Assembly (NCBI GenBank): GCA_965247895.1 | Contig: OZ252046.1 | Span: 1,975,155 to 2,039,154, forward strand | Source of the DNA: Dehalococcoidia bacterium | Lineage (GTDB): Bacteria; Chloroflexota; Dehalococcoidia; UBA2979 | Direction: 5' to 3' | Length of the DNA: 64,000 bases | Shown: positions 1 through 64,000 of the stretch, one piece after another | How the letters are laid out: each line of letters opens with the position of its first letter | Position numbering within the stretch: position 1 is the first letter of the stretch | Notes under the pieces: generated by a model | What the model was told of the DNA's origin: nothing | What the model saw: the letters and a program-made list of their open reading frames with translations, nothing else | Databases searched by the model: none | Made by a program: the position numbers and the translations under genes

Positions 1-1
1 G

Positions 2-910
2 CACACAGGACGAGACGCCGCTCGTGGCGCGCTCCGGGGCGAAGGTACTGCTGCCGACGGCGCGCAGCGTGCGGGGCGGCGCGCACGTCGGGCGCGGGAG
101 ATCCTGGGACAGTCCCGCTCCACGATCGGCCTGAGGCGCACGATCCTCGACGGCGGCATCCTGTTCGTCTCCACCGCGCAGGGCACGGCCGGGCGCGACG
201 TCGCCGCGCTCGTCGGCTCCTCGATCCTCAACCTCGTCGACGCCGTCATCCGCGAGCAGGGCGGGCTGCTGCCGGAGCAGCGCCGGGGCGCGCTGGTCGT
301 GGTCGACGAGATGCAGGCCATGCCGGGCGTCGACTACGAGGCGATGCTCTCGGAGCTGGGCAAGTTCGGGGCGAGCTTCGTGCTCGCCACGCAGAGCCTC
401 GCCAAGCTGTCCGACCTCTCGCCGACGATGCAGGACACGCTGCTCGCCAACGTCGGCTGCCTCGCCGTCTTCCAGGTGGCGGGCGCAGATGCCCGGCAGC
501 TCGTCTGGGAGTTGGGCAAGGAGCGCGTCACCGAGGAGGACATCGTCTCGCTGCCGGTGCACCACGCCTACGTGCGCGCCACGACGGGCGGCGAGCGCAT
601 GTCGACGTTCTCGATGGCGGTGCGCAAGCCCGAGGGCGGAAACCCGGACGCGGCTGACCGCATCCGCGCGGACGCCTCGGCCTACTTAATGCCGGCTGCC
701 GACCTCGCCGAGCGCGACACCGGCGCGCGACTGGCGGAGCGCTACCGCGAGAGCCTGGGCGAGCTGCGGAAGGACCGGAACGGCGCGCAGGCGGCGGAGG
801 GTCCGGACAAGGCTCCCGAGCAGCCGAAGAAGCGGAGGCAGCGCAGCAGGCGCGACCGCGGGCCCGGCGGGGACACGCCGGAGGCGCACGGGGATGAGCG
901 GGCCGGATGA
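2..910 (+). CDS. conjugative coupling-protein-like P-loop ATPase (TraD/TraG/VirD4 or HerA/FtsK-like), C-terminal part; 5' end lies outside the window
   Basis: Reading frame open from the first base of the window. Hydrophobic-DE Walker-B-like block (ALVVVDEMQAM) followed by FVLATQSLAKL, typical of conjugative T4CP/HerA-FtsK ATPases; basic Lys/Arg tail. Adjacent to a replication-relaxation gene. Confidence 0.5.
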   Translation, partial: HTGRDAARGALRGEGTAADGAQRAGRRARRAREILGQSRSTIGLRRTILDGGILFVSTAQGTAGRDVAALVGSSILNLVDAVIREQGGLLPEQRRGALVVVDEMQAMPGVDYEAMLSELGKFGASFVLATQSLAKLSDLSPTMQDTLLANVGCLAVFQVAGADARQLVWELGKERVTEEDIVSLPVHHAYVRATTGGERMSTFSMAVRKPEGGNPDAADRIRADASAYLMPAADLAERDTGARLAERYRESLGELRKDRNGAQAAEGPDKAPEQPKKRRQRSRRDRGPGGDTPEAHGDERAG

Positions 911-2460
911 GTCCGGCTGCGAGCACTCCGGAGCTACTGCGCCGGCTGGCGGCGATGCCCTTGCTCGACCGGCTGGAGCTGGTCGCCGTCTCCGGCTGGT
1001 CGCGGGGCGCGGTCTACGAGGGCGTCGGCCGACTCAAGCAGGCCGGGCTCGCCGCCTCCGTCCCGCACGCCATGGAGCTGATCGCGCCCACGCGGAGGTT
1101 CCACCTCACCGCCGCTGGCGTGCGTGTGCTCGCTCACGGCGAGAGCGAGGAGGAGTTGTTGCGGCAGCACCCCGTCTCGGCACAGTGGCAGCGCATCCTG
1201 TTGGAGCGCCTCGACACCGTGGCCGCGATCTACCGGCTCGCGTGCGCGGTCTCCGCGGTGGCCTGGCCGATCAGCTTCCGCTGGTACCGCGGCCTGCCGC
1301 TGAACGCCGCGATCACGCTCCCCGGCGGCCGCCGCGTCGGCGTCGTCCGCGTCGGCCGCTCAGCCGACCGCACGGGCCTCGCCAACCGGCTCTGGCGGTT
1401 GCGCGCAGGGTCGCTTCCCGGCGCGGCGCTGCTACTCCTCCCGGACGAGGTGCGGCTGCGCCACGCGCGCGGGCTGCTGGCCGGCTTCCCCGTACCCGCC
1501 GTTCTGGCTCTTGAGCGAGAGGCGACGCTCACTCCCGATGGCGCGATCTGGAGGCTGCCCTCGGTTAACGCCGCCATCTCCCTCAAGGCCGTCCTTGACC
1601 GGGCGGTCCCGCACGGCGTGCTGCCTGAGGAGCGCCCGCTCGCACGCCCGACGCCGCCCGCGGCCCCGCTCGCCGGTTGGGCGGGGTTTGATGTGCCCAA
1701 CTGTCTGTTGTCGGCGCTGCTGAGGCCCGCCGAGAAGCGCGCGCTCGATCTCCTCGCCGACTGGCCATGGCTCAGCCCGGAGCACCTGCAAGCCCTGCTC
1801 GGCGTCTCGCGCGCGCGGACCGCACAGATCACTTCCGCCCTCCGGGACCGCGGACTCGCGGCACGCGTGCCCGCGGCCAATGGCCGCCTCGTCCTCACCG
1901 GGCGCGGGCTGACGCTCATTGCCCGGCGCGACCGCACCTCCATCGGACTCGCGAAGAAGCGCTGGAGCGCCGCGCCGCTGGACGGCGGCGCCGCGGGCGG
2001 CTGGCGCGACGTCGCCGGGCGGCGCAGCCGCCAGCTGCTGCGCAACATCGAACACAGCGCCGCGGTGCACGGCTTCATCGCGGCACTCGCCGCGCAGTCG
2101 CGCGCCCTCGGGTGGGAGCTCGTCCAGCGCGACCCGCCGCACCGCGCGTCGCGCTACTTCCGCCGCGACGGCCGACTGCGCTCCGTCCTGCCCGACGCCT
2201 TCGCCGTCCTGCGCAGGGGGACGACGGCGTCGCCGTGCTTCGTCGAGTGGGAGCGGCGCGCGGTACGCCCGAGCACGATGGCGGCGAAGCTCGCGCCCTA
2301 CGTGCGTTACTACGCATCACCGCGGCCCACCGACGACCGCACGGAGGATTGTTGTGCGCCATCGCCAGCATCGAGGTCACGTCCGGCTCGGGCAGCGGGT
2401 TGCGGCTGGGCGGGACGATGTCGGCGATGCGCCCGTGCTCGGAGGCGGGCGTGCCGATGA
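907..2460 (+). CDS. replication-relaxation family protein (plasmid/ICE type); last ~40 codons (after ~2340) are Arg/Cys-rich read-through and probably not native
   Basis: 517-aa ORF overlapping the upstream gene by 4 bp (ATGA). C-terminal region PDAFAVLRR...FVEWERR...KLAPYVRYYASPRP resembles the Replic_Relax family. After TDDR the composition switches to the junk typical of reading antisense through another gene. Confidence 0.55.
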   Translation: MSPAASTPELLRRLAAMPLLDRLELVAVSGWSRGAVYEGVGRLKQAGLAASVPHAMELIAPTRRFHLTAAGVRVLAHGESEEELLRQHPVSAQWQRILLERLDTVAAIYRLACAVSAVAWPISFRWYRGLPLNAAITLPGGRRVGVVRVGRSADRTGLANRLWRLRAGSLPGAALLLLPDEVRLRHARGLLAGFPVPAVLALEREATLTPDGAIWRLPSVNAAISLKAVLDRAVPHGVLPEERPLARPTPPAAPLAGWAGFDVPNCLLSALLRPAEKRALDLLADWPWLSPEHLQALLGVSRARTAQITSALRDRGLAARVPAANGRLVLTGRGLTLIARRDRTSIGLAKKRWSAAPLDGGAAGGWRDVAGRRSRQLLRNIEHSAAVHGFIAALAAQSRALGWELVQRDPPHRASRYFRRDGRLRSVLPDAFAVLRRGTTASPCFVEWERRAVRPSTMAAKLAPYVRYYASPRPTDDRTEDCCAPSPASRSRPARAAGCGWAGRCRRCARARRRACR

Positions 2461-3052
2461 AGAAGTCGAGGCCGAGCGGGTCCACGATCTCCTCGCGCAC
2501 GAACTCGCCGGGCCGGCGGCCGCTCACGCGGCGGACGATCTCGCCGATGATCCAGCCGTAGGTCCACACGTGGTAGCCGTGGCGAGTGCCGGGCTCCCAC
2601 CACGGCTCGGCCTCGGCCAGCGCCGTGGTCATCGTCTGCCAGTCGTAGCAGGCCTCCTTCGGCAGCAGCCGCCGCGCGCCGACCACACCCGAGCGGTGCC
2701 CCAGCACGTGGCGCACGGTGACGCCTTCCTTGCCCGCCTGCGCGAACTCCGGCCAGTAGCTGGCCACGGGCGCCTCGATGTCCACGAGTCCGCGGTCGGC
2801 GAGCATGTGCAGGCCGAGCGAGAGCAGGCCCTTCCCGGTCGAGTAGGCGTTGACGATCGTGTCGCGCTCCCAGGCGCGAGTGCCCGCGGCGTCGGCGTGT
2901 CCCGCCCAGAGATCGACCACCGGCTCGCCATCGATGGTGACGGCGACGGCGGCGCCGATGTCGCCGCGCTCCGTGAAGTTCTGCTCGAACTCCTCGCGCA
3001 CCCCCGCGAAGCGAGGATCGCACTCGCCGCGGATCTCGACCTCTGACGTCAT
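2343..3052 (-). pseudogene. serine hydrolase (beta-lactamase-fold esterase/PBP family), 3'-truncated remnant (~236 N-terminal codons)
   Basis: ATG at 3052 (MTSEVEIRGE...). S-x-x-K active-site motif (STGK) ~70 aa from the start and coherent protein-like sequence down to ...AMAHNNPP at ~2343. Beyond that the frame becomes Arg-rich antisense of the replication-relaxation gene. No KTG/HxG third motif, and the length (~240 aa) is far short of the ~380-420 aa usual for the family. Confidence 0.5.
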
Positions 3053-3187
3053 GCGTCGCCTCCTTCGCGCCGGTACGCCGCCGCCGCGCTGGCGCAGCGT
3101 ACGACAGGCCCGAGGAGGGTGCAGGCCCCGGAGCGGGCGCGAGTACAATCGCCTGCGGGAAGATCCGAAGCCGGTACGGGGGCCCGC

Positions 3188-5296
3188 ATGAACGAAGAGC
3201 AGAGCGCGCCCCCTGAGACGCACTTTGACGCCGACCGCCCAATTGAACGTCGTGAGCAGGACCGCCTGGGCAGGCGGTCCTTTGCCGAGGCGATCGCGAA
3301 GCAGATCCTCGCCGTTCCCGCTGCACAGGGATTCACCATGGCGGTTGTGGGTGAGTGGGGAGCCGGCAAGACATCGGTACTCAACATGGTCGCCGAGACA
3401 GTCGCGGGCGACGACGGCGGCCCGGCCATCCTCCGCTTCAACCCGTGGCTCTTCAGTAGTGCGGACGACCTAGTGAGGCGGTTCTTCACTGAACTTGGCG
3501 CACAGCTCCATCAAAGACAACACCCGGGGCTGAAGGACGTGACGACGGCACTGTTCGAGTTCGCCGAATCTGCAGCACCACTGATCCCCATGCCCGGCGC
3601 GGTCCCGGCGGTGAAGCTGCTGAGTAAACTCACCAACCGCTCGACAAGACCACCGAGCCTACTTGAGACGCGTAGTCGACTCAGCCAAGCTCTCGCTAAG
3701 TCTGGTTCGAGGATCGTTGTCCTCATTGATGACATCGACCGGCTTGAGCGCCGCGAGATACGCGAAGTGATGCGATTGGTGCGCCTGACATCTGATTTGC
3801 CAAACCTTGTCTTCTTGCTCGCATTCGATAGGGCCCGTGTGGCGAGCAGCCTGAACTGGGACAAGGACGGGGACGACGGCCAACAGTACCTGGACAAGAT
3901 TGTTCAAGTGAGCCACGACGTCCCCGTGGCACGCAAGGCGACCCTGACCGACATGCTCATAGCCGGGCTCAATGAGCTTATCGAGGCACGCGATCTTGGG
4001 GACCCCGACCGGGAAGTGTGGGTGAGCGTCCTCTACGAAATGCTGAGGCCGCTCCTTGGTAACCCCCGGGACGTCAAGCGCTACCTGTACTCGCTGCCCG
4101 TGACCCTCGACGCTGTCGGGCACGAGGTGGCGCTGGCTGACCTGCTCGGGCTAGAAGCGGTTCGGGTCCTCAGACCGAAAGTGTTCGACGACTTGAGGGC
4201 ACACGCCGACTACCTCGTGCACTCGGAGTCCCGAGCGCAGCTCTTCATGACACAAGACGAATTCAAGCGGAAGGTTCGGGACGAGCTCACGGCAATGCTT
4301 GAGCGTGCTGCAGGTGACCGCGTGCTGTTGGAGTCCGTGCTCAGGACTCTGTTCCCGGTGACGCAAGAGTTCCTCTCCAGCACCAGCTACGGTCCCATGT
4401 CGGACGGATCTTGGCGAAGGCAGCGACGTGTCGCTTCCGGCGAAGTGTTACGCATCTACCTGCAGGCCGCGCTCGACGAGGTAGCACTTCAATCGAGTGA
4501 GGTTCAGGAGCTAGTAGACGCCCTCACTGACGAAGATAGGCTTTCCCAGCTGCTCGACTCCTTCGACGACCAGCGCTTCGAGGAGGCCCTCGAACGTCTC
4601 GGGGACTTCGAGTATGAGTTGCCTTCCGAGGCCCTGCCGGCAGCTGTACCCGTGCTCGTGAATAGGATGGGAGGGCTCAGTGAACGCTCTGCAGCGCCGT
4701 TCGAACTCTCACCGCGACGGAAGGCATACCGTGTCGTTCTGTTCATTCTTCGACGAGTCGCGGACAAAGCAGCCCTCGCGGGCTCCTTGCCCGCGGTGCT
4801 GGCGAAGATCGATTCCTTGTCGGGATGGCTGGAGGTGGTCGAATTGGTTGGCCACCGCGATCGAGTTGGACCGCAACTCGTCGACATCGCGGACGCGACG
4901 AAGCTCGAACATCAGCTGGTCGAACGACTGAGATCAGCATCGGCGCGGGAACTTGCGGGCGAGTGGAGCCTCGCACGTTTGTCAATGCGGGCGCTGGCTT
5001 GGCTTGAGGGTCAGGACAAAGACCGGCTCGCCGGGCGACTGCGCGAACACCTCAGTGAAGACGGATTCGTTCTCACTCTGCTCCACACGAGCGTCGGCTA
5101 CGCATACTCCGGCAGCGATGTTCGTAAGCTTCTTTCTTGGGACGCCCTCGTGGAGGCGTTCGGTGATGAACTCCCCGATGCGGTCGACAGACTCACCCGC
5201 TCTCAAATCTACGAGGACGCATCGGACGACGATCGCGACACCATCGATCTGGCTCGGAAGTACGCGTCGGGCGAGCGCCCAGACGAATGGGAGTAG
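3188..5296 (+). CDS. KAP-family P-loop NTPase (large predicted NTPase, ~700 aa)
   Basis: Start MNEEQ at 3188 inside the longer ORF 3119-5296. Walker A (VVGEWGAGKTSVLNMV) and Walker B-like (IVVLIDDIDRL) motifs with KAP-type spacing, plus a long alpha-helical C-terminal region. Local GC is visibly lower than in the flanks (many A/T-ending codons between 3480 and 5300). Confidence 0.7.
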   Translation: MNEEQSAPPETHFDADRPIERREQDRLGRRSFAEAIAKQILAVPAAQGFTMAVVGEWGAGKTSVLNMVAETVAGDDGGPAILRFNPWLFSSADDLVRRFFTELGAQLHQRQHPGLKDVTTALFEFAESAAPLIPMPGAVPAVKLLSKLTNRSTRPPSLLETRSRLSQALAKSGSRIVVLIDDIDRLERREIREVMRLVRLTSDLPNLVFLLAFDRARVASSLNWDKDGDDGQQYLDKIVQVSHDVPVARKATLTDMLIAGLNELIEARDLGDPDREVWVSVLYEMLRPLLGNPRDVKRYLYSLPVTLDAVGHEVALADLLGLEAVRVLRPKVFDDLRAHADYLVHSESRAQLFMTQDEFKRKVRDELTAMLERAAGDRVLLESVLRTLFPVTQEFLSSTSYGPMSDGSWRRQRRVASGEVLRIYLQAALDEVALQSSEVQELVDALTDEDRLSQLLDSFDDQRFEEALERLGDFEYELPSEALPAAVPVLVNRMGGLSERSAAPFELSPRRKAYRVVLFILRRVADKAALAGSLPAVLAKIDSLSGWLEVVELVGHRDRVGPQLVDIADATKLEHQLVERLRSASARELAGEWSLARLSMRALAWLEGQDKDRLAGRLREHLSEDGFVLTLLHTSVGYAYSGSDVRKLLSWDALVEAFGDELPDAVDRLTRSQIYEDASDDDRDTIDLARKYASGERPDEWE

Positions 5297-5411
5297 CCAC
5301 ACCGTCCCGCCGAGGACGCCCGTTCGCAACGCTGCACGGCATTCGCTAGAGTTCCAGCGGCCAGAAGCGCCGACCCGCCGCGCCGGCGACTCCCGCGCGG
5401 AAGGACCTCCG

Positions 5412-6143
5412 ATGCACGAGACGCTGAGCATCGAGCACGAGGGCGGGGTCGCGACGCTGACCGTCACCCGGCCGCCCGTGAACGCGCTCAGCCTCGTCAT
5501 GCTCGAGTCGATGGCCGAGGAGCTGCACCGCCTCGGCGACGATCCCGAGGTGAGCGCGATCGTCTGGCGCAGCGGCGTGCCCGGCATCTTCAGCGGCGGC
5601 TTCGACCTCAACGATCCGCGCAGCGCCAGCGCGCAGCCGCTGCACTTCCCGCCCGGCGACCACCTGGCGCGCGTGCGCAATGCGCAGACCGCGCTGCTCG
5701 ACGTGCCCGTGCCGATCATCGTCGCCGTCAACGGCGCGGCGGTCGGCCTCGGGATGCTGATGCCCGCGCTCTGCGACATCGTGATCGCGGGCCGGAGCGC
5801 GCGCTTCGGGCTGCCGGAGATCCAGATCAACTCGATCGGCGGGGCGGGCCACGCGCGCCGCATCCTGCCGGAGCCGGTGCTGCGCTACCTGATGCTGACC
5901 GGCCGCCGCGTCACACCCGAGTACCTCCAGCAGTGCGGCGCGATCGCGCTCGTCGTCGAGGACGACGACCTCGACAGCGAGGCGCAGGCGATCGCCGCCG
6001 AAATCGCCAGCTACGATCCCGTCGTCGTGCGCAACTCGAAAGTCTCGCTGGAGGCGCTGCGCACGATCGACGACGTGGCGCTCGCCTACTCGCTCGAGCA
6101 CAAGTGGGGCGCGGCGCTCCGCCTGTCGCGCCAGCAGGGTTAG
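5412..6143 (+). CDS. enoyl-CoA hydratase/isomerase (crotonase) family protein
   Basis: MHETLSIEHEGGVATLTVTRPPVNAL..., oxyanion-hole GGFDL and VAVNGAAVGLG motifs; ATG at 5412 within ORF 4953-6143. Confidence 0.7.
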   Translation: MHETLSIEHEGGVATLTVTRPPVNALSLVMLESMAEELHRLGDDPEVSAIVWRSGVPGIFSGGFDLNDPRSASAQPLHFPPGDHLARVRNAQTALLDVPVPIIVAVNGAAVGLGMLMPALCDIVIAGRSARFGLPEIQINSIGGAGHARRILPEPVLRYLMLTGRRVTPEYLQQCGAIALVVEDDDLDSEAQAIAAEIASYDPVVVRNSKVSLEALRTIDDVALAYSLEHKWGAALRLSRQQG

Positions 6144-6224
6144 GGCCAGACCTCGCGGGATCGGCGGCGTGCGCCGGTCGTGATCGAGGGCGTGTACCAT
6201 GATTGCGCACGGGAGCGAGCCGAG

Positions 6225-6782
6225 ATGACGACCACAGAGGCGAAGCTGCTGACGGCCTCCGACCTGCTGCGGCTCTGCAGCCGCGGCGTGCGCGGCGAAC
6301 TGATCCGGGGGGTGCTCTGCGAGACCATGCCGACGGGACACGAGCACGGCAAGATCGTCATGAGGCTGGGCGCCGCGCTGTTCAACTTCGTGGACCCCAG
6401 GAAGCTGGGAACGGTGGTCGCCTCGGACTCAGGCGTCTGGCTCGAGCGTGATCCCGACACCGTGCGCGAGCCGGACGTGGCATTCACCTCGGTGGAGAAG
6501 ATCCCGCTCGATGCGCGGATCGTGGGCTACGCCGAGGCCGTGCCCGACCTGGTGGTCGAGGTGCGGTCCCCCGGTGACAGCCGCCGCGAGGTCCACGACA
6601 AGGCGCGGATGTGGCTGAGCCACGACGTACGCCTCGCGTGGGTCGTGCATCCGGACACGCGCACGGTAGACGTGCATCGGCCGGATCAGCCCGTCGCCAC
6701 CCTCGGCGCGAACGACAGCCTCGACGGCGCTGACGTGCTCCCCGGCTTCGCCCACTCCGTGAGCGCCATCTTCGAGGCGTAG
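6225..6782 (+). CDS. Uma2-family (DUF820) restriction-endonuclease-fold protein
   Basis: N-terminus MTTTEAKLLTASDLLRL...GELIRGVL matches the Uma2 pattern; PD-(D/E)xK-like elements (EPDVAF, PDLVVEVRSP). Start may instead be 6180. Confidence 0.6.
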   Translation: MTTTEAKLLTASDLLRLCSRGVRGELIRGVLCETMPTGHEHGKIVMRLGAALFNFVDPRKLGTVVASDSGVWLERDPDTVREPDVAFTSVEKIPLDARIVGYAEAVPDLVVEVRSPGDSRREVHDKARMWLSHDVRLAWVVHPDTRTVDVHRPDQPVATLGANDSLDGADVLPGFAHSVSAIFEA

Positions 6783-6797
6783 TCGCCTCGTCGAGCC

Positions 6798-9278
6798 ATG
6801 CCACCCGCAGCGGCAGCCCCGCCGCTCTCCGCTATCCGTGTCCTGGACCTGACGACCGCGCGCGGCGAGATCGCCGGCAGAATCCTCGCGGACCTCGGCG
6901 CCGAGGTGCTCAAGATCGAGCCCCCCGAGGGCTGCGACTCGCGCCGGATGCCGCCCTTCGAGGACGGGCGCGAGGGCGACGCGGACGGCTCCCTGTACTG
7001 GGCCACGTACGGCCGCGGCAAGCGCAGCGTCGCACTCGACCTCGCCTCGGCGGAGGGCCAGGCGCAACTCCGTACGCTCGCCGAAGGCGCGGATATCCTG
7101 CTGGAGTCGTTCGAGCCGGGGCGCCTGGCCGGCCTCGGGCTGGGCTACGAGGACCTGCGCGCGCTCAACCCGGCGCTGGTCTACGCCTCGATCACGCCGT
7201 TCGGGCAGAGCGGACCGGACGCGCGCTCGCCGGCGACGGACCTGACCGTCGAGGCGGCGGGCGGGCTGCTCTCGCTGACCGGCGACGGCGACCGGCCGCC
7301 CGTGCCCGTCGGCTACCCGCAGGCCGGGCTGCACGGCGGCGCGCAGGCCGCGGCGGACGCCATCGTCGCACTCGTCGAGCGAGACCGATCCGGCCTCGGG
7401 CAGCACCTCGACGTCTCGATGCAGGCCTGCATGGTCTGGACGCTGATGGACGCCAGCGGCTACCCGCCCAACACGGGCCACGACAAGCCCGGCTTCGGCG
7501 ACGACCGCGCCGCGCCCCCGCCTCAGCGCGTGCCTGGCCTCGAACTGCGGCACATGATCGAGGCGGTCGACGGCCACACGCTCGTCACGATGGGCGTCAA
7601 CCGGCCTCAGCTCACCGCGGTCAACGAGACCATGAAGTGGATGCGCGAGGACGGGGTCGAGCTGCCCGAGCATCTCCAGTGGATCGACTGGGAGCACTGG
7701 CAGGAGGACTTCCTCGACCCCGCCGTCGTGCCGGAACACACCCACGAGGTGGCCGAGGCAATCGAGCTCGCGGTCGCCTTCCTCCGCACGAAGACGAAGC
7801 GCGAGCTGCACGAGCGCGCCGTCGCGAGCGGGGCGCTCTACGCGCTGATCGCCACCGCGGTCGATCTGCTCGCGGACCGCCAACTCGAGGATCGCGGCTA
7901 TTGGACGGAGATCGGCGGCCGGCCGCATCCCGGGCCGTTCGCGCGGCTCAGCCGCACGCCGCTGCGCGTAGAGCGCCCCGCGCCCGCCCTCGGCGAGGCG
8001 AACGCGCTGTCCGGCGAACCGCGCGAGCCGGCGAGGCCGACTCGCGCCGGCGGGGCCGCGCACGGGCGCCGCGTGCGCCCCTTCGAAGGTGTGAAGGTCG
8101 CGGACTTCTCCTGGTTCGGGGTCGGCCCGCTGATCGCGAAGGGGCTGGCCGACCACGGCGCGACGGTCGTGCATGTCGAGTCCGAGAACCGCCTCGATAT
8201 GCTGCGCATGGCGCCGCCGTTCAAGGACGGCATCCGGGACGTCAACAGGTCGCAATTCTTCGCCGACTTCAACTCCTCGAAGCTGGGGACCACGCTCGAC
8301 CTCGCGAGCGAGGGCGGTCGCTCGCTCGCGCGGAAGCTCGCCGGCTGGGCGGACGTGGTGATCGAGAGTTTCACGCCGGGCACGATGGAGCGGCACGGGC
8401 TCGACTGGGAGACGCTGCGCGAGGGCCGCCGCGATCTCGTCATGCTGCGTACCTGCATGCGAGGGCAGACAGGGCCGGAGGCCGCCTACACGGGGTTCGG
8501 CATGCAGGGCTCGGCGCTCTCCGGGCTGCACGGCGTGACCGGCTGGCCGGATCGTGCGCCGTGCGGACCGCACGGCGCCTACACGGACTTCATCAACCCG
8601 CGCTTCGGCCTCGCCGCGGTCGCGGCCGCGCTCCACGAGCGCACGCGCAGCGGGGAGGGGCAGCTGATCGACCTCTCGCAGGTCGAGGCCGCGATCCACT
8701 TCGTCGCGCCGCTGGTCCTCGACTACGCGGTCAACGGCCGCGTCGCGCCGCCCGCGGGGCACGACTCGCGGACGGCCTGCCCGCACGGCGTCTACGCAGT
8801 CGCCGGCGTCGAGCGCTACATCGCGATCGCCTGCGAGACGGCGGAGCAGTGGCGCGCGCTGCGCGATCTGGCCGACCTCGAGGGCTTCGGCGACGGCGAG
8901 TTCGAGACCTTCGAGGGCCGCCGCGCCGCCCGCGATCGCATCGACGAGGCGCTGCGCGCCTGGTGCGCCGGCGAGGACGGACACGCCCTCGCCGCGCGGC
9001 TCAAGGCGGCCGGCGTGCCAGCCTCCGCGGTGCTGCGTCCGAGCGATCTCTACGCGGACGCGCAGCTCGCGCACCGCGGGTTCTTCGTCACGCTGGAGCA
9101 CCCGGTGATGGGACCGACGCCCTACGACGGCCTCGCGACGATCTTCTCGGAGACGCCGGGCGTGCTGAGCAAGGCCGCGCCGCTGCTCGGCGAGGACACG
9201 CACTACGTGCTCACGGAGCTGCTCGGCGTCTCCGCCGACGAGCTGACCGAGTTCGCGGCGGCCGGAGCGCTCACCTAG
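6798..9278 (+). CDS. double-domain family-III CoA-transferase (two CaiB/BaiF-type domains fused, 826 aa)
   Basis: N-terminal half (VLDLT..G..AG..LADLGAEVLKIEPP, LVYASITPFGQSGP) and C-terminal half (VADFSWFGVGP..., HGAYTDFINP...) each carry family-III CoA-transferase signatures; first gene of a co-directional operon. Confidence 0.8.
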   Translation: MPPAAAAPPLSAIRVLDLTTARGEIAGRILADLGAEVLKIEPPEGCDSRRMPPFEDGREGDADGSLYWATYGRGKRSVALDLASAEGQAQLRTLAEGADILLESFEPGRLAGLGLGYEDLRALNPALVYASITPFGQSGPDARSPATDLTVEAAGGLLSLTGDGDRPPVPVGYPQAGLHGGAQAAADAIVALVERDRSGLGQHLDVSMQACMVWTLMDASGYPPNTGHDKPGFGDDRAAPPPQRVPGLELRHMIEAVDGHTLVTMGVNRPQLTAVNETMKWMREDGVELPEHLQWIDWEHWQEDFLDPAVVPEHTHEVAEAIELAVAFLRTKTKRELHERAVASGALYALIATAVDLLADRQLEDRGYWTEIGGRPHPGPFARLSRTPLRVERPAPALGEANALSGEPREPARPTRAGGAAHGRRVRPFEGVKVADFSWFGVGPLIAKGLADHGATVVHVESENRLDMLRMAPPFKDGIRDVNRSQFFADFNSSKLGTTLDLASEGGRSLARKLAGWADVVIESFTPGTMERHGLDWETLREGRRDLVMLRTCMRGQTGPEAAYTGFGMQGSALSGLHGVTGWPDRAPCGPHGAYTDFINPRFGLAAVAAALHERTRSGEGQLIDLSQVEAAIHFVAPLVLDYAVNGRVAPPAGHDSRTACPHGVYAVAGVERYIAIACETAEQWRALRDLADLEGFGDGEFETFEGRRAARDRIDEALRAWCAGEDGHALAARLKAAGVPASAVLRPSDLYADAQLAHRGFFVTLEHPVMGPTPYDGLATIFSETPGVLSKAAPLLGEDTHYVLTELLGVSADELTEFAAAGALT

Positions 9279-9311
9279 AATCACGGCCTACGTGAACGGT
9301 GCGGGGGCGCG

Positions 9312-9854
9312 ATGACCAAGGTCGAGGGCGAGTACGACATCGAGGCCGTGCGCGCGGAGTGGATCGGCAGGAAGGCGCCGGTCTACCACGGCCGCTACCC
9401 GGTCGAGTACGACCCGATCCGCCGCTACTGCCACATGGTGGAGGACGACAACCCGCTGTTCCTCGATCCGGAGTACGCGGCGACGACGAAGTGGGGCGGC
9501 GTGATCGTGCCGCCCGTGATGACCGACTACTTCGCCGGCAGCGGCGCCTGGCCCGAGGAAGACGAGCCGGTGATCCAGCTCCAGGTGCCGACGCGCGGCG
9601 ACCGCACCATCAACCTCAACGTGAGCTGGGAGTTCATCCAACCCGCCCGCATCGGCGACCGCCTCTCGCGGCAGACGGAGATCGAGGACATCTACCAGAA
9701 GCCGACCCGGCTCGACCCGAAGTCGATCTGGATCGCGACGAAGACGACCATCTCCAACCAGCACGGCGAGGTCCTCGCGATCGGCAGGAACACGATGGTC
9801 GCCCATCGCCGCCCCGAAGAGTTCGCCGGCGAGCTGGACGGGAGCGGCGCATGA
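9312..9854 (+). CDS. MaoC-N-terminal-like hotdog-fold dehydratase subunit (ChsH1/HadA-like)
   Basis: 180 aa; FAS1-like/MaoC-N hotdog pattern. The stop overlaps the next start (ATGA), suggesting translational coupling with a second hotdog subunit. Confidence 0.65.
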   Translation: MTKVEGEYDIEAVRAEWIGRKAPVYHGRYPVEYDPIRRYCHMVEDDNPLFLDPEYAATTKWGGVIVPPVMTDYFAGSGAWPEEDEPVIQLQVPTRGDRTINLNVSWEFIQPARIGDRLSRQTEIEDIYQKPTRLDPKSIWIATKTTISNQHGEVLAIGRNTMVAHRRPEEFAGELDGSGA

Positions 9855-10312
9855 GCGGCGAGCCGCGCGCGCAGCGCTACTGGGACGACGTGACGGCCGG
9901 CGAGGACCTTGAGGGCTTCTCGTTCACACTCGGCTGGACGGAGATGGCGAAGCAGGTCAGCGGCTCGCAGGACTTCCACAAGGTCCATCACGACTTCGAG
10001 TTCGCCCGCGAGGGCGGACACGAGACGATCTTCTTCAACACCGGATTCACGCGCGGCTGCCTGGGACGGATGCTCACGGACTGGATGGGCCCGGAGGGCT
10101 GGCTCAGGACGTTCGGCTTCCAGATGCGGCGCATGAACACGCCGGGCGACGTGATGTCCGTGAAGGGCCGCGTCACCGGCAAGACCGAGGGCGACGATCC
10201 CGCCACGGGCGTTGTCGACATCGACATCTGGATCGAGAACACTCGCGAGGGCGTCACGACGCCCGGCACGGCGACAGTGCTGCTGCCGCGACGCAGCCCG
10301 GCGCAGGGCTGA
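9851..10312 (+). CDS. MaoC-like (R)-hydratase hotdog-fold subunit
   Basis: ATG at 9851 in the same frame as ORF 9299-10312. HKVHHDFEFARE and GFTRGCLG region typical of MaoC dehydratases; forms a pair with the upstream gene. Confidence 0.65.
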   Translation: MSGEPRAQRYWDDVTAGEDLEGFSFTLGWTEMAKQVSGSQDFHKVHHDFEFAREGGHETIFFNTGFTRGCLGRMLTDWMGPEGWLRTFGFQMRRMNTPGDVMSVKGRVTGKTEGDDPATGVVDIDIWIENTREGVTTPGTATVLLPRRSPAQG

Positions 10313-10330
10313 ACCGAGGGGACGTACACG

Positions 10331-10801
10331 ATGGCGAACGCGACCAGGGCCGAGATCGAGGCGGGCGGCACGTACTTCCCGCAGCTCGTCGCCTTCCCCG
10401 CGACGAGTAACGACGACCTCGACAAGCCGTTCATCGAGGGCACGCAGCGCGGCGAGCTGTGGGTGCAGTACTGCCCCGCGTGCGAGCAGCATCAGTGGGG
10501 GCCGGAGTGGATCTGCTACCGCTGCCTCTCGGACGACCTCGATTGGCGGCAGGTGGATGGGCGCGGGCGGCTCTTCTCCTGGGAGCGGGTCTGGCACCCC
10601 GTACACCCCGCGCTCGCCGAGGCGGTCCCCTACGTGATCGTCGTCATCGAGCTGCCGGACGCCGATGAAATCCGCATGGTCGGCAACCTGCTCGGCGACC
10701 CCGAGGAGGACATCGTGATCGGCAGCGATGTCGAGGCGGTGTTCGAGCACCACGCGGACGCCGACCCACCGTTCACCCTCGTCCACTGGTCGCGCGTCTA
10801 G
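10331..10801 (+). CDS. DUF35 Zn-ribbon/OB-fold protein (ChsH2-C-terminal/Ltp2-partner type)
   Basis: C-x2-C...C-x2-C (CPACEQHQWGPEWICYRC) followed by an OB-fold-like region; position after the hotdog pair is as in the ChsH2 arrangement. Confidence 0.65.
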   Translation: MANATRAEIEAGGTYFPQLVAFPATSNDDLDKPFIEGTQRGELWVQYCPACEQHQWGPEWICYRCLSDDLDWRQVDGRGRLFSWERVWHPVHPALAEAVPYVIVVIELPDADEIRMVGNLLGDPEEDIVIGSDVEAVFEHHADADPPFTLVHWSRV

Positions 10802-10850
10802 CAGCGACAGCACCGCACGCAGACCGGAGCGCCAGCGAAAGGAGCGAGGC

Positions 10851-12011
10851 ATGGACTTCCAGATGCCCGATGACGTCGTCGAGTTCCGCCAGCAGATCCA
10901 CGACTTCATCAGCCGCCACCGCACGCCGGAGCTGGACGAGGAGATCGCCGGGCACCACCTGCAAGGCTACGGCCCGGCCTCCGAGGCGTTCCTGCAAGCG
11001 CTCGCCGACGAAGGCCTGCCGTCGGTCGCCTGGCCCGAGGAGTACGGCGGACGCGGCAAGGGCGCACTCTACCTCTGGATCCTCTCCGAGGAGCTGGCGC
11101 GCGAGGGCATGCCCTGGGACACGCTCACCTTCAACTCCGTCGGACCGACGATCATGCGCCACGGCAGCGAGGAGCAGCGGCGTGAGCTGCTGCCGAAGGT
11201 CCTCACGGGCGAGATCCGCTTCGCCCTCGGCTACACCGAGCCGAACGCCGGCACGGACCTCGCCTCGCTGCAGACCCGCGCCGTCCGCGACGGCGACGAG
11301 TGGGTGATCAACGGGCAGAAGATCTACACCTCCTCCGGGCACCTCGCGACGCACGTCTGGCTCGCCGCGCGCACGGACCCGGAGGCGCCCAAGCACCGCG
11401 GCATCTCCACCTTCGTCGTGCCGCTCGGCACGCCCGGCATCACCGTGCGCCCGCTCTGGGTGATGGGTGAGGGCCGCACCAACGAGACCTTCTACGAGAA
11501 CGTGCGCATCCCCGCCGACTCGCTCGTCGGCGAGGAGAACCGCGGCTGGTACATCGTCACCGGCGCGCTCGACCTCGAGCGCGTGGCGATCGGCACCTAC
11601 CGCCCGCTGGAGCGCATGGTGCTGGACTTCATCGCCTACCTCGCGAGCGAGCGGGCCGATCTGCTGGACGACCCGGCCACGCGCATGGCCGTCGCCGAGG
11701 CCTCGATGCGCGTCGAGGTGGGGCGCGCGCTGGCGACCAACAACGCCGCGATGGTGCACAACGACATGGTGCCGACGATGGAAGCCGCGATGGCGAAGGT
11801 CTGGAAGGGTGATTCCAGCGAGCGCATCCACGACGCCTTCATGGACGTGCTCGGCCGCAGCGGCGGGCTGCACGAATCGAACGAGGACGCCCCGCTCGGC
11901 GGGCTCCTCGAGGCGGAGTGGCGCAGCGACCCGCCGCACCGCTTCGCCGGAGGCACCAACGACATCCAGCGCCGCGTGATCGCCACGCGCGGCCTCCAGC
12001 TGCCGCGATAG
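10851..12011 (+). CDS. acyl-CoA dehydrogenase (large/alpha subunit of a heteromeric ACAD pair)
   Basis: ATG at 10851 preceded by AAAGGAGCGAGG. ACAD N-terminal, middle (GYTEPNAGTDLASLQTRA) and C-terminal domains present. Confidence 0.8.
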   Translation: MDFQMPDDVVEFRQQIHDFISRHRTPELDEEIAGHHLQGYGPASEAFLQALADEGLPSVAWPEEYGGRGKGALYLWILSEELAREGMPWDTLTFNSVGPTIMRHGSEEQRRELLPKVLTGEIRFALGYTEPNAGTDLASLQTRAVRDGDEWVINGQKIYTSSGHLATHVWLAARTDPEAPKHRGISTFVVPLGTPGITVRPLWVMGEGRTNETFYENVRIPADSLVGEENRGWYIVTGALDLERVAIGTYRPLERMVLDFIAYLASERADLLDDPATRMAVAEASMRVEVGRALATNNAAMVHNDMVPTMEAAMAKVWKGDSSERIHDAFMDVLGRSGGLHESNEDAPLGGLLEAEWRSDPPHRFAGGTNDIQRRVIATRGLQLPR

Positions 12012-12026
12012 CGAAGGGGCACAACG

Positions 12027-13112
12027 ATGGACCTTCGACCGAGCGAACTGCAGGAGATCCTCCAGACCAGCGCCGCGGACTTCTTCGAGCGCGAGGTCAG
12101 CTTCGAGCGCATCCGCGAGATCGAGGCGGCGGGCCGCCCCGATGAGCAGCTCCAGGACCAGTTGACCAAGCTGGGCTGGAACTCGCTGGCGATCTCCGAG
12201 GCATACGGCGGGCAGGGCGGGACCGTGCTCGACGCGGGCGTGCTGATCAACCAGATCTGCCGCGCCGCGCTGCCCTCGCCGCTGGCCAGCACCCTCGTCG
12301 GCGCGGTCACGATCGAGCGCCACGGCGACGAGGCGCTGAAGACCTCGCTGCTGCCGCAGCTAGACAGCGGCCTCACGATCTCGGCGGCGCTGCTCGAGGC
12401 CTCGGATTCGCTCTACGGGCCTGTCACGGCGGAGTACGCCGGCGGCGTGGTCACGGGCGAGAAGCGCTTCGTCGAGTTCGGCGAGACCAGCGACGTGCAT
12501 CTCGTCGCCGCGATGAACGGCAGCGCGCCCGGCCTCGCCGTCGTGCGCCGCGACCAGGCCGGCGTGACGGCCCGCGACACGCGCACGATCGGCGCGCTCC
12601 CGCAGGCGACCGTCAACTACGACGGCGCCGCCGCCGAGGCCTGGATCGAGGGTGAGGACGCGATCGAGACGCTGCGCCGGCTCGGCTCGGCGGTCGCCGC
12701 CTTCGAGAGCTACGCCTACGCGCAGAAGGCGCTCGACCTGACGGTCGACTACGTGCAGATGCGGGTGCAGTTCGGACAGCCGATCGGCGCGTTCCAGGCG
12801 GTGCAGATGCGCTGCGCGGACATGGCGACGATCGTCGAGGGCTCGCGCTTCCTCACCCACGAGCTGCTGTGGCAGATCGACAAGGGCCTCGAGACGCGTC
12901 GCCAGGTCGCGATCGTGAAGGCGATCACGGCGAAGATGGCCCCGCAGGTCTTGCAGGACTGCCACCTGCTGCACGGCGGCATCGGCTACATGCAGGAGTA
13001 CGACCTGCACTTCTTCACGCGGCGCGGCCGCGACGCCGCACTGCGCTGGGGCACCGCCCGCGAGACGATGAACATCGTCACCGAGGAGGCCTTCGCCGCC
13101 GCCTCGGCGTGA
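12027..13112 (+). CDS. acyl-CoA dehydrogenase family protein (shorter beta-type subunit)
   Basis: 361 aa with ACAD fold signatures (AISEAYGGQGG, QPIGAFQAVQ); directly follows the first ACAD, as in FadE28/FadE29-type alpha2beta2 enzymes. Confidence 0.75.
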   Translation: MDLRPSELQEILQTSAADFFEREVSFERIREIEAAGRPDEQLQDQLTKLGWNSLAISEAYGGQGGTVLDAGVLINQICRAALPSPLASTLVGAVTIERHGDEALKTSLLPQLDSGLTISAALLEASDSLYGPVTAEYAGGVVTGEKRFVEFGETSDVHLVAAMNGSAPGLAVVRRDQAGVTARDTRTIGALPQATVNYDGAAAEAWIEGEDAIETLRRLGSAVAAFESYAYAQKALDLTVDYVQMRVQFGQPIGAFQAVQMRCADMATIVEGSRFLTHELLWQIDKGLETRRQVAIVKAITAKMAPQVLQDCHLLHGGIGYMQEYDLHFFTRRGRDAALRWGTARETMNIVTEEAFAAASA

Positions 13113-13165
13113 CGGCTGTCCCCCCTCCCGCGGGGGGAGAGCGCCAGGGTGAGGGGCCTGCCGGT

Positions 13166-13753
13166 CTAGGAGTCGGTCGCCTCCGCGGCGTCATCCGCGG
13201 CGTCGCCCCTCGTCTGGAGACAGATGGTTACGCCGAGCACGACAGCTCCAACGAGGAGCACGGCAATCCGGGCGATGTTGCGCGCATCCCCCGCATCACC
13301 CGAGCCTCCCGGCAGCAGGGCGGTGATGAGGCGATAGACAGGGTCGACGTATCCGGCCGGCCACCCGGTCGGCACGCCGACCAGCAACAGCAGGACACCG
13401 GCGAGGAGAAGTCCCGCAGCGACCGCGCAGCCCTTTCGTGAGAGAACAAGGCCGCCCACAAGGAAGATGATCGCCACTCCGATGTGAATGGTCCCCAGCA
13501 CTGAACTGCGCCTGGCGAACTCAGCGACCGCTTCCATGGCCTCCTCGTCGGACACATCGAAGCGGGCCCCAAGCGGCCCATGGAACGCCGTGGTCGCGCT
13601 CAGTACCAGCATCATCAGCACAAGCCCGAGGGCGACCTGCGCAACTCTCAGCGAGAGGGGCGCGTCACCGCCGAACCGATCGCCGAACAGCACCGCGGCG
13701 ATGACGACGGCCAACACGATCCCGGACTGAAAACCGAGAGTCTCGACACCCAT
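13166..13753 (-). CDS. hypothetical integral membrane protein
   Basis: Four or five hydrophobic helices (IVLAVVIAAVLF, LGLVLMMLVLSAT, VAIIFLVGGLVL, LLLAGVLLLLVGV). Start MGVETLG chosen inside ORF 13166-13783. No recognisable family. Confidence 0.4.
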   Translation of the reverse strand: MGVETLGFQSGIVLAVVIAAVLFGDRFGGDAPLSLRVAQVALGLVLMMLVLSATTAFHGPLGARFDVSDEEAMEAVAEFARRSSVLGTIHIGVAIIFLVGGLVLSRKGCAVAAGLLLAGVLLLLVGVPTGWPAGYVDPVYRLITALLPGGSGDAGDARNIARIAVLLVGAVVLGVTICLQTRGDAADDAAEATDS

Positions 13754-13886
13754 CGCGCGGCCCTCCCCGGACTCAATGAGCACTCTAGCGGATCGTCCTA
13801 GCCTCGCAGCGCGTCCCGAGCCCGCCTACAGCCGTGGTGCGTTGTTTTAGTTTCGGCGTCGTGACGCAAACAAGGCCGGTGGTTGT

Positions 13887-13902
13887 TTTCGGTACCGAAA
13901 AG
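13887..13902. promoter_or_regulatory. perfect 16-bp palindrome TTTTCGGTACCGAAAA in an AT-richer spacer
   Basis: Lies between the RES toxin stop (13931) and the start of the divergent membrane-protein gene (13753); preceded by a partial direct repeat GTTGTTTT..TTCGG at 13852-13869. Confidence 0.3.
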
Positions 13903-13930
13903 AAGGAGCGGGCGGATCCCACAGCCGCAC

Positions 13931-14596
13931 TCAGATCAGCGCGACTCGGTAGGCCGTCAGGATCTCCTCGACGTAGAGCCGGGCGGCGCCCGCATCGAGG
14001 TTCTGGTCGCCAGGCGGCACCGGGAGGCGGTCCATCACTTCCTCGAAGCAACCGTCCGGGCAGCGATCAGAGAAGAACATGTAGGCGAACCCCTCGGGCT
14101 CCCGATGCGAGCGCCACGTCATGCCACGGGCCCAAGGCGCCCACGCCCGAATCGCCGAGGCCCAGCGCCGCGTCATCGCGTATTCGGCGGCGGATGAGTG
14201 TGTCAACGACGTGTCCTGACCCACCGCCGCCAGGTCCCGGCCGGACCGAAGGCCCACCAGCTCCAGGTCCAGCGTTGTGCGCAGCCAGCTGATTCGCAGT
14301 CCGGAAAGGCGAGCGCGCGGGAGCAAGCGTGCCCCGCGGTCATCGATCTGCAGATCGCGGAGCAGCGCTTCGGAGACTGCGGTCGCATCGTCCGCAGCGG
14401 CGTACAGGAAAGCGTACTCATCGTCCGGCGTCGAGTCGAACCGTCCGCCGAGGAGATCGCTTCGAGCCACGGTCGGGTTGAACCCGGTCACGTCAAAGTC
14501 AGCGCTGTGGATGCGCGTCAGCCTCGTCCCCGCGGGCAACGGGAAGAGCCGCGGCGCGCCCTCATAGCTTGTCGGGGGCGGCTGGTTTGGCGACAA
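13931..14596 (-). CDS. RES-domain toxin (MbcT/ParT-like NAD+-targeting toxin family)
   Basis: LGGRFDSTPDDEYAFLYAAADDATAVSEALLRDL and ...WRSHREPEGFAYMFFSDR blocks match the conserved R/E/S-bearing motifs of RES domains. Immediately downstream of an Xre/DUF2384-type gene. Start is TTG at 14596 per the ORF track and is uncertain. Confidence 0.7.
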   Translation of the reverse strand: MSPNQPPPTSYEGAPRLFPLPAGTRLTRIHSADFDVTGFNPTVARSDLLGGRFDSTPDDEYAFLYAAADDATAVSEALLRDLQIDDRGARLLPRARLSGLRISWLRTTLDLELVGLRSGRDLAAVGQDTSLTHSSAAEYAMTRRWASAIRAWAPWARGMTWRSHREPEGFAYMFFSDRCPDGCFEEVMDRLPVPPGDQNLDAGAARLYVEEILTAYRVALI

Positions 14597-14602
14597 GCCC
14601 GC

Positions 14603-15322
14603 CTACCCGATCGGCTCGATGACCGCCTCGGCCACCGTGGCGAGGTCGTCCGCTCTGTCGGTCCCGACAAGGTCGACGGGCCGGGCGCCGAGTCGTGCGT
14701 GGCGGGAGACCCACCAGGACGCGACGCCCCACGGGTCACTCGCAGCCTCCAGCCGTTCGTTGACCGCGCGCACTTCCGTGAATACATCGCGCCGCCGCGG
14801 GTCGAACTGGAAGGCGGGGTACAGATAGCCGCGGGCGGCGGGCAATCCAAGCAGCCACGAGCGCTCGCGGTAGCGCCGGACCTTCTCGCGATTCGTGCGG
14901 TTCGCCCCGAGCGCGAGTGCAGCGTCTCGCGGCTCAAGCATCGGCTCACGCCAGATCGTGCGGATTGCCTCTCCCTGGACCTGGGCCTGCAACAACACCG
15001 TTTGCTCGACCTCGTCGAGCACGTGCCGTGGCTCTCCTCCAAGCTCCCGGCTGAGGTCGCTCCGCAGCGTGAGCAGCGTCAGCCAACTCCGCAGCCGGGA
15101 CTCGTCCCCGTCCAGTGCGTGGTGCCGTGCCGCGAGCGACGCCGCGGCATCGAGCAGTTCCGATTCCCGTGCCGGCCACTCGGCTGCGAGATGCGCCAGC
15201 ATGTTCCGCGCTGTGCTCGCCCGCCGCGAGGCGAGGGTCAGGAGCGCCTGCTCGAGATCCTCGTCGCTGAGTTCCCGGTCCAGGTCCCGGATACGACTGT
15301 CGAGTTCGGGCCGGATCGCCAT
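14603..15322 (-). CDS. RES-partner antitoxin, Xre/MbcA/ParS type (C-terminal DUF2384 toxin-binding domain)
   Basis: C-terminal ...PWGVASWWVSRHARLGARPVDLVG is the hallmark DUF2384 motif; 6-bp gap to the RES gene on the same strand. Confidence 0.65.
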   Translation of the reverse strand: MAIRPELDSRIRDLDRELSDEDLEQALLTLASRRASTARNMLAHLAAEWPARESELLDAAASLAARHHALDGDESRLRSWLTLLTLRSDLSRELGGEPRHVLDEVEQTVLLQAQVQGEAIRTIWREPMLEPRDAALALGANRTNREKVRRYRERSWLLGLPAARGYLYPAFQFDPRRRDVFTEVRAVNERLEAASDPWGVASWWVSRHARLGARPVDLVGTDRADDLATVAEAVIEPIG

Positions 15323-15446
15323 CGCGGTCTCCAGGCTGACGGTAGTGCCAACATCATAGCATCGTCACAATCGTCACGCACAAGGCGCGCAACCACTGGC
15401 AGGCTGGATGTACTGAGCAGCGCCTACGTCAGCGCCTCGGCGGCGC

Positions 15447-16814
15447 TTACCCGCTCCGCTTGGCCAGCGCGCGGGCGTCGAGGCGGCTCGCCGGATCGGC
15501 GCGCCCATCGGTGTCCAAACTCATGCCCTCCGCCCGGAGCACGTCGACCGGGTCGCGGCTGTCGGAGGGATCGCCCCAATAGAAGCCCTCCGAGACCCGT
15601 CCGTCGGCGTTCAAGACACGGTAGCCGATCCGGCACGCATCCTCGGGGCAGCGGGCGATATGTCCGGCGACCGCCTGCGCCGAGCTGTCGATCGCTTCCG
15701 CGAGATCGCCGTAGGTGGTCCACTCGCCGGGACGAACGTGCCCCAGCAGCCCGTGGAGGAGCGACCAGTCCCGGCCCTCCACGGCAGCGCGCGAGCCCGC
15801 CAGGGCCTTGAGCGTCTCACCGCTCGCCGTCCTCCACGCCCTCGGACCGGATATGACCGTTGGCCGCTCGCCGGTCACCCGCTCCACGATCTCCTTCGCC
15901 AGTCCCGTCGGACTCCAGGCGTCGCCATCGAGTTCCCAGATCAACGGCGCGCGCGGATCGTTGCGCCAGGTTGCGCGAGCGCGTCGCGGTTCTGCGACCA
16001 CCCACTCGCCGACCTGTTCGCGCAAAGCCGACGACAGGCGGAGGGCGCGCACCTCAAGCTCCAACTGCGCGCCGTCCTCGATCACGCCCTCGGCAACCAG
16101 TGTCGCGACGGCGGTCCGTTCGCGGCGCGTGCGTACACGCTCGTCGGCTGCTCGAAGCTCCACCTGCCGCGGGGAGACCGTGAAGTCCTCGACGTCCTGC
16201 ACCGGCCACGTCTGTGAGACCGTCAACACGACGTCATGCTCCGTGCGATATGCGTTGAACTCGATCAGCGCGATGTCAACGCCCATCTCGGTAAGCCACA
16301 CCGCGCTCGCGGTGACTTGCGGCGGGAAGCTCGCCGCCATCAACGCTATGCGCGGCTGGCGGAGCTGGTCAGGATCGAGCTCACCGCCGGCGTGCTCCTC
16401 CATCCGGGCGAGGGCGTCCTCGGCCGACACTGCTTCGCCGCTGACCCGCGAGAGGTAGGCCGCGTGGGCCTCGGCCAGCGTCTGCGGGGTGAAGCGGCTG
16501 GCGAACGCCGCATACTTGATCGCCTGCATCTCGACGGTGTCTGGAGCAGGGCCACGCTTCAGCTCGGCGACCACGAGACGTCCGTCGTCGTCCAGTCCCA
16601 GCAGATCGAGGCGATCAGCCGCACGCCCGTCGCGCGAGCGCCAAGCGCCAAACTCGAAGGTCACGATGTAGACGCCGTCGCCGAGGATCTCCGGGTTCTC
16701 GCGCACCCACTCCTGCAGATCGGACCGCTCGCGGAGTCCCGCGTCCGCGAGGCTGATCGCTTGCGCGCGCCGGGCGATGCCCGGCTCCACCGTGAAGACC
16801 AGTTCACCCGCCAC
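15447..16814 (-). CDS. hypothetical fusion protein: N-terminal PD-(D/E)xK nuclease-like (NucS/DUF91-like) domain plus C-terminal MGMT/ATL-like alkylguanine-binding DNA-binding domain
   Basis: N-terminus: D-x(n)-LDDDGRLVVAELKRG gives a D...E-x-K arrangement with preceding DLQEWVRENPE, as in NucS-C/DUF91. C-terminus: WTTYGDLAEAI...AQAVAGHIARCPEDACRIGYRVLNADGRVS resembles the MGMT/Ogt DNA-binding domain (YG.LA...RAVG.A...NP..P.HRV.), but the usual PCHRV Cys is not obvious. Both domain assignments are by eye, without a profile search. Confidence 0.45.
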   Translation of the reverse strand: MAGELVFTVEPGIARRAQAISLADAGLRERSDLQEWVRENPEILGDGVYIVTFEFGAWRSRDGRAADRLDLLGLDDDGRLVVAELKRGPAPDTVEMQAIKYAAFASRFTPQTLAEAHAAYLSRVSGEAVSAEDALARMEEHAGGELDPDQLRQPRIALMAASFPPQVTASAVWLTEMGVDIALIEFNAYRTEHDVVLTVSQTWPVQDVEDFTVSPRQVELRAADERVRTRRERTAVATLVAEGVIEDGAQLELEVRALRLSSALREQVGEWVVAEPRRARATWRNDPRAPLIWELDGDAWSPTGLAKEIVERVTGERPTVISGPRAWRTASGETLKALAGSRAAVEGRDWSLLHGLLGHVRPGEWTTYGDLAEAIDSSAQAVAGHIARCPEDACRIGYRVLNADGRVSEGFYWGDPSDSRDPVDVLRAEGMSLDTDGRADPASRLDARALAKRSG

Positions 16815-16882
16815 CAGACAGTCCCTCCCGCGCCCGGCGCAGACTACGGAACGCCCGAGGGCATGTCACTGCCAGCGGAAGC

Positions 16883-19336
16883 CTACGTCAGCGCCTCGGC
16901 GGCGGCGGCGGCGGCGATCTCCGCGGCGTCCATGCCGAGCAGCTCCTCCAGCACGTACTGCGTGTCCTCGCCGAGCGCGGGGGCGGCCTTGCGCAGCACG
17001 GCCGGCGTCTCCGAGAAGTGCGTCGCGAGGCCGTCGTAGGGCGTCGGGCCCATCACCGAGTGGTCGAGCGTCACGAAGAAGCCGCGATGCGCGAGCTGCT
17101 CGTCCTCGTAAAGATCGCTCGGGCGCTGGACGACGGAGGCGGGCACGCCGGCTCCGCGCAGCGTCTCCGCGAGGCGCCACGGATCCTGACCCTCGCACCA
17201 GGCAGCGAGGGCGGGCTCGATCTGCTCACGGGCGGCGAGGCGCGCCGAGGCGTCCTCGTAGCGTGGCTCGGCGAAGGCGGAGAGCGCGCCGAGTCCGAGC
17301 AGCGCGCGCCACTGCGCGGCCGTCTGCACCTCGATCGCGACGTAGCGCTCGATGCCCGCGGTGCGGTAGACGCCGTGCGGGCAGCTGGTCAGCGAGCGCA
17401 GGCCGACGGGCCCGGCGACCCGCCCGTTCACCGTGTAGTCCAGCATCAGCGGCTCGATGAAGTGAATCGCCGCCTCCACCTGCGCGAGGTCGATGTGCTG
17501 GCCGCGTCCGCTGCGGTTGCACTCGAAGAGCGCTCCGGCGAGCGCGGCGAGGCCGTAGCGCGGGTTGATGAAGTCCGTGTACGCCCCCCAGGGACTGCAC
17601 GGTTCGCGATCCGGCCACCCGAGGATGCCGACGAAGCCCGACAGCGCCGCCCCGTGGCTGCCGAACCCGCGGAAGCTCCGCAGCGGCCCGCTCGCGCCTC
17701 GCATCGAGGTGCTGAGCATGATCAGCTCCGGGCGCTCGCGGCTCAGCTCCTCCCAGCCAAGCCCGAGCCGCTCCGCGACGCCGGGCGTGAAGCTCTGCGT
17801 GACGATGTCCGCCCAGTCGCAGAGCCGCCGCGCCAGCGCGATGCCCTCCGCGGTGCGAAGGTTGATCGCCGCGCCGAGCTTGGAGGAGTTGTAGTTGGCC
17901 ATGAACTGCGCGCGGTCGATGCCGGGGATGCCGTCCTTGTAGGGCGGGTTCAGCCTGATGCCGTCGACCCGGGTCAGGGACTCGACATGGACGACGGTGG
18001 CGCCGTGGTCGGCGAAGGCCTTGCTGATGATCGGCCCCACGCCGAACCAGGCGAAGTCCGCGATCTTGACGCCCTCGAACGTCAGGCCGCGCGAGCCATT
18101 CGCGCGCGCGGCGGGTCGCACCGGCTCGCGGCGCTGCTCCAGCAGCGCGTTCGCCTCGCCCAGCCGCGGGGGTGGCGCCTCGGGACCGAGCGCGGAGCGC
18201 GACAGCCGGGCGAACGGGCCGGGGTAGCTGCGCCTGTCGATCTCGCGCCAGTACTCGCGGGAGCGCAGCTGCGGATCGTTGTGCAGATCTTCGGTCGTGT
18301 TGATCGGCGCGATCATCAACGTCACCTGCACGGCGCGCTCGACCAGCTCGAGCTTCGTCTTGCCCTCGAGGAAGGCGACCGCCAGCCTGATCGCCTCGTT
18401 GGCAGTGTCGAAGGGCAGCTCGCCCTGCTCGTAGAGGGTCTGCCACTCGAACCAGTCGACCGCCTTGATCGGATCGGGCAGGCCCTGCTCCTCGTCGAGC
18501 CAGGCGAGCGCGTTGGCGAGCGTCTGCCAGCCCGCCGGGCCCGAGGCGATCGTGATCAGCACCAGCCCGTCCACGCAGTGCAGCAGCGTCGGCAGTTCGA
18601 GGCCGGCGACGGTGATCGGCGAGGTGAACCCGGCGCTCGCGGCGCGCTGCTCGCCGGTGCCGGGCGGGTCGCGGCCCTCGAGCGGCGGGAAGCCCGTGGC
18701 ATGCATCAGCGTCCAGACCATGCACGCCTGCATCGAAACGTCGAGGTGCTGGCCGAGACCGGAGCGATCGCGCTCGCAGAGCGCGACGACGGCGTCCGCC
18801 GCGGCCTGCGCTCCGGCGTGGAAGGCGGCCTGCGGGTAGCCCATCGGCAGTGGCGGGCGGTCGCCGTCGCCCTGCAAGCCCACCAGACCGCCGGCCGCCT
18901 CGACAGTGAGGTCGGTCGCCGGCGCGAGCGCGAGCGGCCCGTCCTGCCCCCAGGGCGTGATCGAGGCGTAGATCAGGGAGGGGTTGAGCGTGCGCACGTC
19001 CTCGTAACCCAGCCCGAGCGTTGCGAGCTGGCCCGGCGCGTGCGACTCGATCAGCACGTCGCTGCCCGCGATCAGCGCGCGCAGGCGCCTGCGATCGGCC
19101 TCGTCCTCGAGGTCCACGGTGACGCTGCGCTTGCCGAGGGCGACGGCCGCCCAGTAGAGCGAGTCGCCTTGCCCCACCGCGGTCTCGTCGAAGGGCGGGC
19201 GCGAGCGGCCCGGATGTCCGCCGGGCGGCTCGATCACGATCACCTCGGCGCCGAGGTCGGCGAGCACGCGCCCGGCGAGCGCGCCGTGCATGGTCGCGAG
19301 GTCGACGACGCGGACGCCGTCGAGGGGGCCGGGCAT
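16883..19336 (-). CDS. double-domain family-III CoA-transferase, paralog of 6798-9278 (817 aa)
   Basis: Collinear with the other double-CoA-transferase and about 60-70% identical by eye; start overlaps the upstream SDR stop (ATGA). Confidence 0.8.
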   Translation of the reverse strand: MPGPLDGVRVVDLATMHGALAGRVLADLGAEVIVIEPPGGHPGRSRPPFDETAVGQGDSLYWAAVALGKRSVTVDLEDEADRRRLRALIAGSDVLIESHAPGQLATLGLGYEDVRTLNPSLIYASITPWGQDGPLALAPATDLTVEAAGGLVGLQGDGDRPPLPMGYPQAAFHAGAQAAADAVVALCERDRSGLGQHLDVSMQACMVWTLMHATGFPPLEGRDPPGTGEQRAASAGFTSPITVAGLELPTLLHCVDGLVLITIASGPAGWQTLANALAWLDEEQGLPDPIKAVDWFEWQTLYEQGELPFDTANEAIRLAVAFLEGKTKLELVERAVQVTLMIAPINTTEDLHNDPQLRSREYWREIDRRSYPGPFARLSRSALGPEAPPPRLGEANALLEQRREPVRPAARANGSRGLTFEGVKIADFAWFGVGPIISKAFADHGATVVHVESLTRVDGIRLNPPYKDGIPGIDRAQFMANYNSSKLGAAINLRTAEGIALARRLCDWADIVTQSFTPGVAERLGLGWEELSRERPELIMLSTSMRGASGPLRSFRGFGSHGAALSGFVGILGWPDREPCSPWGAYTDFINPRYGLAALAGALFECNRSGRGQHIDLAQVEAAIHFIEPLMLDYTVNGRVAGPVGLRSLTSCPHGVYRTAGIERYVAIEVQTAAQWRALLGLGALSAFAEPRYEDASARLAAREQIEPALAAWCEGQDPWRLAETLRGAGVPASVVQRPSDLYEDEQLAHRGFFVTLDHSVMGPTPYDGLATHFSETPAVLRKAAPALGEDTQYVLEELLGMDAAEIAAAAAAEALT

Positions 19337-20172
19337 CAGCCAAGCTCCTGCGCGATCCGTTCGCCCTCGTCGTAGTCGGCGAACATCGTGTCGTAGTACT
19401 CGTGCAGGACCGCTCTCGCGTCGGGGTGGCTGAAGATGTAGCGGCGGTTCTCACGCGCGCCCTGTAGCACGCGGGGGATGAACGCCTCCGGGGGCAGCGC
19501 GTCGATGCGCGGCGGGGCGACCTCGTCGTCCGGCCCGGGCGGTCCGCCGTACTGCGGCTGGCGCACGCGCACGGTGTTGCGGATCTGCGTCGCCATGCCG
19601 CTCGGGCACCAGCAGGAGACGCCGATGCCCTCCGGCTCCAGCTCGTCGCGCAAGACGTTGGCGTAGCCGACGACGGCGTGCTTCGAGGCCGTGTAGACGC
19701 CGTTGACGTTCTGCCGCGCGACCAGTCCGGACATCGAGGCGGTGATCACGATCTGCGCCGGGCCCTCCTGCTCGCGCAGCAGCGGCAGGAACGCCTGCAC
19801 GCTGTTGATCACGCCCCAGAGGTTGACCGCGAGGATCCACTGCCAGTCCTCGCCGGTCGCCTCCGCCAGCGGCGTGGTCTTCATCACGCCGGCGTTCTGG
19901 AACAGCACGAGCCCGCTCCGCTCGGCGACGAATCCGGCGCGGGTGCGCTCGGCCAGCGCATCGACCGAGGCGCGGTCGGCGATGTCCGTACGCACCGCGA
20001 TCGCCTCGCCGCCGCTCTCGCGGATCGCCGCGGCGACGGCCTCACCGGCGTCGCCGTCGATGTCCGCGACGATGACGCGCATGCCGTCCGCCGCGCAGGC
20101 GTGCGCGAGCGCGCGTCCGGCGCCGCTGCCCGCGCCCGTCACCACCGCCACGCTGCCTGTGAAGTCGTGCAT
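19336..20172 (-). CDS. SDR-family oxidoreductase
   Basis: TGAGSGAGRA Rossmann motif, catalytic YTASK, NAG motif. Confidence 0.75.
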   Translation of the reverse strand: MHDFTGSVAVVTGAGSGAGRALAHACAADGMRVIVADIDGDAGEAVAAAIRESGGEAIAVRTDIADRASVDALAERTRAGFVAERSGLVLFQNAGVMKTTPLAEATGEDWQWILAVNLWGVINSVQAFLPLLREQEGPAQIVITASMSGLVARQNVNGVYTASKHAVVGYANVLRDELEPEGIGVSCWCPSGMATQIRNTVRVRQPQYGGPPGPDDEVAPPRIDALPPEAFIPRVLQGARENRRYIFSHPDARAVLHEYYDTMFADYDEGERIAQELG

Positions 20173-20336
20173 AGCCCCACCTCCAGCCGCTCGAAAAAGC
20201 GTACGACCTGCGCGAACCGGGTGTCACGGAGCCCGGTGGACACGCGCCGGTCGCTCTGGCAGTCGCGGCGCGTTATGGCGCCGCCGATCCGATCGACGCG
20301 TGCGGCTCCATCTCGCCGCGCTGGCGCGCGGCGGAC

Positions 20337-21660
20337 CCCTCACCCCCGCCCTCTCTCCCACGAGGGGTTAGACACCCCATGGTGCTAACTGGTCAAGCGG
20401 CGAGCTGCTCGCGGTCGTGGCGGTGCGCCCAGGCGGTGGCCTCGTCGTAGGGGCGGCGTGTCCTGAGGCAGCCGTGGAGGTAGCCGACGAGGCGGTTGGC
20501 GAGGGCGCGCAGCGCCTGGTGATGGAGGTCGCCCGCAGCGCGCCGGCGGCGGTAGAAGTCGTGGCAGCCCGGGCTCGCCCGCAGCGAGCACAGCGCCCAG
20601 CGGTCGGCGGCGTCGGCGAGCCAGCGGTTGCGGACGAAGCGGGCGCGCACGCTGCGTTTGCGGCCCGATGCTACGGTCAGCGGTGAGGTGCCGGCGTAGT
20701 TCCTGCGGGACTTCGCCGACTCGTAGCGTTCGGGGTCGTCCCCGAACTCTCCGAGCACCCGGGCGCCGAGCACGACACCGAGTCCGGGCAGGGAGCGGTA
20801 GATCGCGGCGTCCGGGTGCTGCTCAAAATGTGCCAGCTCGGCCTCGAGCTCCTTGATCTGGCGGTTGATCTCGCTGATCTGCGCGACGGCCGCGCGGGTG
20901 CTCGCGGCGAACGCCCTGCTCACGGCAGCAGGCGCCTCGAGCTGCGGGGAGCGCAGCGCGTCGCGGACCACGGCGGCGCGCTGCTCGAGGTTGCGCTGGC
21001 GGCCGCCGCGGCTGAGCGCCGAGCGGATCTTTGCGGTCGACAGCCGCGCCGCCTCGCGCGGGCCGGGCGCCCGGGCCAGCACGCCGACGGCGTCGCCGTG
21101 GGCGAGGTTGGGGAAGGCCACCAGGGCGGCCGGGAAATACTCCCTGAGGGCGTTGCGCAGCCGGTTGGTCTGGCGGACGCGGTCCCAGATCAACTGCTGG
21201 TGGGCGCGGGCGAGAATACGCACCGCGGCGGCCTCGTCGCTGTCGCCGGCCACCGGGCGGTGGTTGTGGCGGTCGGTGCGGACGAGGTCGGCGAGCAGCT
21301 TCGCGTCGCCGGCGTCGGACTTGGCGCCGCCGACATGGTGACGCTCGCGGTAGCGCGCCGCCGAGCGCGGGTTGATCGCGTAGACACGGTAGCCGGCCGC
21401 GAGCAGGGCCGAGACCCAGGGTCCGCGGTCGATCTCGATCCCGATGACGACTTCGCCCGGGTCCGAGGCGTGCTCGGCGATCAGTTCGTGCAGGGCGGCG
21501 ACGCCCGCGACGCCTTCGGGCAGCCGCCTGGCGGCGAGCCGTTCGCCGGCCTCGTTCATGAGCTGGATGTCGTGGTGGTCCTCGGACCAGTCGTCGCCAA
21601 CGTACAGGGTCATCGTGCCTCGCTTCCCTCCGCTTCGTGCTGCTGGCTGCGACCCGGTGG
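20337..21660 (-). mobile_element. IS110-family insertion sequence (IS-A), complete copy
   Basis: Carries the transposase gene 20393-21613. Its right end (~20337, CCCCTCACCCCCGCCCTCT...) is shared with a second, truncated copy at 47712. No obvious terminal inverted repeats, as usual for IS110. Left end approximate. Confidence 0.7.
20393..21613 (-). CDS. IS110-family transposase (DEDD + Transposase_20 domains)
   Basis: MTLYVGDDWSEDHHDIQLMNEAGE... N-terminal DEDD block; C-terminal ...GLGVV...RYESAKSRRNYAGTSP.T.ASG...R. pattern typical of IS110/IS1111 transposases. Start at 21613 within ORF 20393-21712. Confidence 0.8.
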   Translation of the reverse strand: MTLYVGDDWSEDHHDIQLMNEAGERLAARRLPEGVAGVAALHELIAEHASDPGEVVIGIEIDRGPWVSALLAAGYRVYAINPRSAARYRERHHVGGAKSDAGDAKLLADLVRTDRHNHRPVAGDSDEAAAVRILARAHQQLIWDRVRQTNRLRNALREYFPAALVAFPNLAHGDAVGVLARAPGPREAARLSTAKIRSALSRGGRQRNLEQRAAVVRDALRSPQLEAPAAVSRAFAASTRAAVAQISEINRQIKELEAELAHFEQHPDAAIYRSLPGLGVVLGARVLGEFGDDPERYESAKSRRNYAGTSPLTVASGRKRSVRARFVRNRWLADAADRWALCSLRASPGCHDFYRRRRAAGDLHHQALRALANRLVGYLHGCLRTRRPYDEATAWAHRHDREQLAA

Positions 21661-21676
21661 GCTGGTCCTGCGACGG

Positions 21677-23397
21677 CCTAATGGAACAGTGCTCTCGGGC
21701 ACGACACCCCATGAGTGCTTCTATGAGGGACGGTCTTTCCGCAAGGCCGACGTGGCGGCCTCCTCCGGGTACGGTGCTCCTCCTGGTCGCTGCGAACCGC
21801 TCGTGATGTCCGGTAGCGGAGCCTGTGCCGAGCTTCTATTCGCACTCTCGATGGGCCACGCATCGGGCCCGGTGCATGAAGGCACATCCTGCTTCCAGGG
21901 GGCGCTGCCAGCTGCGCGGACGTCCTCGGTGGGACAAGCACTCTGTCGCAGTCGCCCGTGTTCGGCATCACGTGCGAGGCTTCGCTCGCGCTCGGGTATT
22001 CCTTCCTGATCTCCGGGTCTGCTGCCCGGTCGCGATTGTCGCCCCCGCTACGCGGACCCCCGGGCTGCGGCGTGACGTAGCGGTTCGTAGACCTCGCCGC
22101 TCTTCCACAGCGCGAGCAGCAGCACCGACAGCCGCCTCGCGACGGCCACGACGGCGCGCTTCTTCGCGTTACGCGCCCCGGTCCCCGCGTAGCGCTCACC
22201 CCAGCGGCGCAGGTCGGTATCGGGCCCGAAGGGACCGAGGATGTAGTGCGCGGCCTGCACGAGCAGCCGTCTCAGACCCGGATCGCCGCTCCTGCTGATC
22301 CCGAGCTGCGATTCGCGCTCCCCCGAGTCGCGCTGCGCCGGCACGAGCCCGAGGTAGGCGCCGACCTCCCGGTTCTTCGGGAAGCGGGCGGGATCCTCCA
22401 CCGTTAGCACGAACGTGAGCGCGGTGATCGGGCCCACGCCGGTGACCTGGCGCAGCGCCGCGGTCTCGGGGTGAGCCTCGCACAGCGCCTCAACCTCCCG
22501 GCCGGCTGCCGCGATACGGGCGGTCAGCTCGCCAATCGCCTCCACCAGCGGCAGCAGCGCCGGGCGTAGCCCATCGGGGATGTGGTCCGCCACCTTGCGG
22601 TGGAAGGCCTCGGACGTGCACGACGGCAGCGCGGCTCCGCAAGCCTTGACTGCCCCGCGGACATGGTTGATGAGCAGCGTCCTGGTACGCACCAGCGCGT
22701 CGCGGGCGCGCACCACGGCGAGGTCATGCTGGCTCTGCTCGCTGCGGTGGCGGATCGGGGCGAGCAGCTCCGGGTCGAATCGCCCCAGCCGCGCCAGCCA
22801 CTCGGCGTCGAGGCGGTCGGTCTTGCGCTGGTTGCGGGCGATCAGCGCAACCTGGCGGGGGTTGGCGACGACCACCTCGTGGCCGAGGTCCGCCACGACG
22901 CGGCTCAGCCACGGCGAGCGCGGCCCCGCCTCGAGCACGACCCGCGCCGGCGGGAGGTCCTCCAGTGCGCCGCTGAGCGCCGCCGCCGCGGTGCGGACGC
23001 CCCGCTCACGCACCGCCTCGCCGCCGCTACCGAGGACGCTGACGTGGGTGTAGCGGTCTCCCACGTCGAGGCCGACGGTGAGTGCATGCCCATCCCTGCC
23101 CTCAATGCTCCGCGTCGTTGCGATATCCTGCTGCATGGCCGGTCTCCTACCTCGTCAAGGCTCCGCAGAGAGCCGTTTCTGGCCCATCGAGGCCGTTGTT
23201 TCGGGGACGAGTATCCCCCTGAGGAGGAGGCCGGCCCTCATGCCAGCTGCGGACAACCCGGACGTACCAGCCGGGGCACGGTCTCTCCCGAGAGATCCCG
23301 AGGTCTCAGGGAGCCACAGTGCTCACCGGCCGGCCGGTCCGGGACCAGTCTCCCAGATCGCTCCGGGGTTCCGGTCGAACCCCATTAGGGAGCCGGA
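21677..23397 (-). mobile_element. second, different IS110-family element (IS-B) inserted next to IS-A
   Basis: Carries the transposase gene 22048-23136. Left end CCTAATGG (21677) and right end CCATTAGG (23382-23389) are an 8-bp inverted pair. Both ends are found fused together as a ~190-bp internal-deletion derivative at 48467-48658. Confidence 0.6.
22048..23136 (-). CDS. IS110-family transposase
   Basis: LTVGLDVGDRYTHVSVL DEDD N-terminus; C-terminal helix-hairpin-helix region (ALRQVTGVGPITALTFV...) typical of IS110-family proteins. Confidence 0.75.
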   Translation of the reverse strand: MQQDIATTRSIEGRDGHALTVGLDVGDRYTHVSVLGSGGEAVRERGVRTAAAALSGALEDLPPARVVLEAGPRSPWLSRVVADLGHEVVVANPRQVALIARNQRKTDRLDAEWLARLGRFDPELLAPIRHRSEQSQHDLAVVRARDALVRTRTLLINHVRGAVKACGAALPSCTSEAFHRKVADHIPDGLRPALLPLVEAIGELTARIAAAGREVEALCEAHPETAALRQVTGVGPITALTFVLTVEDPARFPKNREVGAYLGLVPAQRDSGERESQLGISRSGDPGLRRLLVQAAHYILGPFGPDTDLRRWGERYAGTGARNAKKRAVVAVARRLSVLLLALWKSGEVYEPLRHAAARGSA

Positions 23398-23454
23398 CCG
23401 CCATCGAGACGGGAGCTCGCAAAGCTCTCCAAGGGGCGAGGGGACCGGGCGCGG

Positions 23455-24285
23455 CTAGCGGCCCTCGAAGTTGGGATCACGCCGCTCGAGGAAGGAGCGG
23501 AAGCCCTCGGACGCGTCTTCGCTGCCGAGCAGCGAGAGCTGGGTGGTCCACTCGTACTCGAGGAAGTGCGACATCGGCAGCTCGGTCGCGCGCATCAGCA
23601 TGCGCCGCACGCCGGTGTAGGCGAGCGGCGGCCCGGCAGCGATTGCGTGGGCGTACTCGAGCGCACGCGGCAGCAACTCGCCGTCGGGGACGACCTCGGT
23701 GGCGAGGCCCAGTTCGAGGCAGCGCTCGGCGTCGAGCAGGTCCCCGCTGTAGAGCAGCTCGATGGCGCGGGCATGGCCGACGATGCGCGGCAGCCAGTAC
23801 GCCGATCCGTAGTCCGCGGCCAGGCCGCGCTTGACGAAGACCGAGCCCATGCGCGCCGAGGCGCCGAGGAAGCGCACGTCGCAGCAGAGCGCGAGGCCGA
23901 AGCCGGCCCCAACGGCCGCGCCGTTGACCGCAGCGATGATCGGCACGTCGCAGCCCGCGAACGCCTCCGCCAGCTCGCCGGAAAGGCCCCGACGGTCCAT
24001 CCGGTGATAGCGCGGGGCATCCCCACCCTCGTGCGCGGCGAGGTCGCCGAGATCGGCGCCGGCGCAGAAGCCACGGCCCTCGCCGGTGAGCACCAGCGCG
24101 TGCACCTCGTCGCTCTCGCTGGCCTCCGCCACGGTGTCCAGCAGCAGTTCCGCGGCGTGCCCGCTGAGCGCGTTCATCGCCTGCGGCCGGTTCAGCCGCG
24201 CCAGCAGTACGCCGCCCTCGATCGAGCTGAGCAGCGGCGCCTCATCAGCCGTGCCGTCGAACGGTTCCGTACTCCGTGCAACCAT
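23455..24285 (-). CDS. enoyl-CoA hydratase/isomerase family protein
   Basis: Crotonase-fold motifs (GRGFCAGADL, AAVNGAAVGAG). Confidence 0.7.
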   Translation of the reverse strand: MVARSTEPFDGTADEAPLLSSIEGGVLLARLNRPQAMNALSGHAAELLLDTVAEASESDEVHALVLTGEGRGFCAGADLGDLAAHEGGDAPRYHRMDRRGLSGELAEAFAGCDVPIIAAVNGAAVGAGFGLALCCDVRFLGASARMGSVFVKRGLAADYGSAYWLPRIVGHARAIELLYSGDLLDAERCLELGLATEVVPDGELLPRALEYAHAIAAGPPLAYTGVRRMLMRATELPMSHFLEYEWTTQLSLLGSEDASEGFRSFLERRDPNFEGR

Positions 24286-24404
24286 CTCCGAGCTCCTTGC
24301 CGGTCGCGGTCGCGGCCCTCGCGCGCGGGCCGCCTCGGTGGAGTCTGCGCCACCGCGAGCCGCGACGCCATCCGCTATGCTCGCGCGGCGCGAAAGGGTG
24401 CGGC

Positions 24405-25547
24405 ATGAAGATCGGCGTCCACCTCAACTTCCAGAACTACGGAGACTGGGAGCGCTACGAGGCGCGATCGAACGAGCCGCAGGCCGTCACCGATCAGCAG
24501 GTGTACGAGGAAGACCTGCACCTCGCGTCGCTCGCCGAGCCCCTCGGCTACGACTCCTACTGGACCATCGACCATCACTTCTCGCCCTACATCATGACCG
24601 GCGGTGCGATGCAGCACCTGACCTACATGGCCGGCGCCACCGAGCGGATCGACTTCGGGACGATGGTGATCGTGCTGCCCTGGTACGACCCGGTGGTCAT
24701 CGCCGAGCAGATCTCGGTGCTCGACAACATGCTGCAGGGGCGCAAGCTGACGATCGGCCTCGGGCGCGGCGCGGCGCAGCGCGAGTTCGACACCTACCGC
24801 GTCCCGATGGGCGAGTCGCGCGACCGCTTCATGGAATCGCTCTCGATCCTGCGCAAGGCGCTGACGCGCGAGTGGTGGAGCCACGAGGGCGACTACTACT
24901 CGATCCCGGAGACGACGATCCGGCCGCGCCCGCGCAACGGGCCGGAGATCGTGGAGAACCTGAAGGTCGCCTGGGTCAGCCCGGAGACGCTCAAGATCGC
25001 GGCCGACGCCGGCCTCGGCGTGCTGATGACGAACCAGAAGAGCTGGGACGAGTACCGCGAGGAACTCGGCCGGTTCAACACGATCCGCCGCGACAACGGC
25101 TGGGCGCCGGTGCAGCCCACGACGGTCGCCAACCTCGCCTGCTTCGAGACGGAGGAGGAGGCCTGGAGCGTGGTCCTGCAGGCCGTGACCGAGGCGCAGA
25201 TCAGCAACAACAACCACTACCGGTTCTCGGACAGCTCGATCTTCAAGGCCGCGAAAGGCTACAGCTACTACGAGAACTTCGAGAAGACCTTCGCGCGCAA
25301 GACGATCGAGGAGATCGGCGAGTTCAACGCGCGCCCGCAGGCCTGGGGCACACCCGAGCAGGTGCTGGAGAAGCTGATCGAGATCCGCGACAAGACCAGC
25401 GCCGAGGAGATCGTGCTCAACGTCCGCTACGGCGGCATGTCCGCCGAGCACGCGGAGCGCAGCCTGCGGCTCTTCGCGCAGGAGGTGCTGCCCGAGCTGC
25501 ACAAGCTCGACGCACCGCTCTCGCCCGAGGTGGCGGGACTGGCGTAG
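24405..25547 (+). CDS. LLM-class flavin (F420/FMN)-dependent oxidoreductase
   Basis: Luciferase-like monooxygenase TIM-barrel pattern (MKIGVHLNFQNYGDW..., LTIGLGRGAAQREF). Confidence 0.75.
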   Translation: MKIGVHLNFQNYGDWERYEARSNEPQAVTDQQVYEEDLHLASLAEPLGYDSYWTIDHHFSPYIMTGGAMQHLTYMAGATERIDFGTMVIVLPWYDPVVIAEQISVLDNMLQGRKLTIGLGRGAAQREFDTYRVPMGESRDRFMESLSILRKALTREWWSHEGDYYSIPETTIRPRPRNGPEIVENLKVAWVSPETLKIAADAGLGVLMTNQKSWDEYREELGRFNTIRRDNGWAPVQPTTVANLACFETEEEAWSVVLQAVTEAQISNNNHYRFSDSSIFKAAKGYSYYENFEKTFARKTIEEIGEFNARPQAWGTPEQVLEKLIEIRDKTSAEEIVLNVRYGGMSAEHAERSLRLFAQEVLPELHKLDAPLSPEVAGLA

Positions 25548-25557
25548 CGCCCGGGCT

Positions 25558-26385
25558 TCAGCTCCGGCAGCCGACGCCGTCCCCGTCGGCATCCAGGTTG
25601 TGTGGGTCCGCCGGCAGCACGCGGATGTCGCGGTACTCGAGGTCGCCACAGTCGAGATCGGGCGGCGGCGGCGGGATGCAGACGTCCGGGTAGGCGCTGT
25701 CGCACTCACCCTCGGAACCCTCGTCGACCACCTCGTCTTCATCGTCGCCCTCGTCCGCGTCTTCCGTCTCGCAGGCGGTCCAGAGGCCGGCGCCCGCCTC
25801 GCGGGCACGTGCCTCGGCGTCGCGCAGACGCTGCTCGTGAAGCACGTCGGACCCGAACGGATAGACCGTCGCGTAGCCGCCTTCGACGAGCAGCTCGTTC
25901 AGCATCCGCCCGTCCGCGAGGTAGACGTAGCGCAGCAGGCGGCCGAAGAAGTCGGCGGCCGTGATGTCGCGCTCCAGCCGCACCTCGGAGCCCTCCGGAA
26001 GCAGCGAGGAGGCGTACGCGCTCGCCTCCGGCCCGTAGCACTCCTCGCCGCCGTACACCTCGGGCGTATCGACCAGCAGCAGCCGCACGCGCTGCGTCTC
26101 GCCGCGCAGCGTCACCTCGATCGTGTCGCCGTCGATGACGCGCGAAACACGTGCCGTTTCGGGCCCGGCCGAGGCATCGGCGATGACCCAGCGCTCGATG
26201 AAGCGCCGGTTCACAACGTCGGGAGCGCCGGGGACGTAGGAATCGAACTCCCCCGCCTCGTCCTGCACCCAGACCGAACGAGCGCCCTCGAGGTCGATCG
26301 TGAGCCCCGGCGCGGAGGCGCGCGCATCGACGGCGGCGACGAACAGGCAGGCCGCCACGAGCAGCGCGAGCGTCGCCTTCTTCAT
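25558..26385 (-). CDS. secreted thermonuclease (SNase-like) with a C-terminal Excalibur Ca-binding domain
   Basis: Signal peptide (MKKATLALLVAACLFVAAV); SNase core (VIDGDTIEV...VRLLLVDTPE...GRLLRYVY); C-terminal DCGDLEY...DPHNLDADGDGVGC Excalibur-type motif. Confidence 0.7.
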   Translation of the reverse strand: MKKATLALLVAACLFVAAVDARASAPGLTIDLEGARSVWVQDEAGEFDSYVPGAPDVVNRRFIERWVIADASAGPETARVSRVIDGDTIEVTLRGETQRVRLLLVDTPEVYGGEECYGPEASAYASSLLPEGSEVRLERDITAADFFGRLLRYVYLADGRMLNELLVEGGYATVYPFGSDVLHEQRLRDAEARAREAGAGLWTACETEDADEGDDEDEVVDEGSEGECDSAYPDVCIPPPPPDLDCGDLEYRDIRVLPADPHNLDADGDGVGCRS

Positions 26386-26506
26386 CGGTGCACCTCTCTC
26401 GCGCCATGCGGCGCCCCACACGCGCGTCTACGGCAAGAGTAGCGCGCGGGCTGCCGAGCAGCGTGGCGCAGCTGTGCGATGATGGCAGCGCACCGGGGAG
26501 GCGATC

Positions 26507-26749
26507 ATGGCGCTCAGGCACTTCCGCGCCAGGTACTCACGGGGCGTCCTCGAACCCCTCGAGGCGATCGACATCGAGGAGGGCGCCGAGGTGTCGGTGT
26601 CCATCGAGAAGGCGCCGTCGCCGAAGCACGACTCCGAGGCGATGAGAGCCGGGGCCGGCGGCTGGGTCGGCCAGCATGATCCGGACGAGCTGATCCGGAT
26701 GATCTACGAGTCACGCATCAGCGGCTCGCGGATACCGCCGGACTTGTAG
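26507..26749 (+). CDS. DUF104/AF2212-like antitoxin (VapB-type), copy 1 of a tandem duplicate
   Basis: ARYSRGVLEPLEAIDIEEGAEVSVSIE matches the small AF2212-like antitoxin pattern; a 270-bp tandem repeat with the next gene (~70% aa identity). Confidence 0.6.
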   Translation: MALRHFRARYSRGVLEPLEAIDIEEGAEVSVSIEKAPSPKHDSEAMRAGAGGWVGQHDPDELIRMIYESRISGSRIPPDL

Positions 26750-26776
26750 CGACGGCGGAGCGCCGGGGAGGCGATC

Positions 26777-27019
26777 ATGGTGCTCAAGCACTTCCGCGCC
26801 AGGTTCTCGAAGGGCGTCCTCGAACCCCTCGAGGCGATCGATCTCGAGGAGGGCGCCGAGGTGTCGGTGTCCATCGAGAAGGAGCCCTCGGCGACGCGCA
26901 ACCTTGAGGCATTCCGCCGCGCCGCAGGCGGCTGGAAGGGCAACTCCGATCCTGAGGAACTGAAGCGGATGATCTACGAGGCACGGATCGCAGGCTCACG
27001 GGAACCGCCGGACCCGTAG
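26777..27019 (+). CDS. DUF104/AF2212-like antitoxin (VapB-type), copy 2
   Basis: Same family as the previous gene; ends 4 bp before the PIN-domain gene. Confidence 0.6.
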   Translation: MVLKHFRARFSKGVLEPLEAIDLEEGAEVSVSIEKEPSATRNLEAFRRAAGGWKGNSDPEELKRMIYEARIAGSREPPDP

Positions 27020-27023
27020 CTTC

Positions 27024-27416
27024 GTGCGGTATCTGGTGGACTCGGACTGGGTCATCGACTATCTGCACGAAGTCGAGCAGACGGCCGGGCGTCTCAATGA
27101 GTTGGCCCCTGATGGCCTGGGTCTGAGCATCGTGTCGCTGGCCGAACTCTACGAGGGCTTGTTTCACTCGCGAAGACCCGAGGCCGATGAGCGGATTCTG
27201 CGGGGCTTCCTGTCCGGCGTGGAGGTAGTGGACCTTGATGAGGAGATCTGCCGGATATTCGCGAGGGAGCGTGGTCGCCTGAGATCCGCCGGGATGCTGA
27301 TTGGAGACCTCGATCTCCTCATAGCCTCCACGGCGCTGCGACACGGGCTGACGCTGCTCAGCAACAACCGGCGGCACTTCGAGCGGATCGAGGGGCTGGC
27401 GATCGAGTCGGTCTGA
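27024..27416 (+). CDS. vapC: PIN-domain ribonuclease toxin VapC
   Basis: YLVDSDWVIDYL... acidic PIN residues, LIASTALRHGLTLLSNNRRHF C-terminal signature; GTG start. Confidence 0.7.
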   Translation: MRYLVDSDWVIDYLHEVEQTAGRLNELAPDGLGLSIVSLAELYEGLFHSRRPEADERILRGFLSGVEVVDLDEEICRIFARERGRLRSAGMLIGDLDLLIASTALRHGLTLLSNNRRHFERIEGLAIESV

Positions 27417-27438
27417 GGCCGAGCGCGCGGCGCAGCCG

Positions 27439-27888
27439 TCAGCTTGGGCCGTCGCGCTTGTCCTCCTGGCCCGCCCAGACCACGCCGAGTTCGCGGTGCG
27501 CGAAGCGCCAGGCGCCCTCGTGGCGCGCGTACTCGTCGCGGTAGTGGATGTACATGACGCGGTCACGCGTGCCCTCGTCGTCGGTTTCGATGAAGTGGTG
27601 GGCGATGCAGTAGGTCTCGCCGCGCACCACGGCGTCGTCGATCCAGTAGCGGGACTGGCCGACGAAGTGGAAGGTGCGGTCATGGCGGCGGAGGCCGGAC
27701 ACGCCCTCCGCGATCGCCTCGCGGCCCTCGTAGCGGAAGCGCGAGGAGATCAGCACGCCGCCCGGCGTGAACAGCGCGGCGAAGCCCTCGAAGTCCCGCG
27801 CGTCGGCCGCGAAGGCATAGCCGTGGCCGAGCGCGACCAGCTCCTCGCGATCCTCGCGCGTCAGTTCCGCGGGCGCCCCATCGCTCAC
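27439..27888 (-). CDS. SnoaL-like / NTF2-like (DUF4440-type) small protein
   Basis: About 150 aa, conserved aromatic/acidic NTF2-fold pattern (FTPGGVL...HHFIETDDEG...YIHYRDEY). GTG start overlapping the stop of the upstream LLM gene (GTGA). Confidence 0.5.
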   Translation of the reverse strand: MSDGAPAELTREDREELVALGHGYAFAADARDFEGFAALFTPGGVLISSRFRYEGREAIAEGVSGLRRHDRTFHFVGQSRYWIDDAVVRGETYCIAHHFIETDDEGTRDRVMYIHYRDEYARHEGAWRFAHRELGVVWAGQEDKRDGPS

Positions 27889-28814
27889 GCGGCCGCCTCG
27901 CGGAAGCGCGCGACGATGGCGCTGAACTGCTCCGTCGCCTGTTCGCGCTCCTCGGAGACGGGGAACCCGCCGCGCACGTCCGTCACACCGGCGGCGACGA
28001 GGTCGGGCACGGCAGCCATCGTCGCGTCGAGATCGAGCGCGCCCGCGTCGTCGAGGACGCTGGGCAGCCGCCCGACGACCCCGAGCTCCGCCGGGTCGCG
28101 GCCGAAGCCGGCGACGGCCTCGCGCATGCGCTCGACGCCGCTGGCGATGTCGGCGGCGTCGGGACCCCAGGGAATCCAGCCGGAGCCGTAGCTCGCGAGC
28201 CGTCGCATTGCCCTCGGATTGACCGTGCCGCTCACCCAGATCGGGACGCCGCCGGGCTGCACCGGCTTGGGCATCTGGTGGACGTTGCTGAACGTGACGC
28301 CCTCGGCGTCGTAGGACGCGACGCGGTTGCGCCAGAGCGTCTGGCAGACCTCGATCGTGTGGTCGAGCAGCCGTCCCCGCCGCTGGTAGGGGAGGCCCGC
28401 CGCCTCGTACTCCGCGAGTTGCCAGCCGATGCCGACGCCGATGTCGAGCCGGCCGCCGGAGAGCACGTCGATCGTCGCGCCCACCTTGGCGAGCACCAGC
28501 GGGCGGCGCAGCGCGGCGAGCAGGATGTTGGTCCCGAAGCGCACGCGCGTCGTGACCGAGGTGAGGTGGGCGATCACCGTCAGCGGGTCCAGCCAGTAGC
28601 CGTCCGGGCTCGTCGGCTGGACGCCGCCGCTCTGGCCGCCCAGGGCCGGGTTGGCGTAGTCCTCGAGCTGCTCGCCGAAGGCGACGTGGTCGGAGACGGT
28701 GAGCCGGTCGATGCCGGCCTCGTCGGCGGCCTGCGCGACATCGATCAGATGTCGCCAGCTGCCGGGATCCTCCGGGGTGAACGAGCGGAGGCCTGTCGAA
28801 AGTTGCGGCTGCAC
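27885..28814 (-). CDS. LLM-class F420-dependent oxidoreductase
   Basis: LLM TIM-barrel motifs (GIDRLTVSDHV, LDVLSGGRLDIGVGIGW). GTG start at 28814 chosen inside ORF 27885-29009. Confidence 0.7.
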   Translation of the reverse strand: MQPQLSTGLRSFTPEDPGSWRHLIDVAQAADEAGIDRLTVSDHVAFGEQLEDYANPALGGQSGGVQPTSPDGYWLDPLTVIAHLTSVTTRVRFGTNILLAALRRPLVLAKVGATIDVLSGGRLDIGVGIGWQLAEYEAAGLPYQRRGRLLDHTIEVCQTLWRNRVASYDAEGVTFSNVHQMPKPVQPGGVPIWVSGTVNPRAMRRLASYGSGWIPWGPDAADIASGVERMREAVAGFGRDPAELGVVGRLPSVLDDAGALDLDATMAAVPDLVAAGVTDVRGGFPVSEEREQATEQFSAIVARFREAAA

Positions 28815-29032
28815 GGCGGTCGCTCCCTCCCGGGCGCGCGCGCCCGATGCGCGGTGGTGAGACCGAGCGATGATAGCCCCTCGCCGAGGGTCCGACCCGT
28901 CGGGCGGGCAACGGTGGGGCCACGCGGCCTGATACAGCCGGGATTGTGACCACAATCGCAATGTTGACAGGCAGGCGCGGGACCAGACAATGCCCGTGAT
29001 ATGCACCATGTGATGCTCGGGGAGAGTGCGCC

Positions 29033-30919
29033 ATGACCGCTTCCGATACAGCAGCTTCGTACGAAGACACGTCAGTGGCAGCGGAGAGCGGCGGCCTCAT
29101 GCTGCGCCAGCGCGCAAGCCGGCGCGCCGTGATGCGCGGGGCGCTGCTCGGAGGCGCCGGCCTTGCCGCGGCAGCGCTCATCGGCTGCGGCGACGGCGAC
29201 GATGACGACGACGGCGCGGCCCCGGCAGCAACGGCGGCCCCCACGACTGCCCCGACGGCTGCCCCGACGGCGACGGCCGCTCCGACGGAGCCGCCGCTCT
29301 CCGAGGCGGCGCAGGGCGTGCGCGCACTGAACGCACAGGCCGAGAAGGACGGCGCGCCGTTCCCCTACGACTTCGAGGAGCCGGACACGCCCCCGAAGGC
29401 CGGCGGCATCCTCAAGATGGCCTACCGCTTCGACATCGGCAGTTGGGACCAGAGCAAGGTCGGCGTCGTCGGCACGACGCTCTACAACCAGGCCGCGTAC
29501 AACCGGCTGGTCGGGTTCAAGCACGGCCCCGGCGTCTCGAAGTTCCTCAACGAAATCGAGCCCGAACTGGCGCAGACCTGGGAGCTCTCGGACGACGGCC
29601 TGACCTACACCTTCAACATCGTCCCCGGGATCAAGTATCCGAACGTCGCGCCGGTGAACGGGCGCGACTTCACCTCGGCGGACATCAAGTTCGTCTACGA
29701 GCGACACGGCCAGGAGGAGACCAGCGTCCATAAGCAGTACTTCTCGCTGGTCTCGGCGGTCGAGACGCCGAATGACGACACGCTGGTGGTACGCCTCAGC
29801 CAGCCGAGCCCTGACTTCCTCGTCGGGCTCGCCCTGCGCTGGAACGTGATCTACCCGCGCGAGCCGGTGGACAACGGCACGATCGACACCCAGCTCCCGG
29901 TCGGCACCGGCCCACTGATCACCACGGAGGCCGTGCCCAGCAGCCACGTCACGATGGAGTCCAACCCCGACTACTGGGAGGGCAAGCCGCTGCTCGACGG
30001 CCTCGATGTCCGCATCATGCCGGACGAGAACGCACAACTGGCGGCATTCCGCGCCGGCCAGGTGGACCTCGCCGCCATGCCGTCCGACCTCGCGACGCTG
30101 CACAGCGTCCACGAGGAGACCAACAACCAGCAGGTGAACGACCCGATCCTGATGGCCACGAACTCCGTCGGCTTCCAGTTGAAGAACCCCAAGTTCTCCG
30201 ACGTTCGCGTACGGCGGGCGCTCGGCTTGGCGCTGCGGCGGGATCAGCTCCTGGACATCCTCTACGACGGCTCCGGGCTCTTCGTGCCCGTCACCGCCTG
30301 GCCGTTCGTGCTGGACGCGATCCCCGACAGCAAGGAGTTCGGGGCGTACTGGCACTACGACGCGGACGAGGCGAAGAAGCTGCTCTCGGCCGCCGGCGCC
30401 GAGGACCTCGAGTTCCCGCTGCTCGCCAGCGACCGGCTGCTGCGCGGCATCGGCACCCGCGAGATGGAGATCCTCCAGCAGCAGTGGGCGGAAATCGGCG
30501 TCAAGATGGAGCTGCAGGTGGTCGACTACTCCGAGTACAACCGGCAGTGGTTCGGAAACAACTTCGAGGAGGTCGCCTCCGGCACCGCGACCGTCGCGCC
30601 GACGGCGGACGGGTTCTTCTTCGACCAGGTCCACCCCTCGGCCGTCACGAACCGCTGGGGGATCGACGACGCGGAGGTCACGGATTGGGCGGAGCGGCAG
30701 AAGGTGGAGCTCGACCCGGACGCGCGCAGGGAACTGCACGTGCGGATCTTCGACAAGGTGCTGGATCAGGTCTACCGCATCGAGCGCACCGCACCGTTCC
30801 CCAACAACACGCAGCAGAACTGGGTGCGGAACTTCCGGTTCAGCTACCCGTTCATCAGCCACCACTGGGTGTACGAGTGGGGCGACCAGTTCCACACCGG
30901 CTGGCTCGACAGGGCCTAG
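29033..30919 (+). CDS. ABC transporter substrate-binding protein, family 5 (peptide/nickel/opine type), Tat/lipoprotein-type signal
   Basis: RRAVMRGALLGGAGLAAAALIGCG signal plus Ala/Pro/Thr linker; SBP_bac_5-like core. The true start may be 29099. Confidence 0.75.
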   Translation: MTASDTAASYEDTSVAAESGGLMLRQRASRRAVMRGALLGGAGLAAAALIGCGDGDDDDDGAAPAATAAPTTAPTAAPTATAAPTEPPLSEAAQGVRALNAQAEKDGAPFPYDFEEPDTPPKAGGILKMAYRFDIGSWDQSKVGVVGTTLYNQAAYNRLVGFKHGPGVSKFLNEIEPELAQTWELSDDGLTYTFNIVPGIKYPNVAPVNGRDFTSADIKFVYERHGQEETSVHKQYFSLVSAVETPNDDTLVVRLSQPSPDFLVGLALRWNVIYPREPVDNGTIDTQLPVGTGPLITTEAVPSSHVTMESNPDYWEGKPLLDGLDVRIMPDENAQLAAFRAGQVDLAAMPSDLATLHSVHEETNNQQVNDPILMATNSVGFQLKNPKFSDVRVRRALGLALRRDQLLDILYDGSGLFVPVTAWPFVLDAIPDSKEFGAYWHYDADEAKKLLSAAGAEDLEFPLLASDRLLRGIGTREMEILQQQWAEIGVKMELQVVDYSEYNRQWFGNNFEEVASGTATVAPTADGFFFDQVHPSAVTNRWGIDDAEVTDWAERQKVELDPDARRELHVRIFDKVLDQVYRIERTAPFPNNTQQNWVRNFRFSYPFISHHWVYEWGDQFHTGWLDRA

Positions 30920-31017
30920 CTGCCGTGGCGATACTGCCGCTCACGAAGCGACGGTGGGGTGCGCCTCCGCTCTGAGCGCGGACGGCGCCTCCCGCTGACC
31001 AAGGCTACCGGGATTGG

Positions 31018-31986
31018 GTGATGGGTCAATACGTCCTCCGGCGAGTCCTCGCCTCGATCCCCACGCTCGTTCTTTTCTCACTGCTCATCGCAGGGCTGAT
31101 CCGGCTCGTCCCCGGCGACGTGGTGGAGGCGCGGCTGGCCGGCGGCGGTGGTATGGACGGCGGCTCGCTCAACGAGGACACGATCCAGGCCCTGCGCGAG
31201 GATCTCGGCCTCGATCGATCGTTCCCGGAGCAGTACATCGATTGGGTGACGCACGCGATCCGTGGCGACCTCGGGGTCTCGATGTGGACCTACCAGGGGG
31301 TCACGACCGCAATCTTCCAGCGCGCCAGGCTCTCCGTTCAGCTCGCGTTGATGGCGATGGGCATCGCACTACTGATCGCCATCCCGCTCGGCGTGCTCTC
31401 CGCGATCAAGCAGGACAGCTGGCTGGACTACGTGGCCAGGCTGTTCGCGGTCGCGGGGCTCTCCATCCCCGACTTCTGGATCGCCACCATGGTCCTGCTC
31501 GCGCTCTCGCTCTACATCGGCTGGCTGCCGGAGTTCGGGTACTTCCCGCCCTGGGAGGAGCCCTGGAAGAACTTCCAGGCGCTGATCTTCCCGGCGCTGA
31601 TCATCGGCTACCGCTACTCGGCGATCAGCGCACGGATGACGCGCTCCGCCATGCTCGAGGTGCTTCGCCAGGACTACGTGCGGACCGCACGCGCGAAGGG
31701 CCTCACGGACCGCGTCGTGATCACCAGGCATGCGCTGCGCAACGCCCTGATCCCCGTGGTCACGATCATGGCCAGCCAGCTCAGCCATCTCATCGGCGGG
31801 CTCGTGGTGGTCGAGACGATCTTCTCCCTGCCGGGGATGGGCCGGCTCGTCCTCGATTCGGTGATCTCGCGGGATTACCCGGTCGTGCAGGGCGCGGTCA
31901 TGATGATTGCTGTGGTGTTCGTCCTCGCGAACCTGCTCGTGGACCTCTCGTACGCCGTAATCGACCCGCGGATCCGCTACTCCTAG
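31018..31986 (+). CDS. ABC transporter permease (DppB/OppB-like)
   Basis: Six TM helices; EAA-loop region (RTARAKGLTDRVVITRHALRNAL). Confidence 0.8.
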   Translation: MMGQYVLRRVLASIPTLVLFSLLIAGLIRLVPGDVVEARLAGGGGMDGGSLNEDTIQALREDLGLDRSFPEQYIDWVTHAIRGDLGVSMWTYQGVTTAIFQRARLSVQLALMAMGIALLIAIPLGVLSAIKQDSWLDYVARLFAVAGLSIPDFWIATMVLLALSLYIGWLPEFGYFPPWEEPWKNFQALIFPALIIGYRYSAISARMTRSAMLEVLRQDYVRTARAKGLTDRVVITRHALRNALIPVVTIMASQLSHLIGGLVVVETIFSLPGMGRLVLDSVISRDYPVVQGAVMMIAVVFVLANLLVDLSYAVIDPRIRYS

Positions 31987-32014
31987 GCACGATGGCGGGG
32001 CGGAGGATGAGCGC

Positions 32015-32914
32015 ATGAGCGAAGCCACGGCCGCCCCGTCCGCTCTTGATGGACTCCGCCGCGAGCCGCGATCGCCGCTGTCCGATGCGGCGCGGCGGCT
32101 GGTCCGCACGCCGGTCGGCGCCGTCTCGCTCGCGGCGATCCTGCTGCTCATGATCGCCGCGGCGCTCTCCCCCGTGGCCACGCCGCACGACCCGTTCCTG
32201 ATCGCCGACAAGCCATTCCTCAGACCAAGCTTCACGCACTGGATGGGAACCGACTCGATCGGCCGCGACCTCTTCAGCCGAGTGCTGATCGGGGCGCGCA
32301 TCTCGCTCTACGTCGGCGTGGTCGCTGTCGTGGCGGGGACGCTCTCGGGCAGCTTCGTGGGCCTGATCAGCGGGTTCGCCGGCGGGAAGCTGGACCTCGT
32401 CGTGCAGCGCGTGGTGGATTCGATGGTCTCGATTCCGGCACTGGTGCTCGCGCTCGTGATCGTCTCCGTGTTCGGGCCGGGGACCACCAACGGACTGCTG
32501 GCGATCGCGCTCGTGATCGCTCCCAACAACTCGCGCGTGATCCGGGGCGCCGTCCTCTCGGTGAAAGAGAACGTCTACATTGAGGCGGCGGCCGCGACGG
32601 GCGCCAGTCCCTGGCGCGTGATGCTGCGCCACGTGCTCCCGAACGTGACCGCCCCGATCCTCATCCTCATCTCGGCCTCGCTCGGGGCGGCGATCCTGAT
32701 CGAGGCGGCGCTCTCCTTCTTCTCACTGGGAACGCAGCCGCCCGATCCATCGTGGGGCTACATGCTGAGCAAGGACGGGCGAGCCTTCATGGAGCGCGCC
32801 CCCTGGCTGGCGATCTTCCCCGGGCTGGCGATCAGCATCACCGTGCTCGCCTTTAACCTGCTCGGCGACGTGATCCGCGACGTACTCGACCCGCGGCTGC
32901 GGGGCACTCGCTAA
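32015..32914 (+). CDS. ABC transporter permease (DppC/OppC-like)
   Basis: N-terminal TM helix plus BPD_transp_1 core; NWMGTDSIGRD motif. Confidence 0.8.
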   Translation: MSEATAAPSALDGLRREPRSPLSDAARRLVRTPVGAVSLAAILLLMIAAALSPVATPHDPFLIADKPFLRPSFTHWMGTDSIGRDLFSRVLIGARISLYVGVVAVVAGTLSGSFVGLISGFAGGKLDLVVQRVVDSMVSIPALVLALVIVSVFGPGTTNGLLAIALVIAPNNSRVIRGAVLSVKENVYIEAAAATGASPWRVMLRHVLPNVTAPILILISASLGAAILIEAALSFFSLGTQPPDPSWGYMLSKDGRAFMERAPWLAIFPGLAISITVLAFNLLGDVIRDVLDPRLRGTR

Positions 32915-33005
32915 GCCGGCCCGGCACACCCCCGCCACGCGATCGGACCGCCCACGGGCGACAGAGCACGCGAGGGCGAGGCGCGCCCCGAAGCGGGCGC
33001 GACGG

Positions 33006-34460
33006 TCAGGCGCGCGCCTCGGCGGCGGCGGTGCGCCCGGCGACGCGGCCGAAGGCAAGCGCGTCGGCGATGTGGAAGCCGCCGTCCTTGCACCAGCTGT
33101 AGGTGGAGCTGACGGTGCCCGCGGCGTAGAGCCCCGGGATCACGCGCCCGAAGGGGTCCAGCACCTGCGTGTGCTCGTTGCGCCTCGGGCCGCCGTTGGT
33201 CCAGCCCAGCAGCGGCGCCGAGGTGAAGGCGTAGTACGGCGGCTGGTCGATCGGCGTCAGGGTCCGCGGGTGGCGGCCGAACTGGTCGTCCACACCTGCC
33301 GCGCAGGCCTCGTTGTAGCGCCGCACGGCGCCCTCGAGGACCTCGCCGTCCACGTCCAGCAGCGCGGCGAGTTCGGCCGGGCTGTCTGCGCGCTTGATCC
33401 AGCCCCGCTCGATCTCGGCGCTGTTGTCCTCGCTCCACTCGTAGCCCTCGACGAGCATGTTCCAGCCGACGGGCAGCAGTGAGGGCGGCGGGCTGATCGG
33501 GCCGGCGAGCCGCGTGCGCTCGTCGAAGATCACGTGCATCGGCTCCGCCGGGTAGAGCTCGTAGCGGCCATGCAGCCGCGCGTGACCGTGGCCGTTCTGG
33601 GGGAACTCGTTCATCAGCCGCCGGCCGTCCATGCCCGTGAAGATGAAGCCGCGCGCGAACAGGAAGGAAACGTAGAAGCCGCTCTCGAAGCCGGGCGCGC
33701 GGAAGCCGAAGGCGGTCGCCATGTTGTCCATGTGCCAGAGGTCGGCGCCCACCTGCTGCGCCATGCGGATGCCGTCGCCGGTCCCGGCGGGCGACCCCCA
33801 GACGGGCGAGTCCGGCAGTTGCAGGTAGTCGCGCACCATCTCCGGGTTGTTCTCGAACCCACCGGTGGCGAGCACCACGCCGCGCCGCGCACGCACGCGC
33901 AGCGGCGTCCCGCCCTCGCTCGCCCCGCTCAGCGCCTCGACGCCCACGATGGCGCCCGAGGCGTCCCGCAGCAGTTCGCGCCCCGGCGTATCGAGCAGCA
34001 CTTCGATGCCGCGCTTCTGCACGGCCGCGGCGAGCGCGGCGAAGAGCCGCCCGTTCCCCAGCTCGCCATCGACGCCGATGTAGCCGCCGTAGGACTCGCT
34101 GCCAGGCAGCTCCGGGAACTCGGGGCGGTAGTCACCGTGCGGGGCGACGCGCGCGCCGAGACTCTCGACCCAGGCCGAGTTCTGCGCCGTCTCGTGCGCC
34201 CAGACCTGGATGATCTCCTCAGGGACAGGGAACTCGCCGCAGAGGGCGCGCAGGTAGGTGGCGATGCCCTCGGGGTCGCTGTTGTCGAACCAGACGCCGC
34301 CGGAGACGCGCGTGTTGCCGCCCTCGCGGCCCGCGGGCATCTTCTCAAGGACGACGACGCTCGCTCCGGCGTCGTGTGCCTCGATGGCCGCGGCGCAGCC
34401 GGCCGCGCCCAGCCCGAGCACGACGACGTCCGCCTCGTGATCCCAAGCCGGTCCGGCCAT
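33006..34460 (-). CDS. FAD-dependent oxidoreductase (fumarate-reductase/succinate-DH flavoprotein-like; 3-ketosteroid dehydrogenase KstD-like)
   Basis: DVVVLGLGAAGCAAAIEA dinucleotide-binding motif; FAD_binding_2 architecture (LATGGFENN). Confidence 0.7.
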   Translation of the reverse strand: MAGPAWDHEADVVVLGLGAAGCAAAIEAHDAGASVVVLEKMPAGREGGNTRVSGGVWFDNSDPEGIATYLRALCGEFPVPEEIIQVWAHETAQNSAWVESLGARVAPHGDYRPEFPELPGSESYGGYIGVDGELGNGRLFAALAAAVQKRGIEVLLDTPGRELLRDASGAIVGVEALSGASEGGTPLRVRARRGVVLATGGFENNPEMVRDYLQLPDSPVWGSPAGTGDGIRMAQQVGADLWHMDNMATAFGFRAPGFESGFYVSFLFARGFIFTGMDGRRLMNEFPQNGHGHARLHGRYELYPAEPMHVIFDERTRLAGPISPPPSLLPVGWNMLVEGYEWSEDNSAEIERGWIKRADSPAELAALLDVDGEVLEGAVRRYNEACAAGVDDQFGRHPRTLTPIDQPPYYAFTSAPLLGWTNGGPRRNEHTQVLDPFGRVIPGLYAAGTVSSTYSWCKDGGFHIADALAFGRVAGRTAAAEARA

Positions 34461-34553
34461 CGCGCACCTCCGCTCCGCCGCACGCCACGGGGAGTGTAGC
34501 GAGGGCTGCGCGCAGTGGCGCGGGAGGCGGTCGAGGCGAGAGAGCGAAGAAGC

Positions 34554-34629
34554 TGGCGCGCCGGGAAGGATTCGAACCCTCGACCATCAGATCCGAAGTC
34601 TGACGCTCTGTCCCCTGAGCTACCGGCGC
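34554..34629 (-). tRNA. tRNA-Arg (anticodon UCG), 76 nt including an encoded CCA
   Basis: Folded by hand into a canonical cloverleaf: acceptor GCGCCGG/CCGGCGC, U8-A9, D-stem GCTC/GAGC, anticodon stem TCAGA/TCTGA, loop CTTCGGA (U33, G37), 5-nt variable loop, T-arm GAGGG-TTCGAAT-CCTTC, discriminator G, CCA. Confidence 0.7.
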
Positions 34630-34812
34630 GCGAAGGGCAGTGCAGGCGCCGCTGCGGCAGCGGTTCCGGCCCTCGATTCCATGCTAACAGCGCCGCAGGT
34701 TGCGAACGCGCCATGCGCGAGGGACGGGCGATGCAGCGACGGGCCGGCCCGGCCGCATCTCCGATTTCGCTAGAATGACAACGTCCGGCTTCAAGCAAGG
34801 GCACAGTGATCG

Positions 34813-36216
34813 ATGACCTTCGACTATGACCTGACGGTGATCGGGTCCGGACCCGCGGGGCAGCGGGCCGCGATTCAGGCCGCGAAGCTGGGCAAGCGCG
34901 CGGCCGTGATCGAGCGTGAGCCCACGGTCGGGGGCATGAGCGCCAGGGCCAGCACCTCCAGCAAGACGCTGCGCGAGGCAGCACTGCACCTCACCGGGTA
35001 CCGGGAACGCAACGTCTACGGCGAATCGTTCGCGGTGAAGCAGGACATCACCATGGGCGACCTGCTGTTCCGGACCGACTACGTGATGAAACACGAGGCG
35101 GACGTTCTGCGCAGCCAGCTCGCCAGAAACAGAGTGGACCTGATCAACGGCCGTGCGTCGTTCGTCGATCGCCATACCCTGGGCATCGCCGACGATGAGG
35201 GCGGAGCGCTCCGCACGATCACGGCCGACAAGATCGTGATCGCCGTCGGGACCTACTCGACACCGCCCCCGGTCGTCTACGCCGACGGACGGCTGATCTT
35301 CGTCAGCGACGACGTGCTGAACCTGCCCGAGCTGCCCCGCACGCTGACGGTCGTCGGCGCGGGCGCGATCGACATCGAGTACGCCTGCACCTTCGCCGCG
35401 CTTGGCGTGCGCGTCACGCTCGTCGAGCGCGGCTCGCGCCTGCTGACATTCGCGGACGACGAGATCGCCGACACCCTCACGTACCTCATGCGTCAGAACG
35501 GAGTGACGCTACGCATGAACGAGGTGGTCTTCGACATCGAGTACGTCATCGACGAGCGCGGCAACCGCGTGCGCGTCCTGCTCGAGAGCGGGAAGCAGAT
35601 CGTGAGCGACGCGGCCATGTACTGCGTCGGGCGCACCGGCAACACGGAGTCGCTCGCCCTGGAAGCCGTGGGCCTGGAGGCCGACGAGCGCGGGCGCCTC
35701 AGGGTGGACGAGCACTACCAGACCGGGGTGGAGGGCATCTACGCGGTCGGAGGCGTGATCGGCTTTCCGGATCTCGTACCGACCTCGCAACTGCAGGGCC
35801 GTCTGGCCGCGTGCCACGCGTTCGGCGTGCCCGCGGGGCCCTTCTCCGAGCTCTTCCCGTACAACGTCCAGTCGATCCCCGAAGTCGCCATGGTCGGGCC
35901 GACCGAGGCCGAGCTCACGGAGCAGGGAGTCCCCTACGAGGTTGGCAAGGCGAGCTATCGCGAGTCCGTGCGCAGCATGATCATCGGCAACGAAGGCAGC
36001 GGGCTGCTGAAGCTGCTCTTCGAGATCGAGTCGCGGAAGCTCCTCGGCGTGCACATCATCGGCGACGGCGCCGCCGAACTGATCCAGATCGGGCAGGCCG
36101 TGATCGCCCACAACGGCACGATCGACTATTTCACGGAGGCCGCGATCAGCTATCCGACGCTGGCCGCGTGCTACGCGACCGCCGCCCTGGACGGCATCAA
36201 CCGGCTCCAGCAGTAG
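34813..36216 (+). CDS. pyridine-nucleotide-disulfide oxidoreductase family flavoprotein lacking the redox-active Cys pair (soluble transhydrogenase SthA-like)
   Basis: YDLTVIGSGPAG FAD motif, second NAD(P) Rossmann motif (LTVVGAGAIDIEYA), C-terminal dimerisation domain. The CxxxxC site is replaced by GGMSARASTSSK. Confidence 0.7.
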   Translation: MTFDYDLTVIGSGPAGQRAAIQAAKLGKRAAVIEREPTVGGMSARASTSSKTLREAALHLTGYRERNVYGESFAVKQDITMGDLLFRTDYVMKHEADVLRSQLARNRVDLINGRASFVDRHTLGIADDEGGALRTITADKIVIAVGTYSTPPPVVYADGRLIFVSDDVLNLPELPRTLTVVGAGAIDIEYACTFAALGVRVTLVERGSRLLTFADDEIADTLTYLMRQNGVTLRMNEVVFDIEYVIDERGNRVRVLLESGKQIVSDAAMYCVGRTGNTESLALEAVGLEADERGRLRVDEHYQTGVEGIYAVGGVIGFPDLVPTSQLQGRLAACHAFGVPAGPFSELFPYNVQSIPEVAMVGPTEAELTEQGVPYEVGKASYRESVRSMIIGNEGSGLLKLLFEIESRKLLGVHIIGDGAAELIQIGQAVIAHNGTIDYFTEAAISYPTLAACYATAALDGINRLQQ

Positions 36217-36304
36217 CGACGCTCGGTCGCCGGGCACTGCGATCCCGGCTTGGCGCTCCATCGTCCTGCGCCACTCTCGCTGGCAGCATGAAGGGAGCGC
36301 CCGG

Positions 36305-36550
36305 ATGCAGGTCCACTACGACTCCGAAGCCGATGTGATCTTCCTGACGCTCCGCGCAGCCGACGGGGGCGAGGCCGGTGGGCGGCGGATCGACGAGACG
36401 CGCATCGCCCACCTCGATGGCGCCGGCCGCGTGTTCGCATACGAGTTTCTCGCCGTGAGCCGTGGCGTCTCGCTCGACGGGATCGGCGCCGGGGACGCCG
36501 CGCTCATCCGCGAGGCGCTCCAGCCCGTCGGCCAGTTCGCCGTCGCCTGA
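36305..36550 (+). CDS. DUF2283-family small protein
   Basis: MQVHYDSEADVIFLTL matches the DUF2283 N-terminal signature (YD.E.D.LYI.L). Confidence 0.5.
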   Translation: MQVHYDSEADVIFLTLRAADGGEAGGRRIDETRIAHLDGAGRVFAYEFLAVSRGVSLDGIGAGDAALIREALQPVGQFAVA

Positions 36551-36636
36551 CGGCGTCTCGCGCACGCACGCGTCACACCCACCCCGCGCGGGCGGTAGCA
36601 TCGCGCGGGACGCAGCGCCAGCGGAGAGGACGTGAG

Positions 36637-37011
36637 ATGCGGGTCACGAGGATCTACACCGGCGACGACGGGCGATCGCACTTCGAGGACATCGACATCG
36701 ACACGGACCAGGGGACGACCCAGCGCTCTCCGGACTTCCCCGCGCTCGCCGTCGGGCTGCGCGAGTCCGAGGGCACGCGCGACCTGGACTTCCACCCCGC
36801 GCCCCGGAGGCAGCTCGTGATCACGCTCGGCGGGCGCATGGAGATCGAGGTCGGCGACGGCTCGAAGCGTGAGTTCGGCTGTGGCGACATCTTCCTCGCC
36901 GACGACACCAGCGGGCAGGGCCACATCCTGCGCGACACCGGCGGCGCACACCGCGGCGTCGTGGTTCCGCTCGCGCCCGAGTTCGACCTCGACACGTTCC
37001 GCGGCGGGTAG
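36637..37011 (+). CDS. cupin-domain protein (paralog at 59206-59547)
   Basis: GAGAGGA RBS plus ATG; small beta-barrel pattern (DFHPAPRRQLVITLGGRMEIEVGDG) shared with the second copy. Confidence 0.5.
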   Translation: MRVTRIYTGDDGRSHFEDIDIDTDQGTTQRSPDFPALAVGLRESEGTRDLDFHPAPRRQLVITLGGRMEIEVGDGSKREFGCGDIFLADDTSGQGHILRDTGGAHRGVVVPLAPEFDLDTFRGG

Positions 37012-37034
37012 GCCGGGCCGCCGCCTGCCCGCCG

Positions 37035-37361
37035 CTACGGCAGCGGCGAGTAGTCGGTCGGCGTGAGGATGTCGGAGCGGATGCGCGTGGTGAGCGAGCC
37101 GTCGCGGTGCGACTCGGCGCGAACGCGTCGCCACTCCTCGTCGGCCCTGAACGAGGCCCACTTGCGGTCGCGATCGGCCATGTCCTCGAACTTCATCAGG
37201 TAGACGAGCTGGTCGCTCCAGCCGCCGTGGCCGTAGGTCCAGAAGCCGACGACGTCCATGCCGTGGTTCGCGAAGATGCGCAGCGTGTGGTCGCGGAAGC
37301 GGGCGTTGAGCTCCGGCATCTTGCCCGGCGCCGCCTCGTAGATTCGCAGTTCGTAGATCAT
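37035..37361 (-). CDS. NIPSNAP-family protein, copy 1 of a tandem duplicate
   Basis: MIYELRIYEAAPGKMPELNARF... dimeric alpha+beta barrel NIPSNAP signature. Confidence 0.65.
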   Translation of the reverse strand: MIYELRIYEAAPGKMPELNARFRDHTLRIFANHGMDVVGFWTYGHGGWSDQLVYLMKFEDMADRDRKWASFRADEEWRRVRAESHRDGSLTTRIRSDILTPTDYSPLP

Positions 37362-37385
37362 CGCTGCTCCTTCCGGCGCGAACCG

Positions 37386-37712
37386 CTACGGCAGCGGCGA
37401 GTAGTCCGTTGGCGCGAGGATGTCCGAGCGGACGCGCGTGGTGAGCGAGCCGTCGCGGTGCGATTCTGCGACGACGCGCCGCCACTCCTCGTCGGCCCCG
37501 AACGAGGCCCACTTGCGGGCGCGATCGGCCATGTCCTCGAACTTCATCATGTAGACGAGCTGGTCACTCCAGCCGCCGTGGCCGTACGTCCAGAAGCCGA
37601 CGACGTCCATGCCGTGGTTCGCGAAGATGCGCAGCGTGTGGTCGCGGAAGCGCGCGTTGAGCTCCGGCATCTTGCCCGGCGCCGCCTCGTAGGTCCTCAG
37701 TTCGTAGATCAT
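37386..37712 (-). CDS. NIPSNAP-family protein, copy 2
   Basis: About 95% nucleotide identity to copy 1, including the RBS (351-bp tandem repeat); start MIYELRTYE inside ORF 37386-37781. Confidence 0.65.
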   Translation of the reverse strand: MIYELRTYEAAPGKMPELNARFRDHTLRIFANHGMDVVGFWTYGHGGWSDQLVYMMKFEDMADRARKWASFGADEEWRRVVAESHRDGSLTTRVRSDILAPTDYSPLP

Positions 37713-37815
37713 CGCTGCTCCTTCCGTGGGGGCGCAGCCGTGCCGCGCGCCGAGGCGACGATACGCGCTCGCGAGGCGCACGGCGAGACGGCGATGGGGG
37801 GTCGCGCCCCCCTGG

Positions 37816-38709
37816 TTACGCCTTCAGCCCGGCGAGATGCTCCGACCCGAACTCTGCGATGAGCTCGGGGGTGCGGTCGATGTGCTCCGGATCAACCCTG
37901 ACGGTCGTGTGCCCCACGCCGGCCTCGGCGAGCCTGTGCATCTCCTCGGCCAGGCGGCCCAGCTCCCCGGCGCTGAGGAAGCCTGCACCGCCGGCGTGCA
38001 GTGTGATCGACGCTGGATCGCGTCCCGCGCGATCGGCGATCTCGCGCACGCGATCCCAGTCCCTCATCGTCTTTTCGAGTGGGCTCCGCGGCGCGGCCAT
38101 CCAGCCGTCGCCGAAGCGCACGGCCCGCTCCATCTGCGGCCGCGTGTCGCCGCCGAACCAGAAGGGGATCGTCCCGGCCGGCCGGGGACGGCAGGTCCAG
38201 CCGTCGACCCGATAGAACTCGCCTTCGAAGTCGACCCAGTCCTCCGACCAGAACGCGCGCAGGAGCCGCAGTGCCTCGTCGGTTCGCCGCCCACGACGGT
38301 CGTACGGGGCGTCCAGCACCTCGAACTCCTCCTCGCACCACCCGACGCCCACGCCGAGGGTGAGCCGTCCGCCGCTCAGCTGGTCGAGTGTCGCGAGCAC
38401 CTTGGCGAGTAGCACCGGCTGCCGCATCGGCAGCACGAGCACCGATGTGCCGAGCCGGATGCGCTCGGTAGCTCCGGCCACGAAGGTCAGCAATGTCAGC
38501 GCCTCGAGCATGACGTCCGGGGGATAGATGGTGCTGTTGATCCCGTCCGCCGCGTACGGGTACGTCGACCGGAACTCCCGAGGCACCACCACGTGGTCGG
38601 CGGCCCACAGCGAGTCGAACCCCGCGGCGTCGGCAGCCTGTGCGCAGCGCAGCACGTGCTGCCTCGTCGCCGTCGGGCCGAACTGCGGGAGCGAGAGCCC
38701 AACCTGCAT
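37816..38709 (-). CDS. LLM-class F420-dependent oxidoreductase
   Basis: MQVGLSLPQFGP start at 38709; LLM motifs (GFDSLWAADHV, LDQLSGGRLTLGVGVGW). Confidence 0.7.
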   Translation of the reverse strand: MQVGLSLPQFGPTATRQHVLRCAQAADAAGFDSLWAADHVVVPREFRSTYPYAADGINSTIYPPDVMLEALTLLTFVAGATERIRLGTSVLVLPMRQPVLLAKVLATLDQLSGGRLTLGVGVGWCEEEFEVLDAPYDRRGRRTDEALRLLRAFWSEDWVDFEGEFYRVDGWTCRPRPAGTIPFWFGGDTRPQMERAVRFGDGWMAAPRSPLEKTMRDWDRVREIADRAGRDPASITLHAGGAGFLSAGELGRLAEEMHRLAEAGVGHTTVRVDPEHIDRTPELIAEFGSEHLAGLKA

Positions 38710-38932
38710 GATCGCCCTGGCTCCAATCGGCGCCGGCGCCCGTATGCGCGGGCCGGCGCTCGGCGAAGTAGCCGTCGCGCGAGAGAGTGGGGCCTGCCAG
38801 CACAGCCCCGGCTGGAACCGCCGCTTGCCGGAGCCGGATTCAGCCACTCCGGGCGAAGCCCCGCTGGATTATAGGTGAGGGCGCATTGCCCCCGCGTCGC
38901 ATCGTTGATATTGCTACCGAAACAGGGGGTGC

Positions 38933-38954
38933 GTGCATCAAGACCCTGTTACCG
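38933..38954 (-). promoter_or_regulatory. candidate operator motif CGGTAACAGGGTCTTGATGCAC (copy 3), embedded in an imperfect palindrome AACAGGG-N16-CCCTGTT
   Basis: 22-bp motif about 225 bp upstream of the LLM gene start. Near-identical to two copies at 40787-40845. Confidence 0.3.
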
Positions 38955-39269
38955 AAGTAGCTGGACGGGCGTTGTGCGGCGGAAAAGTCGAGAGCCGCGC
39001 TCGGTGACCTGCGCGTGCCGTGGAATCCGGCGTGATCGAGGAGAACAAGAAACTGGCCCTCGATGCGCGCGTGGTGAAGCTCAACCCGTTCGAGCTGCGT
39101 CGCGAGCGCGAGCGGCTGCTCGCCCGCCCGTGGGAGTGGGCCGCCACACCCGGTAGCGCCGTTTCGAGGTGCACAGGGGCGGATCGTTGCTGTCGCCGCG
39201 AGGCCTGTGATGATCCGCCTCAACCGTATCCGTCGTCGTGACGCCGACTGCGCCCGGGCGGGGCTAAAT

Positions 39270-40721
39270 CTACTCGGGTGACGGCACGAGTTCGGAGGAC
39301 TCGGCGACGCGGAGCAGTTCTTCGAAGGAGAGGGAATCCGATTCGATAAGCGCGACGACATCACCGTCCCGCCAGAGGAGGCTGAGGACGCCGTTCTCCG
39401 AGTGGCGGTACGCATCATCGAGGTCGGAGTCGACGGCTTGCCAGGAGCCTACCGCCGCAGGGATGCTGCCGTGCCGACGGCGCTGGCGGAGGAGGATGTA
39501 GGCATCTTCCGGAGATTCGAGCAGGACCCAGACGGCGACCGAACCGCAGCCGCCGCCGAGGCTGCCTTCGGCGCCCGCGGCGGTGGAGCGGTAGCCGGCC
39601 GGCGCGTACGAGGGTTGGAGGAAGCCGCGATCGGCGGGAAAGGACATGCTACCGACTGATCTGTGCGAGCTACACGACTGCGCGTCGGAGGACTCGATCT
39701 CGCGCGCGCCGGGTGGTGGATCGAAGTTGAAGCGGCTCGCGTCGATCTCGGCATCGTACGAGAGCGCGGTGACCTCGGCGCGGTAGGACTGGCCTCCGTC
39801 TTCGGCATCAACAGCCCAGCGCATGATGAACATGCGCTCCGGGTCGATGGAGACACGGATGACGCCCCCGGAAGGGTGGCGGAGTTCGACGATCTGCGTG
39901 GTGCGGCCGAGCAGCGTCTCCTCGCCCACGAGGTCGACTTCAGGATAGCCACCACGCTCCCGCCACAGATCGATGAATGCGTCGATGCTTTCAACGCCGG
40001 CGGGACCGACGGGTGCGCTGAAAATGGGAGAGAGCGCCGTGCCCTCCGGCAACACGCCGAAGACGTCGCGCCGGTAGGTGTTCATGCGACCGTCGTATTG
40101 CCAGACGTCGGCGGCGCCGTCAGAGATCGTCAGGATCGTGCCGTCGTCGATGATCGTGCCGTTCGTTTCGATTTCCCAGCGCCAGCGGACGGGGTCCGTG
40201 GCGTGCCACCAGCGGATGACGCTCGCGCCCTCGGCAGAACGGAAGCGGGCGAGCGGGTCGTCACCCGACGGCTCGACATCGAGGGTGATTTCCGCGTAGA
40301 AGCTGGCGGCGCGAGGCGGCTCGTTCTCGGAGGCGCAGGCGAGAGCGAAGCTCCCCGCGAGCAGCGCCGGGAGCAGGAGAGCGAGCCGACGTCCGGTCAG
40401 GATGCCCGCGATTGCGCGTATGCCTCTTGCGCCTCTCACGAAGTGGGCGAGCACCATACCCGCAGCCCATCCGGCAAGGACGGCAACAACGAAGATAGGG
40501 GGCCACGTGTCTGGATTCGGGGCAACGTACAACCCGAGGCTGCGATTGTAGCCAGGGAGAGCGAGGAAACCGCCGCCGACAGCCACTGCTGCGATCGGGA
40601 TCACGGACTGAGTGTTGGCGTCGTCGTCCGACACCTCCGTGTATGCCGACCCGTCGAGGTGCGCCGCTGTCGCGATCCGCCGAGTGAACGTACGCTGCCG
40701 ATCGGACGCCATGCCGAGCAC
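39270..40721 (-). CDS. hypothetical membrane-anchored/lipoprotein-like protein (DUF4367/LolA-like C-terminal region?)
   Basis: Hydrophobic N-terminal segments and a lipobox-like FALAC; no catalytic motifs seen; GC lower than flanks; start uncertain. Confidence 0.4.
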   Translation of the reverse strand: MLGMASDRQRTFTRRIATAAHLDGSAYTEVSDDDANTQSVIPIAAVAVGGGFLALPGYNRSLGLYVAPNPDTWPPIFVVAVLAGWAAGMVLAHFVRGARGIRAIAGILTGRRLALLLPALLAGSFALACASENEPPRAASFYAEITLDVEPSGDDPLARFRSAEGASVIRWWHATDPVRWRWEIETNGTIIDDGTILTISDGAADVWQYDGRMNTYRRDVFGVLPEGTALSPIFSAPVGPAGVESIDAFIDLWRERGGYPEVDLVGEETLLGRTTQIVELRHPSGGVIRVSIDPERMFIMRWAVDAEDGGQSYRAEVTALSYDAEIDASRFNFDPPPGAREIESSDAQSCSSHRSVGSMSFPADRGFLQPSYAPAGYRSTAAGAEGSLGGGCGSVAVWVLLESPEDAYILLRQRRRHGSIPAAVGSWQAVDSDLDDAYRHSENGVLSLLWRDGDVVALIESDSLSFEELLRVAESSELVPSPE

Positions 40722-40786
40722 CGCTTTCGGCTACGCGAGCACCTGGATCACGCTACAAGATCCCAAGTCACTACAGCGCGGATCCT

Positions 40787-40845
40787 CGGTAACAGGATTG
40801 TGATGCACAAATGAGGCACTCCGGTAACACCTGATTCTGATGCAC
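40787..40845 (+). promoter_or_regulatory. two tandem copies of the CGGTAACA-N(6-8)-TGATGCAC motif
   Basis: Copies at 40787-40808 and 40822-40845, 70-130 bp upstream of the CoA-transferase start at 40918. Confidence 0.3.
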
Positions 40846-40917
40846 TGCGGCCCCGGAGACACCGCGACCGGGCGGCGCGCGGCCTGCTACCCTCGGCGCG
40901 CGACGAAGGAGGTTGCC

Positions 40918-42120
40918 ATGGGCGCCGGACCTGCGGCGGGTATGCCGCTCTCCGATCTGCTGGTAATCGACCTCACGCGCGCACGCTCGGGGCCGACCTG
41001 CGTGCGCCAGCTCGCGGACTGGGGCGCCGACGTGATCAAGATCGAGCCGCCGCCCTCCTCGGGCGTGCAGGCGACGATCACCGGCGGGCGGCTCGGCTTC
41101 GACTTCCAGAACCTGCATCGCAACAAGCGCAGCCTCACGCTGGACCTCAAGGCTCCCGAGGGCCGGCAGGTGCTGCTCGACCTCGCGAAGACGGCCGATG
41201 TCGTCGTCGAGAACTTCCGCCCGCTGGTCAAGCAGCGGCTGGGGATCGACTACGAGACGCTGCGCGAGGTCAACCCGCGGATCATCTACGGCAGCATCTC
41301 CGGGTTCGGGCAGAGCGGACCCTACCGCGACCGGCCGGGCTTCGACCAGATCGCGCAGGGCCTCGGCGGCATCATGTCGGTGACCGGCCTGCCGGGGCAG
41401 GGGCCGGTGCGCGCCGGCGTCCCGATCGCGGACCTGAGCGCCGGGCACTTCCTCGCGCAGGGCATCCTGCTGGCGCTGCTGGAACGCGCGCGCTCCGGCG
41501 AGGGCCAGTGGGTGCACACCTCGCTGCTCGAGGCGCAGATCGCGATGATGGACTTCCAGGCTGCGCGCTGGCTGATCGAGCGGGATCTGCCGGGCCAGGC
41601 CGGCAACGACCACCCCACCTCGATCCCCACGGGCGTCTTCTCGACCTCCGACGGCCACATCAACATCGCCGCCTCCGGCCAGCCGATCTACGAGCGCTTC
41701 TGCAAGGCGATCGACGCGCCCGGGCTGATCGAGCACCCCGACTACGCCGACGGGGAATCGCGCTCCGCGAACCGCAAGGCGCTCAACGCCGAACTGTCCG
41801 CGATCACCAGCACGCGCAGCAGCGCCGAGTGGATCGAGGACCTCAACGCGGCGGGCGTGCCCTGCGGGCCGATCTACCGCGTCGACGAGATGGCCGCGGA
41901 CGAGCAGGTGCTGCACCTCGGCATCGCCCGGCCGGCGGCGCACCCCACGCTGGGGGAGATCGAGCTCGTCGGGCAGCCGATGCAGCTCGAGCGCACCTCG
42001 CAACCAGCGCAGATGCGCAGCGCCGCGCCCGCACTGGGCGAGCAAAGTGACGAGGTGCTGACAACCCTCGGCTACGACGACGAGGCGATCGCCGGGCTGC
42101 GCGCCCGCGGCGTCGTCTGA
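40918..42120 (+). CDS. family-III CoA-transferase (CaiB/BaiF type, single domain)
   Basis: GAAGGAGG RBS; LLVIDLTRARSGPTCVRQLADWGADVIKIEPP and IYGSISGFGQSGP motifs. Confidence 0.8.
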   Translation: MGAGPAAGMPLSDLLVIDLTRARSGPTCVRQLADWGADVIKIEPPPSSGVQATITGGRLGFDFQNLHRNKRSLTLDLKAPEGRQVLLDLAKTADVVVENFRPLVKQRLGIDYETLREVNPRIIYGSISGFGQSGPYRDRPGFDQIAQGLGGIMSVTGLPGQGPVRAGVPIADLSAGHFLAQGILLALLERARSGEGQWVHTSLLEAQIAMMDFQAARWLIERDLPGQAGNDHPTSIPTGVFSTSDGHINIAASGQPIYERFCKAIDAPGLIEHPDYADGESRSANRKALNAELSAITSTRSSAEWIEDLNAAGVPCGPIYRVDEMAADEQVLHLGIARPAAHPTLGEIELVGQPMQLERTSQPAQMRSAAPALGEQSDEVLTTLGYDDEAIAGLRARGVV

Positions 42121-42166
42121 GGCGCGACCACCCCGGACGAGCAGCCCTCAGCGGGCCGGAGGAGCG

Positions 42167-42961
42167 ATGGAAACGACGACCGACCAGCTAATCGCCGAGG
42201 TCGAGGACGGCATCGGCTGGCTGACCTTCAACCACCCCGAGCGGCGCAACGCGCTGACGATGGCGATGACGGCCGGGCTGCCGGACATCCTCGAGCAGTT
42301 CGCGGCCGACGACGCGGTGCGCGTGCTGGCGATGAAGGGCGCGGGTGACCGCGCCTTCGTCTCCGGGGCCGACATCTCCGAGTTCGAGCAGCGGCGCTCC
42401 TCGCCGGAGTCGATCGCGAAGTTCGACGCGGCGGGCGCGCGCATGGCGGCATCGTTCGCCGAGTTCCCGAAGCCGATCGTGGCGATGATCCGCGGCTTCG
42501 CGATGGGCGGCGGGCTGATGATGGCGATGCGCGCCGACATCCGCATCGCCGCCGAGGACTCGCAGTTCGGCATCCCCGCCGCGCGCCTCGGGCTCGGCTA
42601 CGGCTACCAGGGCGTCGAGAACCTCGTGAAGCTCGTCGGCCCCGCCTATGCGAGCGAAATCCTGCTCACCGGCGGACGCTTCGACGCGCCGACGGCGCTG
42701 CGCATGGGCCTCGTCAACCGCGTCGTCGCCGTCGAGGATCTCGAGGCCGAGACGCGCGCGGTCGCGGGCGCGATCGCGGAGAACGCCCCGCTCACCATCG
42801 CCGCCCTGCGCGCCTCGATCCGCGAGGCGCTGACGGACCCGGCGCGCCGCGACCTCGAGACGATCACGGAGATGGTCGCCGCCTGCTTCGCGAGCGCGGA
42901 CTACATCGAGGGCCGCCGCGCGTTCATGGAGAAGCGGCGCCCCGAGTTCACGGGGCGCTGA
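42167..42961 (+). CDS. enoyl-CoA hydratase/isomerase family protein
   Basis: Crotonase motifs (AFVSGADISEF, IRGFAMGGG). Confidence 0.8.
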   Translation: METTTDQLIAEVEDGIGWLTFNHPERRNALTMAMTAGLPDILEQFAADDAVRVLAMKGAGDRAFVSGADISEFEQRRSSPESIAKFDAAGARMAASFAEFPKPIVAMIRGFAMGGGLMMAMRADIRIAAEDSQFGIPAARLGLGYGYQGVENLVKLVGPAYASEILLTGGRFDAPTALRMGLVNRVVAVEDLEAETRAVAGAIAENAPLTIAALRASIREALTDPARRDLETITEMVAACFASADYIEGRRAFMEKRRPEFTGR

Positions 42962-42968
42962 GCCGGGC

Positions 42969-43337
42969 ATGCACATCGCGCTGATCGCCCTCGGCGGCGC
43001 GGCGGGCGCGCTGCTGCGCTACGGCGTGAGCGAGTGGGTGACGGCGCCGCGCGGCGGCTTCCCGCTGGCGACGCTGCTCGCGAACATCAGCGGTGCCTTC
43101 CTGCTCGGCGTCGCCTCGCTGCTGCTCGTGCGCCTCGAGGTCTCCACGGCGCTGCGGCTCGGCCTGACCGTCGGCGTACTCGGCGCCTACACCACCTTCT
43201 CCACCTTCAGCGTGGAGACGCTGGACCTGCTCAACGACGGCGAGTGGCGGACGGCCGCGCTCTACGTCCTCGCCAGCGTCGCGGGCGCCCTCGCTGCGGC
43301 GTGGGCCGGGCAGAGCCTCGCGCGGGCGACGGGGTAG
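42969..43337 (+). CDS. crcB: fluoride channel CrcB/Fluc
   Basis: 122 aa, four TM helices, GALLRY and TTFSTFS signature motifs. Confidence 0.8.
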   Translation: MHIALIALGGAAGALLRYGVSEWVTAPRGGFPLATLLANISGAFLLGVASLLLVRLEVSTALRLGLTVGVLGAYTTFSTFSVETLDLLNDGEWRTAALYVLASVAGALAAAWAGQSLARATG

Positions 43338-43405
43338 GGGGGCAGTTGCTGCTACTGGCGGGCGCAACGTGCTCTTGACCCCTCTCTCCACACAATAGTA
43401 TCGTT

Positions 43406-43852
43406 GTGTATGTGATACCAGAATTCGAAGCTGGCGGACTCCTCCCACCCGGAGTCCACTGGGCGACCTGGGACGAATTAGTCGAGAGATTCGGGACGAA
43501 CCCGTGGAGGCAACACCTCTTGACCGGACTCAGAGCCGCACTGGAGAACCTGCAAGTCGCGGGCTGCCGGACCGTCTACCTCGACGGGAGCTTCGTGACG
43601 AGCAAGGCGGTCCCGAACGACTACGACGCCTGTTGGGAAGAGGCAGGCGTCGATCCGGATGTCCTCGATCCCGTTCTCCTGACCTTCGACCCCGGGCGAG
43701 TGACGCAGAAGGCCAAGTACCTGGGGGAGTTGTTCCCTGCGTCGTTCGTCGCCGATCAGGACGGGCTGTCGTTCCTTGAGTTCTTCCAAGCGGACAAGGA
43801 CTCCGGGGAGCCCAGGGGGATCATCGCGATAGACCTGGGAGGCCGCATGTGA
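43406..43852 (+). CDS. minimal nucleotidyltransferase (MNT/pol-beta superfamily; DUF6932-like?)
   Basis: GS-x9-DxD motif (YLDGSFVTSKAVPNDYD) typical of pol-beta-type NTases. 148 aa; low-GC leader; stop overlaps the next start (ATGTGA). Confidence 0.5.
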   Translation: MYVIPEFEAGGLLPPGVHWATWDELVERFGTNPWRQHLLTGLRAALENLQVAGCRTVYLDGSFVTSKAVPNDYDACWEEAGVDPDVLDPVLLTFDPGRVTQKAKYLGELFPASFVADQDGLSFLEFFQADKDSGEPRGIIAIDLGGRM

Positions 43853-44259
43853 TCAAGAACGAGCGCCAATACCGGATCACCAAGACCCAGGCGACCCGCT
43901 TCGCGCAGACCCTGGAGAGCCTCGCGAGGCGCGCCGACGAAGACTCGGGGATTCACCCCCGTATCGCCCAGGCTCGGGAGGACGCGCTGAGAAGCCAGCT
44001 CGGAGACCTTGAACGGGAGTTGCGCGAGTACGAGTCCTTGAAGGCGGGTGGATTCGAGCTCGACGAACTGAACGTGTTCGCTGAGCTGGCAACGTTCCTG
44101 ATCAAGGCACGGATCGCGCGGGGCCTGAGTCAAAGGGAGCTGGCGGACCGCATCGGGTTGAAGGAACAGCAGATCCAGCGCTACGAGGCCACCGATTACG
44201 CATCCGCCAGTCTGGCCCGGATCAAGGAGGTCGCGAGCGCCCTGGGCGCGACTGGCTAG
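43849..44259 (+). CDS. XRE-family HTH protein with N-terminal coiled-coil region (candidate partner of the NTase)
   Basis: C-terminal HTH_3 signature (RGLSQRELADRIGLKEQQIQRYE); translationally coupled to the upstream NTase. Confidence 0.55.
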   Translation: MIKNERQYRITKTQATRFAQTLESLARRADEDSGIHPRIAQAREDALRSQLGDLERELREYESLKAGGFELDELNVFAELATFLIKARIARGLSQRELADRIGLKEQQIQRYEATDYASASLARIKEVASALGATG

Positions 44260-44260
44260 C

Positions 44261-44366
44261 CCCGCGCAGCCGCCACCCCGTACAGCAGCCCCTCCACCTC
44301 CCGAGGCGGCCGCCCAGCGCCGCTCCGGGGCGACGGGGAGCGGGGCGCAGACGTCGATCTCGGTGA
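44261..44366 (-). pseudogene. remnant of the 3' end of an LLM oxidoreductase gene (paralogous to the end of 48681-49571), internally deleted
   Basis: 44277-44307 and 44315-44360 match 48703-48733 and 48821-48866 (CGTACAGCAGCCCCTCCACCTCCCG..., GCTCCGGGGCGACGGGGAGCGGGGCGCAGA.GTCGATCTCGG.GAAGTCGCGG). Confidence 0.55.
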
Positions 44367-44375
44367 AGTCGCGGC

Positions 44376-44596
44376 CTGCTGCTCGTGCGCCTCGATGTCT
44401 CCACGGCGCTGCGGCTCGGCCTCACCGTCGGCGTGCTCGGCGCCTACACCACCTTCTCGACCTTCAGCGTGGAGACGCTGGACCTGCTCAGCGACGGCGA
44501 GTGGCGGACGGCCGCGCTCTACGTCCTCGCCAGCGTCGCGGGCGCCCTCGCGGCGGCGTGGGCCGGGCAGAGCCTCGCGCGGGGGGCGGGGTAGGG
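44376..44596 (+). repeat. direct duplicate of the crcB 3' end (copy of 43119-43340), giving a 69-codon crcB fragment
   Basis: About 95% identity over 222 bp; the two copies flank the NTase/HTH cassette and the LLM remnant. Confidence 0.75.
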
Positions 44597-44646
44597 GTGC
44601 CGGCTAGAGCATCGTCGAGGTCAGCGCCGAACGGCGTCGCCGACGG

Positions 44647-47600
44647 TCAGTAGTTGCCCAGGAAGACGATCGTCCCCTCGGCCGTCACTGCCGCGGTGTG
44701 GTAGTGCCCGGCGCTCACGTCGATGAAGGAACCCTCGGGCAGTGAGTTGGTATCGAAGGAGTCATCGAGCCAGCACTCCACGGCGCCCCCGGCCGCCGCG
44801 CCGCAGGTGAGAGTCGGCCCCGCAGTCCTGTAGGGAAAGTCCTTGCCCCAGCATCTGATCGAGCCGTCCGCCTTCACGCCGCAAATGTGCGTCTTAGCCG
44901 AGCTGATCGATGTGAACGTGCCAGCGGGAGGCGTGGTCCGGTCGGAAACGTGCGGGGGGCCCCAGCACGAGATGGTGGCGTCGCTTCTCAACCCGCATGA
45001 ATGCGAACCACCAACCGCGACCGCGGTAAACGTCCCGTCCGGGGGCGTGATCCTGTTGCTGTCGTAGATGTCGTAGCCCCAGCATGCGACGGAGCCGTCG
45101 GTCCGCACTGCGCATGAGTGGTCTTCTCCAGCGCTGACGGAGCTGAAGGAGCCGTCCGGCGACGCAGTCCGGCCGTAGGCGCTGCTACCCCAGCATGTCA
45201 GTTCGCCGCTGGTTCTCACCGCGCAGGTGTGTACTTTTCCGGCGCTGATGGAGACGAACGTGCCGTCGGGCTCAGCAGTCTGACCCCTCTTCCCCCAGCA
45301 GTCGACCGAGCCGCCGGTTCTCAGTCCACACGTGTGGTACTGCCCGGCGCTGACGGCCGTGAAGGATCCCCCGGGCGGGGTGGCTTGCCCGATGAACTCG
45401 CCCTCGAGGTTCTGGTCTGAGCCCCAGCACTCGATCGCGCCGTCTGTCATCAGCCCACACGTATGGTGCTCGCCGGCGCTGACGGAGATGAAGGACCGAG
45501 TTGCGGAACCGGCCTCCCGATCCACGGTTCCAGCGGCCGAGTCGCCGGCGGCGGGTGAGCCCGTCGCGGAGAACGAGGGCTTCGACAGGATTGAGTCCAG
45601 GCCCCAGCACGCGACTGTTCCATCGGGTCGGAGGCCGCACGTGTGGCGCCACCCGGAGGTGACCGATGTGAAGGAGCCCCCGGCCGGTTCGGCCAGACCG
45701 CCGGGTTCGAAGTCTCGGGCCTCCTCAAGAGTCCAACACACGACCGAGCTGTCGGTCATGACCCCGCAGGTACCGGCCAGCCCGGCGCTCACGGATGTGA
45801 AGGGGCCGGGATGGAACGTCGTTACCTCGGTGTGGTTGTGAGGCTTCCAGCAAATCACCGAGCCATCCGTGAGCACCCCGCAGGCATGGAAGAACCCGGA
45901 GCTGATGGATATGTATCGACCCTCGGGCGTCTCCTCGGGGTCGGCCGTGTCGAAGCCCCAGCATGCCGTGGAGCCGTCCGCTCTCAATCCGCAGCTGTAG
46001 TTAGCGGCGCTGAGCTCGATGAAGGATCCATCCGGCGGCGACGTCAGGCCGTTCTGATCAGGACCCCAGCAGGTGACCGAGCCGTCTGCCTGGATCCCGC
46101 AGCTGTGAAACCATCCGGCGCTGACGGCCACGAACGAACCCGAGGGCGGCGTTGCCCGCCCCGCGAACTCCCCGTCCCGTCCCTCGTTGGATCCCCAGCA
46201 CAGCACGGAACCGTCGGTCCGCACGCCACAGGAGTGCTGCCGTCCGGCGCTCACGGCCGTGAAGGAACCGCCGGGCGGCGTGGCCTGACCCAGGCGATCA
46301 TCGCCCCAGCATGCGACGGCCCCGTCGGTCCGTACCCCGCAGGTGTGGTAGAACCCCGCGCTCACCGAGGTGAACGACCCGGCAGGCGGCGTGGCCTGCC
46401 CGTAGTCCGCGATGTTCCAGCAAATCAGCGAGTCGTCCGTCCTCACACCGCAGACCTGGTCCGTTCCCGCGCTCACCGAGCGGAAGGGGCCATCGGGAGC
46501 GGTGCCCAGGCGATTGAGGTCGAGCCCACCGCCTTCGGAGGGAACCCAACACGTCACAGAGCCGTCGCTTTGCAGCCCACACGAGTAGAAGTCGCCGGAA
46601 CTGATGGATGTGAACGAACCCGCGAGCGGTGTGTGTGGGCCAAGGTCGTCGCCCCAGCACACGACGGAGCCTTCCGTGTCGAGCGCGCAGGTGTGTCTCT
46701 GCCCGGCGCTGAGGGCCGTGAACGACCCGGTTGTGGGTGCATCGCGCTGGCGGTAGTAGTTGTCTCCCCAGCAGGTGATCGAGCCGTCGCTCCGCAGCCC
46801 GCAGCTATGGATCCACCCGGCGCTGACGGAGGTGAACGTGCCCTCGGGCGCTGACTGCTGCTCTTCGCCCCAACACACGACCCGGCCGTCGCCCCTCACC
46901 CCGCAGGTGTGAGCGTCTCCGGCGGCGATCGCAACAAAAGCCTCGACGGGTGGCGTGGCCTGCCCCTTGAAGTACCCCGCACTGTCGTTCGATCCCCAGC
47001 ATGCGACCGAGCCGTCGGTTTGGATGCCGCAGGTGTGATGGAGCCCGGCGCTGACGGAGACGAAGGAACCGGGCGGCGGGGTGGCCTTGCCGACAAAACC
47101 GCCGTCCTCGTCCAGGTTGGAGCCCCAGCAGATGACCGAGCCATCGGTCTTCACGCCGCACGCGTGATCCCTCCCGACGGTGACGGACGCGATGGACCTT
47201 GCAGTGGGACGAGGCGTAGGCAGGACGCGGGGCGTCGCGGCGGGTTCTGCCGTGGACTCCGGTGCCGCCGTCCCTTCCGGCACGGACCCGACCTGCTGGT
47301 CGCCGCCATCGAGCGTGGCGAGGACGAGCAGCACTACCACCACTATAACCACAACGACCGAGCCGCCCAGCGCCGCGCCCGTCCACACGAGCGGACGCCC
47401 GAGAGATTCGAGCGTCGCAGGCAGAGCGATGAACCCGAGCACGCGCCGGCGCTCGGGACGCCAAGCGGCGAGCTGCTCGCGGTTGTCGAGCTCGAGCTTC
47501 CCGAGCATGTTCGAGATGTGGTACTTGACGGCGTCGAGGCTGACGCCGAGTCGCTCCGCGATCTCGGCGTTCGTGCCGCCCTTGCGCAGCTCGTTGAGCA

Positions 47601-47664
47601 CGCGCTGCTCGGCGGGGGTGAGGATCTCGGGATGGGGTGGGCGTCCCCGCCCTCGGCGTGTCAT
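44647..47664 (-). CDS. membrane-anchored LuxR-family regulator: N-terminal GerE/LuxR HTH, one TM helix, ~22 tandem RCC1-like (RCC1_2-type, ~38 aa) repeats
   Basis: HTH: TPAEQRVLNELRKGGTNAEIAERLGVSLDAVKYHISNMLGKL. TM: VVVVIVVVVLLVLATL. Repeat unit: ATPPxGSFTSVSAGxxHTCGLRTDGSVxCWGxN..GQ, with 114-bp DNA periodicity from ~44700 to ~47200. Confidence 0.7.
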   Translation of the reverse strand: MTRRGRGRPPHPEILTPAEQRVLNELRKGGTNAEIAERLGVSLDAVKYHISNMLGKLELDNREQLAAWRPERRRVLGFIALPATLESLGRPLVWTGAALGGSVVVVIVVVVLLVLATLDGGDQQVGSVPEGTAAPESTAEPAATPRVLPTPRPTARSIASVTVGRDHACGVKTDGSVICWGSNLDEDGGFVGKATPPPGSFVSVSAGLHHTCGIQTDGSVACWGSNDSAGYFKGQATPPVEAFVAIAAGDAHTCGVRGDGRVVCWGEEQQSAPEGTFTSVSAGWIHSCGLRSDGSITCWGDNYYRQRDAPTTGSFTALSAGQRHTCALDTEGSVVCWGDDLGPHTPLAGSFTSISSGDFYSCGLQSDGSVTCWVPSEGGGLDLNRLGTAPDGPFRSVSAGTDQVCGVRTDDSLICWNIADYGQATPPAGSFTSVSAGFYHTCGVRTDGAVACWGDDRLGQATPPGGSFTAVSAGRQHSCGVRTDGSVLCWGSNEGRDGEFAGRATPPSGSFVAVSAGWFHSCGIQADGSVTCWGPDQNGLTSPPDGSFIELSAANYSCGLRADGSTACWGFDTADPEETPEGRYISISSGFFHACGVLTDGSVICWKPHNHTEVTTFHPGPFTSVSAGLAGTCGVMTDSSVVCWTLEEARDFEPGGLAEPAGGSFTSVTSGWRHTCGLRPDGTVACWGLDSILSKPSFSATGSPAAGDSAAGTVDREAGSATRSFISVSAGEHHTCGLMTDGAIECWGSDQNLEGEFIGQATPPGGSFTAVSAGQYHTCGLRTGGSVDCWGKRGQTAEPDGTFVSISAGKVHTCAVRTSGELTCWGSSAYGRTASPDGSFSSVSAGEDHSCAVRTDGSVACWGYDIYDSNRITPPDGTFTAVAVGGSHSCGLRSDATISCWGPPHVSDRTTPPAGTFTSISSAKTHICGVKADGSIRCWGKDFPYRTAGPTLTCGAAAGGAVECWLDDSFDTNSLPEGSFIDVSAGHYHTAAVTAEGTIVFLGNY

Positions 47665-47711
47665 GGGGTAAGCCTAGAACCCCGCGCCGCGATTTTCCCT
47701 ACCCGGCGGGC

Positions 47712-48333
47712 CCCCTCACCCCCGCCCTCTCCCGCAAGGGGAGAGAGACACCCCATGGTGCTAACTGGTCAAGCGGCGAGCTGCTCGCGGTCGTGCCGGT
47801 GCGCCCAGGCGGTGGCCTCGTCGTAGCAGGTGCGGGTCCTGAGGCAGCCGTGGAGGTAGCCGACGAGGCGGTTGGCGAGGGCGCGCAGCGCCTGGTGGTG
47901 CAGGTCGCCGGCGGCTCGCCGCCGCTGGTAGAAGTCGTGGCAGCCCGGGCTCGCCCGCAGCGAGCAGAGCGCCCAGCGGTCCGCGGCGTCGGCGAGCCAG
48001 CGGTTGCGCACGAAGCGGGCGCGCACGGTGCGTTTGCGTCCCGATGCTACGGTCAGCGGCGAGGTGCCGGCGTAGTTCCTGCGGGACTTCGCCGACTCGT
48101 AGCGTTCGGGGTCGTCCCCGAACTCGCCGAGCACGACACCGAGTCCGGGCAGGGAGCGGTAGATCGCGGCGTCCGGGTGCTGCTCAAAATGGCTCGCGAG
48201 CTCGGCCTCGAGCTCCTTGATCTGACGGTTGATCTCGCCGATCTGACCGACCGTGGCGCGCGTGCTCGCGGCGAACGCTCGGCTTACCGCGGGCGGCGCC
48301 CCGAGCTGCGGGGAGCGCAACGCCGCGCGGACC
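47712..48333 (-). mobile_element. truncated, diverged second copy of IS-A (3' ~620 bp only) with the transposase pseudogene 47769-~48333
   Basis: Same right end as the 20337 copy. Encodes the C-terminal ~185 aa of the transposase with small indels relative to the complete copy. Homology stops abruptly at ~48333. Confidence 0.7.
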
Positions 48334-48393
48334 GCGCCGTGTCTTGACCTTCTTGTGCTCGTACTCGACGCTGCCGAACGAACGCTGCTGCAT
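48334..48393 (-). mobile_element. fragment of an IS5-family transposase N-terminus
   Basis: MQQRSFGSVEYEHKKVKTRR matches the conserved IS5-family transposase start (...SF.D.EY..KKK.TRRE.FL...); truncated by the IS-A fragment. Confidence 0.45.
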
Positions 48394-48466
48394 GGGGCGC
48401 CCCTCTCCGGGTCCGCGTCCCATGATCGCATCCGCTCACCCGCTCAGGCGAGTTGTTCAGACCATC

Positions 48467-48658
48467 CCTAATGGAACAGTGCTCTCGGGCACGACACCCC
48501 ATGAGTGCTGCGGACCACCCGGACGTACCAGCCGGGGCACGGTCTCTCCCAAGAGATCCCGAGGTCTCAGGGAGCCACAGTGCTCACCAGCCGGCCGGTC
48601 CGGGACCAGTCTCCCAGATCGCTCCGGGGTTCCGGTCGAACCCCATTAGGGAGCCGGA
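48467..48658 (-). mobile_element. MITE-like internal-deletion derivative of IS-B (left ~45 bp fused to right ~145 bp)
   Basis: 48467-48510 matches 21677-21720 and 48511-48658 matches ~23250-23397; retains the CCTAATGG/CCATTAGG terminal inverted pair. Confidence 0.6.
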
Positions 48659-48680
48659 GGGGAAGTGGGGTCTGCCGGCG

Positions 48681-49571
48681 CTAACCCCGCGCTACCGCGA
48701 CCGCGTACAGCAGCCCCTCCACCTCCCGCGGCGGGAGCGCAGGGCCGGGGGCGAGCAGGCAGTGCGTGACGCCCGCGTCGCCGAGGGCGGACGCGGCTTC
48801 GAGGATGGCGGCGGCGGGCTGCTCCGGGGCGACGGGGAGCGGGGCGCAGATGTCGATCTCGGCGAAGTCGCGGGCGGCGGCCTCGCAGGCCGCGCGGGCT
48901 GCGCCGACCGCCTCGGCGGTGTCGGCAGCCGAGGCGGCGTCGAGGATCAGGCCCGAGCCGCTGGAGGCGAGGCGGGCGAGGGCGCTCGGGCCCTCATCGC
49001 GGACGTAGATCGGCGGGTGCGGCTTGCGCACCGGCTTCGGGTAGGCGCCGATGTAGCCGAAGCGGATGAAGCGGCCCTCGAAGCTGCTCGGGTCGTCACT
49101 CTCGCGCCACAGCTCGCAGCAGATCGCGAGCCACTCGTCGGTCACCTCGGCGCGCGGCTCGTAGTACTCGTCCACGTCGAGCGCGGCGAACTCGCCGCGG
49201 GCGGCGTCCTCGGAGACGCCGAAGAGCAGCCGGCCCTTCGCGATGCAGTCGAGCGTGCTGATCGCCTTCGCGAGGAAGACCGGGTTGCGCAGCGGCAGCA
49301 CACAGTCGAGCGTCCCGATCTCGATGCGCTCGGTCTGCGCCGCGATGCCGCCCAGCAGGGCGATCGGCTCCAGCACCTCCTCGCGCCAGGCGGAGGGCCC
49401 GCCCTCGCCGCGCATCGGCGTCGCGAGGCGGTCGGAGGCCCAGACGGAGTCGAAGCCGAAGCGCTCGGCCGCCTCGGCGAGGGCCACGAGCGCCGAGGCG
49501 TCGAGGGCGCGCGCGGGTCCGGCGGCGTTGGGAAGCAGCAGTCCGAAGCGCATCGGCGTCACCCCGCTCAC
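48681..49571 (-). CDS. LLM-class F420-dependent oxidoreductase
   Basis: LLM motifs (GFDSVWASDRL..., LDCIAKGRLLFGV). Confidence 0.7.
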   Translation of the reverse strand: MSGVTPMRFGLLLPNAAGPARALDASALVALAEAAERFGFDSVWASDRLATPMRGEGGPSAWREEVLEPIALLGGIAAQTERIEIGTLDCVLPLRNPVFLAKAISTLDCIAKGRLLFGVSEDAARGEFAALDVDEYYEPRAEVTDEWLAICCELWRESDDPSSFEGRFIRFGYIGAYPKPVRKPHPPIYVRDEGPSALARLASSGSGLILDAASAADTAEAVGAARAACEAAARDFAEIDICAPLPVAPEQPAAAILEAASALGDAGVTHCLLAPGPALPPREVEGLLYAVAVARG

Positions 49572-49578
49572 CGGCCGC

Positions 49579-50559
49579 TCACGCGAAGGCCGGCAGGATC
49601 TCGTCGGCCATCAACTGGATGCCGCGCATGATCCGCTCGAAGGCGGGCTCGCGGCCCTCGACGCGCGGCAGCGTCATGAAGTGGCGCACGCCGGCCTTCG
49701 CGAACTGGCGCATGTCGGAGACGATCTCGTCCGGCGTGCCGCTGCCGAGCTGCCGTTCGCCGTCGCGGCGGCCGTTCATCTGGAAGCGCAGGCCGTGCGC
49801 GCCGGTCGAGCTGAGCAGCCAGTTCTTGGAGACCTCGATCTCCTCCGGGTCGCGGCCCTCGGCGACGCAGATGCGGCGAAACTCGGCGATGCGCCCGGTC
49901 AGCTCCTCGATCGTGTCGCCGGTGCAGTCGAAGCCCTGGCCGAGGCGCACGGCGCGGCGCATGGCGGCGCGGCTGTGTCCGCCGATCACGATCGGCGGGT
50001 GCGGCTTCTGCAGCGGCTTGGGGTAGGCGCCGACGTTCTCGAAGTTGACGAACTCGCCGTGGAAGCTGGACGGGCCGGTGCTGGTCCACAGCTCCTTGAT
50101 CGCGCGCAGGTACTCGTTGGTGACGGCGCCGCGGCGGGGGAAGTACTCGGGCGGCAGGTTGACCGCCGCGAACTCCTCCTCCATCCAGCCCAACCCCGCC
50201 CCGAGGGCGAGCCGCCCGCCGGAGAGGTGGTCCGTCGTCGCCAGCATCTTCGCGAGCACGACGGGGTGGCGCAGCGGGATGATCAGCACGCCCTGGTGGA
50301 GGATCACGTGCTTCGTGCGCACCGCGAGCGCGTTGAGCAGCGTCAGCGGCTCGTAGACCGGGTACTGCCAGCGCGTCGCGCCGCGGCGGTCGGTGTGGGC
50401 ATCGTCGTAGCCGATCTGCGCCGGCAGCACGACGTGGTCGCCCATCACGAGCGAGTGGTAGCCGAGCGCGTCGGCGGCCTCGCCGATCTCGATGCAGCCC
50501 TGGACGCCCACGCTCTGTCCGAGGTTGCCGACGTTGGAGACGGAGATGCCGAACTTCAC
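49579..50559 (-). CDS. LLM-class F420-dependent oxidoreductase
   Basis: MKFGISVSNVG..., LSGGRLALGAGLGW motifs. Confidence 0.75.
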   Translation of the reverse strand: MKFGISVSNVGNLGQSVGVQGCIEIGEAADALGYHSLVMGDHVVLPAQIGYDDAHTDRRGATRWQYPVYEPLTLLNALAVRTKHVILHQGVLIIPLRHPVVLAKMLATTDHLSGGRLALGAGLGWMEEEFAAVNLPPEYFPRRGAVTNEYLRAIKELWTSTGPSSFHGEFVNFENVGAYPKPLQKPHPPIVIGGHSRAAMRRAVRLGQGFDCTGDTIEELTGRIAEFRRICVAEGRDPEEIEVSKNWLLSSTGAHGLRFQMNGRRDGERQLGSGTPDEIVSDMRQFAKAGVRHFMTLPRVEGREPAFERIMRGIQLMADEILPAFA

Positions 50560-50595
50560 GGGCCGAACCTCACATGCCGCGTCACAGCCCGCACC

Positions 50596-51441
50596 TTACA
50601 CGCCGATCTCGCCGCGCTGGAACGCCTCGATGGTGGCGCGCAGGCCGTCGCGCGTGATGCGGCGGTTCATCTCGTGCACCGCGTCCGAGTGGTGGGCGAT
50701 GACGTTGACCTCGACGGACTGGAGCATCGCCTGGCGGAAGCCGCGCAGTTCCTGGGTGCGGTTGATCGCCCGCTTCTGCAGCGTCAGCAGGTCGCGAGGC
50801 GTGCGCGCCAGCTTTGCCGCGTACTCCTCGACGGCGTCGTCGAGCTCGCCGGCGGGCACGGCGCGGTTGAAAAGGCCGATGCGCACGGCCTCCGTGCCGC
50901 TGATGATCGAGCCGGTGTTGAAGAACAGCTCCTTCGCCTTCTTCGGCCCGATCAGCCACGCCCAGTAGACGGAGTTGAAGCCCGCCCCGAGCGGAAGCTG
51001 CGGCGCGCCCACCCTCGCGTCATCGGCGACGATCGTGACGTCGCAGACGGCGGCGAGCTGGACGGCACGCCCGAGGCAGTAGCCGTGCACCTTCGCGATC
51101 ACCGGCAGCGGCGAATCCCAGATGCGGAAGTAGCGTTGCAGGTTCAGCTCGCGCGCCGCGCGGTCCTCGACGGTCGAGGTGGGAACCGGGTGCCCGGAGG
51201 CCTCGTCGCGCTTGGTGTCGGCGCCGGTGGAGAAGGCACGGCCCGCGCCGGCGATCACGGCGGCGTGGATGCCCTCGTCGGCGGCGGCGCGATCGAGCAG
51301 CGCCAGCAGCTCGTCATCGAGGGCGGGGCTGATCGCGTTGAGGCGGTCCTGGCGGTCGATCGTCAGGCTGGCGACGCGGCCGGCGACCTCGTAGCGGACG
51401 AAGCCCGCGGGCGGCGCGTCCCCGGGAATCGCAGCGCTCAA
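50596..51441 (-). CDS. enoyl-CoA hydratase/isomerase family protein
   Basis: Crotonase motifs (AFSTGADTK, VHGYCLGRAVQLA). Start uncertain: TTG at ~51441 or ATG at 51531. Confidence 0.6.
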   Translation of the reverse strand: MSAAIPGDAPPAGFVRYEVAGRVASLTIDRQDRLNAISPALDDELLALLDRAAADEGIHAAVIAGAGRAFSTGADTKRDEASGHPVPTSTVEDRAARELNLQRYFRIWDSPLPVIAKVHGYCLGRAVQLAAVCDVTIVADDARVGAPQLPLGAGFNSVYWAWLIGPKKAKELFFNTGSIISGTEAVRIGLFNRAVPAGELDDAVEEYAAKLARTPRDLLTLQKRAINRTQELRGFRQAMLQSVEVNVIAHHSDAVHEMNRRITRDGLRATIEAFQRGEIGV

Positions 51442-51488
51442 CCGCGGACCCCTCTCCAAGGCACGTCCCGGTCTGCGATGATAGCGAG

Positions 51489-52055
51489 GTGAGCGACAAC
51501 CTGGTCGGCAAGCTGCTCGTCGCGACGCCACTGCTGCACGATCCGCACTTCGTGCGCAGCGTGGTGTTGGTCTGCCAGCAGAACGACGACGGCTACCTGG
51601 GGCTGATCCTCAACCGCCCGCTGGAGGACACGGTCGCCGAGCACCTGCCGGAGTGGGAGCACCTCGTCTCGGCGCCGGCGCAGATCTTCGAGGGCGGCCC
51701 CGTGCAGCGCGAGGTCGCACTCGCCCTCGGCCGCCGCACGGACGGCGGCGAGGACAGTGGCGACGCGGCTGGCTGGACGGCGATCGGCGGGGAGCTCGGG
51801 CTGCTCGACCTGCGCGGCACGCCCTCGGAGCTGTGGGGCGCGATCGAGCAGCTGCGGATCTTCAGCGGCTACTCCGGCTGGGGCGCCGGGCAGCTCGAGG
51901 GCGAACTGAGCGAGGAGGCCTGGTTCGTCGTCGACGCCGAGCCGGGCGACCCGTTCGCCGAGGACAGCGAGGGGCTATGGCAGCGGGTGCTGCGCCGCCA
52001 GCCGGGCAACCTCTCGATGTTCGCCACGTTCCCGCCAGACCCCTCGCTGAACTGA
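51489..52055 (+). CDS. YqgE/AlgH-family protein (UPF0301/DUF179)
   Basis: LLVATPLLHDPHFVRSVVLVCQQNDDGYLGLILNRP matches the family's N-terminal signature. Confidence 0.7.
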   Translation: MSDNLVGKLLVATPLLHDPHFVRSVVLVCQQNDDGYLGLILNRPLEDTVAEHLPEWEHLVSAPAQIFEGGPVQREVALALGRRTDGGEDSGDAAGWTAIGGELGLLDLRGTPSELWGAIEQLRIFSGYSGWGAGQLEGELSEEAWFVVDAEPGDPFAEDSEGLWQRVLRRQPGNLSMFATFPPDPSLN

Positions 52056-52063
52056 CCCCGCCG

Positions 52064-53272
52064 CTACGAGGCGAGCAGCAGCGGGATGCGCAGCTCCTCC
52101 GGGCGCAGCCCGGAGTGGTGCGAGGCGTGGCGCAGCAGCTCGCGCGCCCCGTTCGTGGGGTGGTAGCCGAGCACATGCGCGCCCCGCGAGATCGCGACGA
52201 AGTCGCCGAGGCGCGCGGCGGTCAGCGGGCTCAGCGGCTCCGGTCCGAGCAGCCGCAGCTCGTCCACCTCCTGCGTCGTCAGCAGCAGGAACGCCTCGCC
52301 GAAGAGCTCTCGGAAGCGAGCGGCGAACGCCTCGGCGGCGCCGGGGCGCACGTGGAAGTGCAGCACGCGCGAGTCGCCGGCGGGCTCGGCGGCGAGCAGC
52401 TCGGGCAGCCCGTCATCCTCGCGGATCAGCAGCAGCTCGTCCGCGCCGACGCCGAGGTGTCCGTGGTCGGCGCTGAGTGCGATCGTCGCCTGGCCGCGCA
52501 GCTCGTGGGCGAGCACCCCGAACAGCCGGTCGATGCCGCGCAGGGCCTGGTCCGCCTCGGCGCTCCACGGGCCGTGCTCGTGGGCGGCCTGGTCGAGGTG
52601 GGGGATGTAGAGGTAGACGAAGCTCGGCCCGTCGGCGCCGAGGACGGCCCCGATGGTCTGCTCCACACCCTCGGCAAGCGTCTCGTAGCCAACCGCGGGC
52701 TCCCCGCCCGTGCCGTAGCGCGAGTAGACGGTGCCGGCGATAGCCGTTGGCACGAGGACCAGCGTATCGCGCGTCATCCTCGGCATCAGCGACGGCAGCG
52801 GGAAGACCTGCTCGGGCCGCACACCGAGGTCGCCGAGCGCGTGGTCGTCGCTGCGGCGGACGTAGGGGAGCACCGTCGCCGGACCGCCGATCTCCTCCAG
52901 ATGCGTCCACCAGCCGGTCACCGCGTGCTGCGCCGGCCACTGGCCGGTCATCAGCGTGGTCAGCGCGACGACCGTCGAGGCCGGGAAGACGGCCCGCAGC
53001 TCCATCGCGAGGTGGTCGCGGAGCACGCTCGCGCCATCGCCGCCCTGCTCGATCATGTCGAGCCCGAGGCCGTCGGCGAGCACGGAGACGATGTGCTCGT
53101 GTTCCTCAAGGCGGTCGGCCATCGCACGCGCGTTCGCGCTGAGCGAGAGGCCGCGCACGCCGCAGGCGGCGCCGAGGGCGCGAGAGAGGTCGAGGAAGTT
53201 CGGGACGTCCGGGTCGGGCCGGAGCAGCTCGCCGCTCTCGAACGCCGCGAGCAGTGCCGGGACATCGCTCAT
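52064..53272 (-). CDS. alkaline-phosphatase-superfamily phosphodiesterase / nucleotide pyrophosphatase-like protein
   Basis: Type-I phosphodiesterase-like metal-ligand blocks (SADHGH, YIPHLDQAAHEHG). Confidence 0.6.
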   Translation of the reverse strand: MSDVPALLAAFESGELLRPDPDVPNFLDLSRALGAACGVRGLSLSANARAMADRLEEHEHIVSVLADGLGLDMIEQGGDGASVLRDHLAMELRAVFPASTVVALTTLMTGQWPAQHAVTGWWTHLEEIGGPATVLPYVRRSDDHALGDLGVRPEQVFPLPSLMPRMTRDTLVLVPTAIAGTVYSRYGTGGEPAVGYETLAEGVEQTIGAVLGADGPSFVYLYIPHLDQAAHEHGPWSAEADQALRGIDRLFGVLAHELRGQATIALSADHGHLGVGADELLLIREDDGLPELLAAEPAGDSRVLHFHVRPGAAEAFAARFRELFGEAFLLLTTQEVDELRLLGPEPLSPLTAARLGDFVAISRGAHVLGYHPTNGARELLRHASHHSGLRPEELRIPLLLAS

Positions 53273-53412
53273 CGGCGCTCCTCCTATCGCCATGATGGCC
53301 TGCGGCGGGAGCGTTGAACAGCAGCCGCGCGATCGGCGGCGCGCACCCGCCGCTCAAGGCTCGCTGCGGCTATGCTGGCCGTCGCGATCCGGGCGGCGAC
53401 GAGGAGGGCGAC

Positions 53413-54489
53413 ATGCTGAAACTGGCGATCTCGTGCGGCGGCGCGACCTACGCGATTCAGGACTTCGATGAGTCGACGGTCTACGCGCAGGAGGCGGAGA
53501 AGATCGGCATCGACACGATCTGGACCGCCGAGGCCTGGATCCACGACGCGATCACGCCCCTCGCCTACCTCGCGGGCAAGACGGAGAAGGTACGGCTGGG
53601 TACCGGGATCATGCAGGTCGGCGCGCGCACGCCGGCGATGGCCGCGATGACTGCGATGACGATGACGCGGCTGACCGGCGGGCGTTTCATCATGGGCCTG
53701 GGCACGTCCGGGCCGCAGGTCATCGAGGGCTGGCACGGCATCCCCTTCGCGCGCCCGGTCGCGCGCACGCGTGAGTACATCGAGGTGGTCCGGCGCGCGG
53801 TCAGCGGGGAGCCGCTGGAGTACCAGGGCGAGTTCTACACGCTGCCGCTGCCCGGCGGAGACGGCAAGGCGCTGCGCCCGACCGGTGCGGCGACGCCCGA
53901 CGTGCCGATCTGGATCGCCTCGATCGGACCTCGCAACCTGGAGCTGACCGGCGAGCTGGCGGACGGCTGGCTGGGCACGGTCTTCATCCCGGAGGAGGCG
54001 GAGCTGTTCTTCTCCCACATCCGCACCGGCGCGGAGCGCGCGGGGCGCGACTTCGACGCGATCGAGAAGCAGACCGGCGCGAGCGTCTGGTTCACCGAGG
54101 ACGAAGAGGAGCTGGACCAGGCGCTGAAGGCGCTGAGTGTCGGCGTCGCATTCAGCCTCGGAGGGATGGGCTCACGCCGCTACAACTTCTACAACCGCGC
54201 CTACGGCCGCCAGGGCTACGCCGAGGAGGCGAAGCTGGTGCAGGACCTCTGGCTCGACGGCCGGCGCGACGAGGCGCGCGCGGCCGTGCCGCCGGAGCTG
54301 GCGGGCAAGGTCAACCTCGTCGGCGACGACGCGATGGTGAAGGAACGGCTGCGCCTCTACGACGAGATCGGGATTGACATGATCTTCGTGTCGCCGCACG
54401 GCGACACGATCGAGGAGCGCCTCGAGACCCTGGGGCGCACGATGGACCTCGTGAACGCGGTCAACGCGGAGGCCGCGGCGGCGAACTAG
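53413..54489 (+). CDS. LLM-class F420-dependent oxidoreductase
   Basis: ATG at 53413 in ORF 53314-54489; LLM motifs (GIDTIWTAEAW, LTGGRFIMGLGTSG). Confidence 0.75.
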   Translation: MLKLAISCGGATYAIQDFDESTVYAQEAEKIGIDTIWTAEAWIHDAITPLAYLAGKTEKVRLGTGIMQVGARTPAMAAMTAMTMTRLTGGRFIMGLGTSGPQVIEGWHGIPFARPVARTREYIEVVRRAVSGEPLEYQGEFYTLPLPGGDGKALRPTGAATPDVPIWIASIGPRNLELTGELADGWLGTVFIPEEAELFFSHIRTGAERAGRDFDAIEKQTGASVWFTEDEEELDQALKALSVGVAFSLGGMGSRRYNFYNRAYGRQGYAEEAKLVQDLWLDGRRDEARAAVPPELAGKVNLVGDDAMVKERLRLYDEIGIDMIFVSPHGDTIEERLETLGRTMDLVNAVNAEAAAAN

Positions 54490-55883
54490 CGCGGCGCGGC
54501 GGTCGGAGGCTGCGCGGCGCCCGTCGCGGCAGTGGGGGCGATGCTCAGCCGCTCGCCCGCGACGACCTCCGCCCAGGTGGGGCGGCGGACCAGCGAGACG
54601 CAGAGCGCCGACACCATCACGAGCACGCCGAAGATCATAAAGATGCCCTGGTAGCTACCGGTGCGATCGAAGACGAAGCCGGCAATGATCGGGAAGGCCA
54701 CCCCGAAGGGCATCTGGGACATCATCGCGAGCCCCCGGATCGTCGAGAAGCGCGCCGACCCGAAGTAGTCCGCGATCAGGGTCATGAAGAGCACGACGTA
54801 GACGCCGTGGCCGAAGACGTAGAAGACATAGAAGATCGGGAGCAGCCAGACGCGGTCCGACGTCACGTTGGCGAAGACGATCAGCCCGATGCCCTGCGCC
54901 AGGAAGCAGGCGATATACGTCCGCCGGCGCCCGAAGTAGTCCGCGACGAAGCCGAAGAAGAAGCGCCCCGGGATCTGCAGCGCCCCGTAGGCCGCGACGG
55001 CCAGGCCGGCGTGCACCGCCGAGAAGCCGACGTTCTGGAGATGCGGCACCTGGTGCACGATCCAGACGTTCTGCGTGGTGCCGCCGAAGGTGATCGCCGC
55101 CGCCAGCAGATAGAACGCCGGCGAGTGCAGCGCCGCGGACACGGACATCCCGCTCGTTGACGCGAGGTGGGATGAGGCGTCCCCCCGCCGCGCCGCCTCC
55201 TCGGGATCGATGCCGTCCGGGTACAGCCCGTAGGGCTCGGGCCGGTCGCGCAGCACGAAGGCCATCGGCAGACCAATGACAAGGATGGCGAAGGCGGCGA
55301 TCACGAGCGTGCCGCGCCACCCGAACTGCACGATCAGCGCAGCGACGACCGGGGCGATCATGTAGCCGCCGGCGTTGCCGGAGAAGAGCACCCCCATCGC
55401 GCGCGGGCGACCGCGCTGGAACCAGTTCATGACCGCTGCCGAGAAGGGCGTGAAGCCGCTCGCGCTCTGGCCGATGGCGATCACCATACTCGCGGCGTAG
55501 TAGTGCCAGATCGTCTGTGCCGTCGAGAAGTACAGCATCCCGACGAAGACGATCAGCAGGCCGCCGATCGCCATCTTCCGCGGACCGAAGCGATCCACCA
55601 GGTAGCCGGTGAACGGGGCCATCAGCCCGGACTCGAAGGCGCGCAGCGAGTAACCGATCGTGATCGCCGCGACGGACCAGCCCAGCTCGTCGCGGATCGG
55701 CCCGATGAAGACACCGAAACTGAAGCCGACGACGCCGCCGACGAGGAGGTTGGAGGTCCCCCCGGCCAGCACGATGTACCAGCCGTAGAACAGCGGCCCG
55801 CCCGTCAGCCGGTTGACGACGCGCGCGAGCGCCCTCAAGACCGTCCCATGGGCCGCGCCCCCCCGGTTTGCATCCGAACTCAT
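54486..55883 (-). CDS. MFS transporter
   Basis: Twelve predicted TM helices; MFS motif A-like GYLVDRFGPRK. Confidence 0.75.
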   Translation of the reverse strand: MSSDANRGGAAHGTVLRALARVVNRLTGGPLFYGWYIVLAGGTSNLLVGGVVGFSFGVFIGPIRDELGWSVAAITIGYSLRAFESGLMAPFTGYLVDRFGPRKMAIGGLLIVFVGMLYFSTAQTIWHYYAASMVIAIGQSASGFTPFSAAVMNWFQRGRPRAMGVLFSGNAGGYMIAPVVAALIVQFGWRGTLVIAAFAILVIGLPMAFVLRDRPEPYGLYPDGIDPEEAARRGDASSHLASTSGMSVSAALHSPAFYLLAAAITFGGTTQNVWIVHQVPHLQNVGFSAVHAGLAVAAYGALQIPGRFFFGFVADYFGRRRTYIACFLAQGIGLIVFANVTSDRVWLLPIFYVFYVFGHGVYVVLFMTLIADYFGSARFSTIRGLAMMSQMPFGVAFPIIAGFVFDRTGSYQGIFMIFGVLVMVSALCVSLVRRPTWAEVVAGERLSIAPTAATGAAQPPTAAPR

Positions 55884-56074
55884 GGCCAGCGCCGCGCCCA
55901 ATGCTAACGGAGGGTTCCCGCGCACAACAGGCACGCGGCGGGCCTGCGTCCGCAGCGAGCAGCTCCGGCCACCCTCGGCGAGCGCCCGCCGGCAGGAGGT
56001 GTCAGGGAACCATCCGCGGCCCGCCTACGTATTAGTCATTGAGAAGCCGAATGCTGCGGCGGAAGGAATCCCTG

Positions 56075-57457
56075 ATGTTGAGGTTCATGTGGCTGGCCAT
56101 CGTCCCGCTGCTGCTGGCGGCGGCGGTGCTCACGGCCTGCAGCGACGACGACGACTCCGAGGACTCCGCAAGCGCCCCGGCGGCGCGCTTCGCGACGGCC
56201 ACCGCCGCGCCCACCGCGATGCCTACCGCTGCAGCGGTCTTCGCCGCCACCGCAACGCCCATCGCTGCCCTCAGGCCTTCCGCCGCAGCGGTGACCGAGG
56301 GGCCCGACGACGATGCGGTCTCCTTCCAGCAGGTCAATACGGGGCGCTCGATCGTCTACGTGGGCTCGATGTTCGTCGAGGTGGAGGACGTCCGCCTGGC
56401 GACGCAGCAGGCGCAGTTGGCGATCGCGGGCCTCGGCGGTCTGGTCTTCAGCCAGCACACGACCACCGAGCCGGTCCCGCGCACCGAGCTCACATTCAAG
56501 GTGCTGCCGGAGGACTTCGCGGAGGCGATGCGGCGCCTGGAGGCCCTCGGCGACCTGAAGAGCCAGCAGATCTCGGCCGACGACGTGACCGAGCGCGTCG
56601 TCGATCTCGAGAGCCGCATCATCACCTCCCGCGCCTCGGTGGAGCGGCTGCGGAGCTTCCTCGCGAACGCGACCGAGCTCAAGACTGTCGCCGAGCTCGA
56701 GTCCCAGCTGCTCGCCCGCGAGACCGACCTCGAACGGCTGCGCGGCCAGCTGCGCACGATCCAGGACCTGGTCGCACTCGCGACTGTCTCCATCACCCTC
56801 GTGGAACCCGCGCCCGAGCGCCCGGAGGCGCGCGTCGAGTTCGTGGAGACGGCCTACTCCGGGGACGATGACGGCGCGCGCTGCCCCGCCGCCGACGATC
56901 TCGCCGTCGACGAGGACGAGCCGATCACGGTCTGCGTCTCGGTCGAGAACACCGGGAATGTCGCGCTGGTCGAGATCGAGATACACGACTTCGGCCTGGA
57001 GTTCGACAACGACGACGTCGTCGCGCTCGAGGGCTCGCTCGCCGGGCCGCTCCAGCCCGGGGAACGCCTGCTCGGCTACTTCCAGACCGAGGCCGAGCTG
57101 GGGCGAGGGCCGGAGCCGGGGTTCTCCGCCGTGGCGGTCGATCCGGACGGCGAACCACTTCGCATCCAGGTGGGTGTCGACTTCGATGTCTTCGAGTACG
57201 AGGTCATCCCCGACGACTCCCTGCCGACCTTCGCAGATGGACTCCGGGGAAGCTGGAGCACCGTCGTGACCCTCGGCCGACTGGGGGTGCTGGCGGTCGG
57301 CATCGCCATCCCGTTCCTCTGGATCGTGCCGCTCGCCCTCGGGCTGTTCTGGTTGATCCGGCGGTTGATCCGGCGGATCAACCGGCCGCAGCGTCCGTGG
57401 GCGCCGCGCAGCACCGCCGCCCCCGCCCCGGACGAGGGCGACAGCGCCGAGGAGTAG
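56075..57457 (+). CDS. DUF4349-like lipoprotein with coiled-coil region and C-terminal TM anchor
   Basis: Signal peptide plus lipobox (LTAC); Ala/Thr/Pro linker; long coiled-coil segment; C-terminal hydrophobic helix plus basic tail (LIRRLIRRINR). Confidence 0.45.
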   Translation: MLRFMWLAIVPLLLAAAVLTACSDDDDSEDSASAPAARFATATAAPTAMPTAAAVFAATATPIAALRPSAAAVTEGPDDDAVSFQQVNTGRSIVYVGSMFVEVEDVRLATQQAQLAIAGLGGLVFSQHTTTEPVPRTELTFKVLPEDFAEAMRRLEALGDLKSQQISADDVTERVVDLESRIITSRASVERLRSFLANATELKTVAELESQLLARETDLERLRGQLRTIQDLVALATVSITLVEPAPERPEARVEFVETAYSGDDDGARCPAADDLAVDEDEPITVCVSVENTGNVALVEIEIHDFGLEFDNDDVVALEGSLAGPLQPGERLLGYFQTEAELGRGPEPGFSAVAVDPDGEPLRIQVGVDFDVFEYEVIPDDSLPTFADGLRGSWSTVVTLGRLGVLAVGIAIPFLWIVPLALGLFWLIRRLIRRINRPQRPWAPRSTAAPAPDEGDSAEE

Positions 57458-57546
57458 GACCGCTGATCGAGCGCGGAGCCGCGATCCGCTCCGCCGGCCT
57501 TGCCGCAGCGCCACGCGCCGCTATAGTCCGCCGCGGGAGGTGGCGC

Positions 57547-58380
57547 ATGAGTGGACGGCTCGAAGGCAAGCGGGCGGTGATCACCGGTGCGGCGAACGGC
57601 CTCGGCCGCGCCTGTGCGGAGCGCTTCGCCGAGGAAGGCGCGTCGATCGTCGTCGCCGACCTGCTGGCGGACGCCGCCGAGGAGGCGGCGGAGGCGATCC
57701 GCGCGGCCGGCGGGACGGCCGTGGCGGTGCAGGTAGACACGCGCAGGGACGAGAGCAACGCCGCACTGGCGGCGCAGGCCGTCGAGACCTTCGGCGGCAT
57801 CGACATCGTGATCCCGGCCGCCGGGGTGGCCCACCCCGGCTACGTCACGAACGATCTGGCGAACAACGCCGAGTACCAGGCCGCGTACGCCGAGGATCCG
57901 CTGGGGCACAGCTTCATCTACCAGCCGATCGAGATGTGGGACTACGTGCTGGACGTGAATCTCACCGGCGTGATGCTGACGCTGCGCCACACCCTGCGGC
58001 CGATGATCGAGGCCGGACAGGGCGGGGCCGTGGTCACGATCGCCTCGATCCTCGCGAAGCTGCCCGTCGGGGCGCCCTCGACGTCCTACTCGGTCGCGAA
58101 GGCGGGCGTCTGGATGCTCACCAAGTCGATGGCGCCGGAGCTGGCGAAGCACGGCATCCGCATCAACTCGATCGGGCCGGGCTTCTTCGAGACCTCGATG
58201 ACGGCGGTGATCCGCGCCGACGAGGAGTCCCAGCAGGCGGCGCTGGCGGCGGTGCCGATGGGCCGCATGGGCACCCCGCGCGAGCTGGCGAACACGGCGC
58301 TCTTCCTCGCCGGCGAGGAGTCCTCGTACTTCACGGGCCAGCTGCTGATCCCGGACGGGGGCTGGCTGCCGACGGCGTAG
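57547..58380 (+). CDS. SDR-family oxidoreductase
   Basis: TGAANGLGRA Rossmann motif, catalytic S...YSVAK, NAG-like motif. Confidence 0.8.
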   Translation: MSGRLEGKRAVITGAANGLGRACAERFAEEGASIVVADLLADAAEEAAEAIRAAGGTAVAVQVDTRRDESNAALAAQAVETFGGIDIVIPAAGVAHPGYVTNDLANNAEYQAAYAEDPLGHSFIYQPIEMWDYVLDVNLTGVMLTLRHTLRPMIEAGQGGAVVTIASILAKLPVGAPSTSYSVAKAGVWMLTKSMAPELAKHGIRINSIGPGFFETSMTAVIRADEESQQAALAAVPMGRMGTPRELANTALFLAGEESSYFTGQLLIPDGGWLPTA

Positions 58381-58395
58381 ACCGGAACTCGCCCG

Positions 58396-58857
58396 CTACA
58401 GCAGCGCCGCGAGACCGAGCGCGACGGCGCCGAGGATCACCAGGCCCGAGGCGGCCGCCGCCCAGAGCGCGAGCAGCCAGTACCAGGGCGCGGCGATCAC
58501 CCCGGCGCCGCGCTCGCGCAGCGCGAGGCGCAGCGTGCGCGCCAGCAGGCGGCCGTCGCTCGCCCACTCCTCGCCGCGCAGCCCGGCCTCGCCGACCTGC
58601 TCACGCAGCTCGACCATCAGCGTGGCGGCGCGGTGGAGCGTGCGCACGACGTGGACGAGCAGCAGGCCGGGCAACACCAGCACCACGGCGAGGAACGCGG
58701 CGTAGACGAGCCCGGCAGGCGACGCGATGCCGTCGCGCACCGCGATCAGCCACCACAGCAGCGCGCCCGCCGCGAGCGAGACGACCGCGAACAGCTCGAG
58801 GGCGCGCAGGCCGCGCCGCGCGATCCTCGCCGGGTCGACTACACGCCAGGTATTCAT
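58396..58857 (-). CDS. hypothetical membrane protein
   Basis: Three or four TM helices; no family recognised. Confidence 0.4.
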   Translation of the reverse strand: MNTWRVVDPARIARRGLRALELFAVVSLAAGALLWWLIAVRDGIASPAGLVYAAFLAVVLVLPGLLLVHVVRTLHRAATLMVELREQVGEAGLRGEEWASDGRLLARTLRLALRERGAGVIAAPWYWLLALWAAAASGLVILGAVALGLAALL

Positions 58858-59205
58858 GCGCTGACCACTCGTGCGCCTCTCGCGGCGCTCCCACGGGCGG
58901 AGCGCGACTCCGATGATACGGACGCCCGCCGGATGGTGGGGCGACTACAGCGACGACGAGGCCGCCGACTTCCCCGGCCTAGACATCGTGCTGGCCCTAC
59001 CGGACAGGACCATTGCCCGAGGCGCCTGTCGCAGCTACTCGGGAATAGGACAGCCTGAATGGCAGTACCCCGACGAGTTTTTCTTCGCGATACGCCGCAT
59101 GCGGGCTACCGGTTCGACGACAGGGACGTGGACTCCCCTCCGGGAGGCAACAGCGCCCGTCTGCTGAAGCTAGACTGGGGGAATCACCAGGAGGGAGGCA
59201 AGGTT

Positions 59206-59547
59206 GTGGGCACATACCGCCTTTACACCGGAAGCGACGGCGAGTCCCACGTCGAGACCATCGATCTGTCGGAAACCCCCGACTGGACGGCGGGTCTGGA
59301 CACCACGGCCATCACCTTCCGGGAGGACCCCGCGGGGAGGTTCGTAGACTGGCACCCGGCGCCCCGCCGGCAGTTCGTCATCATCGTCTCGGGTCAGCTC
59401 GAGATCGGGCTGGGCGACGGGTCGAAGCACCTGTTCGGTCCCGGCGACGCCCGTCTGGTTGAGGACACGACCGGCAAGGGCCACACCACCGCGGTGCACG
59501 GCGACGAGCCCTGCGTAGTGGCCACCATCCCCCTGGCCAACCAGTAG
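59206..59547 (+). CDS. cupin-domain protein, paralog of 36637-37011
   Basis: AGGAGGGAGG RBS 7 nt before GTG. Shares ...DWHPAPRRQFVIIVSGQLEIGLGDGSK... with the other copy. Confidence 0.5.
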   Translation: MGTYRLYTGSDGESHVETIDLSETPDWTAGLDTTAITFREDPAGRFVDWHPAPRRQFVIIVSGQLEIGLGDGSKHLFGPGDARLVEDTTGKGHTTAVHGDEPCVVATIPLANQ

Positions 59548-59705
59548 CACCCTCCCAACCCCCAGCGGGCCGGGGAGCGCGCGATTCCGCCTCGAATCTA
59601 CCTAAATCGACACGCGAATCGGGCATCATCTGCGCGGTCCGGTTGTCGCTTCGCGGGCGTTGGCGGAAGCTCCCCGCAGGCTCCGATCCGCGGGAAGGAT
59701 CAGGC

Positions 59706-60740
59706 ATGCGCTATCGCACGATCGCGGGCACGGACATCTCTGTCTCGGAGGTCGGTTTCGGCGTCTGGACGGTCGCTGCCGGCTGGTGGGGCGACTACAG
59801 CGACGACGAGGCCGTGACGCTGCTGCGGCAGGGCTACGAGCACGGCATCAACTTCTTCGACACCGCCGACACCTACGGCAGCGGCCGCGGCGAGACGATC
59901 CTCGCGCAGGCCTTCCCCGGCGCCGAGCGCGACAAGGTAGTGATCGCCACCAAGTTCGGCTACGACTGGGAGTCGCAGATCGGCAAGCGCCGCGAGGGCC
60001 ACCAGGAGGCTCCGCACTGCTTCGAGCCGGACTTCCTGCAGCGCGCGCTCGAAGGCTCGCTGCGCCGCCTCGGCACGGACCGCATCGACTGCTGGCAGCT
60101 GCACAACGTGCGCATGGAGCACCTGGAGCGCGACGACGTCTGGAGCTTCCTCGATCGCGTGCGCCGCGAGGGCAAGGTGCGCAGCGTCGGAGCCGCCCTC
60201 GGTCCGGCGATCGGCTGGCGCGAGGAGGGGCTGCACGCCCTCGCCGAGCGCCAGGTCGAGGTCGTGCACATGATCTACAACGCGCTCGAACTCGATCCCG
60301 GCCGCGAGCTGATCGCCGCAGCGCGCGAGGCCGGGCGCTCGCTGATGGTGCGGGTGCCGCACTCCTCGGGAATGCTCGAGGGCAAGTACACGGTGGACAC
60401 GGTCTTCGACGAGAACGACCACCGCCGCCACCGCCCGCGCGCCTGGCTGCTCAACGGCATCAAGAAGATCGAACAGCTCGGCTTCCTCACGGAGGCCACG
60501 GGCGGCGTGCTCGGGCAGGCGGCGCTGCGCTACATCCTCAAGGACCCGGAGATCGTCAGCACGCTGCCCAACATCTACGGCCTCGAGCAGATCGAGGAGT
60601 TCGCCGGAGCCTCGGAGTGCGGCGAGGTGACCGCGGAGGCAGCCGCGCGCGTCGAGGCGCTGTACGCGTCCAACTACGGGCTGCCGGTGGAGCAGGAGGC
60701 GGCGGTGAGCGCGGCCGCGCCAGGACGGGGGTCGCGATGA
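59706..60740 (+). CDS. aldo/keto reductase
   Basis: AKR motifs (INFFDTADTYGSG, IDCWQLH). Confidence 0.8.
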   Translation: MRYRTIAGTDISVSEVGFGVWTVAAGWWGDYSDDEAVTLLRQGYEHGINFFDTADTYGSGRGETILAQAFPGAERDKVVIATKFGYDWESQIGKRREGHQEAPHCFEPDFLQRALEGSLRRLGTDRIDCWQLHNVRMEHLERDDVWSFLDRVRREGKVRSVGAALGPAIGWREEGLHALAERQVEVVHMIYNALELDPGRELIAAAREAGRSLMVRVPHSSGMLEGKYTVDTVFDENDHRRHRPRAWLLNGIKKIEQLGFLTEATGGVLGQAALRYILKDPEIVSTLPNIYGLEQIEEFAGASECGEVTAEAAARVEALYASNYGLPVEQEAAVSAAAPGRGSR

Positions 60741-61522
60741 CGACGACCGAGGCGCGGTCCGGCTACCACTCGCGGCCGGAGGGCGCGCACGGTGGGGCCG
60801 CGCGCACGCCGCGCGGCGTGCAGTCCGTCAAGTTCAGCTTCTACCGCGTGCGCGACGACGTACGCGCGCTGCCGACGGCGGAGCGCGAGGCGATCGCCGA
60901 GGGGCTGGAGGAGCTGCTGGAGCGCTCGGCGAGCTCGATGCTGACGCGGCTCTACTCGACGGTGGGGACGCGCGCGGACACGGACTTCCTGGTCTGGCAG
61001 GTGCACGACGAACTCGCGCCGATCCAGGACTGGCACTCGCAGCTGCTCGGCTCCCCGGCGGGCGCGGCGCTGGAACGCCCGCACTCCTTCCTCTCGATGA
61101 CGATGCGCTCGATCTACACCAACCCGCTGCACGAGGGCTCCGGCGCGCGCGACCGGCTGCGCGAGGACGGCGGCGTGAAGGGCTACCTCTTCGTCTACCC
61201 GATGGTGAAGACCCGCGACTGGTACAAGCTGCCCGCCGAGGAGCGGCAGCGGATCATGAGCGAGCACATCACGATCGGGCACCGCTACCACGAGATCCAG
61301 ATCAACACCACCTACTCCTACGGCCTCGACGACCAGGAGTTCGTCGTCGCCTTCGAGGGCAACGACCCCGGCGAGTTCCTGGCGCTGGTGCGTGAGCTGC
61401 GCGACTCGGAGTCGTCCTCCTACACGGAGCGCGACACCCCGATGTTCACCTGCCGCCGCGTCGGCACGCCTCGCGAGTTGACGGCGCAGATCGGGCTGCG
61501 GCCGGCCGAGGGCGCCTCGTGA
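60737..61522 (+). CDS. hemQ: chlorite-dismutase-family coproheme decarboxylase (HemQ/ChdC)
   Basis: Start overlaps the AKR stop (ATGA). YLFVYPMVKTRDWYKLP...RIMSEHITIGHRY...INTTYSYGLDDQEFVVAFE... matches the HemQ signature region. Confidence 0.7.
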   Translation: MTTTEARSGYHSRPEGAHGGAARTPRGVQSVKFSFYRVRDDVRALPTAEREAIAEGLEELLERSASSMLTRLYSTVGTRADTDFLVWQVHDELAPIQDWHSQLLGSPAGAALERPHSFLSMTMRSIYTNPLHEGSGARDRLREDGGVKGYLFVYPMVKTRDWYKLPAEERQRIMSEHITIGHRYHEIQINTTYSYGLDDQEFVVAFEGNDPGEFLALVRELRDSESSSYTERDTPMFTCRRVGTPRELTAQIGLRPAEGAS

Positions 61523-61821
61523 GCGTGCGGCTGGCGGCGCTCTTCACGGCCACGCCGGGCGGCGAGCAGCGGCTGCGCGAGGTGCTGGAGTCCGACGCGC
61601 GCGCGACGCGCGGCGACGAGGGCGCGGAGCGCTTCGAGCTGTTCGTGAGCGTCGAGGATCCGCGCAGGCTCACGCTCGTCGAGCAGTGGCGCACGCAGGC
61701 GGACCTGGACGCGCACAAGACGCACGACCACCGCAACGAGACCCACGCCGCGCTGCACGGCGAGGGCATCGTCGAGGACCTCGAAATCTGGCTCTGCGAA
61801 CCAAGGGACGGCCCCGCATGA
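61519..61821 (+). CDS. ABM (antibiotic-biosynthesis-monooxygenase fold) domain protein, 1 of 3 tandem
   Basis: About 100 aa ferredoxin-like ABM pattern (...LVEQW...DLDAHKTHDH...); GTG start overlapping the HemQ stop. Confidence 0.5.
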   Translation: MSVRLAALFTATPGGEQRLREVLESDARATRGDEGAERFELFVSVEDPRRLTLVEQWRTQADLDAHKTHDHRNETHAALHGEGIVEDLEIWLCEPRDGPA

Positions 61822-62114
61822 CGATCAAGCTGACCGTGTCGATTACCGCCAACCCGGAGGGCCGCGACCAGCTGCTCGAGATCCTGCGCGAGGATGTCGT
61901 GGGCAGCCGCCAGGAGCCGGGCAACACGCGCTTCGACCTCTACGTGCAGGACGACGACCCGAACCGCTTCGTGCTGATCGAGGAGTGGCCCTCGGACGAG
62001 GCGTTCGCGCACCACATCGAGCAGGACTACCTGCTGCGGCTGCGCGAGGCGTTCGCCGACCCCGCGCTCTGCGCCGGCCGCGACGTCTGGCGGCTTGTGG
62101 AGGACGACGCGTGA
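61818..62114 (+). CDS. ABM domain protein, 2 of 3
   Basis: MTIKLTVSITANPEGRDQLLEIL...FVLIEEWPSDEAFAHHIEQDY typical of ABM proteins; overlaps the neighbour (ATGA). Confidence 0.6.
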   Translation: MTIKLTVSITANPEGRDQLLEILREDVVGSRQEPGNTRFDLYVQDDDPNRFVLIEEWPSDEAFAHHIEQDYLLRLREAFADPALCAGRDVWRLVEDDA

Positions 62115-62404
62115 CCGCTCGGCTGACGATCTTCGTGACGGCGAACCCGGACGGGCGCGAGCGGCTGCTCGAGCTGCTGCGCACGGACGCCGCCGCCGCT
62201 CCCGCCGAGCCGGGCAACGCCCGCTTCCAGGTCAGCCAGGACATCCTCGACCCGAACCGCCTCGTGATCTGCGAGTCCTGGACGAGCCGCGAGGCGCTGG
62301 ACGAGCACCTGGCGCACGACCACACGAAGGCAGTGCTGGCGGCGTTCGAGGATCCGGAGCTGATCGTCGCCTCCGAAGTCTGGACGGCGCAGGGGGACGC
62401 ATGA
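62111..62404 (+). CDS. ABM domain protein, 3 of 3
   Basis: LTIFVTANPDGRERLLELL...LVICESWTSREALDEHLAHDH; GTG start overlapping the previous stop. Confidence 0.5.
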   Translation: MTARLTIFVTANPDGRERLLELLRTDAAAAPAEPGNARFQVSQDILDPNRLVICESWTSREALDEHLAHDHTKAVLAAFEDPELIVASEVWTAQGDA

Positions 62405-63537
62405 CCACCGAAGCGGCCATCCCGGCAACCGTCGACGACCCGACCAACGCCGCCATCCTCGCGGTCTCCGAGGACCGCGTGGCCGGCTTCCAGCGAGACC
62501 CGCTGGGCCGCATCGCCGAGCGCTCCGGCATCGCGCTGCCGGTCGTCGTCGAGCGCATCCAGGCGATGCTGCGGGCGGGCACGATCCGGCGCGTGCGCCA
62601 GACGCTGCTCGCGAACAAGCTGGCGCCCGGCGCGCTCGTCGCCTGGCGGCTGCCCGAGGAGCGCCTGCACGAGGGCTTCGACTACCTCTTCCAGCAGGAC
62701 CCGTTCTCCGGCCACGTCGTGATCCGCAGCGCCGATCCGGCCACGCCCGGCGCCACGTACCGCCTCTGGACCACGCTCAAGACGCCCGTCGGCTTCTCGC
62801 TGGAGCGGCACTGCGAGCTGCTGGCGAGCCGCATCGGCGCGGAGACGTTCCGGCTGATGCCGGCGAAGCGGCTCTTCACCCTCGGCGTCGGGCACGTGCG
62901 GCGGCGCGGCCTGGAGCCGGGCGCGCGCAGCGACGAGCCCGCGCGGGTGATCGACACGGAGATCGTGGACCTCGACGAGCAGGACTGGCGCGTGCTGCTC
63001 GTGCTCAAGCGCGAGTTCGAGCCGGAGGAGATCGGCCCGGACCTGTGGCGCGGCCGCGCCGCCGAGGCCGGACTCGCGCTCGAGGCGTTCCTCGAGGCGG
63101 CCGAGGAACTCGACCGCCGCGGCGTGGTGGGGCGCTTCTCGACCTTCCTCGAGCACGTCAAGGCGGTGGGGGGCGCTGCGCCGGTGACGCGCTACAACGC
63201 GCTCTTCCACTGGGCCGTACCGCAGGGGCGCGAGCTCGACGCCGGCCGCGAGGTGGGCCGCCACCACGTGATGACGCACGCCTACTGGCGCGAGGGCGGC
63301 CCGGAGTTCCGCGATGTCAACGTGATGGGCGTGGCGCACGGCACGGACAAAGATCTGCTGCTGGCGCACAAGGCGGCGATCGACGAGCACCTCGCGGAGG
63401 CCGGGATCGCGATCGGCTACACGAACGTCTTCTGGGGCGGGCGCAGCGAGATCAAGCCCTCCGAGATCGCGCCCGCGGCCTACCTCGAGTGGCTGGGCGA
63501 GCAGGGCGTGGACCCGGACTCGCTGCGCGAGGCATAG
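62401..63537 (+). CDS. two-domain Lrp/AsnC-fold protein resembling fused siroheme decarboxylase subunits (NirDL/AhbAB-like)
   Basis: Two repeats of a wHTH plus regulator-of-amino-acid-metabolism-like module (ILAVSEDRVA...IAERSGIALPVVVERIQAMLRAGTIRRV; LDEQDWRVLLVLKREFEPEE...LDRRGVVGRF). Translationally coupled to the ABM genes. Assignment tentative. Confidence 0.4.
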   Translation: MTTEAAIPATVDDPTNAAILAVSEDRVAGFQRDPLGRIAERSGIALPVVVERIQAMLRAGTIRRVRQTLLANKLAPGALVAWRLPEERLHEGFDYLFQQDPFSGHVVIRSADPATPGATYRLWTTLKTPVGFSLERHCELLASRIGAETFRLMPAKRLFTLGVGHVRRRGLEPGARSDEPARVIDTEIVDLDEQDWRVLLVLKREFEPEEIGPDLWRGRAAEAGLALEAFLEAAEELDRRGVVGRFSTFLEHVKAVGGAAPVTRYNALFHWAVPQGRELDAGREVGRHHVMTHAYWREGGPEFRDVNVMGVAHGTDKDLLLAHKAAIDEHLAEAGIAIGYTNVFWGGRSEIKPSEIAPAAYLEWLGEQGVDPDSLREA

Positions 63538-63686
63538 CCTCGGCGGGGCGCGGCGCGCCTCCGCACCCGCTTCACTCCCTCCCAAGCACCCCTCCAAACC
63601 TTAATCGAGGGTTAACCGCGCACACCGACGATCACTTCGTGGCGCAAAGCGCCGGACACACGGACGTACCGAGGAGGTAGCAGCGA

Positions 63687-64000
63687 GTGATCGCTATCCG
63701 ATGGAGGAGCCAGCTCCCGCTGGTCATGCTCGCCCTCGCGGCGACGATGCTGATCGTGGCCTGCGGCGACGACGACGGCCCGGCGACGACGGCGGCCGGC
63801 GGCGAGAAGCTGTCGGGCAGCGTGGCGATCGACGGCTCCAGCACCGTCTTCCCGGTGACCGAGGCGGTCGCCGAGGAGTTCCGCTCCGTCGCGCCCGACG
63901 TGCGCGTCACCGTCGGCGTCTCCGGCACCGGCGGCGGCTTCGAGAAGTTCTGCAACGGCGAGACCGACATCTCCGCTGCCTCACGCCCCATCAAGCAGCA
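63687..64000 (+). CDS. pstS: phosphate ABC transporter substrate-binding protein PstS-like; 3' end outside the window
   Basis: Lipoprotein signal ([16 protein letters not shown]); [16 protein letters not shown]...[27 protein letters not shown] matches the PstS/PBP-like signature. Confidence 0.6.

Follow-up and report, generated by a model that had tools for sequence, protein, structure and literature searches.

A PifA-like KAP-family NTPase gene in an uncultured Dehalococcoidia bacterium as a candidate single-gene phage-defence cassette

PifA of the E. coli F plasmid is among the first abortive-infection proteins to have been described. Its gene lies directly downstream of pifC on the IncF plasmid, and pifA is co-transcribed on F with pifC, a fertility-inhibition factor (PMC5696584). 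PifA senses the T7 proteins gp1.2 and gp10, and its activity results in membrane lesions and an aborted infection (PMC8594841; PMC13001434), a phenotype characterised by membrane permeabilisation and nucleotide leakage (PMC13001434). Phage exclusion as its primary role has been doubted because of its very narrow target range (PMC8594841; PMC13552941). Typical KAP proteins are described as having four transmembrane helices outside the P-loop domain (PMC13001434). Single-gene KAP NTPases with uncharacterised C-terminal regions protect against phage, and both Walker B and the C-terminal region are required (PMC13552941). Among these proteins EF_KAP, from Enterococcus, has two transmembrane helices, one N-terminal and one within the NTPase domain, and, as the only tested one compared at low and high MOI, protects equally at an MOI of 1 and an MOI of 10, in a non-abortive manner (PMC13552941). 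Conceptually, the nearest membrane-associated NTPase defence to have been studied mechanistically is Tmn (PMC13001434).

The window (the whole 64,000-nucleotide stretch of Dehalococcoidia DNA analysed here) contains an intact, GTG-initiated open reading frame of 725 codons on the forward strand at 3119..5296. The initial annotation had taken this frame as a protein of about 700 aa; the frame exists, but its start is most likely the ATG at 3188, which would give 702 aa, with the GTG at 3119 probably lying upstream of the true start. We favour the ATG because the 702-aa product is 100% identical to a database protein (P0001) and because, in an alignment, the N-termini of 36 homologs line up at its methionine. 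The features of the gene are as follows.

3188..5296, forward strand: coding sequence of a PifA-like KAP-family P-loop NTPase, 702 aa plus stop (P0001 identity, 36-homolog alignment, PADLOC PifA match at E 3.1e-83)
3272..4105, forward strand: KAP-family P-loop NTPase domain, aa 29-306 (Pfam PF07693, E 1e-43)
3350..3376, forward strand: Walker A motif GEWGAGKTS, aa 55-63 (sequence and homolog alignment)
3716..3745, forward strand: Walker B motif VVLIDDIDRL, aa 177-186 (sequence and homolog alignment)
4220..5293, forward strand: C-terminal all-alpha domain with one beta-hairpin, aa 345-702, presumed sensor and/or effector (AF2 model, PifA profile match)

The assignment to the KAP family, proposed earlier from these two Walker motifs, is borne out by the Pfam KAP_NTPase match, which scores 150.1 bits against a cut-off of 20 and spans profile positions 1-289 of 293. 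Seven Walker A residues (G55, W57, G58, G60, K61, T62 and S63) and four in Walker B (D181, D182, D184 and R185) are invariant in the 36 homologs. No transmembrane segment was found in the 702-aa protein, whose maximal 19-aa Kyte-Doolittle hydropathy is 1.34. This does not speak against KAP membership, because PifA is reported as the same exception (PMC13001434).

The initial annotation placed the protein among the poorly characterised KAP NTPases. It is a KAP NTPase, but not an orphan: F-plasmid PifA, a classical abortive-infection protein, is of the same family. The PADLOC PifA model (PDLC02361) matches with 278.6 bits, aligning residues 34-699 (725-aa numbering) to profile positions 3-701 of 720; for comparison, F PifA itself scores 963 bits and the homologs P0005 and P0027 score 245-261 bits. 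Scanned singly, both halves of the protein match this profile in register, the N-terminal half with an E-value of 4.8e-69 and the C-terminal 358 aa with 9.3e-11 (39 bits, profile positions 363-701 of 720). Compared directly with F PifA, the N-terminal domain is 25% identical over aa 16-334 (BLASTP, E 3e-28), and hhalign returns a probability of 99.7-99.8% (99.8% for the N-terminal half). Between the two C-terminal halves no similarity was detectable (hhalign probability 0.5%, hmmsearch E 0.018). The C-terminal link to PifA is carried by one profile match of 39 bits. Judged from these alignments, the protein is distantly related to F-plasmid PifA and belongs, over its full length, to the PifA profile family.

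The two proteins are alike in having an N-terminal KAP domain, a similar size (702 versus 741 aa) and no transmembrane helices, in the mobile or accessory status of their genes, and in the full-length, colinear match to the PifA profile. They differ in genetic setting, as the window gene is a chromosomal single-gene cassette in a genome of about 72% GC and has neither a pifC repressor nor a pif operon (the best tblastn hit for a PifC homolog in the window has an E-value of 1.2). They also differ in the C-terminal half, which here is not detectably similar in pairwise or profile-to-sequence comparison.

Structural comparison places the protein more broadly. The AF2 model of the C-terminal domain has a pLDDT of 85 and a pTM of 0.73, but its fold has no significant match in the PDB (best E 0.012, generic alpha-solenoid noise), and no enzymatic effector domain is recognisable. 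The best PDB match of the full-length model is RdrA of RADAR (Foldseek E 1.3e-5), followed by ORC/Cdc6 and CED-4/Apaf-1; the TM-scores of these fold matches are low (0.26-0.30) and indicate an AAA+/STAND-like ATPase core only. At the sequence level no PDB chain was matched.

Among other described defences, EF_KAP and three gut-metagenome KAP proteins, compared by description, share the architecture of a KAP NTPase followed by some 300-360 aa without a known domain or structural match; they also share single-gene action and, in some relatives, a mobile or recombinase context. EF_KAP differs in its two transmembrane helices, where the window protein has none, and in being non-abortive. QatA has a KAP-type P-loop as well, and partial matches around Walker A and B are seen with the PADLOC (E 1e-14) and NCBIfam (E 9e-17) QatA models, but these cover only about 60-70 residues, and the NCBIfam match reaches 60.9 bits against an equivalog cut-off of 600. 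Furthermore, the Qat system needs QatB, QatC and QatD, whereas the cassette holds one gene; the score and the single-gene insert together rule out membership of Qat. RdrA, the best solved-structure match, has a ring-forming defence ATPase core, but beyond the low TM-scores the identity is only 11-13%, and the window gene lacks the RdrB deaminase partner. RADAR membership was ruled out: the cassette contains no adjacent partner gene, and its neighbours, which encode a hydrolase and an enoyl-CoA hydratase, occur beside empty sites too. Tmn/YobI-family proteins, single-protein P-loop NTPase defences triggered by a phage protein, resemble the mode of action proposed for the window protein (PMC13001434). 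They belong to a different NTPase family; the P-loop domain of Tmn contains two transmembrane helices, and Tmn causes plasmolysis without depolarisation. The PADLOC profile search gave no Tmn/YobI match.

The family to which the protein belongs is large, with 3,794 clusters at 50% identity (E <= 1e-30) from many phyla. In a scan of a genome collection, a single-protein query confirmed no relative and a query with alignment A1 did give relatives. The nearest named relatives are Chloroflexota metagenome-assembled genomes. The genomic surroundings of homologs at 45-63% identity are unrelated; one such homolog is carried by an element that also holds a serine recombinase, DNA methylases and a Schlafen-like gene. 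Of 24 family loci, 23 have a gene with a higher AT content than its flanks. No conserved partner gene emerged from the 127 neighbours of 39 homologs, any family in common accounting for at most 4 of the 127. Scattered through these neighbours are restriction-modification methylases, mad2, PDC-S05/S23, BrxL, RhuM and Fic. Recognisable defence genes occur near some homologs only, and many homologs sit among housekeeping genes. A phage origin was rejected, as 50,697 phage records gave no match and IMG/VR yielded 8 distant matches only (19-31% identity).

In the window itself, the gene coincides with a sharp change in composition. In 500-bp windows the GC content is 0.59-0.62 over 3251-5250 and 0.71-0.76 on either side; for the insert as a whole (3110-5312) it is 0.6205, compared with 0.721 in the left flank and 0.725 in the right. 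The lowest-GC 2,203-bp window of the entire 64 kb begins at 3141 (0.618), about 4 SD under the 64-kb mean of 0.701 +/- 0.020, and the next lowest has 0.662. GC3 is 0.71 in the PifA-like gene versus 0.84-0.98 in neighbouring genes. The AT-richer patch is thus confirmed, the drop in GC and GC3 being confined to the gene, and the separate acquisition that had been proposed for it is supported.

We compared four sister loci (L001, L086, L087 and L088), retrieved via the sister allele P0002 and via a 180-aa dehydratase-domain protein (FAS1_DH_region) encoded at 9312-9854; their flanks are 93-97% identical to the window. Exact look-ups of the window's PifA-like protein, of P0001 and of the ECH protein gave no records. 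At L087 and L088 the spacer between the hydrolase and the enoyl-CoA hydratase (ECH) gene is empty, at L086 it holds other small cargo, and at L001 an 81%-identical allele of the PifA-like gene occupies the identical site. Including the window, this one spacer therefore has five haplotypes: two occupied, two empty and one with other cargo. In the empty site of L088, window positions 3109 and 5313 are contiguous, and L087 lacks exactly the same stretch. The borders and possible signals of the insert are listed below.

3110..5312, forward strand: single-gene cassette of 2,203 bp, comprising 78 bp upstream, the PifA-like coding sequence and 16 bp downstream (empty sites of L087 and L088, GC drop)
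3110..3116, no strand: left copy of a 7-bp direct repeat, CCGAGGA, at the cassette border (sequence)
5310..5316, no strand: right copy of the same 7-bp repeat (CCGAGGA), spanning the junction 5312/5313 (sequence, empty-site alignments)
3144..3149, forward strand: tentative -10 box TACAAT of a putative promoter of the gene's own, 39 bp upstream of the ATG (read from the sequence)

Apart from the 7-bp CCGAGGA, the cassette has no transposon-like ends, neither terminal inverted repeats nor long direct repeats, and no tRNA gene lies within 20 kb of it. A consensus scan found no full sigma-70 promoter, and a terminator scan of the cassette nothing convincing. A horizontally acquired accessory gene, the cassette occupies an insertion hot spot between two chromosomal genes. 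A low GC content and presence/absence polymorphism are marks of accessory status in general and not of an immune role in particular.

That the gene has no partners, as the initial annotation had it, is confirmed by the empty-site sister genomes, which delimit a single-gene insert, and the comparison of sister genomes that it had proposed shows the gene present in L001 and absent from L087 and L088. None of the outcomes that it had named as speaking against its reading was encountered: a KAP match exists, the GC content is not uniform, and synteny of the gene is kept in one sister of about 95% identity only and in none of the more distant genomes.

The neighbouring genes belong to the following features.

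1..2340, forward strand: right end of a conjugative element, unrelated to the cassette (domain matches, sister alignments)
2342..3052, reverse strand: serine hydrolase of the beta-lactamase family, truncated to aa 1-237 of 380 and oriented divergently to the cassette (Pfam Beta-lactamase, E 2e-53)
5412..6143, forward strand: enoyl-CoA hydratase, with which a conserved cluster for CoA metabolism begins on the right-hand side of the cassette (Pfam ECH_1, E 1e-33)

The conjugative element contains an open reading frame for a TraG/TrwB-type coupling protein, which runs off the window start and extends to 910, and a Replic_Relax protein from 907; homology to all four sister loci ends at 2339/2340, and the element is absent from L001 and L086. 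The hydrolase had correctly been described as truncated and divergent: it covers Beta-lactamase profile positions 1-217 of 329, and over the retained aa 1-237 it shares 98.7% identity with the intact gene of L001. On the other side, the enoyl-CoA hydratase gene adjoins the empty site in L087 and L088. Co-transcription or a functional link with the CoA cluster was rejected, as that cluster is intact beside empty sites.

Comparison with the L001 allele revealed two strongly divergent tracts within the gene.

3383..3787, forward strand: tract 1, recombinant or hypervariable, the helical insert between Walker A and Walker B, aa 66-200 (dS 0.91, incongruent relationships)
4088..4297, forward strand: tract 2, recombinant, at the junction of the NTPase and C-terminal domains, aa 301-370 (dS 0.91)

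Between the two alleles, nucleotide identity falls to 53-83% in tract 1 and is 95-99% around it, and the dS of 0.91 in both tracts contrasts with 0.04-0.14 in the flanking genes. Tract 1 holds a low-confidence loop (aa 134-153, pLDDT <50). In tract 2 the closest match to the window gene is P0112, at 0.89, whereas the sister allele P0002 reaches 0.71, and the nearest neighbours are incongruent segment by segment along the gene. These patterns identify the window and L001 alleles as recombination mosaics. The gene is under purifying selection, with a dN/dS of 0.32 overall and of 0.05-0.14 in the motif-bearing segments.

Taken together, we consider it most likely, with a probability of roughly 0.7, that the cassette is a self-contained PifA-family KAP NTPase gene providing stand-alone anti-phage defence. 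The initial annotation's candidate single-gene defence or abortive-infection factor gains support from the PifA profile match and the presence/absence polymorphism, and the defence function is suggested by homology and population genetics. By analogy with F PifA and the tested KAP-NTPase fusions, a soluble or peripherally membrane-associated protein would idle in an NTP-controlled off state until a phage protein is recognised by variable helical surfaces, which may be those of the C-terminal domain, of the insert between Walker A and B, or of both. NTP binding or hydrolysis would then drive a conformational or oligomeric switch (the closest solved folds being those of ring-forming RdrA, ORC/Cdc6 and CED-4/Apaf-1), and the activated protein would halt phage multiplication, which in F PifA occurs via membrane permeabilisation and nucleotide leakage, that is, by abortive infection. 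We know of no phage of this uncultured host.

Within this mechanism, the two tracts in which synonymous divergence is saturated (aa 66-200 and aa 301-370) might serve as interchangeable specificity cassettes, PifA-family proteins reading phage triggers via the NTPase-domain insert and diversifying by segmental gene conversion among the alleles of the population; we offer this as speculation that may well prove wrong. For comparison with the insert region of tract 1, EF_KAP has a transmembrane helix inside its NTPase domain (PMC13552941).

A defence of the PifA/KAP kind could instead act directly, blocking a step of phage replication without cell death, as in Enterococcus EF_KAP. We think this possible, if rather unlikely. 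The equal protection by EF_KAP at MOI 1 and MOI 10, and its need for Walker B and the C-terminal region (PMC13552941), would fit such action, as would a C-terminal domain that bears no toxic-effector signature and no transmembrane helix. However, the specific profile match is to PifA, for which membrane leakage and abortive infection are documented (PMC13001434), and the two transmembrane helices of EF_KAP have no counterpart in the window protein.

A role outside phage defence, as an NTP-dependent regulator of membrane complexes or in mobile-element conflict such as the exclusion of conjugative DNA, appears to us improbable. The KAP family was originally proposed to comprise regulators of membrane-associated signalling complexes, and the narrow phage range of PifA led authors to suggest another primary role for it (PMC8594841; PMC13552941); the co-transcription of F pifA with the fertility-inhibition factor pifC (PMC5696584) points the same way, and one homolog is carried on an element with a Replic_Relax protein. 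Against this, mosaic alleles, a spread across phyla, AT bias and presence or absence at a hot spot form the pattern expected of immune genes, the tested single-gene KAP fusions are anti-phage (PMC13552941), and the window gene has no conserved partner or regulated operon.

It is highly improbable that an old transfer left the gene behind in decay and without function, its low GC reflecting no more than incomplete amelioration. The atypical composition and the lack of a detected canonical promoter or terminator would agree with decay, but the 702-codon reading frame is intact in both alleles, the dN/dS values given above are those of a constrained gene, the catalytic motifs are all conserved, the AF2 model has high confidence (pLDDT 82-85), and more than 150 clusters contain homologs that are colinear over the full length.

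Finally, the mobile-element junction noted beside the gene does exist, at about 2340, but its proximity is coincidental, and we regard as almost certainly wrong the idea that the gene arrived as cargo of the conjugative element: although the cassette lies only some 770 bp from the end of that element, and a related Replic_Relax element in another genome carries a 63% homolog, cargo status is refuted at this locus because the cassette occupies the identical site in L001, where the hydrolase is intact and the element absent, while in the window a native hydrolase sequence of 711 bp, with 95-99% identity to the sisters, separates the element from a cassette that has its own borders at 3110 and 5312 in the empty-site alignments.

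A stand-alone PifA-family defence gene at this locus would extend a known family of candidate phage-defence genes and changes no concept, but it is good study material. Full-length PifA-like proteins form a very large, multi-phylum family that reaches uncultured high-GC bacteria, and at about 2.2 kb the gene behaves here as a mobile unit of minimal size. The five haplotypes at one spacer provide a clean, well-delimited cassette to clone, and two natural variants that differ mainly in two tracts are ready material for a specificity experiment. If these tracts do determine specificity, they would resemble the cassette shuffling of other immune receptors and would provide a first entry point to phage sensing in the PifA family.

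As the initial annotation had claimed, an open reading frame encoding a KAP-family P-loop NTPase runs from 3119 to 5296 on the forward strand. GTG 3119 is the earliest possible start, but sequence comparison better supports ATG 3188, since the resulting 702-aa product is identical to a database protein (P0001), the N-termini of 36 homologs align at that methionine and a G-rich stretch lies just upstream. Both motifs are present: Walker A spans aa 55-63 (GEWGAGKTS, nt 3350-3376) and Walker B spans aa 177-186 (VVLIDDIDRL, nt 3716-3745), in a conserved NTPase core whose key Walker residues are invariant among homologs 46-81% identical (alignment of 36). The family assignment also held, with Pfam KAP_NTPase matching over almost the entire profile (E 1e-43).

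The PADLOC PifA model matches the protein at full length (E 3.1e-83, aa 34-699 to profile positions 3-701 of 720); QatA, PDC-S20 and all other PADLOC defence models give only short matches in the region of the P-loop. PADLOC would already call the gene PifA, so it belongs to a known family. As a reference we took PifA from a bona fide pifC-pifA pair of an IncF plasmid, which scores 963 bits on the same model. BLASTP aligns this PifA with the window protein at 25% identity over aa 16-334 (E 3e-28), and a profile-sequence comparison gives a probability of 99.7%. Homology is clear between the N-terminal halves (hhalign 99.8%). In direct comparison of the C-terminal halves no similarity was detectable (hhalign 0.5%); searched alone, the C-terminal 358 aa align in register with the corresponding end of the PADLOC PifA profile (E 9.3e-11), and profile evidence is the basis on which C-terminal homology is proposed. 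Given the N-terminal homology and this in-register match, we regard the protein as a distant full-length PifA-family member, with a probability of roughly 0.9. No PifC homolog is present. Like PifA, the protein has no transmembrane helix, whereas typical KAP proteins do (PMC13001434; PMC13552941).

The AlphaFold2 model (36-sequence alignment) is confident (pLDDT 82, pTM 0.62) and has a five-stranded P-loop core in which a helical insert, containing a disordered loop (aa 134-153), separates the two Walker motifs; the long C-terminal region that follows is all-alpha apart from a single beta-hairpin. Sequence comparison found no related PDB chain. The best fold match is RdrA of RADAR (E 1e-5), followed by ORC/Cdc6 and CED-4/Apaf-1, with low TM-scores (0.2-0.3) that would indicate little more than an oligomerising AAA+/STAND-like ATPase core. 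Modelled separately, the C-terminal domain (pLDDT 85, pTM 0.73) has no significant structural neighbours, only alpha-solenoid noise (best E 0.012). The protein has no recognisable nuclease, protease, TIR or pore-forming domain.

The gene lies in the following context:

up to 910, running off the window start: TraG/TrwB-type coupling-protein ORF
from 907: Replic_Relax protein
3052 (start) to ~2341 (cut), minus strand: beta-lactamase-family serine hydrolase, GGAGG ribosome-binding site before the start
3188-5296, plus strand: PifA-like gene
5412-6143: enoyl-CoA hydratase (ECH), first gene of the right-hand cluster

The Replic_Relax and coupling-protein genes left of ~2341 mark the end of a conjugative element, and the previously proposed mobile-element junction beside the gene is therefore real. 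Window positions 1-2340 are the right end of this element, which truncates the hydrolase after aa 237 of 380; the remaining 3′ part was not found within the window. On the right, a conserved cluster begins 116 bp past the PifA-like stop, in the order ECH, Uma2, family-III CoA-transferase, dehydratase and acyl-CoA dehydrogenases. The Uma2-family protein (putative restriction endonuclease fold; 6225-6782, plus strand) matches the PADLOC candidate PDC-S03 (E 6e-16), and its gene is conserved within this CoA-metabolism cluster at 4/4 sister loci.

We compared this region with four loci from closely related uncultured genomes, whose flanks are 93-97% identical to the window.

Haplotypes of the hydrolase-ECH spacer
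Window: hydrolase truncated by the conjugative element; PifA-like gene
L001: hydrolase intact; PifA-like gene, 81% amino acid identity to the window's
L086: hydrolase intact; unrelated ~1.4-kb cargo (81-aa DUF2335 protein and 74-aa gene)
L087: hydrolase shorter (264 aa); empty, ~140 bp from hydrolase to ECH
L088: hydrolase cut by contig end; empty

In L088, positions 3109 and 5313 of the window are directly contiguous, which defines a cassette of 2,203 bp (3110-5312). It comprises 78 bp before the ATG (with TACAAT at 3144-3149), the PifA-like gene and 16 bp past the stop. With its borders set by the empty-site sisters, the cassette contains one gene, in agreement with the suggestion that the NTPase stands alone. 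It holds no integrase or inverted repeats, its sole boundary feature being a 7-bp direct repeat, CCGAGGA, at each end. The conjugative element is absent from L001 and L086, and arrival of the cassette together with the adjacent element is ruled out by L001, which has the cassette alone; the two insertions are thus independent. In L086 the site at 4626-6056, with the 74-aa gene on the minus strand, corresponds to window 3074-5368. With five haplotypes, the spacer behaves as an insertion or cargo hot spot. A ~19-bp stretch, TCGCGCCGGTACGCCGCCG (3074-3092), lies immediately before the hydrolase start in the two haplotypes that bear the cassette, the window and L001, and is absent from L086 and L087.

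Further right, a RES-domain toxin gene (13931-14596) adjoins a 239-aa gene (14603-15322) without a match in a Pfam search, both on the minus strand; together (13931-15322) they are likely to form a toxin-antitoxin pair of the RES type. The corresponding position in L086 is occupied by a Fic protein, and L088 has an extra DDE transposase nearby. A 455-aa protein (15447-16814, minus strand) hits PDC-S11, a candidate defence family of PADLOC (E 3e-47), and has an MGMT-type DNA_binding_1 domain at its C-terminus. Its gene region shares only ~76% identity with L086, and for 15675-16823 no homologous L087 sequence was detected.

The lower GC content proposed initially is confined to the PifA-like gene. 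In 500-bp windows, GC falls from 0.71-0.76 to 0.59-0.62 over ~3250-5250 and returns to 0.72-0.73; GC3 is 0.71, against 0.84-0.98 in neighbouring genes; and the minimum of the 64-kb window among 2.2-kb stretches starts at 3141, ~4 SD under the mean. The second-lowest stretch (29033-32914, plus strand, 0.66) was rejected as an island, being an ordinary ABC peptide-transporter operon (SBP_bac_5 protein and two permeases).

The PifA-like proteins of the window and L001 are 81% identical, against 95-99% for the proteins encoded in the flanks. Nucleotide identity is 95-99% at 3093-3392 and 3793-4092, but 53-83% at 3393-3792 and 72-76% at 4093-4292. Likewise, dS reaches 0.91 in aa 66-200 and aa 301-370, compared with 0.14-0.16 in adjacent segments and 0.04-0.14 in flanking genes. 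Since positive selection cannot raise dS, such values point to imported sequence, with diverged alleles of the gene having recombined. Segment-wise relationships to database homologs agree: in aa 66-200 the L001 allele is nearest P0061 and P0112 (0.77-0.78) and the window allele nearest P0003 (0.67), the two being only 0.59 to each other, while in aa 301-370 the window allele is nearest P0112 (0.89). A dN/dS of 0.32 overall, and 0.05-0.14 in motif-bearing parts, argues that the gene is maintained by selection. It is a single autonomous gene with accessory, mosaic population genetics.

Homologs 45-63% identical lie in neighbourhoods wholly different from the window's, and conserved synteny across many genomes, named in the initial annotation as grounds for refuting its reading, was therefore not found. 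A 63%-identical gene sits within a mobile or defence-type island (L082 1-18112) with a large serine recombinase, two C5 DNA methylases (one Vsr-fused), a SLFN_AlbA_2 (Schlafen/AlbA_2) protein and a Replic_Relax protein sharing 31% identity with that of the window; two other distant homologs lie amid hypothetical and housekeeping genes, respectively. An exhaustive HMMER search returned 17,991 cluster representatives with E <= 1e-3, 3,794 of them with E <= 1e-30; of the 150 that were listed, most are colinear over their full length, ~700 aa long and 31-58% identical. Named host genomes belong to Chloroflexota, Actinomycetota, Pseudomonadota, Bacillota, Nitrospirota, Planctomycetota and methanogenic archaea, and the family is essentially missing from the phage genomes searched. 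Three homologs of ~900 aa (P0083, P0086 and P0103; 47-50% identical) are ~200 aa longer and have an extra PF09997 domain, and P0118, P0182 and P0189 carry N-terminal extensions of ~190-220 aa. In 23/24 loci from many phyla (L001-L026 and a subset of L060-L084) GC content is 3-21 percentage points lower in the gene than in its flanks; only L018, from a host of 35% GC, departs from this. No partner family is shared among the 127 ORFs flanking 39 homologs (at most 4/127). These ORFs include scattered type I/II/IIG methylases, mad2, PDC-S05, PDC-S23, BrxL, RhuM, Fic and IS200, and such defence and mobility genes are interspersed with ordinary metabolic genes.

F-plasmid PifA responds to T7 gp1.2 and/or the capsid protein gp10 by aborting the infection, and the membrane depolarises and nucleotides leak out (PMC8594841; PMC13001434). 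Single-gene KAP NTPases fused to unknown C-terminal regions protect Enterococcus against phages; both this region and the Walker B motif are required, and one of these proteins is non-abortive (PMC13552941). We predict that the PifA-like gene probably serves in defence. A phage protein would bind a variable helical surface of the protein, the NTPase would then switch state and probably oligomerise, and the resulting complex would stop infection, probably at the membrane or energy level. The abortive, membrane-lesion version of this prediction is more doubtful, and it is unlikely that the tracts at aa 66-200 and aa 301-370 serve as interchangeable cassettes that set specificity, a candidate role. 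Of mild interest are the minimal cassette with exact borders, the five haplotypes of the spacer, which acts as a hot spot for cargo, and the allele mosaicism concentrated in the inter-Walker insert and the domain junction.

Follow-up and report, generated by a model that had tools for sequence, protein, structure and literature searches.

The window analysed here is a stretch of 64,000 nucleotides from a Dehalococcoidia bacterium (contig OZ252046.1), in which a gene on the minus strand is bracketed by two short direct repeats and has a CoA-transferase gene, an SDR gene, a RES gene pair and an IS110 element among its neighbours. The open reading frame begins with GTG, ends with TAA and encodes 455 amino acids; homologues of 445-475 aa align with the protein end to end, and its AF2 model has a pLDDT of 89.3. 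Together with a Shine-Dalgarno-like sequence 8 nt upstream of the start, these full-length homologues bear out the original prediction of a genuine gene with exactly the coordinates 15447-16814. An exact-sequence look-up of the window protein returned no match. The protein had been read as a fusion of two domains; instead there are three, with a RAMA/SAND-like domain sitting between the nuclease and the alkyltransferase-like (ATL) domain. The gene and its borders are as follows:

15447..16814, minus strand: whole gene, encoding a three-module protein (NucS-like nuclease, RAMA-like and ATL-like modules), from the open reading frame list, full-length homologues and the AF2 model
16823..16829, minus strand: Shine-Dalgarno-like GGGAGGG, from sequence inspection
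16881..16904: upstream copy of the direct repeat, 24 nt, perfect, formed by the last codons and stop of the CoA-transferase gene, from a repeat search (family D1) and sequence context
15422..15445: downstream copy of the direct repeat, 24 nt, beginning 1 nt past the TAA stop of the gene, from the repeat search

Genomic context of the gene

The 24-nt repeats are 100% identical, have a spacing of 1459 nt and bracket the nuclease gene exactly; the closest relative, L006, has the same repeat pair at 88% identity. The GC3 of the gene is 0.84 as against 0.95-0.96 in its core neighbours, and the corresponding values in relatives are 0.70-0.75 and 0.93-0.95. The protein of the L007 orthologue is 73% identical, compared with 91-92% for the flanking ACADs, and in L044, L051, L060 and L020 the gene is disrupted by truncation, a split or a frameshift. 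The gene is foreign-like in GC3, fast diverging, decaying in relatives and patchily distributed. Within the Dehalococcoidia, it is found in several genomes at one syntenic position among lipid-metabolism genes. Immediate neighbours across 32 loci include Azaca ZacABC, McrBC, SoFic and AriA-like ATPases as well as DISARM/BREX-type helicases, a type I REase and integrases, and many others are metabolic, the neighbour gene calls in relatives' loci being approximate. No methyltransferase was found adjoining the gene in the window; type IV enzymes likewise combine a nuclease with a DNA-reader domain and lack a cognate methyltransferase.

The adjacent genes had been described as a RES-Xre pair, and their position had been taken as a hint of function. 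The RES half of that description stands, as the gene at 13931-14596 encodes a RES-domain toxin (Pfam RES, E 1.7e-14); the Xre half does not, as searches of the partner for an Xre-type HTH or MbcA-ParS domain gave no Pfam, NCBIfam or PDB match, and none of 357 homologues of the partner has a Pfam domain. The nuclease gene might be tied to this module, for instance as a third component or effector of a toxin-antitoxin system: it precedes the RES partner by 124 nt on a shared strand, the two have similar GC3 (0.82-0.84), and the arrangement is common to the window and L006. We consider such a tie extremely improbable. The RES gene and its partner are lineage-specific, being present only in the window and L006 and missing from L007, L008 and L010, where the same flanking genes adjoin the nuclease gene on either side; the recurrent neighbours at the 32 loci include no RES domain, and the 24-nt repeat encloses the nuclease gene alone. 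A functional link to RES, largely refuted by these comparative data, was rejected.

The N-terminal nuclease module and its family

Three features define the N-terminal part of the protein:

16200..16814, minus strand: NucS-C-type PD-(D/E)xK nuclease module, aa 1-205, the counterpart of the PADLOC PDC-S11 N-terminal module
16557..16616, minus strand: catalytic D...ExK motif, aa 67-86 (D67-R-L-D70...E84-L-K86), from the homologue alignment and family profile
16512..16526, minus strand: QxxxY motif after the ExK strand, aa 97-101 (Q-A-I-K-Y), from the homologue alignment

The module has a restriction-endonuclease-like core fold, and aa 67-101 hold the NucS_C-type combination of D...(D/E)xK with QxxxY, the latter motif being common to NucS and RecB-type nucleases. 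Across 98 homologues D70, E84, K86 and Q97 are each invariant (98/98), D67 and Y101 are each present in 97, and the family profile places the aa 67-86 segment on NucS residues 159-181. The prediction of a NucS-C/DUF91-type PD-(D/E)xK domain holds on the strength of this D70/E84-x-K86/Q97-xxx-Y101 site; judged from the alignment, the N-terminus is a NucS-type PD-(D/E)xK nuclease domain with a complete and invariant predicted active site. An ordinary NucS homologue is ruled out by the NCBIfam NucS equivalog model, which gives 23.3 bits where 216 are required, about one tenth of the threshold, and the Pfam match of the N-terminus is confined to NucS_C positions 3-54. Neither the N-terminal mismatch-binding/dimerisation domain of NucS nor a full-length equivalog match was found in the 455-aa protein with Pfam and NCBIfam; in contrast to NucS/EndoMS, the sensor domains here are C-terminal and unrelated.

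The fusion had seemed unusual and unfamiliar. The protein has more than 590 homologues, hundreds of them full-length, in Chloroflexota and Actinomycetota and named "MGMT family protein," and its nuclease half is already catalogued as PDC-S11, a "guilt-by-embedding" candidate family of PADLOC: five PDC-S11 models match aa 7-249 (E 3e-47 to 1.9e-23). The name PDC-S11 was not found in the supplements of the guilt-by-embedding paper. These models describe a NucS-like N-terminus joined to DUF4268; the latter module has no match in the 455-aa protein and is found in the sister proteins L032, L036 and L047. On the same nuclease (55-65% identical), the C-terminus is swapped for RAMA only, RAMA with DUF4268, or a DUF6416-like domain; type IV enzymes show this same modular pairing of readers with nucleases. 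Copies of the nuclease module are found on 306 plasmids.

A protein of this description has been characterised: MdgA, composed of NucS and DUF4268, is a modification-dependent single-gene antiphage nuclease that protects E. coli from T4 and not from the unmodified T4-GT7, that degrades T4 DNA in vitro and that is inactivated by E77A in its VIV-E-N-K motif (bioRxiv 10.1101/2025.02.28.640651). From the published domain description and the ExK motif, not from an alignment, we infer that MdgA belongs to PDC-S11; a metagenome scan with the MdgA mutagenic-primer sequence gave no match. The window protein resembles MdgA and PDC-S11 in being a single reading frame with an N-terminal NucS-type PD-(D/E)xK nuclease, in needing no partner genes and in having a C-terminal accessory domain presumed to recognise the substrate, and the ExK glutamates of MdgA (E77) and of our protein (E84) are similarly placed. 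The accessory part differs, with DUF4268 there and RAMA plus an ATL-like domain here; a sister clade has RAMA with DUF4268.

The RAMA-like and ATL-like domains

The remainder of the protein comprises the following:

16080..16199, minus strand: linker, aa 206-245, mostly one long helix (215-242), from secondary structure, with a lower pLDDT of 63-88
15780..16079, minus strand: RAMA/SAND-like DNA-binding domain, aa ~246-345, with invariant W271, W283, W293 and W327
15450..15779, minus strand: alkyltransferase-like (ATL/MGMT C-terminal) winged helix lacking the acceptor Cys, aa 346-455
15615..15629, minus strand: I-G-Y-R-V, aa 396-400, at the position of the AGT motif P-C-H-R-V, Gly397 being the acceptor-Cys position, from alignment to 1mgt
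15633..15662, minus strand: H385-x3-C389-x(2-4)-C394, aa 385-394, with H354 a possible Cys2His2 metal site, from conservation

The central domain (aa ~246-345) has the RAMA fold of CcrM and MPND, where it binds the dsDNA backbone. The Pfam RAMA model (PF18755) gave no match at E <= 1 in the 455-aa protein and was not among the top families of the 97 members scanned, four of which match DUF4357 weakly; RAMA sequences are known for poor conservation. What defines the domain is that it accompanies restriction enzymes and adenine methylases (PMC9963953, PMC11037411). A preference of RAMA for modified DNA was not reproduced in vitro.

The C-terminus has the DNA_binding_1 winged-helix fold, and the call of an MGMT/ATL-like domain is upheld by a profile match to 3gva (E 7e-4, chain residues 7-91). 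Likewise, the suspected loss of the acceptor Cys was borne out: Gly stands at position 397 here, and among the 98 homologues the residues listed in this column are Ala (76), Gly (17) and Val or Thr (4), with no Cys among these 97. An active MGMT is ruled out by the I-G-Y-R-V in place of P-C-H-R-V, and because there is no acceptor Cys the domain cannot transfer alkyl groups. Y368, equivalent to Atl1 Tyr25, is present in 97 of the 98 homologues and R399 in all of them, so that the AGT C-terminal fold without Cys is accompanied by the conserved Tyr of ATLs. The Arg finger of these proteins (Atl1 Arg39, AGT Arg128) is Gln380 in our protein and varies across the 98 homologues (Q 44, R 27, I 18, M 5); since this is the residue that defines base flipping in AGT and ATL, flipping remains a putative ability. 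The pocket loop has been remodelled into a family-specific G-F-x-W-x-D, and each of the pocket residues Y368, R399, F411, W413 and D415 has a conservation of 94% or more. H354 (98/98), H385 (96/98), C389 (97/98) and C394 (96/98) possibly form a Cys2His2 metal site specific to the subfamily.

Known ATLs (S. pombe Atl1, E. coli YbaZ and Vibrio vpAtl) share with this domain the fold, the best profile match spanning the whole ATL domain, as well as the absence of the acceptor Cys, the flipping Tyr, the Arg after the Cys position and a C-terminal "LE-EGV" element. They differ in being stand-alone proteins of about 110 aa that pass lesions to nucleotide excision repair, whereas here the domain forms the tail of a nuclease and has a Gln or variable residue for the Arg finger, an altered pocket loop and an added CxxC/His motif.

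Repair or restriction

Canonical ATLs function in repair. The protein could accordingly be imagined as a DNA-repair nuclease, in which the ATL domain would locate O6-alkylguanine or bulky adducts of guanine in host DNA, leaving the attached nuclease to incise alongside; it would condense the hand-off from ATL to excision repair into a single protein, by analogy with the AGT-EndoV and ATL-EndoV fusions of archaea. In its favour, the best solved-structure sequence matches of the C-terminal profile are true ATLs (Atl1 and Vibrio ATL), Tyr368 and Arg399 are conserved, NucS is itself a repair endonuclease, and several Dehalococcoidia genomes keep the gene stably and in synteny among metabolic genes; a single position among lipid genes could equally be that of a housekeeping repair gene. 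Publications describe AGT/ATL-nuclease fusions that are active in repair, and AGT-EndoV of Ferroplasma acidarmanus and archaeal ATL-EndoV provide a precedent for a covalent fusion of AGT or ATL to an endonuclease (PMC10779285); in those proteins, however, the nuclease is EndoV, of RNase-H-like fold, the role is in repair and RAMA is absent, and AGT-EndoV retains the active Cys.

The distribution of the ATL domain points elsewhere. A profile search with it gave 1177 clusters, and among the best matches GmrSD_C is present in 28 of 49 and GmrSD_N in 16 of 49 non-cognate architectures; other partners are DUF4357, Mrr_N, PIN, TIR, AAA_5, OLD-TOPRIM, STAND NTPase, HEPN and RAMA, the last in 3 of the 49 alternative architectures scanned. 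By these domain assignments, most of the nearest relatives of the ATL module are attached to GmrSD type IV restriction enzymes or to other effectors of defence. The domain combination had not been recognised from any described repair or defence system; along with the EndoV fusions, there are GmrSD type IV enzymes carrying PF01035, on record since 2015 (PMC4619093). The latter, found mainly in Actinomycetota, have the same Cys-less ATL-like subfamily appended to a restriction nuclease (PMC4619093) and the motifs W-T-T-Y-G-D-L-A, N-A-[HYW]-R-V-L and G-F-x-W-x-D in common with our protein; their nuclease is of the His-Me/ParB type rather than PD-(D/E)xK, and most of them lack the H-x3-C-xx-C motif, C389 and C394 being missing. 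Comparable in another respect are GIY-YIG-RAMA and RAMA-Mrr-NTPase fusions, proposed type IV enzymes that carry a RAMA-fold domain on a restriction-type nuclease (PMC11037411), albeit with other nucleases and no ATL domain.

A repair role is quite improbable in light of these relatives, which are joined to restriction or defence effectors rather than to repair enzymes. The nuclease, moreover, is a member of a defence-candidate family whose two-domain description also fits an experimentally verified antiphage nuclease; the variable Arg finger and remodelled pocket loop, the foreign-like GC3, fast divergence, decay and patchy distribution of the gene, and the defence neighbours at several loci likewise speak against repair.

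We also considered a defence nuclease blind to base modification, in which RAMA and ATL would be generic DNA-binding or anchoring domains and some other cue would act as the trigger, for example a phage protein or, as has been proposed for Shedu, free DNA ends or intermediates of phage replication. This is unlikely, given that the strong conservation (at least 94%) of Y368, R399, F411, W413 and D415 argues for a specific ligand, that modification dependence is the defining trait of GmrSD, a family to which the ATL domain is joined again and again, and that MdgA, of the same NucS plus DUF4268 description as the family of this nuclease, is modification-dependent.

Proposed function

The comparative evidence favours the type-IV-restriction-like role that had been suggested over the repair role, and we propose, with a probability of roughly 55%, that the gene product is a restriction nuclease of a type-IV-like kind, complete in one protein, in which ATL and RAMA would be the sensors of modified DNA. 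The RAMA and ATL modules would hold the enzyme on DNA, and the ATL pocket, in which the plug position is variable (Gln, Arg, Ile or Met), may flip out and inspect a base; a non-host modification on that base would cause the nuclease, probably dimeric as is NucS, to cleave nearby. According to this proposal no methyltransferase or immunity partner would be needed, because host DNA would be without the mark. With a pocket derived from an ATL, the natural candidate for the target is a phage modification derived from guanine.

The same ATL sensor is found on at least half a dozen defence effectors, which points to a common phage DNA mark read by the modules. A bolder and rather doubtful extension is that the Cys-less ATL is a damage-sensor fold turned to widespread use as an immune receptor, which would flip and recognise phage hypermodifications derived from guanine (7-deazaguanine derivatives or O6/N2-substituted guanines, for example) and thereby license the fused effector, be it a NucS-like nuclease, GmrSD, PIN, TIR or a STAND NTPase. 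If that were true, the family would represent a guanine-modification-specific type IV enzyme, a class with almost no characterised members, and could offer a ready-made reader for mapping guanine modifications.

Should the type-IV-like reading of the window protein hold, a repair sensor of the ATL type would have been recruited as the part by which antiviral nucleases of soil and subsurface bacteria (Chloroflexota and Actinomycetota) recognise their target. The ligand of the ATL modules could then reveal new phage DNA chemistry, along with a base-flipping reader/nuclease for modified guanines, and several hundred proteins would acquire a concrete function. On current evidence, the labels that these proteins carry, "MGMT family protein" or "Atl1 flippase," wrongly imply alkylation repair.

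Architecture of the fusion protein

The gene under study appears in the ORF listing of the window as:

15447-16814, minus strand: fusion gene, 455 aa, comprising a NucS-type nuclease (residues 1-205), a RAMA-like region (about 246-345) and an alkyltransferase-like (ATL) domain (346-455)

These are exactly the limits of the original prediction. Translation begins at a GTG, 8 nt downstream of a GGGAGGG ribosome-binding site, and end-to-end alignment with homologues of 445-475 aa supports this start. The proposed domains, a NucS-like nuclease at the N-terminus and an MGMT/ATL-like C-terminus, were both confirmed: Pfam NucS_C, sub-threshold for the single protein (E 0.035), matches 69 of 97 members, and DNA_binding_1, for which the single protein lies barely above the curated cutoff of 27 bits (28.6 bits, E 1.2e-6), matches 87. 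The N-terminus is also recognized in the protein alone by NCBIfam NucS (E 2.9e-5), and an AlphaFold2 model with the family alignment as input is confident (pLDDT 89.3).

The combination had not been recognized from any described system; it is not a singleton, as more than 590 homologues are detectable and the nuclease half is a catalogued defence candidate (PADLOC PDC-S11). Representative genomes contain 236 loci of the family. Most belong to Chloroflexota (Dehalococcoidia, Tepidiformaceae) and Actinomycetota, with others in Dormiibacterota, and the proteins are annotated as either “MGMT family protein” or “alkylated DNA nucleotide flippase Atl1.” The nearest relative, 91% identical in amino acids, is from a Dehalococcoidia MAG (locus L006).

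Conservation of the three modules

Residues E29, E35, E54, D67, R68, D70, E84, L85, K86, R87, Q97, K100 and Y101 are each kept in 96-98 of 98 full-length homologues and contain the NucS-type D...ExK...QxxxY site; the family profile segment “lDlLgld.dGrLvvaELkR” aligns to NucS residues 159-181. Since this site is conserved, the nuclease is almost certainly active. Mean pairwise identity within the family is highest in the nuclease core (68%), followed by the ATL domain (53%) and RAMA (43%).

RAMA, the “restriction enzyme and adenine methylase associated” domain, bound the backbone of dsDNA without sequence specificity in the two solved cases, and its proposed preference for 6mA failed to reproduce (PMC9963953); fusions of RAMA to nucleases have already been put forward as possible type IV enzymes (PMC11037411). 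A defence nuclease in which both RAMA and the ATL domain serve as generic DNA anchors only is a reading we consider unlikely. Among solved structures the family profile matches S. pombe Atl1 best (E 7e-4), over the full ATL domain, and a Vibrio ATL next. Tyr368 (Atl1 Tyr25; Tyr114 of the alkylguanine transferase, AGT) is conserved, as are Arg399, Val400 and a family-specific G-F-x-W-x-D loop located where the wall of the alkyl pocket forms in AGT and ATL. The Arg-finger position is a Gln in the fusion protein and varies in the family (Q 44, R 27, I 18, M 5). As originally suspected, there is no canonical acceptor cysteine: the fusion protein has Gly at this position, 93 of 98 homologues have Ala or Gly, the residues listed for the column do not include Cys, and alkyl-transfer chemistry has been lost.

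An H385-x3-C389-xx-C394 motif is specific to the fusion-protein family. H354, H385, C389 and C394 (window approximately 15633-15755) are 96-98% conserved in the subfamily, with H-x3-C-xx-C in most members, whereas most GmrSD-fused relatives of the same ATL domain are without these cysteines. Together these residues could be a putative metal site, possibly structural zinc; we know of no such zinc site in the C-terminal domains of AGT or ATL.

The modules in other architectures

Five PADLOC PDC-S11 models match the nuclease module (best E 3e-47, residues 7-249). PDC systems are 145 “guilt-by-embedding” candidates, drawn from genes nested within BREX, DISARM and type I R-M loci. At 55-65% identity, the same nuclease carries three alternative C-terminal ends:

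nuclease + RAMA only, about 344 aa
nuclease + RAMA + DUF4268 (E 1e-18 to 1e-22), about 485-504 aa
nuclease + DUF6416-like domain, about 340 aa

PDC-S11 proper is nuclease plus DUF4268. DUF4268-type proteins with this nuclease occur on 306 PLSDB plasmids, 213 of them from Klebsiella, and nuclease-RAMA forms on plasmids of Rhodococcus and Kocuria; no PLSDB plasmid carries the ATL form. A NucS + DUF4268 protein, MdgA, has already been validated: alone it protects E. coli against T4, but not T4-GT7, it also counters Mu, the purified protein degrades T4 DNA, and activity is lost in E77A, a residue that the mutagenic primer places in the ExK motif V-I-V-E-N-K (bioRxiv 10.1101/2025.02.28.640651). This glutamate has nearly the same position as E84 of the fusion protein; MdgA is likened to PDC-S11 through its published description rather than by alignment.

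A profile of the ATL domain only, searched against 1.84 billion representative proteins, matched 1177 clusters at E ≤ 1e-3, of which 76 reached E ≤ 1e-30. Among 49 top matches with other architectures, 43 passed DNA_binding_1; GmrSD_C, of type IV restriction, was found in 28 and GmrSD_N in 16, RAMA in three (E down to 7.9e-20), DUF4357 in three and Mrr_N in two, with PIN, AAA_5, TIR, STAND NTPase, OLD-TOPRIM and HEPN in single proteins. This is consistent with a 2015 survey in which the extra domains of GmrSD homologues were DUF4268, DUF4357 and DNA_binding_1, the last mainly in Streptomyces (PMC4619093). On these grounds, the ATL subfamily is a recurrent accessory module on restriction and defence effectors. 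ATL-type domains on type IV enzymes are thus already known; we found no mention, in the literature searchable here, of the nuclease-RAMA-ATL architecture, the pocket and CxxC motifs of the family, or the breadth of effectors sharing this module.

The best-supported reading of these sequences is a single-protein, modification-dependent (type IV-like) defence nuclease. Like EndoMS, it would couple a base-flipping sensor to a PD-(D/E)xK cutter, with the sensor of EndoMS exchanged for RAMA and an ATL-derived pocket, and would probably cleave as a dimer. The analysis establishes the folds, the intact active site, the loss of alkyl transfer, the modularity of the family, the associations of each module and the accessory-type features of the gene, whereas base flipping, dependence on modification, dimeric cleavage and the nature of the ligand are inferred. 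Its ligand would presumably be a modified base, and learning what the pocket reads would be the most useful outcome.

Genomic context

The fusion gene, a membrane protein gene and the RES toxin gene with its partner form a block of low third-position GC (GC3 0.79-0.84) between acyl-CoA dehydrogenases (ACADs), a CoA-transferase and an SDR at 0.95-0.96. The contrast recurs at homologous loci (0.75 versus 0.95 in L007; 0.70 versus 0.94 in L009). The neighbouring features are:

13931-14596: RES toxin gene
14603-15322, minus strand: RES partner, 239 aa, immediately upstream of RES with a 6-nt gap
15422-15445 and 16881-16904: perfect 24-nt direct repeat, GCCTACGTCAGCGCCTCGGCGGCG
16883-19336, minus strand: double CoA-transferase family III gene, 817 aa, between SDR and fusion gene
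20393-21712 and 22048-23136, minus strand: tandem IS110-family transposase genes

In L007, L008 and L010 the same ACAD pair and SDR directly adjoin the fusion gene on its two sides. The window lineage has gained by insertion the RES gene with its partner, the membrane gene, the additional CoA-transferase and both IS110 copies, and a functional tie of the fusion protein to RES is largely refuted. The IS110 pair fills a 3.2-kb insertion (approximately 20230-23450) absent from L006, L007, L008 and L010. The 817-aa gene, which occupies this position in the window and L006 only, is a paralogue, with 55-57% identity, of the CoA-transferase that L007, L008 and L010 have beyond the ACAD pair. Pfam, NCBIfam and PDB gave no match for the RES partner; all of its 357 homologues, mostly from Chloroflexota, are “hypothetical” and none has a Pfam domain. 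The partner may represent a family of RES antitoxins distinct from Xre.

The two repeat copies enclose precisely the fusion gene with its 66-nt leader, and the one upstream coincides with the 3′ end of the CoA-transferase gene, stop codon included. The arrangement resembles the trace left by a cassette-like insertion or duplication; the enclosed unit contains no recombinase. The pair is also present in L006, at 88% identity, and is missing from the more distant L007, L009 and L012. Between the window and L007 the ACADs are 91-92% and the SDR 81% identical, the fusion protein just 73%. Homologues are truncated in L044 and L051 and frameshifted in L020. In a Dehalococcoidia relative (L060) the gene is split into 10001-10564 (residues 1-185) and 18596-19090 (residues 174-340), which, being about 8 kb apart with some 12 codons duplicated at the junction, suggests insertion of a mobile element.

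Immediate neighbours of homologues include:

L002: McrBC and a T5orf172 helicase
L003/L023 and L026: a DUF6361/Azaca-type operon and an integrase

Elsewhere SoFic, AriA-like ATPases and a type I REase are found, and metabolic genes are also numerous. That the protein is instead a repair nuclease seems quite unlikely; in favour of this reading are the repair roles of ATLs and NucS, the existence of AGT/ATL-EndoV fusions and the stable synteny of the locus in one lineage.

Other genes in the window

The window is a region of core metabolism with scattered accessory islets, which include:

3119-5296, plus strand: KAP-family P-loop NTPase, 725 aa, with the lowest GC3 of the window (0.71); likely acquired and possibly defence-related
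26777-27416, plus strand: low-GC3 two-gene module, AF2212-like and PIN, a VapBC-type toxin-antitoxin
43406-44259, plus strand: low-GC3 two-gene module, DUF6932 and an HTH_3 protein

A gene at 44647-47664 (minus strand, 1005 aa, GC3 0.82) has an unusual architecture, with an N-terminal LuxR/GerE HTH and about 15 RCC1 repeats.

Follow-up and report, generated by a model that had tools for sequence, protein, structure and literature searches.

Why does the 3' end of crcB, a fluoride-channel gene, occur twice, in direct orientation, at one locus of a Dehalococcoidia genome, the second time directly behind a fragment of a luciferase-like monooxygenase (LLM) gene? We analyzed this locus within a stretch of 64 kb, hereafter called the window, and compared it with 13 related Dehalococcoidia loci. 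The repeat is best read as a recombination scar, left when illegitimate and homologous recombination split a crcB-LLM hotspot into two cargo slots.

The two copies of the repeat (Table 1) were found by a repeat search and align over 225 nt with nine mismatches and no gap (96% identity). A 59-nt repeat probe matched the 64-kb window twice, at these two copies, where no match was expected by chance. The initial annotation had described a crcB 3' end duplicated around a two-gene cassette and an LLM fragment, and this anatomy is borne out by the alignment and by Pfam. Its limits had to be redrawn: the repeat, given as 222 bp at about 95% identity with the second copy at 44376-44596, measures 225 nt and runs to 44600; the LLM remnant, hereafter LLM', placed at 44261-44366, is present as a 120-nt segment; and its counterpart in the intact downstream LLM gene, set at 48681-48866, extends over 48681-48881, with about 85% identity. 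Copy B, hereafter crcB', is devoid of the 5' part of crcB. The window thus reads crcB, cassette, LLM', crcB', second cargo and LLM, with a novel joint between LLM' and crcB' at 44375/44376. The GC content is 0.60-0.67 in the cassette versus 0.71-0.76 in the flanks, and crcB itself begins 7 nt after an ECH gene. That the second copy stems from a collapsed or duplicated region of the assembly, a case considered in the initial annotation, has a negligible probability: the copies are told apart by 9 of their 225 sites and by their flanks, and an identical layout is found in six more independent assemblies, which come from several samples and comprise megabase long-read contigs.

Table 1. Features of the crcB-LLM locus (positions in the window; a dot marks a feature given no strand).
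Feature	Position	Strand	Evidence and remarks
Intact crcB, 122 aa, left core gene of the hotspot	42969..43337	+	Pfam CRCB 4.2e-29
Repeat copy A	43119..43343	+	Terminal 219 nt of crcB and 6 nt past the stop; repeat search, alignment
Cassette leader, lower GC	43344..43405	+	Promoter-like site TTGACC at 43375; palindrome ACACAA-N8-TTGTGT
DUF6932 gene, 148 aa, slot-1 cargo	43406..43852	+	Pfam PF22014 5.2e-39
XRE-type HTH gene, 136 aa	43849..44259	+	Pfam HTH_3 2.7e-10
LLM' remnant (LLM 3' end), 120 nt	44256..44375	-	Directly before copy B; 74-nt internal deletion
Repeat copy B (crcB', truncated crcB 3' end)	44376..44600	+	Bounds slot 2 on the left; covers only positions 46-102 of the CRCB profile
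LuxR-HTH / transmembrane / RCC1-repeat gene, 1005 aa, slot-2 cargo	44647..47664	-	Pfam GerE, RCC1_2 x16
GC-rich hairpin, left part (CCCTCTCCC-GCAA-GGGGAGAG)	47715..47750	.	Split by IS110 insertion
IS110-family element, 5'-truncated, approximate boundaries	47751..48655	-	ORF 47769-48431; Pfam Transposase_20 only
Intact LLM, right core gene	48681..49571	-	Pfam Bac_luciferase 3.9e-39

The comparison with related genomes, which the initial annotation had advised, proved decisive. The ancestral crcB-LLM junction is seen in L170, an empty site made up of the crcB stop, 63 bp including a hairpin, and the LLM stop. The same gap holds a membrane-protein ORF in L164 and degraded sequence in L165. L003 and L004 carry the DUF6932-HTH pair at the identical site, with the HTH stop overlapping the stop of an intact LLM gene; they have a single crcB end and no LuxR-RCC1 gene. 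Seven assemblies (the window, L001, L002, L162, L163, L171 and L172) share the layout of the window, with an intact crcB before slot 1 and a truncated crcB' before slot 2, and L172 even possesses three crcB ends. The cargo of slot 2 differs among these seven carriers, and the crcB' repeat is found only in genomes with a second cargo segment after it. One further relative, L005, belongs to a bin that we take to be sponge-derived. Between the same convergent core genes, some relatives have nothing inserted and others have unrelated cargo, which makes the crcB-LLM gap a hotspot for variable genes in this lineage of Dehalococcoidia. At the level of annotation, its cargo includes matches to PDC-M63A (2.9e-10), to AriA (1e-24) together with PtuA in L171, and to IS110 and IS21; the LuxR-RCC1 gene is not a defence gene.

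Because L003 and L004 carry the cassette next to an intact LLM gene and without the crcB repeat, the cassette is older than the duplication. This bears directly on the explanation proposed in the initial annotation, according to which the cassette and the LLM fragment would form a site-specific integrative mini-element inserted into the crcB 3' end, with the repeats as attL and attR. A long duplication of a target-gene end with restoration of the gene is indeed typical of such elements, and the lower GC content of the cassette, its membership of a very abundant family and its recent exchange between strains would all fit. Nevertheless, with the cassette at the same place beside one crcB end in L003 and L004, the repeat does not delimit the cassette. 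The locus contains no integrase, in agreement with the initial annotation: a Pfam scan of all ORFs in 40840-50559 for integrases and recombinases returned only the truncated IS110 transposase (47769-48431), which is 3.5 kb off and is absent in four other carriers. Moreover, the supposed right att boundary is inconstant, with three different joints, and the points within crcB at which the repeat ends are arbitrary. The order of events put forward along with this explanation, in which LuxR-RCC1 and IS material were inserted between the LLM remnant and its gene, also leaves unexplained why crcB' lies between the two. We therefore judge a mini-element very unlikely, and an integrase is not needed for the layout.

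The leader of the cassette contains one promoter-like site (43375-43404; none expected) and a palindrome (43390-43409) that overlaps the DUF6932 start codon, is conserved in L003 and L004 and probably serves the HTH protein as its operator. The start of the HTH gene overlaps the DUF6932 stop by 4 nt (GTGA), and this gene is 100% identical in L002, L162 and L163 and 98% identical in L003. The DUF6932 protein, which has more than 2000 homologues, gives the PADLOC match to PDC-M63A mentioned above; the HTH protein matches other HTH models of PADLOC, none of which is PDC-M63B. In the single reported test, no defence by PDC-M63AB was seen (bioRxiv 10.1101/2024.12.20.629700). The initial annotation had called the DUF6932 product an NTase. 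A motif G61-S62...D72-x-D74, invariant in 27 DUF6932 homologues, is the one element that speaks for this name: sequence and profile searches against the PDB gave nothing significant, and the AlphaFold model is poor, its pLDDT of 50.5 being below use for a fold search. An exact look-up of the DUF6932 protein of the window gave no match, and DUF6932 is not mentioned by name in any of the papers searched.

The content of slot 2 is newer and variable. In each of L001, L002, L162, L163, L171 and L172, the LuxR-RCC1 gene has been replaced, cut short or interrupted. An intact 352-aa IS110 copy is present at the same place in L163, and the element is absent in L001, L002, L162 and L171. The view of the initial annotation that LuxR-RCC1 and the IS material are later additions is thus upheld, and IS110 was rejected as the cause of the duplication given its absence in these four carriers. 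The hairpin adjacent to LLM, which the IS110 insertion splits in the window, is uninterrupted in L162, L002 and L171; the empty site of L170 has one of this type beside LLM, and the L003-type allele has none. We had considered it a marker of the ancestral empty-type allele. However, it is a low-copy dispersed element in the relatives, also occurring near NIPSNAP genes, and since the same kind is present elsewhere in these genomes it was downgraded to a weak marker of ancestry.

How the second slot arose must be deduced from these states. The ancestral states and the derived layout can be read directly from the genomes, and we infer from them a single founding event between two alleles. An ancestor in which crcB, the DUF6932-HTH cassette and LLM were already in place would have met a second version of the locus made of crcB, LuxR-RCC1, hairpin and LLM. 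Two crossovers would have joined these versions: a homologous one, located within a flank or outside it, and an illegitimate one that linked the 3' part of LLM to mid-crcB, as in homology-facilitated illegitimate recombination (HFIR) or in an event of the unequal-crossover type. The product would have both flanks duplicated, the first crcB and the last LLM intact, and two cargo slots. We consider such an origin of the doubled flanks to be probable, if only just. LLM' is contiguous with the HTH stop (overlap CTAG), as the intact LLM is in L003 and L004, and thus represents the original continuation of this junction. That two alleles took part is suggested by the LLM-adjacent hairpin of empty-site type retained in slot 2 and missing in the L003-type allele, by the lack of any trace of a second cassette in a repeat search of 44601-48680, and by the about 85% identity between LLM' and LLM versus 96% between the crcB copies. 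It is also suggested by individual sites, as the B copies of the window, L002 and L162 keep an ancestral G at position 116 of the unit and the B copy of L162 also keeps an ancestral CCG at positions 30-34. On the other hand, in most genomes copies A and B alike carry sites that are derived with respect to L003, which requires gene conversion or a very closely related donor.

The postulated second allele, a crcB-LuxR-RCC1-LLM locus devoid of the cassette, was not found among the 13 related loci, and this weighs against a two-allele origin, as does the dispersed nature of the hairpin. The LuxR N-terminus, used as a query, brought up a large family of paralogues and no such locus. JGI metagenome contigs scanned with CrcB yielded relatives of at most 55% identity and nothing for this lineage, and exact look-ups of P0044 (crcB' at 88%) and P0138 gave no match.

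Formally, the layout of the window is also that of a head-to-tail tandem duplication with a unit of 43119-44375 (1.26 kb) and a single novel joint. One could thus imagine two steps, a tandem duplication of the crcB3'-cassette-LLM3' unit in a genome of the L003 type followed by replacement of the second cassette by LuxR-RCC1, through ordinary homologous recombination with crcB' and LLM as arms. The unit is able to occur in tandem, as in L172, slot-2 cargo has demonstrably been swapped among carriers, and the sites derived relative to L003 are common to copies A and B. However, two events and the same unseen donor allele would be required, and the predicted intermediate was not found, the three crcB ends of L172 being the product of a later unequal crossover. 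Furthermore, slot 2 holds LuxR-RCC1 and IS110 instead of the cassette, of which no remnant was found there, so that the two copies differ in content, and divergence is far greater between LLM' and LLM than between the two crcB ends. This succession of events is conceivable and we still regard it as rather unlikely.

The joint between LLM' and crcB' occurs in three variants, in which crcB' starts at nt 151, about 131 or 113 of crcB. A 5-nt microhomology, GGCGA, is present at the joint of L162 and possibly another, AGCGG, in L002; the joint of the window has no clear one, an observation that tells against the two-allele origin. In principle, the three joints could be independent events, which would tell against a single origin. 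Three illegitimate events, each leading to the same layout, would account for joints that differ on both sides and for the microhomology at two of them. All carriers have in common, however, the cassette allele, the LuxR N-terminus with its upstream region (85-91% identity) and the flanks; joint variants track relatedness; and deletions spanning the original joint are a simpler account. Recurrent formation is thus highly improbable in our opinion. Rather, the three joints appear to be eroded variants of one scar, with erosion subsequent to the founding event, and the present joints may be secondary deletion endpoints.

Could crcB' be a gene in its own right, encoding a two-helix peptide of 69 aa or serving as a second crcB paralogue under selection, rather than a relic? 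Its frame is open in all seven carriers, the pN/pS is 0.21 among B copies, close to the 0.15 of the functional A ends, and the adjoining LLM' has deletions. Nonetheless, crcB' lacks the first 53 residues (profile positions 1-45), its start would be an internal Val codon, and no promoter-like site was found upstream of this codon. A low pN/pS is moreover expected if variation is imported by conversion from functional crcB alleles, and this explanation is supported by signature sites that swap between A and B positions. We give very little credence to a functional crcB'. The initial annotation had raised the case of two functional crcB paralogues. This was rejected: crcB' covers only profile positions 46-102, full crcB is single-copy in every relative, and none carries two full crcB genes here. 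No fluoride riboswitch or other RNA family was matched in Rfam within 38000-50000.

Within a single genome, the A and B copies differ at 2 to 16 sites, and the swapped signature sites indicate that the two crcB ends exchange sequence. In L172 the 1.26-kb crcB3'-cassette-LLM' unit is present twice in tandem (7105-8626 matches 8361-9879). The window and L171 show two differing sites in 43296-44395, versus about 4 per 100 nt outside this tract, and the near-identical 1.1-kb tract ends inside the repeats. The cassette has thus been transferred between strains, and joint erosion, exchange between copies A and B and tandem amplification are all visible in the data. A tempting hypothesis, which we put forward tentatively and hold to be less probable than not, would be that the crcB ends are built-in homology arms and that DUF6932-HTH is a portable cassette without recombinase, lost, doubled or moved via homologous recombination. 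It comes from the copy number of two in L172, the tract of the window and L171 ending in the repeats, and the selection-like conservation of crcB'. The duplication may then be maintained because the cargo is mobilised, beyond mere decay.

Several parallels can be drawn with known systems. Defence and accessory-gene hotspots between conserved core genes have been described for the pangenomes of E. coli and Pseudomonas. Here also, the gap between one pair of core genes is either empty or filled with differing small cargo, among it a PDC-M63A-like PADLOC candidate, a pair of AriA/PtuA-like ATPases and IS elements. The difference lies in the host, an uncultured Dehalococcoidia lineage, in the doubling of the hotspot into two slots and in a eukaryote-like RCC1-repeat regulator as part of the cargo. 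In these Dehalococcoidia, accessory genes and candidates for defence may be sought in the crcB-LLM gap.

Genomic islands and integrative elements are known to duplicate the 3' end of their target gene, be it a tRNA, tmRNA or protein-coding gene. As in such islands, a 3'-end direct repeat brackets foreign DNA of lower GC content and the target gene remains intact. In contrast to them, the locus contains no integrase, the cassette exists without the repeat in L003 and L004, the position of the boundary varies and a piece of the opposite flanking gene adjoins the repeat. A duplicated gene end is thus not always the footprint of an integrase.

The founding event proposed here resembles HFIR in combining one homologous anchor with one illegitimate joint, in the short microhomology at the joint (GGCGA in L162, possibly AGCGG in L002) and in an insertion that takes place without recombinase. 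HFIR has been shown experimentally (PMC3240628), and it is described for transformable bacteria and E. coli conjugation (PMC3240628; de Vries and Wackernagel 2002 and Prudhomme et al. 2002, both as cited in PMC5361080). Unlike these experiments, our locus offers a presumed product only, with joints since eroded and a donor allele not found among the 13 loci. What the related uncultured genomes do preserve are intermediate states, in which a small core-gene hotspot doubled by one illegitimate joint then changes by erosion, gene conversion, unequal crossing-over and between-strain exchange.

HFIR has also been proposed for the arrays of orphan gene ends at Rhs, CDI and T6SS effector-immunity loci (Kirchberger et al. 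2017, PMC5361080). In these arrays, as here, a conserved anchor recurs ahead of each cargo in turn, older cargo persists next to what came later, truncated 3' gene ends are left as relics, no integrase takes part, and close strains differ in content. On the other hand, their anchor is the constant part of a toxin gene, whereas here the anchor is supplied by the end of crcB, an unrelated gene of housekeeping type; both flanks are duplicated here (LLM' and crcB'), the newer cargo lies downstream with the older one beside the intact gene, and the cargo is no effector-immunity pair. The crcB-LLM locus adds one more case to a known class of events, to be compared with the orphan gene-end arrays of Rhs and T6SS, and reveals no new mechanism.

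Comparison of window positions 42000-50000 with themselves revealed a direct repeat of 225 nt, the two copies of which are 96% identical: copy A, the end of the intact crcB gene (43119-43343), and copy B, a truncated crcB end termed crcB' (44376-44600). In pairwise alignment the copies show no gaps and 9 mismatches, and their similarity ends abruptly at both sides. Within the window, a 59-nt probe taken from the repeat matched these two sites only, with 0 matches expected by chance, and the coding content of copy B covers only positions 46-102 of the Pfam CRCB profile. Between the copies lies a cassette of two genes, with a GC content of 0.60-0.67 vs 0.71-0.76 in the flanks and, in its leader, the sole promoter-like site of region 43200-44700. 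It is followed by LLM', a remnant ~85% identical to positions 48681-48881 of the first luciferase-like monooxygenase (LLM) gene and carrying a 74-nt internal deletion. ORFs, Pfam and alignments thus bear out the duplicated crcB end and the anatomy drawn in the initial annotation, with slightly shifted coordinates; the LLM remnant is indeed present beside copy B, with the limits given in the table instead of 44261-44366.

Features of the crcB-LLM region, in window coordinates (genes called from the ORF listing and Pfam)
Feature	Position	Strand	Basis or remark
CoA-transferase	40840-42120		ORF + Pfam
Enoyl-CoA hydratase (ECH)	42167-42961		ORF + Pfam
CrcB	42969-43337		ORF + Pfam
DUF6932	43406-43852		ORF + Pfam
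XRE-type HTH protein	43849-44259		ORF + Pfam; 4-nt overlap with DUF6932 gene
LLM', 3'-end remnant of first LLM gene	44256-44375	minus	directly left of copy B
LuxR-HTH/RCC1-repeat protein	44647-47664	minus	ORF + Pfam
IS110-family fragment	47769-48431		ORF + Pfam
First LLM gene	48681-49571	minus	ORF + Pfam
Second LLM gene	49579-50559	minus	ORF + Pfam

Each related locus was set against the window by BLASTN. The ECH protein, used to scan the GTDB species representatives, gave four close relatives, the Dehalococcoidia MAGs L002, L003 and L004 (ECH identity 98%, 94% and 88%) and the Chloroflexi MAG L005 (87%); exact or near-exact CrcB proteins in ENA and NCBI assemblies gave nine further loci (L001 and loci within L162-L172). 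The gap between crcB and LLM exists in several states. It is empty in L170, where the two convergent genes are separated by a 63-bp spacer containing a GC-rich hairpin; the ancestral junction that the initial annotation had proposed to look for is thereby recovered. Other cargo is found in L164 (an ORF for a 261-aa membrane protein) and L165 (non-coding degraded sequence). L003 and L004 have crcB, DUF6932, HTH and an intact LLM gene, with a single crcB end and without LuxR-RCC1, and the stops of their HTH and LLM genes overlap (CTAG) exactly as at window 44256-44259. In L005 and L166, crcB is followed by unrelated genes. Finally, the window, L001, L002, L162, L163, L171 and L172, hereafter the carriers, share a two-slot form: crcB, cassette (slot 1), LLM', crcB', variable cargo (slot 2), LLM. 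In cassette-bearing alleles the HTH and LLM stops overlap, and the cassette exactly replaces the 63-bp spacer. All locus versions diverge a few bases beyond the crcB stop (TAGGGG..., window 43341 and 44598).

Slot 2 differs between carriers, in line with the earlier view of the LuxR-RCC1 gene and IS material as later additions. It holds a LuxR-RCC1 gene of 1005 aa and a truncated IS110 in the window, one of 690 aa with an intact IS110 in L163, one of 650 aa in L162, and one split by an IS21-type element with istA- and istB-like ORFs in L002 (13049-15483); at this locus the RCC1 part ranges from 650 to 1005 aa across strains. Only degenerate fragments are left in L001 and almost no cargo in L172. 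In L171 (3868-6070), a LuxR N-terminus precedes an ATPase of 441 aa, which matches PADLOC AriA (1e-24), Pfam AAA_21 and AAA_15 and models of PtuA. Together with a 294-aa ORF that matches no family, the ATPase takes the place of the RCC1 repeats; the two look like a defence-type gene pair. Many paralogues share the LuxR-HTH and transmembrane N-terminus, which in this large family is joined to repeats of the RCC1, leucine-rich or fibronectin type. IS110 (352 aa in L163, 5'-truncated in the window) is absent from L001, L002, L162 and L171. Where present, it is inserted in the GC-rich hairpin adjoining LLM, within the 3' arm (window 47715-48655; L163, 13839-14897).

The repeat had initially been read as the footprint of a site-specific mini-element. 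This reading is not supported, because there is, as already noted, no integrase at the locus (the truncated IS110 carries its only transposase), IS110 is missing from four carriers and the right-hand boundary is not constant. Because a cassette at the same position coexists with an intact LLM gene in genomes without the repeat (L003 and L004), the cassette is older than the duplication, and LLM' in the window is what originally continued the cassette-LLM junction. What accompanies the duplication is the second cargo segment, not the cassette. We conclude that the repeat is the scar of a recombination by which a variable-gene hotspot was doubled, and that it now favours cassette loss, gain and exchange.

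The DUF6932 family is large, with over 2000 homologues, of which hundreds are 70-80% identical, and its invariant G61-S62 and D72-x-D74 fit the minimal nucleotidyltransferase motif; the corresponding fold was not confirmed by an AlphaFold model or by sequence and profile searches of the PDB. It also matches the PADLOC candidate PDC-M63A (2.9e-10), and defence activity was not detected when PDC-M63AB was assayed in one study (bioRxiv 10.1101/2024.12.20.629700). With its small enzyme-like gene, its translationally coupled HTH gene and a promoter-like site overlapping a palindrome, the cassette resembles autoregulated modules of the toxin-antitoxin or defence type. The palindrome (ACACAA-N8-TTGTGT, 43390-43409) overlaps the DUF6932 start codon just downstream of the promoter-like site, is kept in L003 and L004 although the remaining leader differs, and probably serves as operator for the HTH protein.

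The locus has kept changing. The LLM'|crcB' joint occurs in three versions: in the window, L001, L163, L171 and L172, crcB' begins at crcB nt 151 and LLM' measures 120 nt; L002 has a shorter LLM' with different internal deletions, a crcB' start ~20 nt before that point and a possible AGCGG microhomology; in L162, crcB' begins at nt 113, LLM' has only ~74 nt and the microhomology is GGCGA (5 nt). Joint type follows overall relatedness, which fits lineage-specific deletions over a once larger joint better than three independent origins.

The repeat copies exchange sequence. Within a genome, A and B differ at 2 (L001), 3 (L163), 8 (window), 11 (L002), 13 (L162) or 16 (L171) sites, and signature sites lie in copy B in L162 and in copy A in L171. 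The crcB' frame (69 codons, window 44385-44594) is open in all seven carriers, with a pN/pS of 0.21, near the 0.15 of the functional crcB end, and the adjacent LLM' gathers deletions. Variation imported from functional alleles by conversion accounts for this, and is the reading we prefer; selection on a 69-aa peptide seems unlikely.

The cassette tract is also transferred between strains. The window and L171 show 2 differences over 1.1 kb (43296-44395), from the last 45 nt of crcB through leader, both cassette genes and LLM' to the first 20 nt of crcB', vs ~4 per 100 nt elsewhere; across carriers, cassettes are 98-100% identical and flanking core genes 94-97%. In L001 (7351-8375) the cassette is a broken mosaic, in which window-identical blocks alternate with unalignable ones, some matching the slot content of L165, between flanks 97% identical; with a contig coverage of 5x, it is either a recombinant pseudogene or an assembly problem. 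L172 reads crcB, cassette, LLM', crcB', cassette, LLM', crcB', LLM, the product expected from unequal crossover between copy B and copy A of different chromosomes; the reciprocal product would be clean cassette loss with crcB restored. The middle crcB' of this array (8370-8621) carries a 42-nt in-frame insertion giving an 83-aa ORF. Elsewhere in the window, tandem ~350-bp units (37024-37738) correspond to NIPSNAP-domain genes in relatives, 2 to 4 in number across related loci.

How did the two-slot form arise? Formally, it is a head-to-tail duplication with a single novel joint (44375/44376), in which the segment runs from the middle of crcB to the 3' part of LLM. The duplicated segments hold unlike cargo, and several features point to a combination of two locus versions rather than a plain internal duplication. 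Self-comparison found no cassette trace in slot 2 of the window. LLM' and LLM are ~85% identical, vs 96% for the crcB copies. In slot 2, the LLM stop comes after a hairpin (CCCTCTCCC-loop-GGGAGAGGG) whose flanks are shared; a hairpin of the same type adjoins LLM in the empty site, and the cassette-only allele has none. Moreover, the B copies of the window, L002 and L162 keep G, the ancestral base, at unit position 116 (position within the repeat), and that of L162 also keeps the ancestral CCG at 30-34; all A copies are derived at both.

The simplest single event would be homology-facilitated illegitimate recombination (HFIR), to which we give slightly better than even chances. Donor DNA with crcB, LuxR-RCC1, hairpin and LLM would have entered a chromosome with crcB, cassette and LLM, through one homologous crossover in or beyond a flank and one illegitimate crossover between LLM and crcB. 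The main alternative, a plain tandem duplication whose second cassette was then replaced through flanking homology, seems to us rather unlikely. The two schemes are not told apart, since none of the 13 related loci had the second allele that is postulated, the hairpin is a dispersed low-copy element, the history of the crcB copies is blurred by gene conversion, and BLASTN similarity between carriers and L003 is equal in the left and right flanks. HFIR has been shown by experiment (PMC3240628) and was put forward earlier to explain orphan arrays in T6SS and Rhs loci (PMC5361080). The locus adds a new case, in an uncultured lineage of Dehalococcoidia, to a class of events already known.
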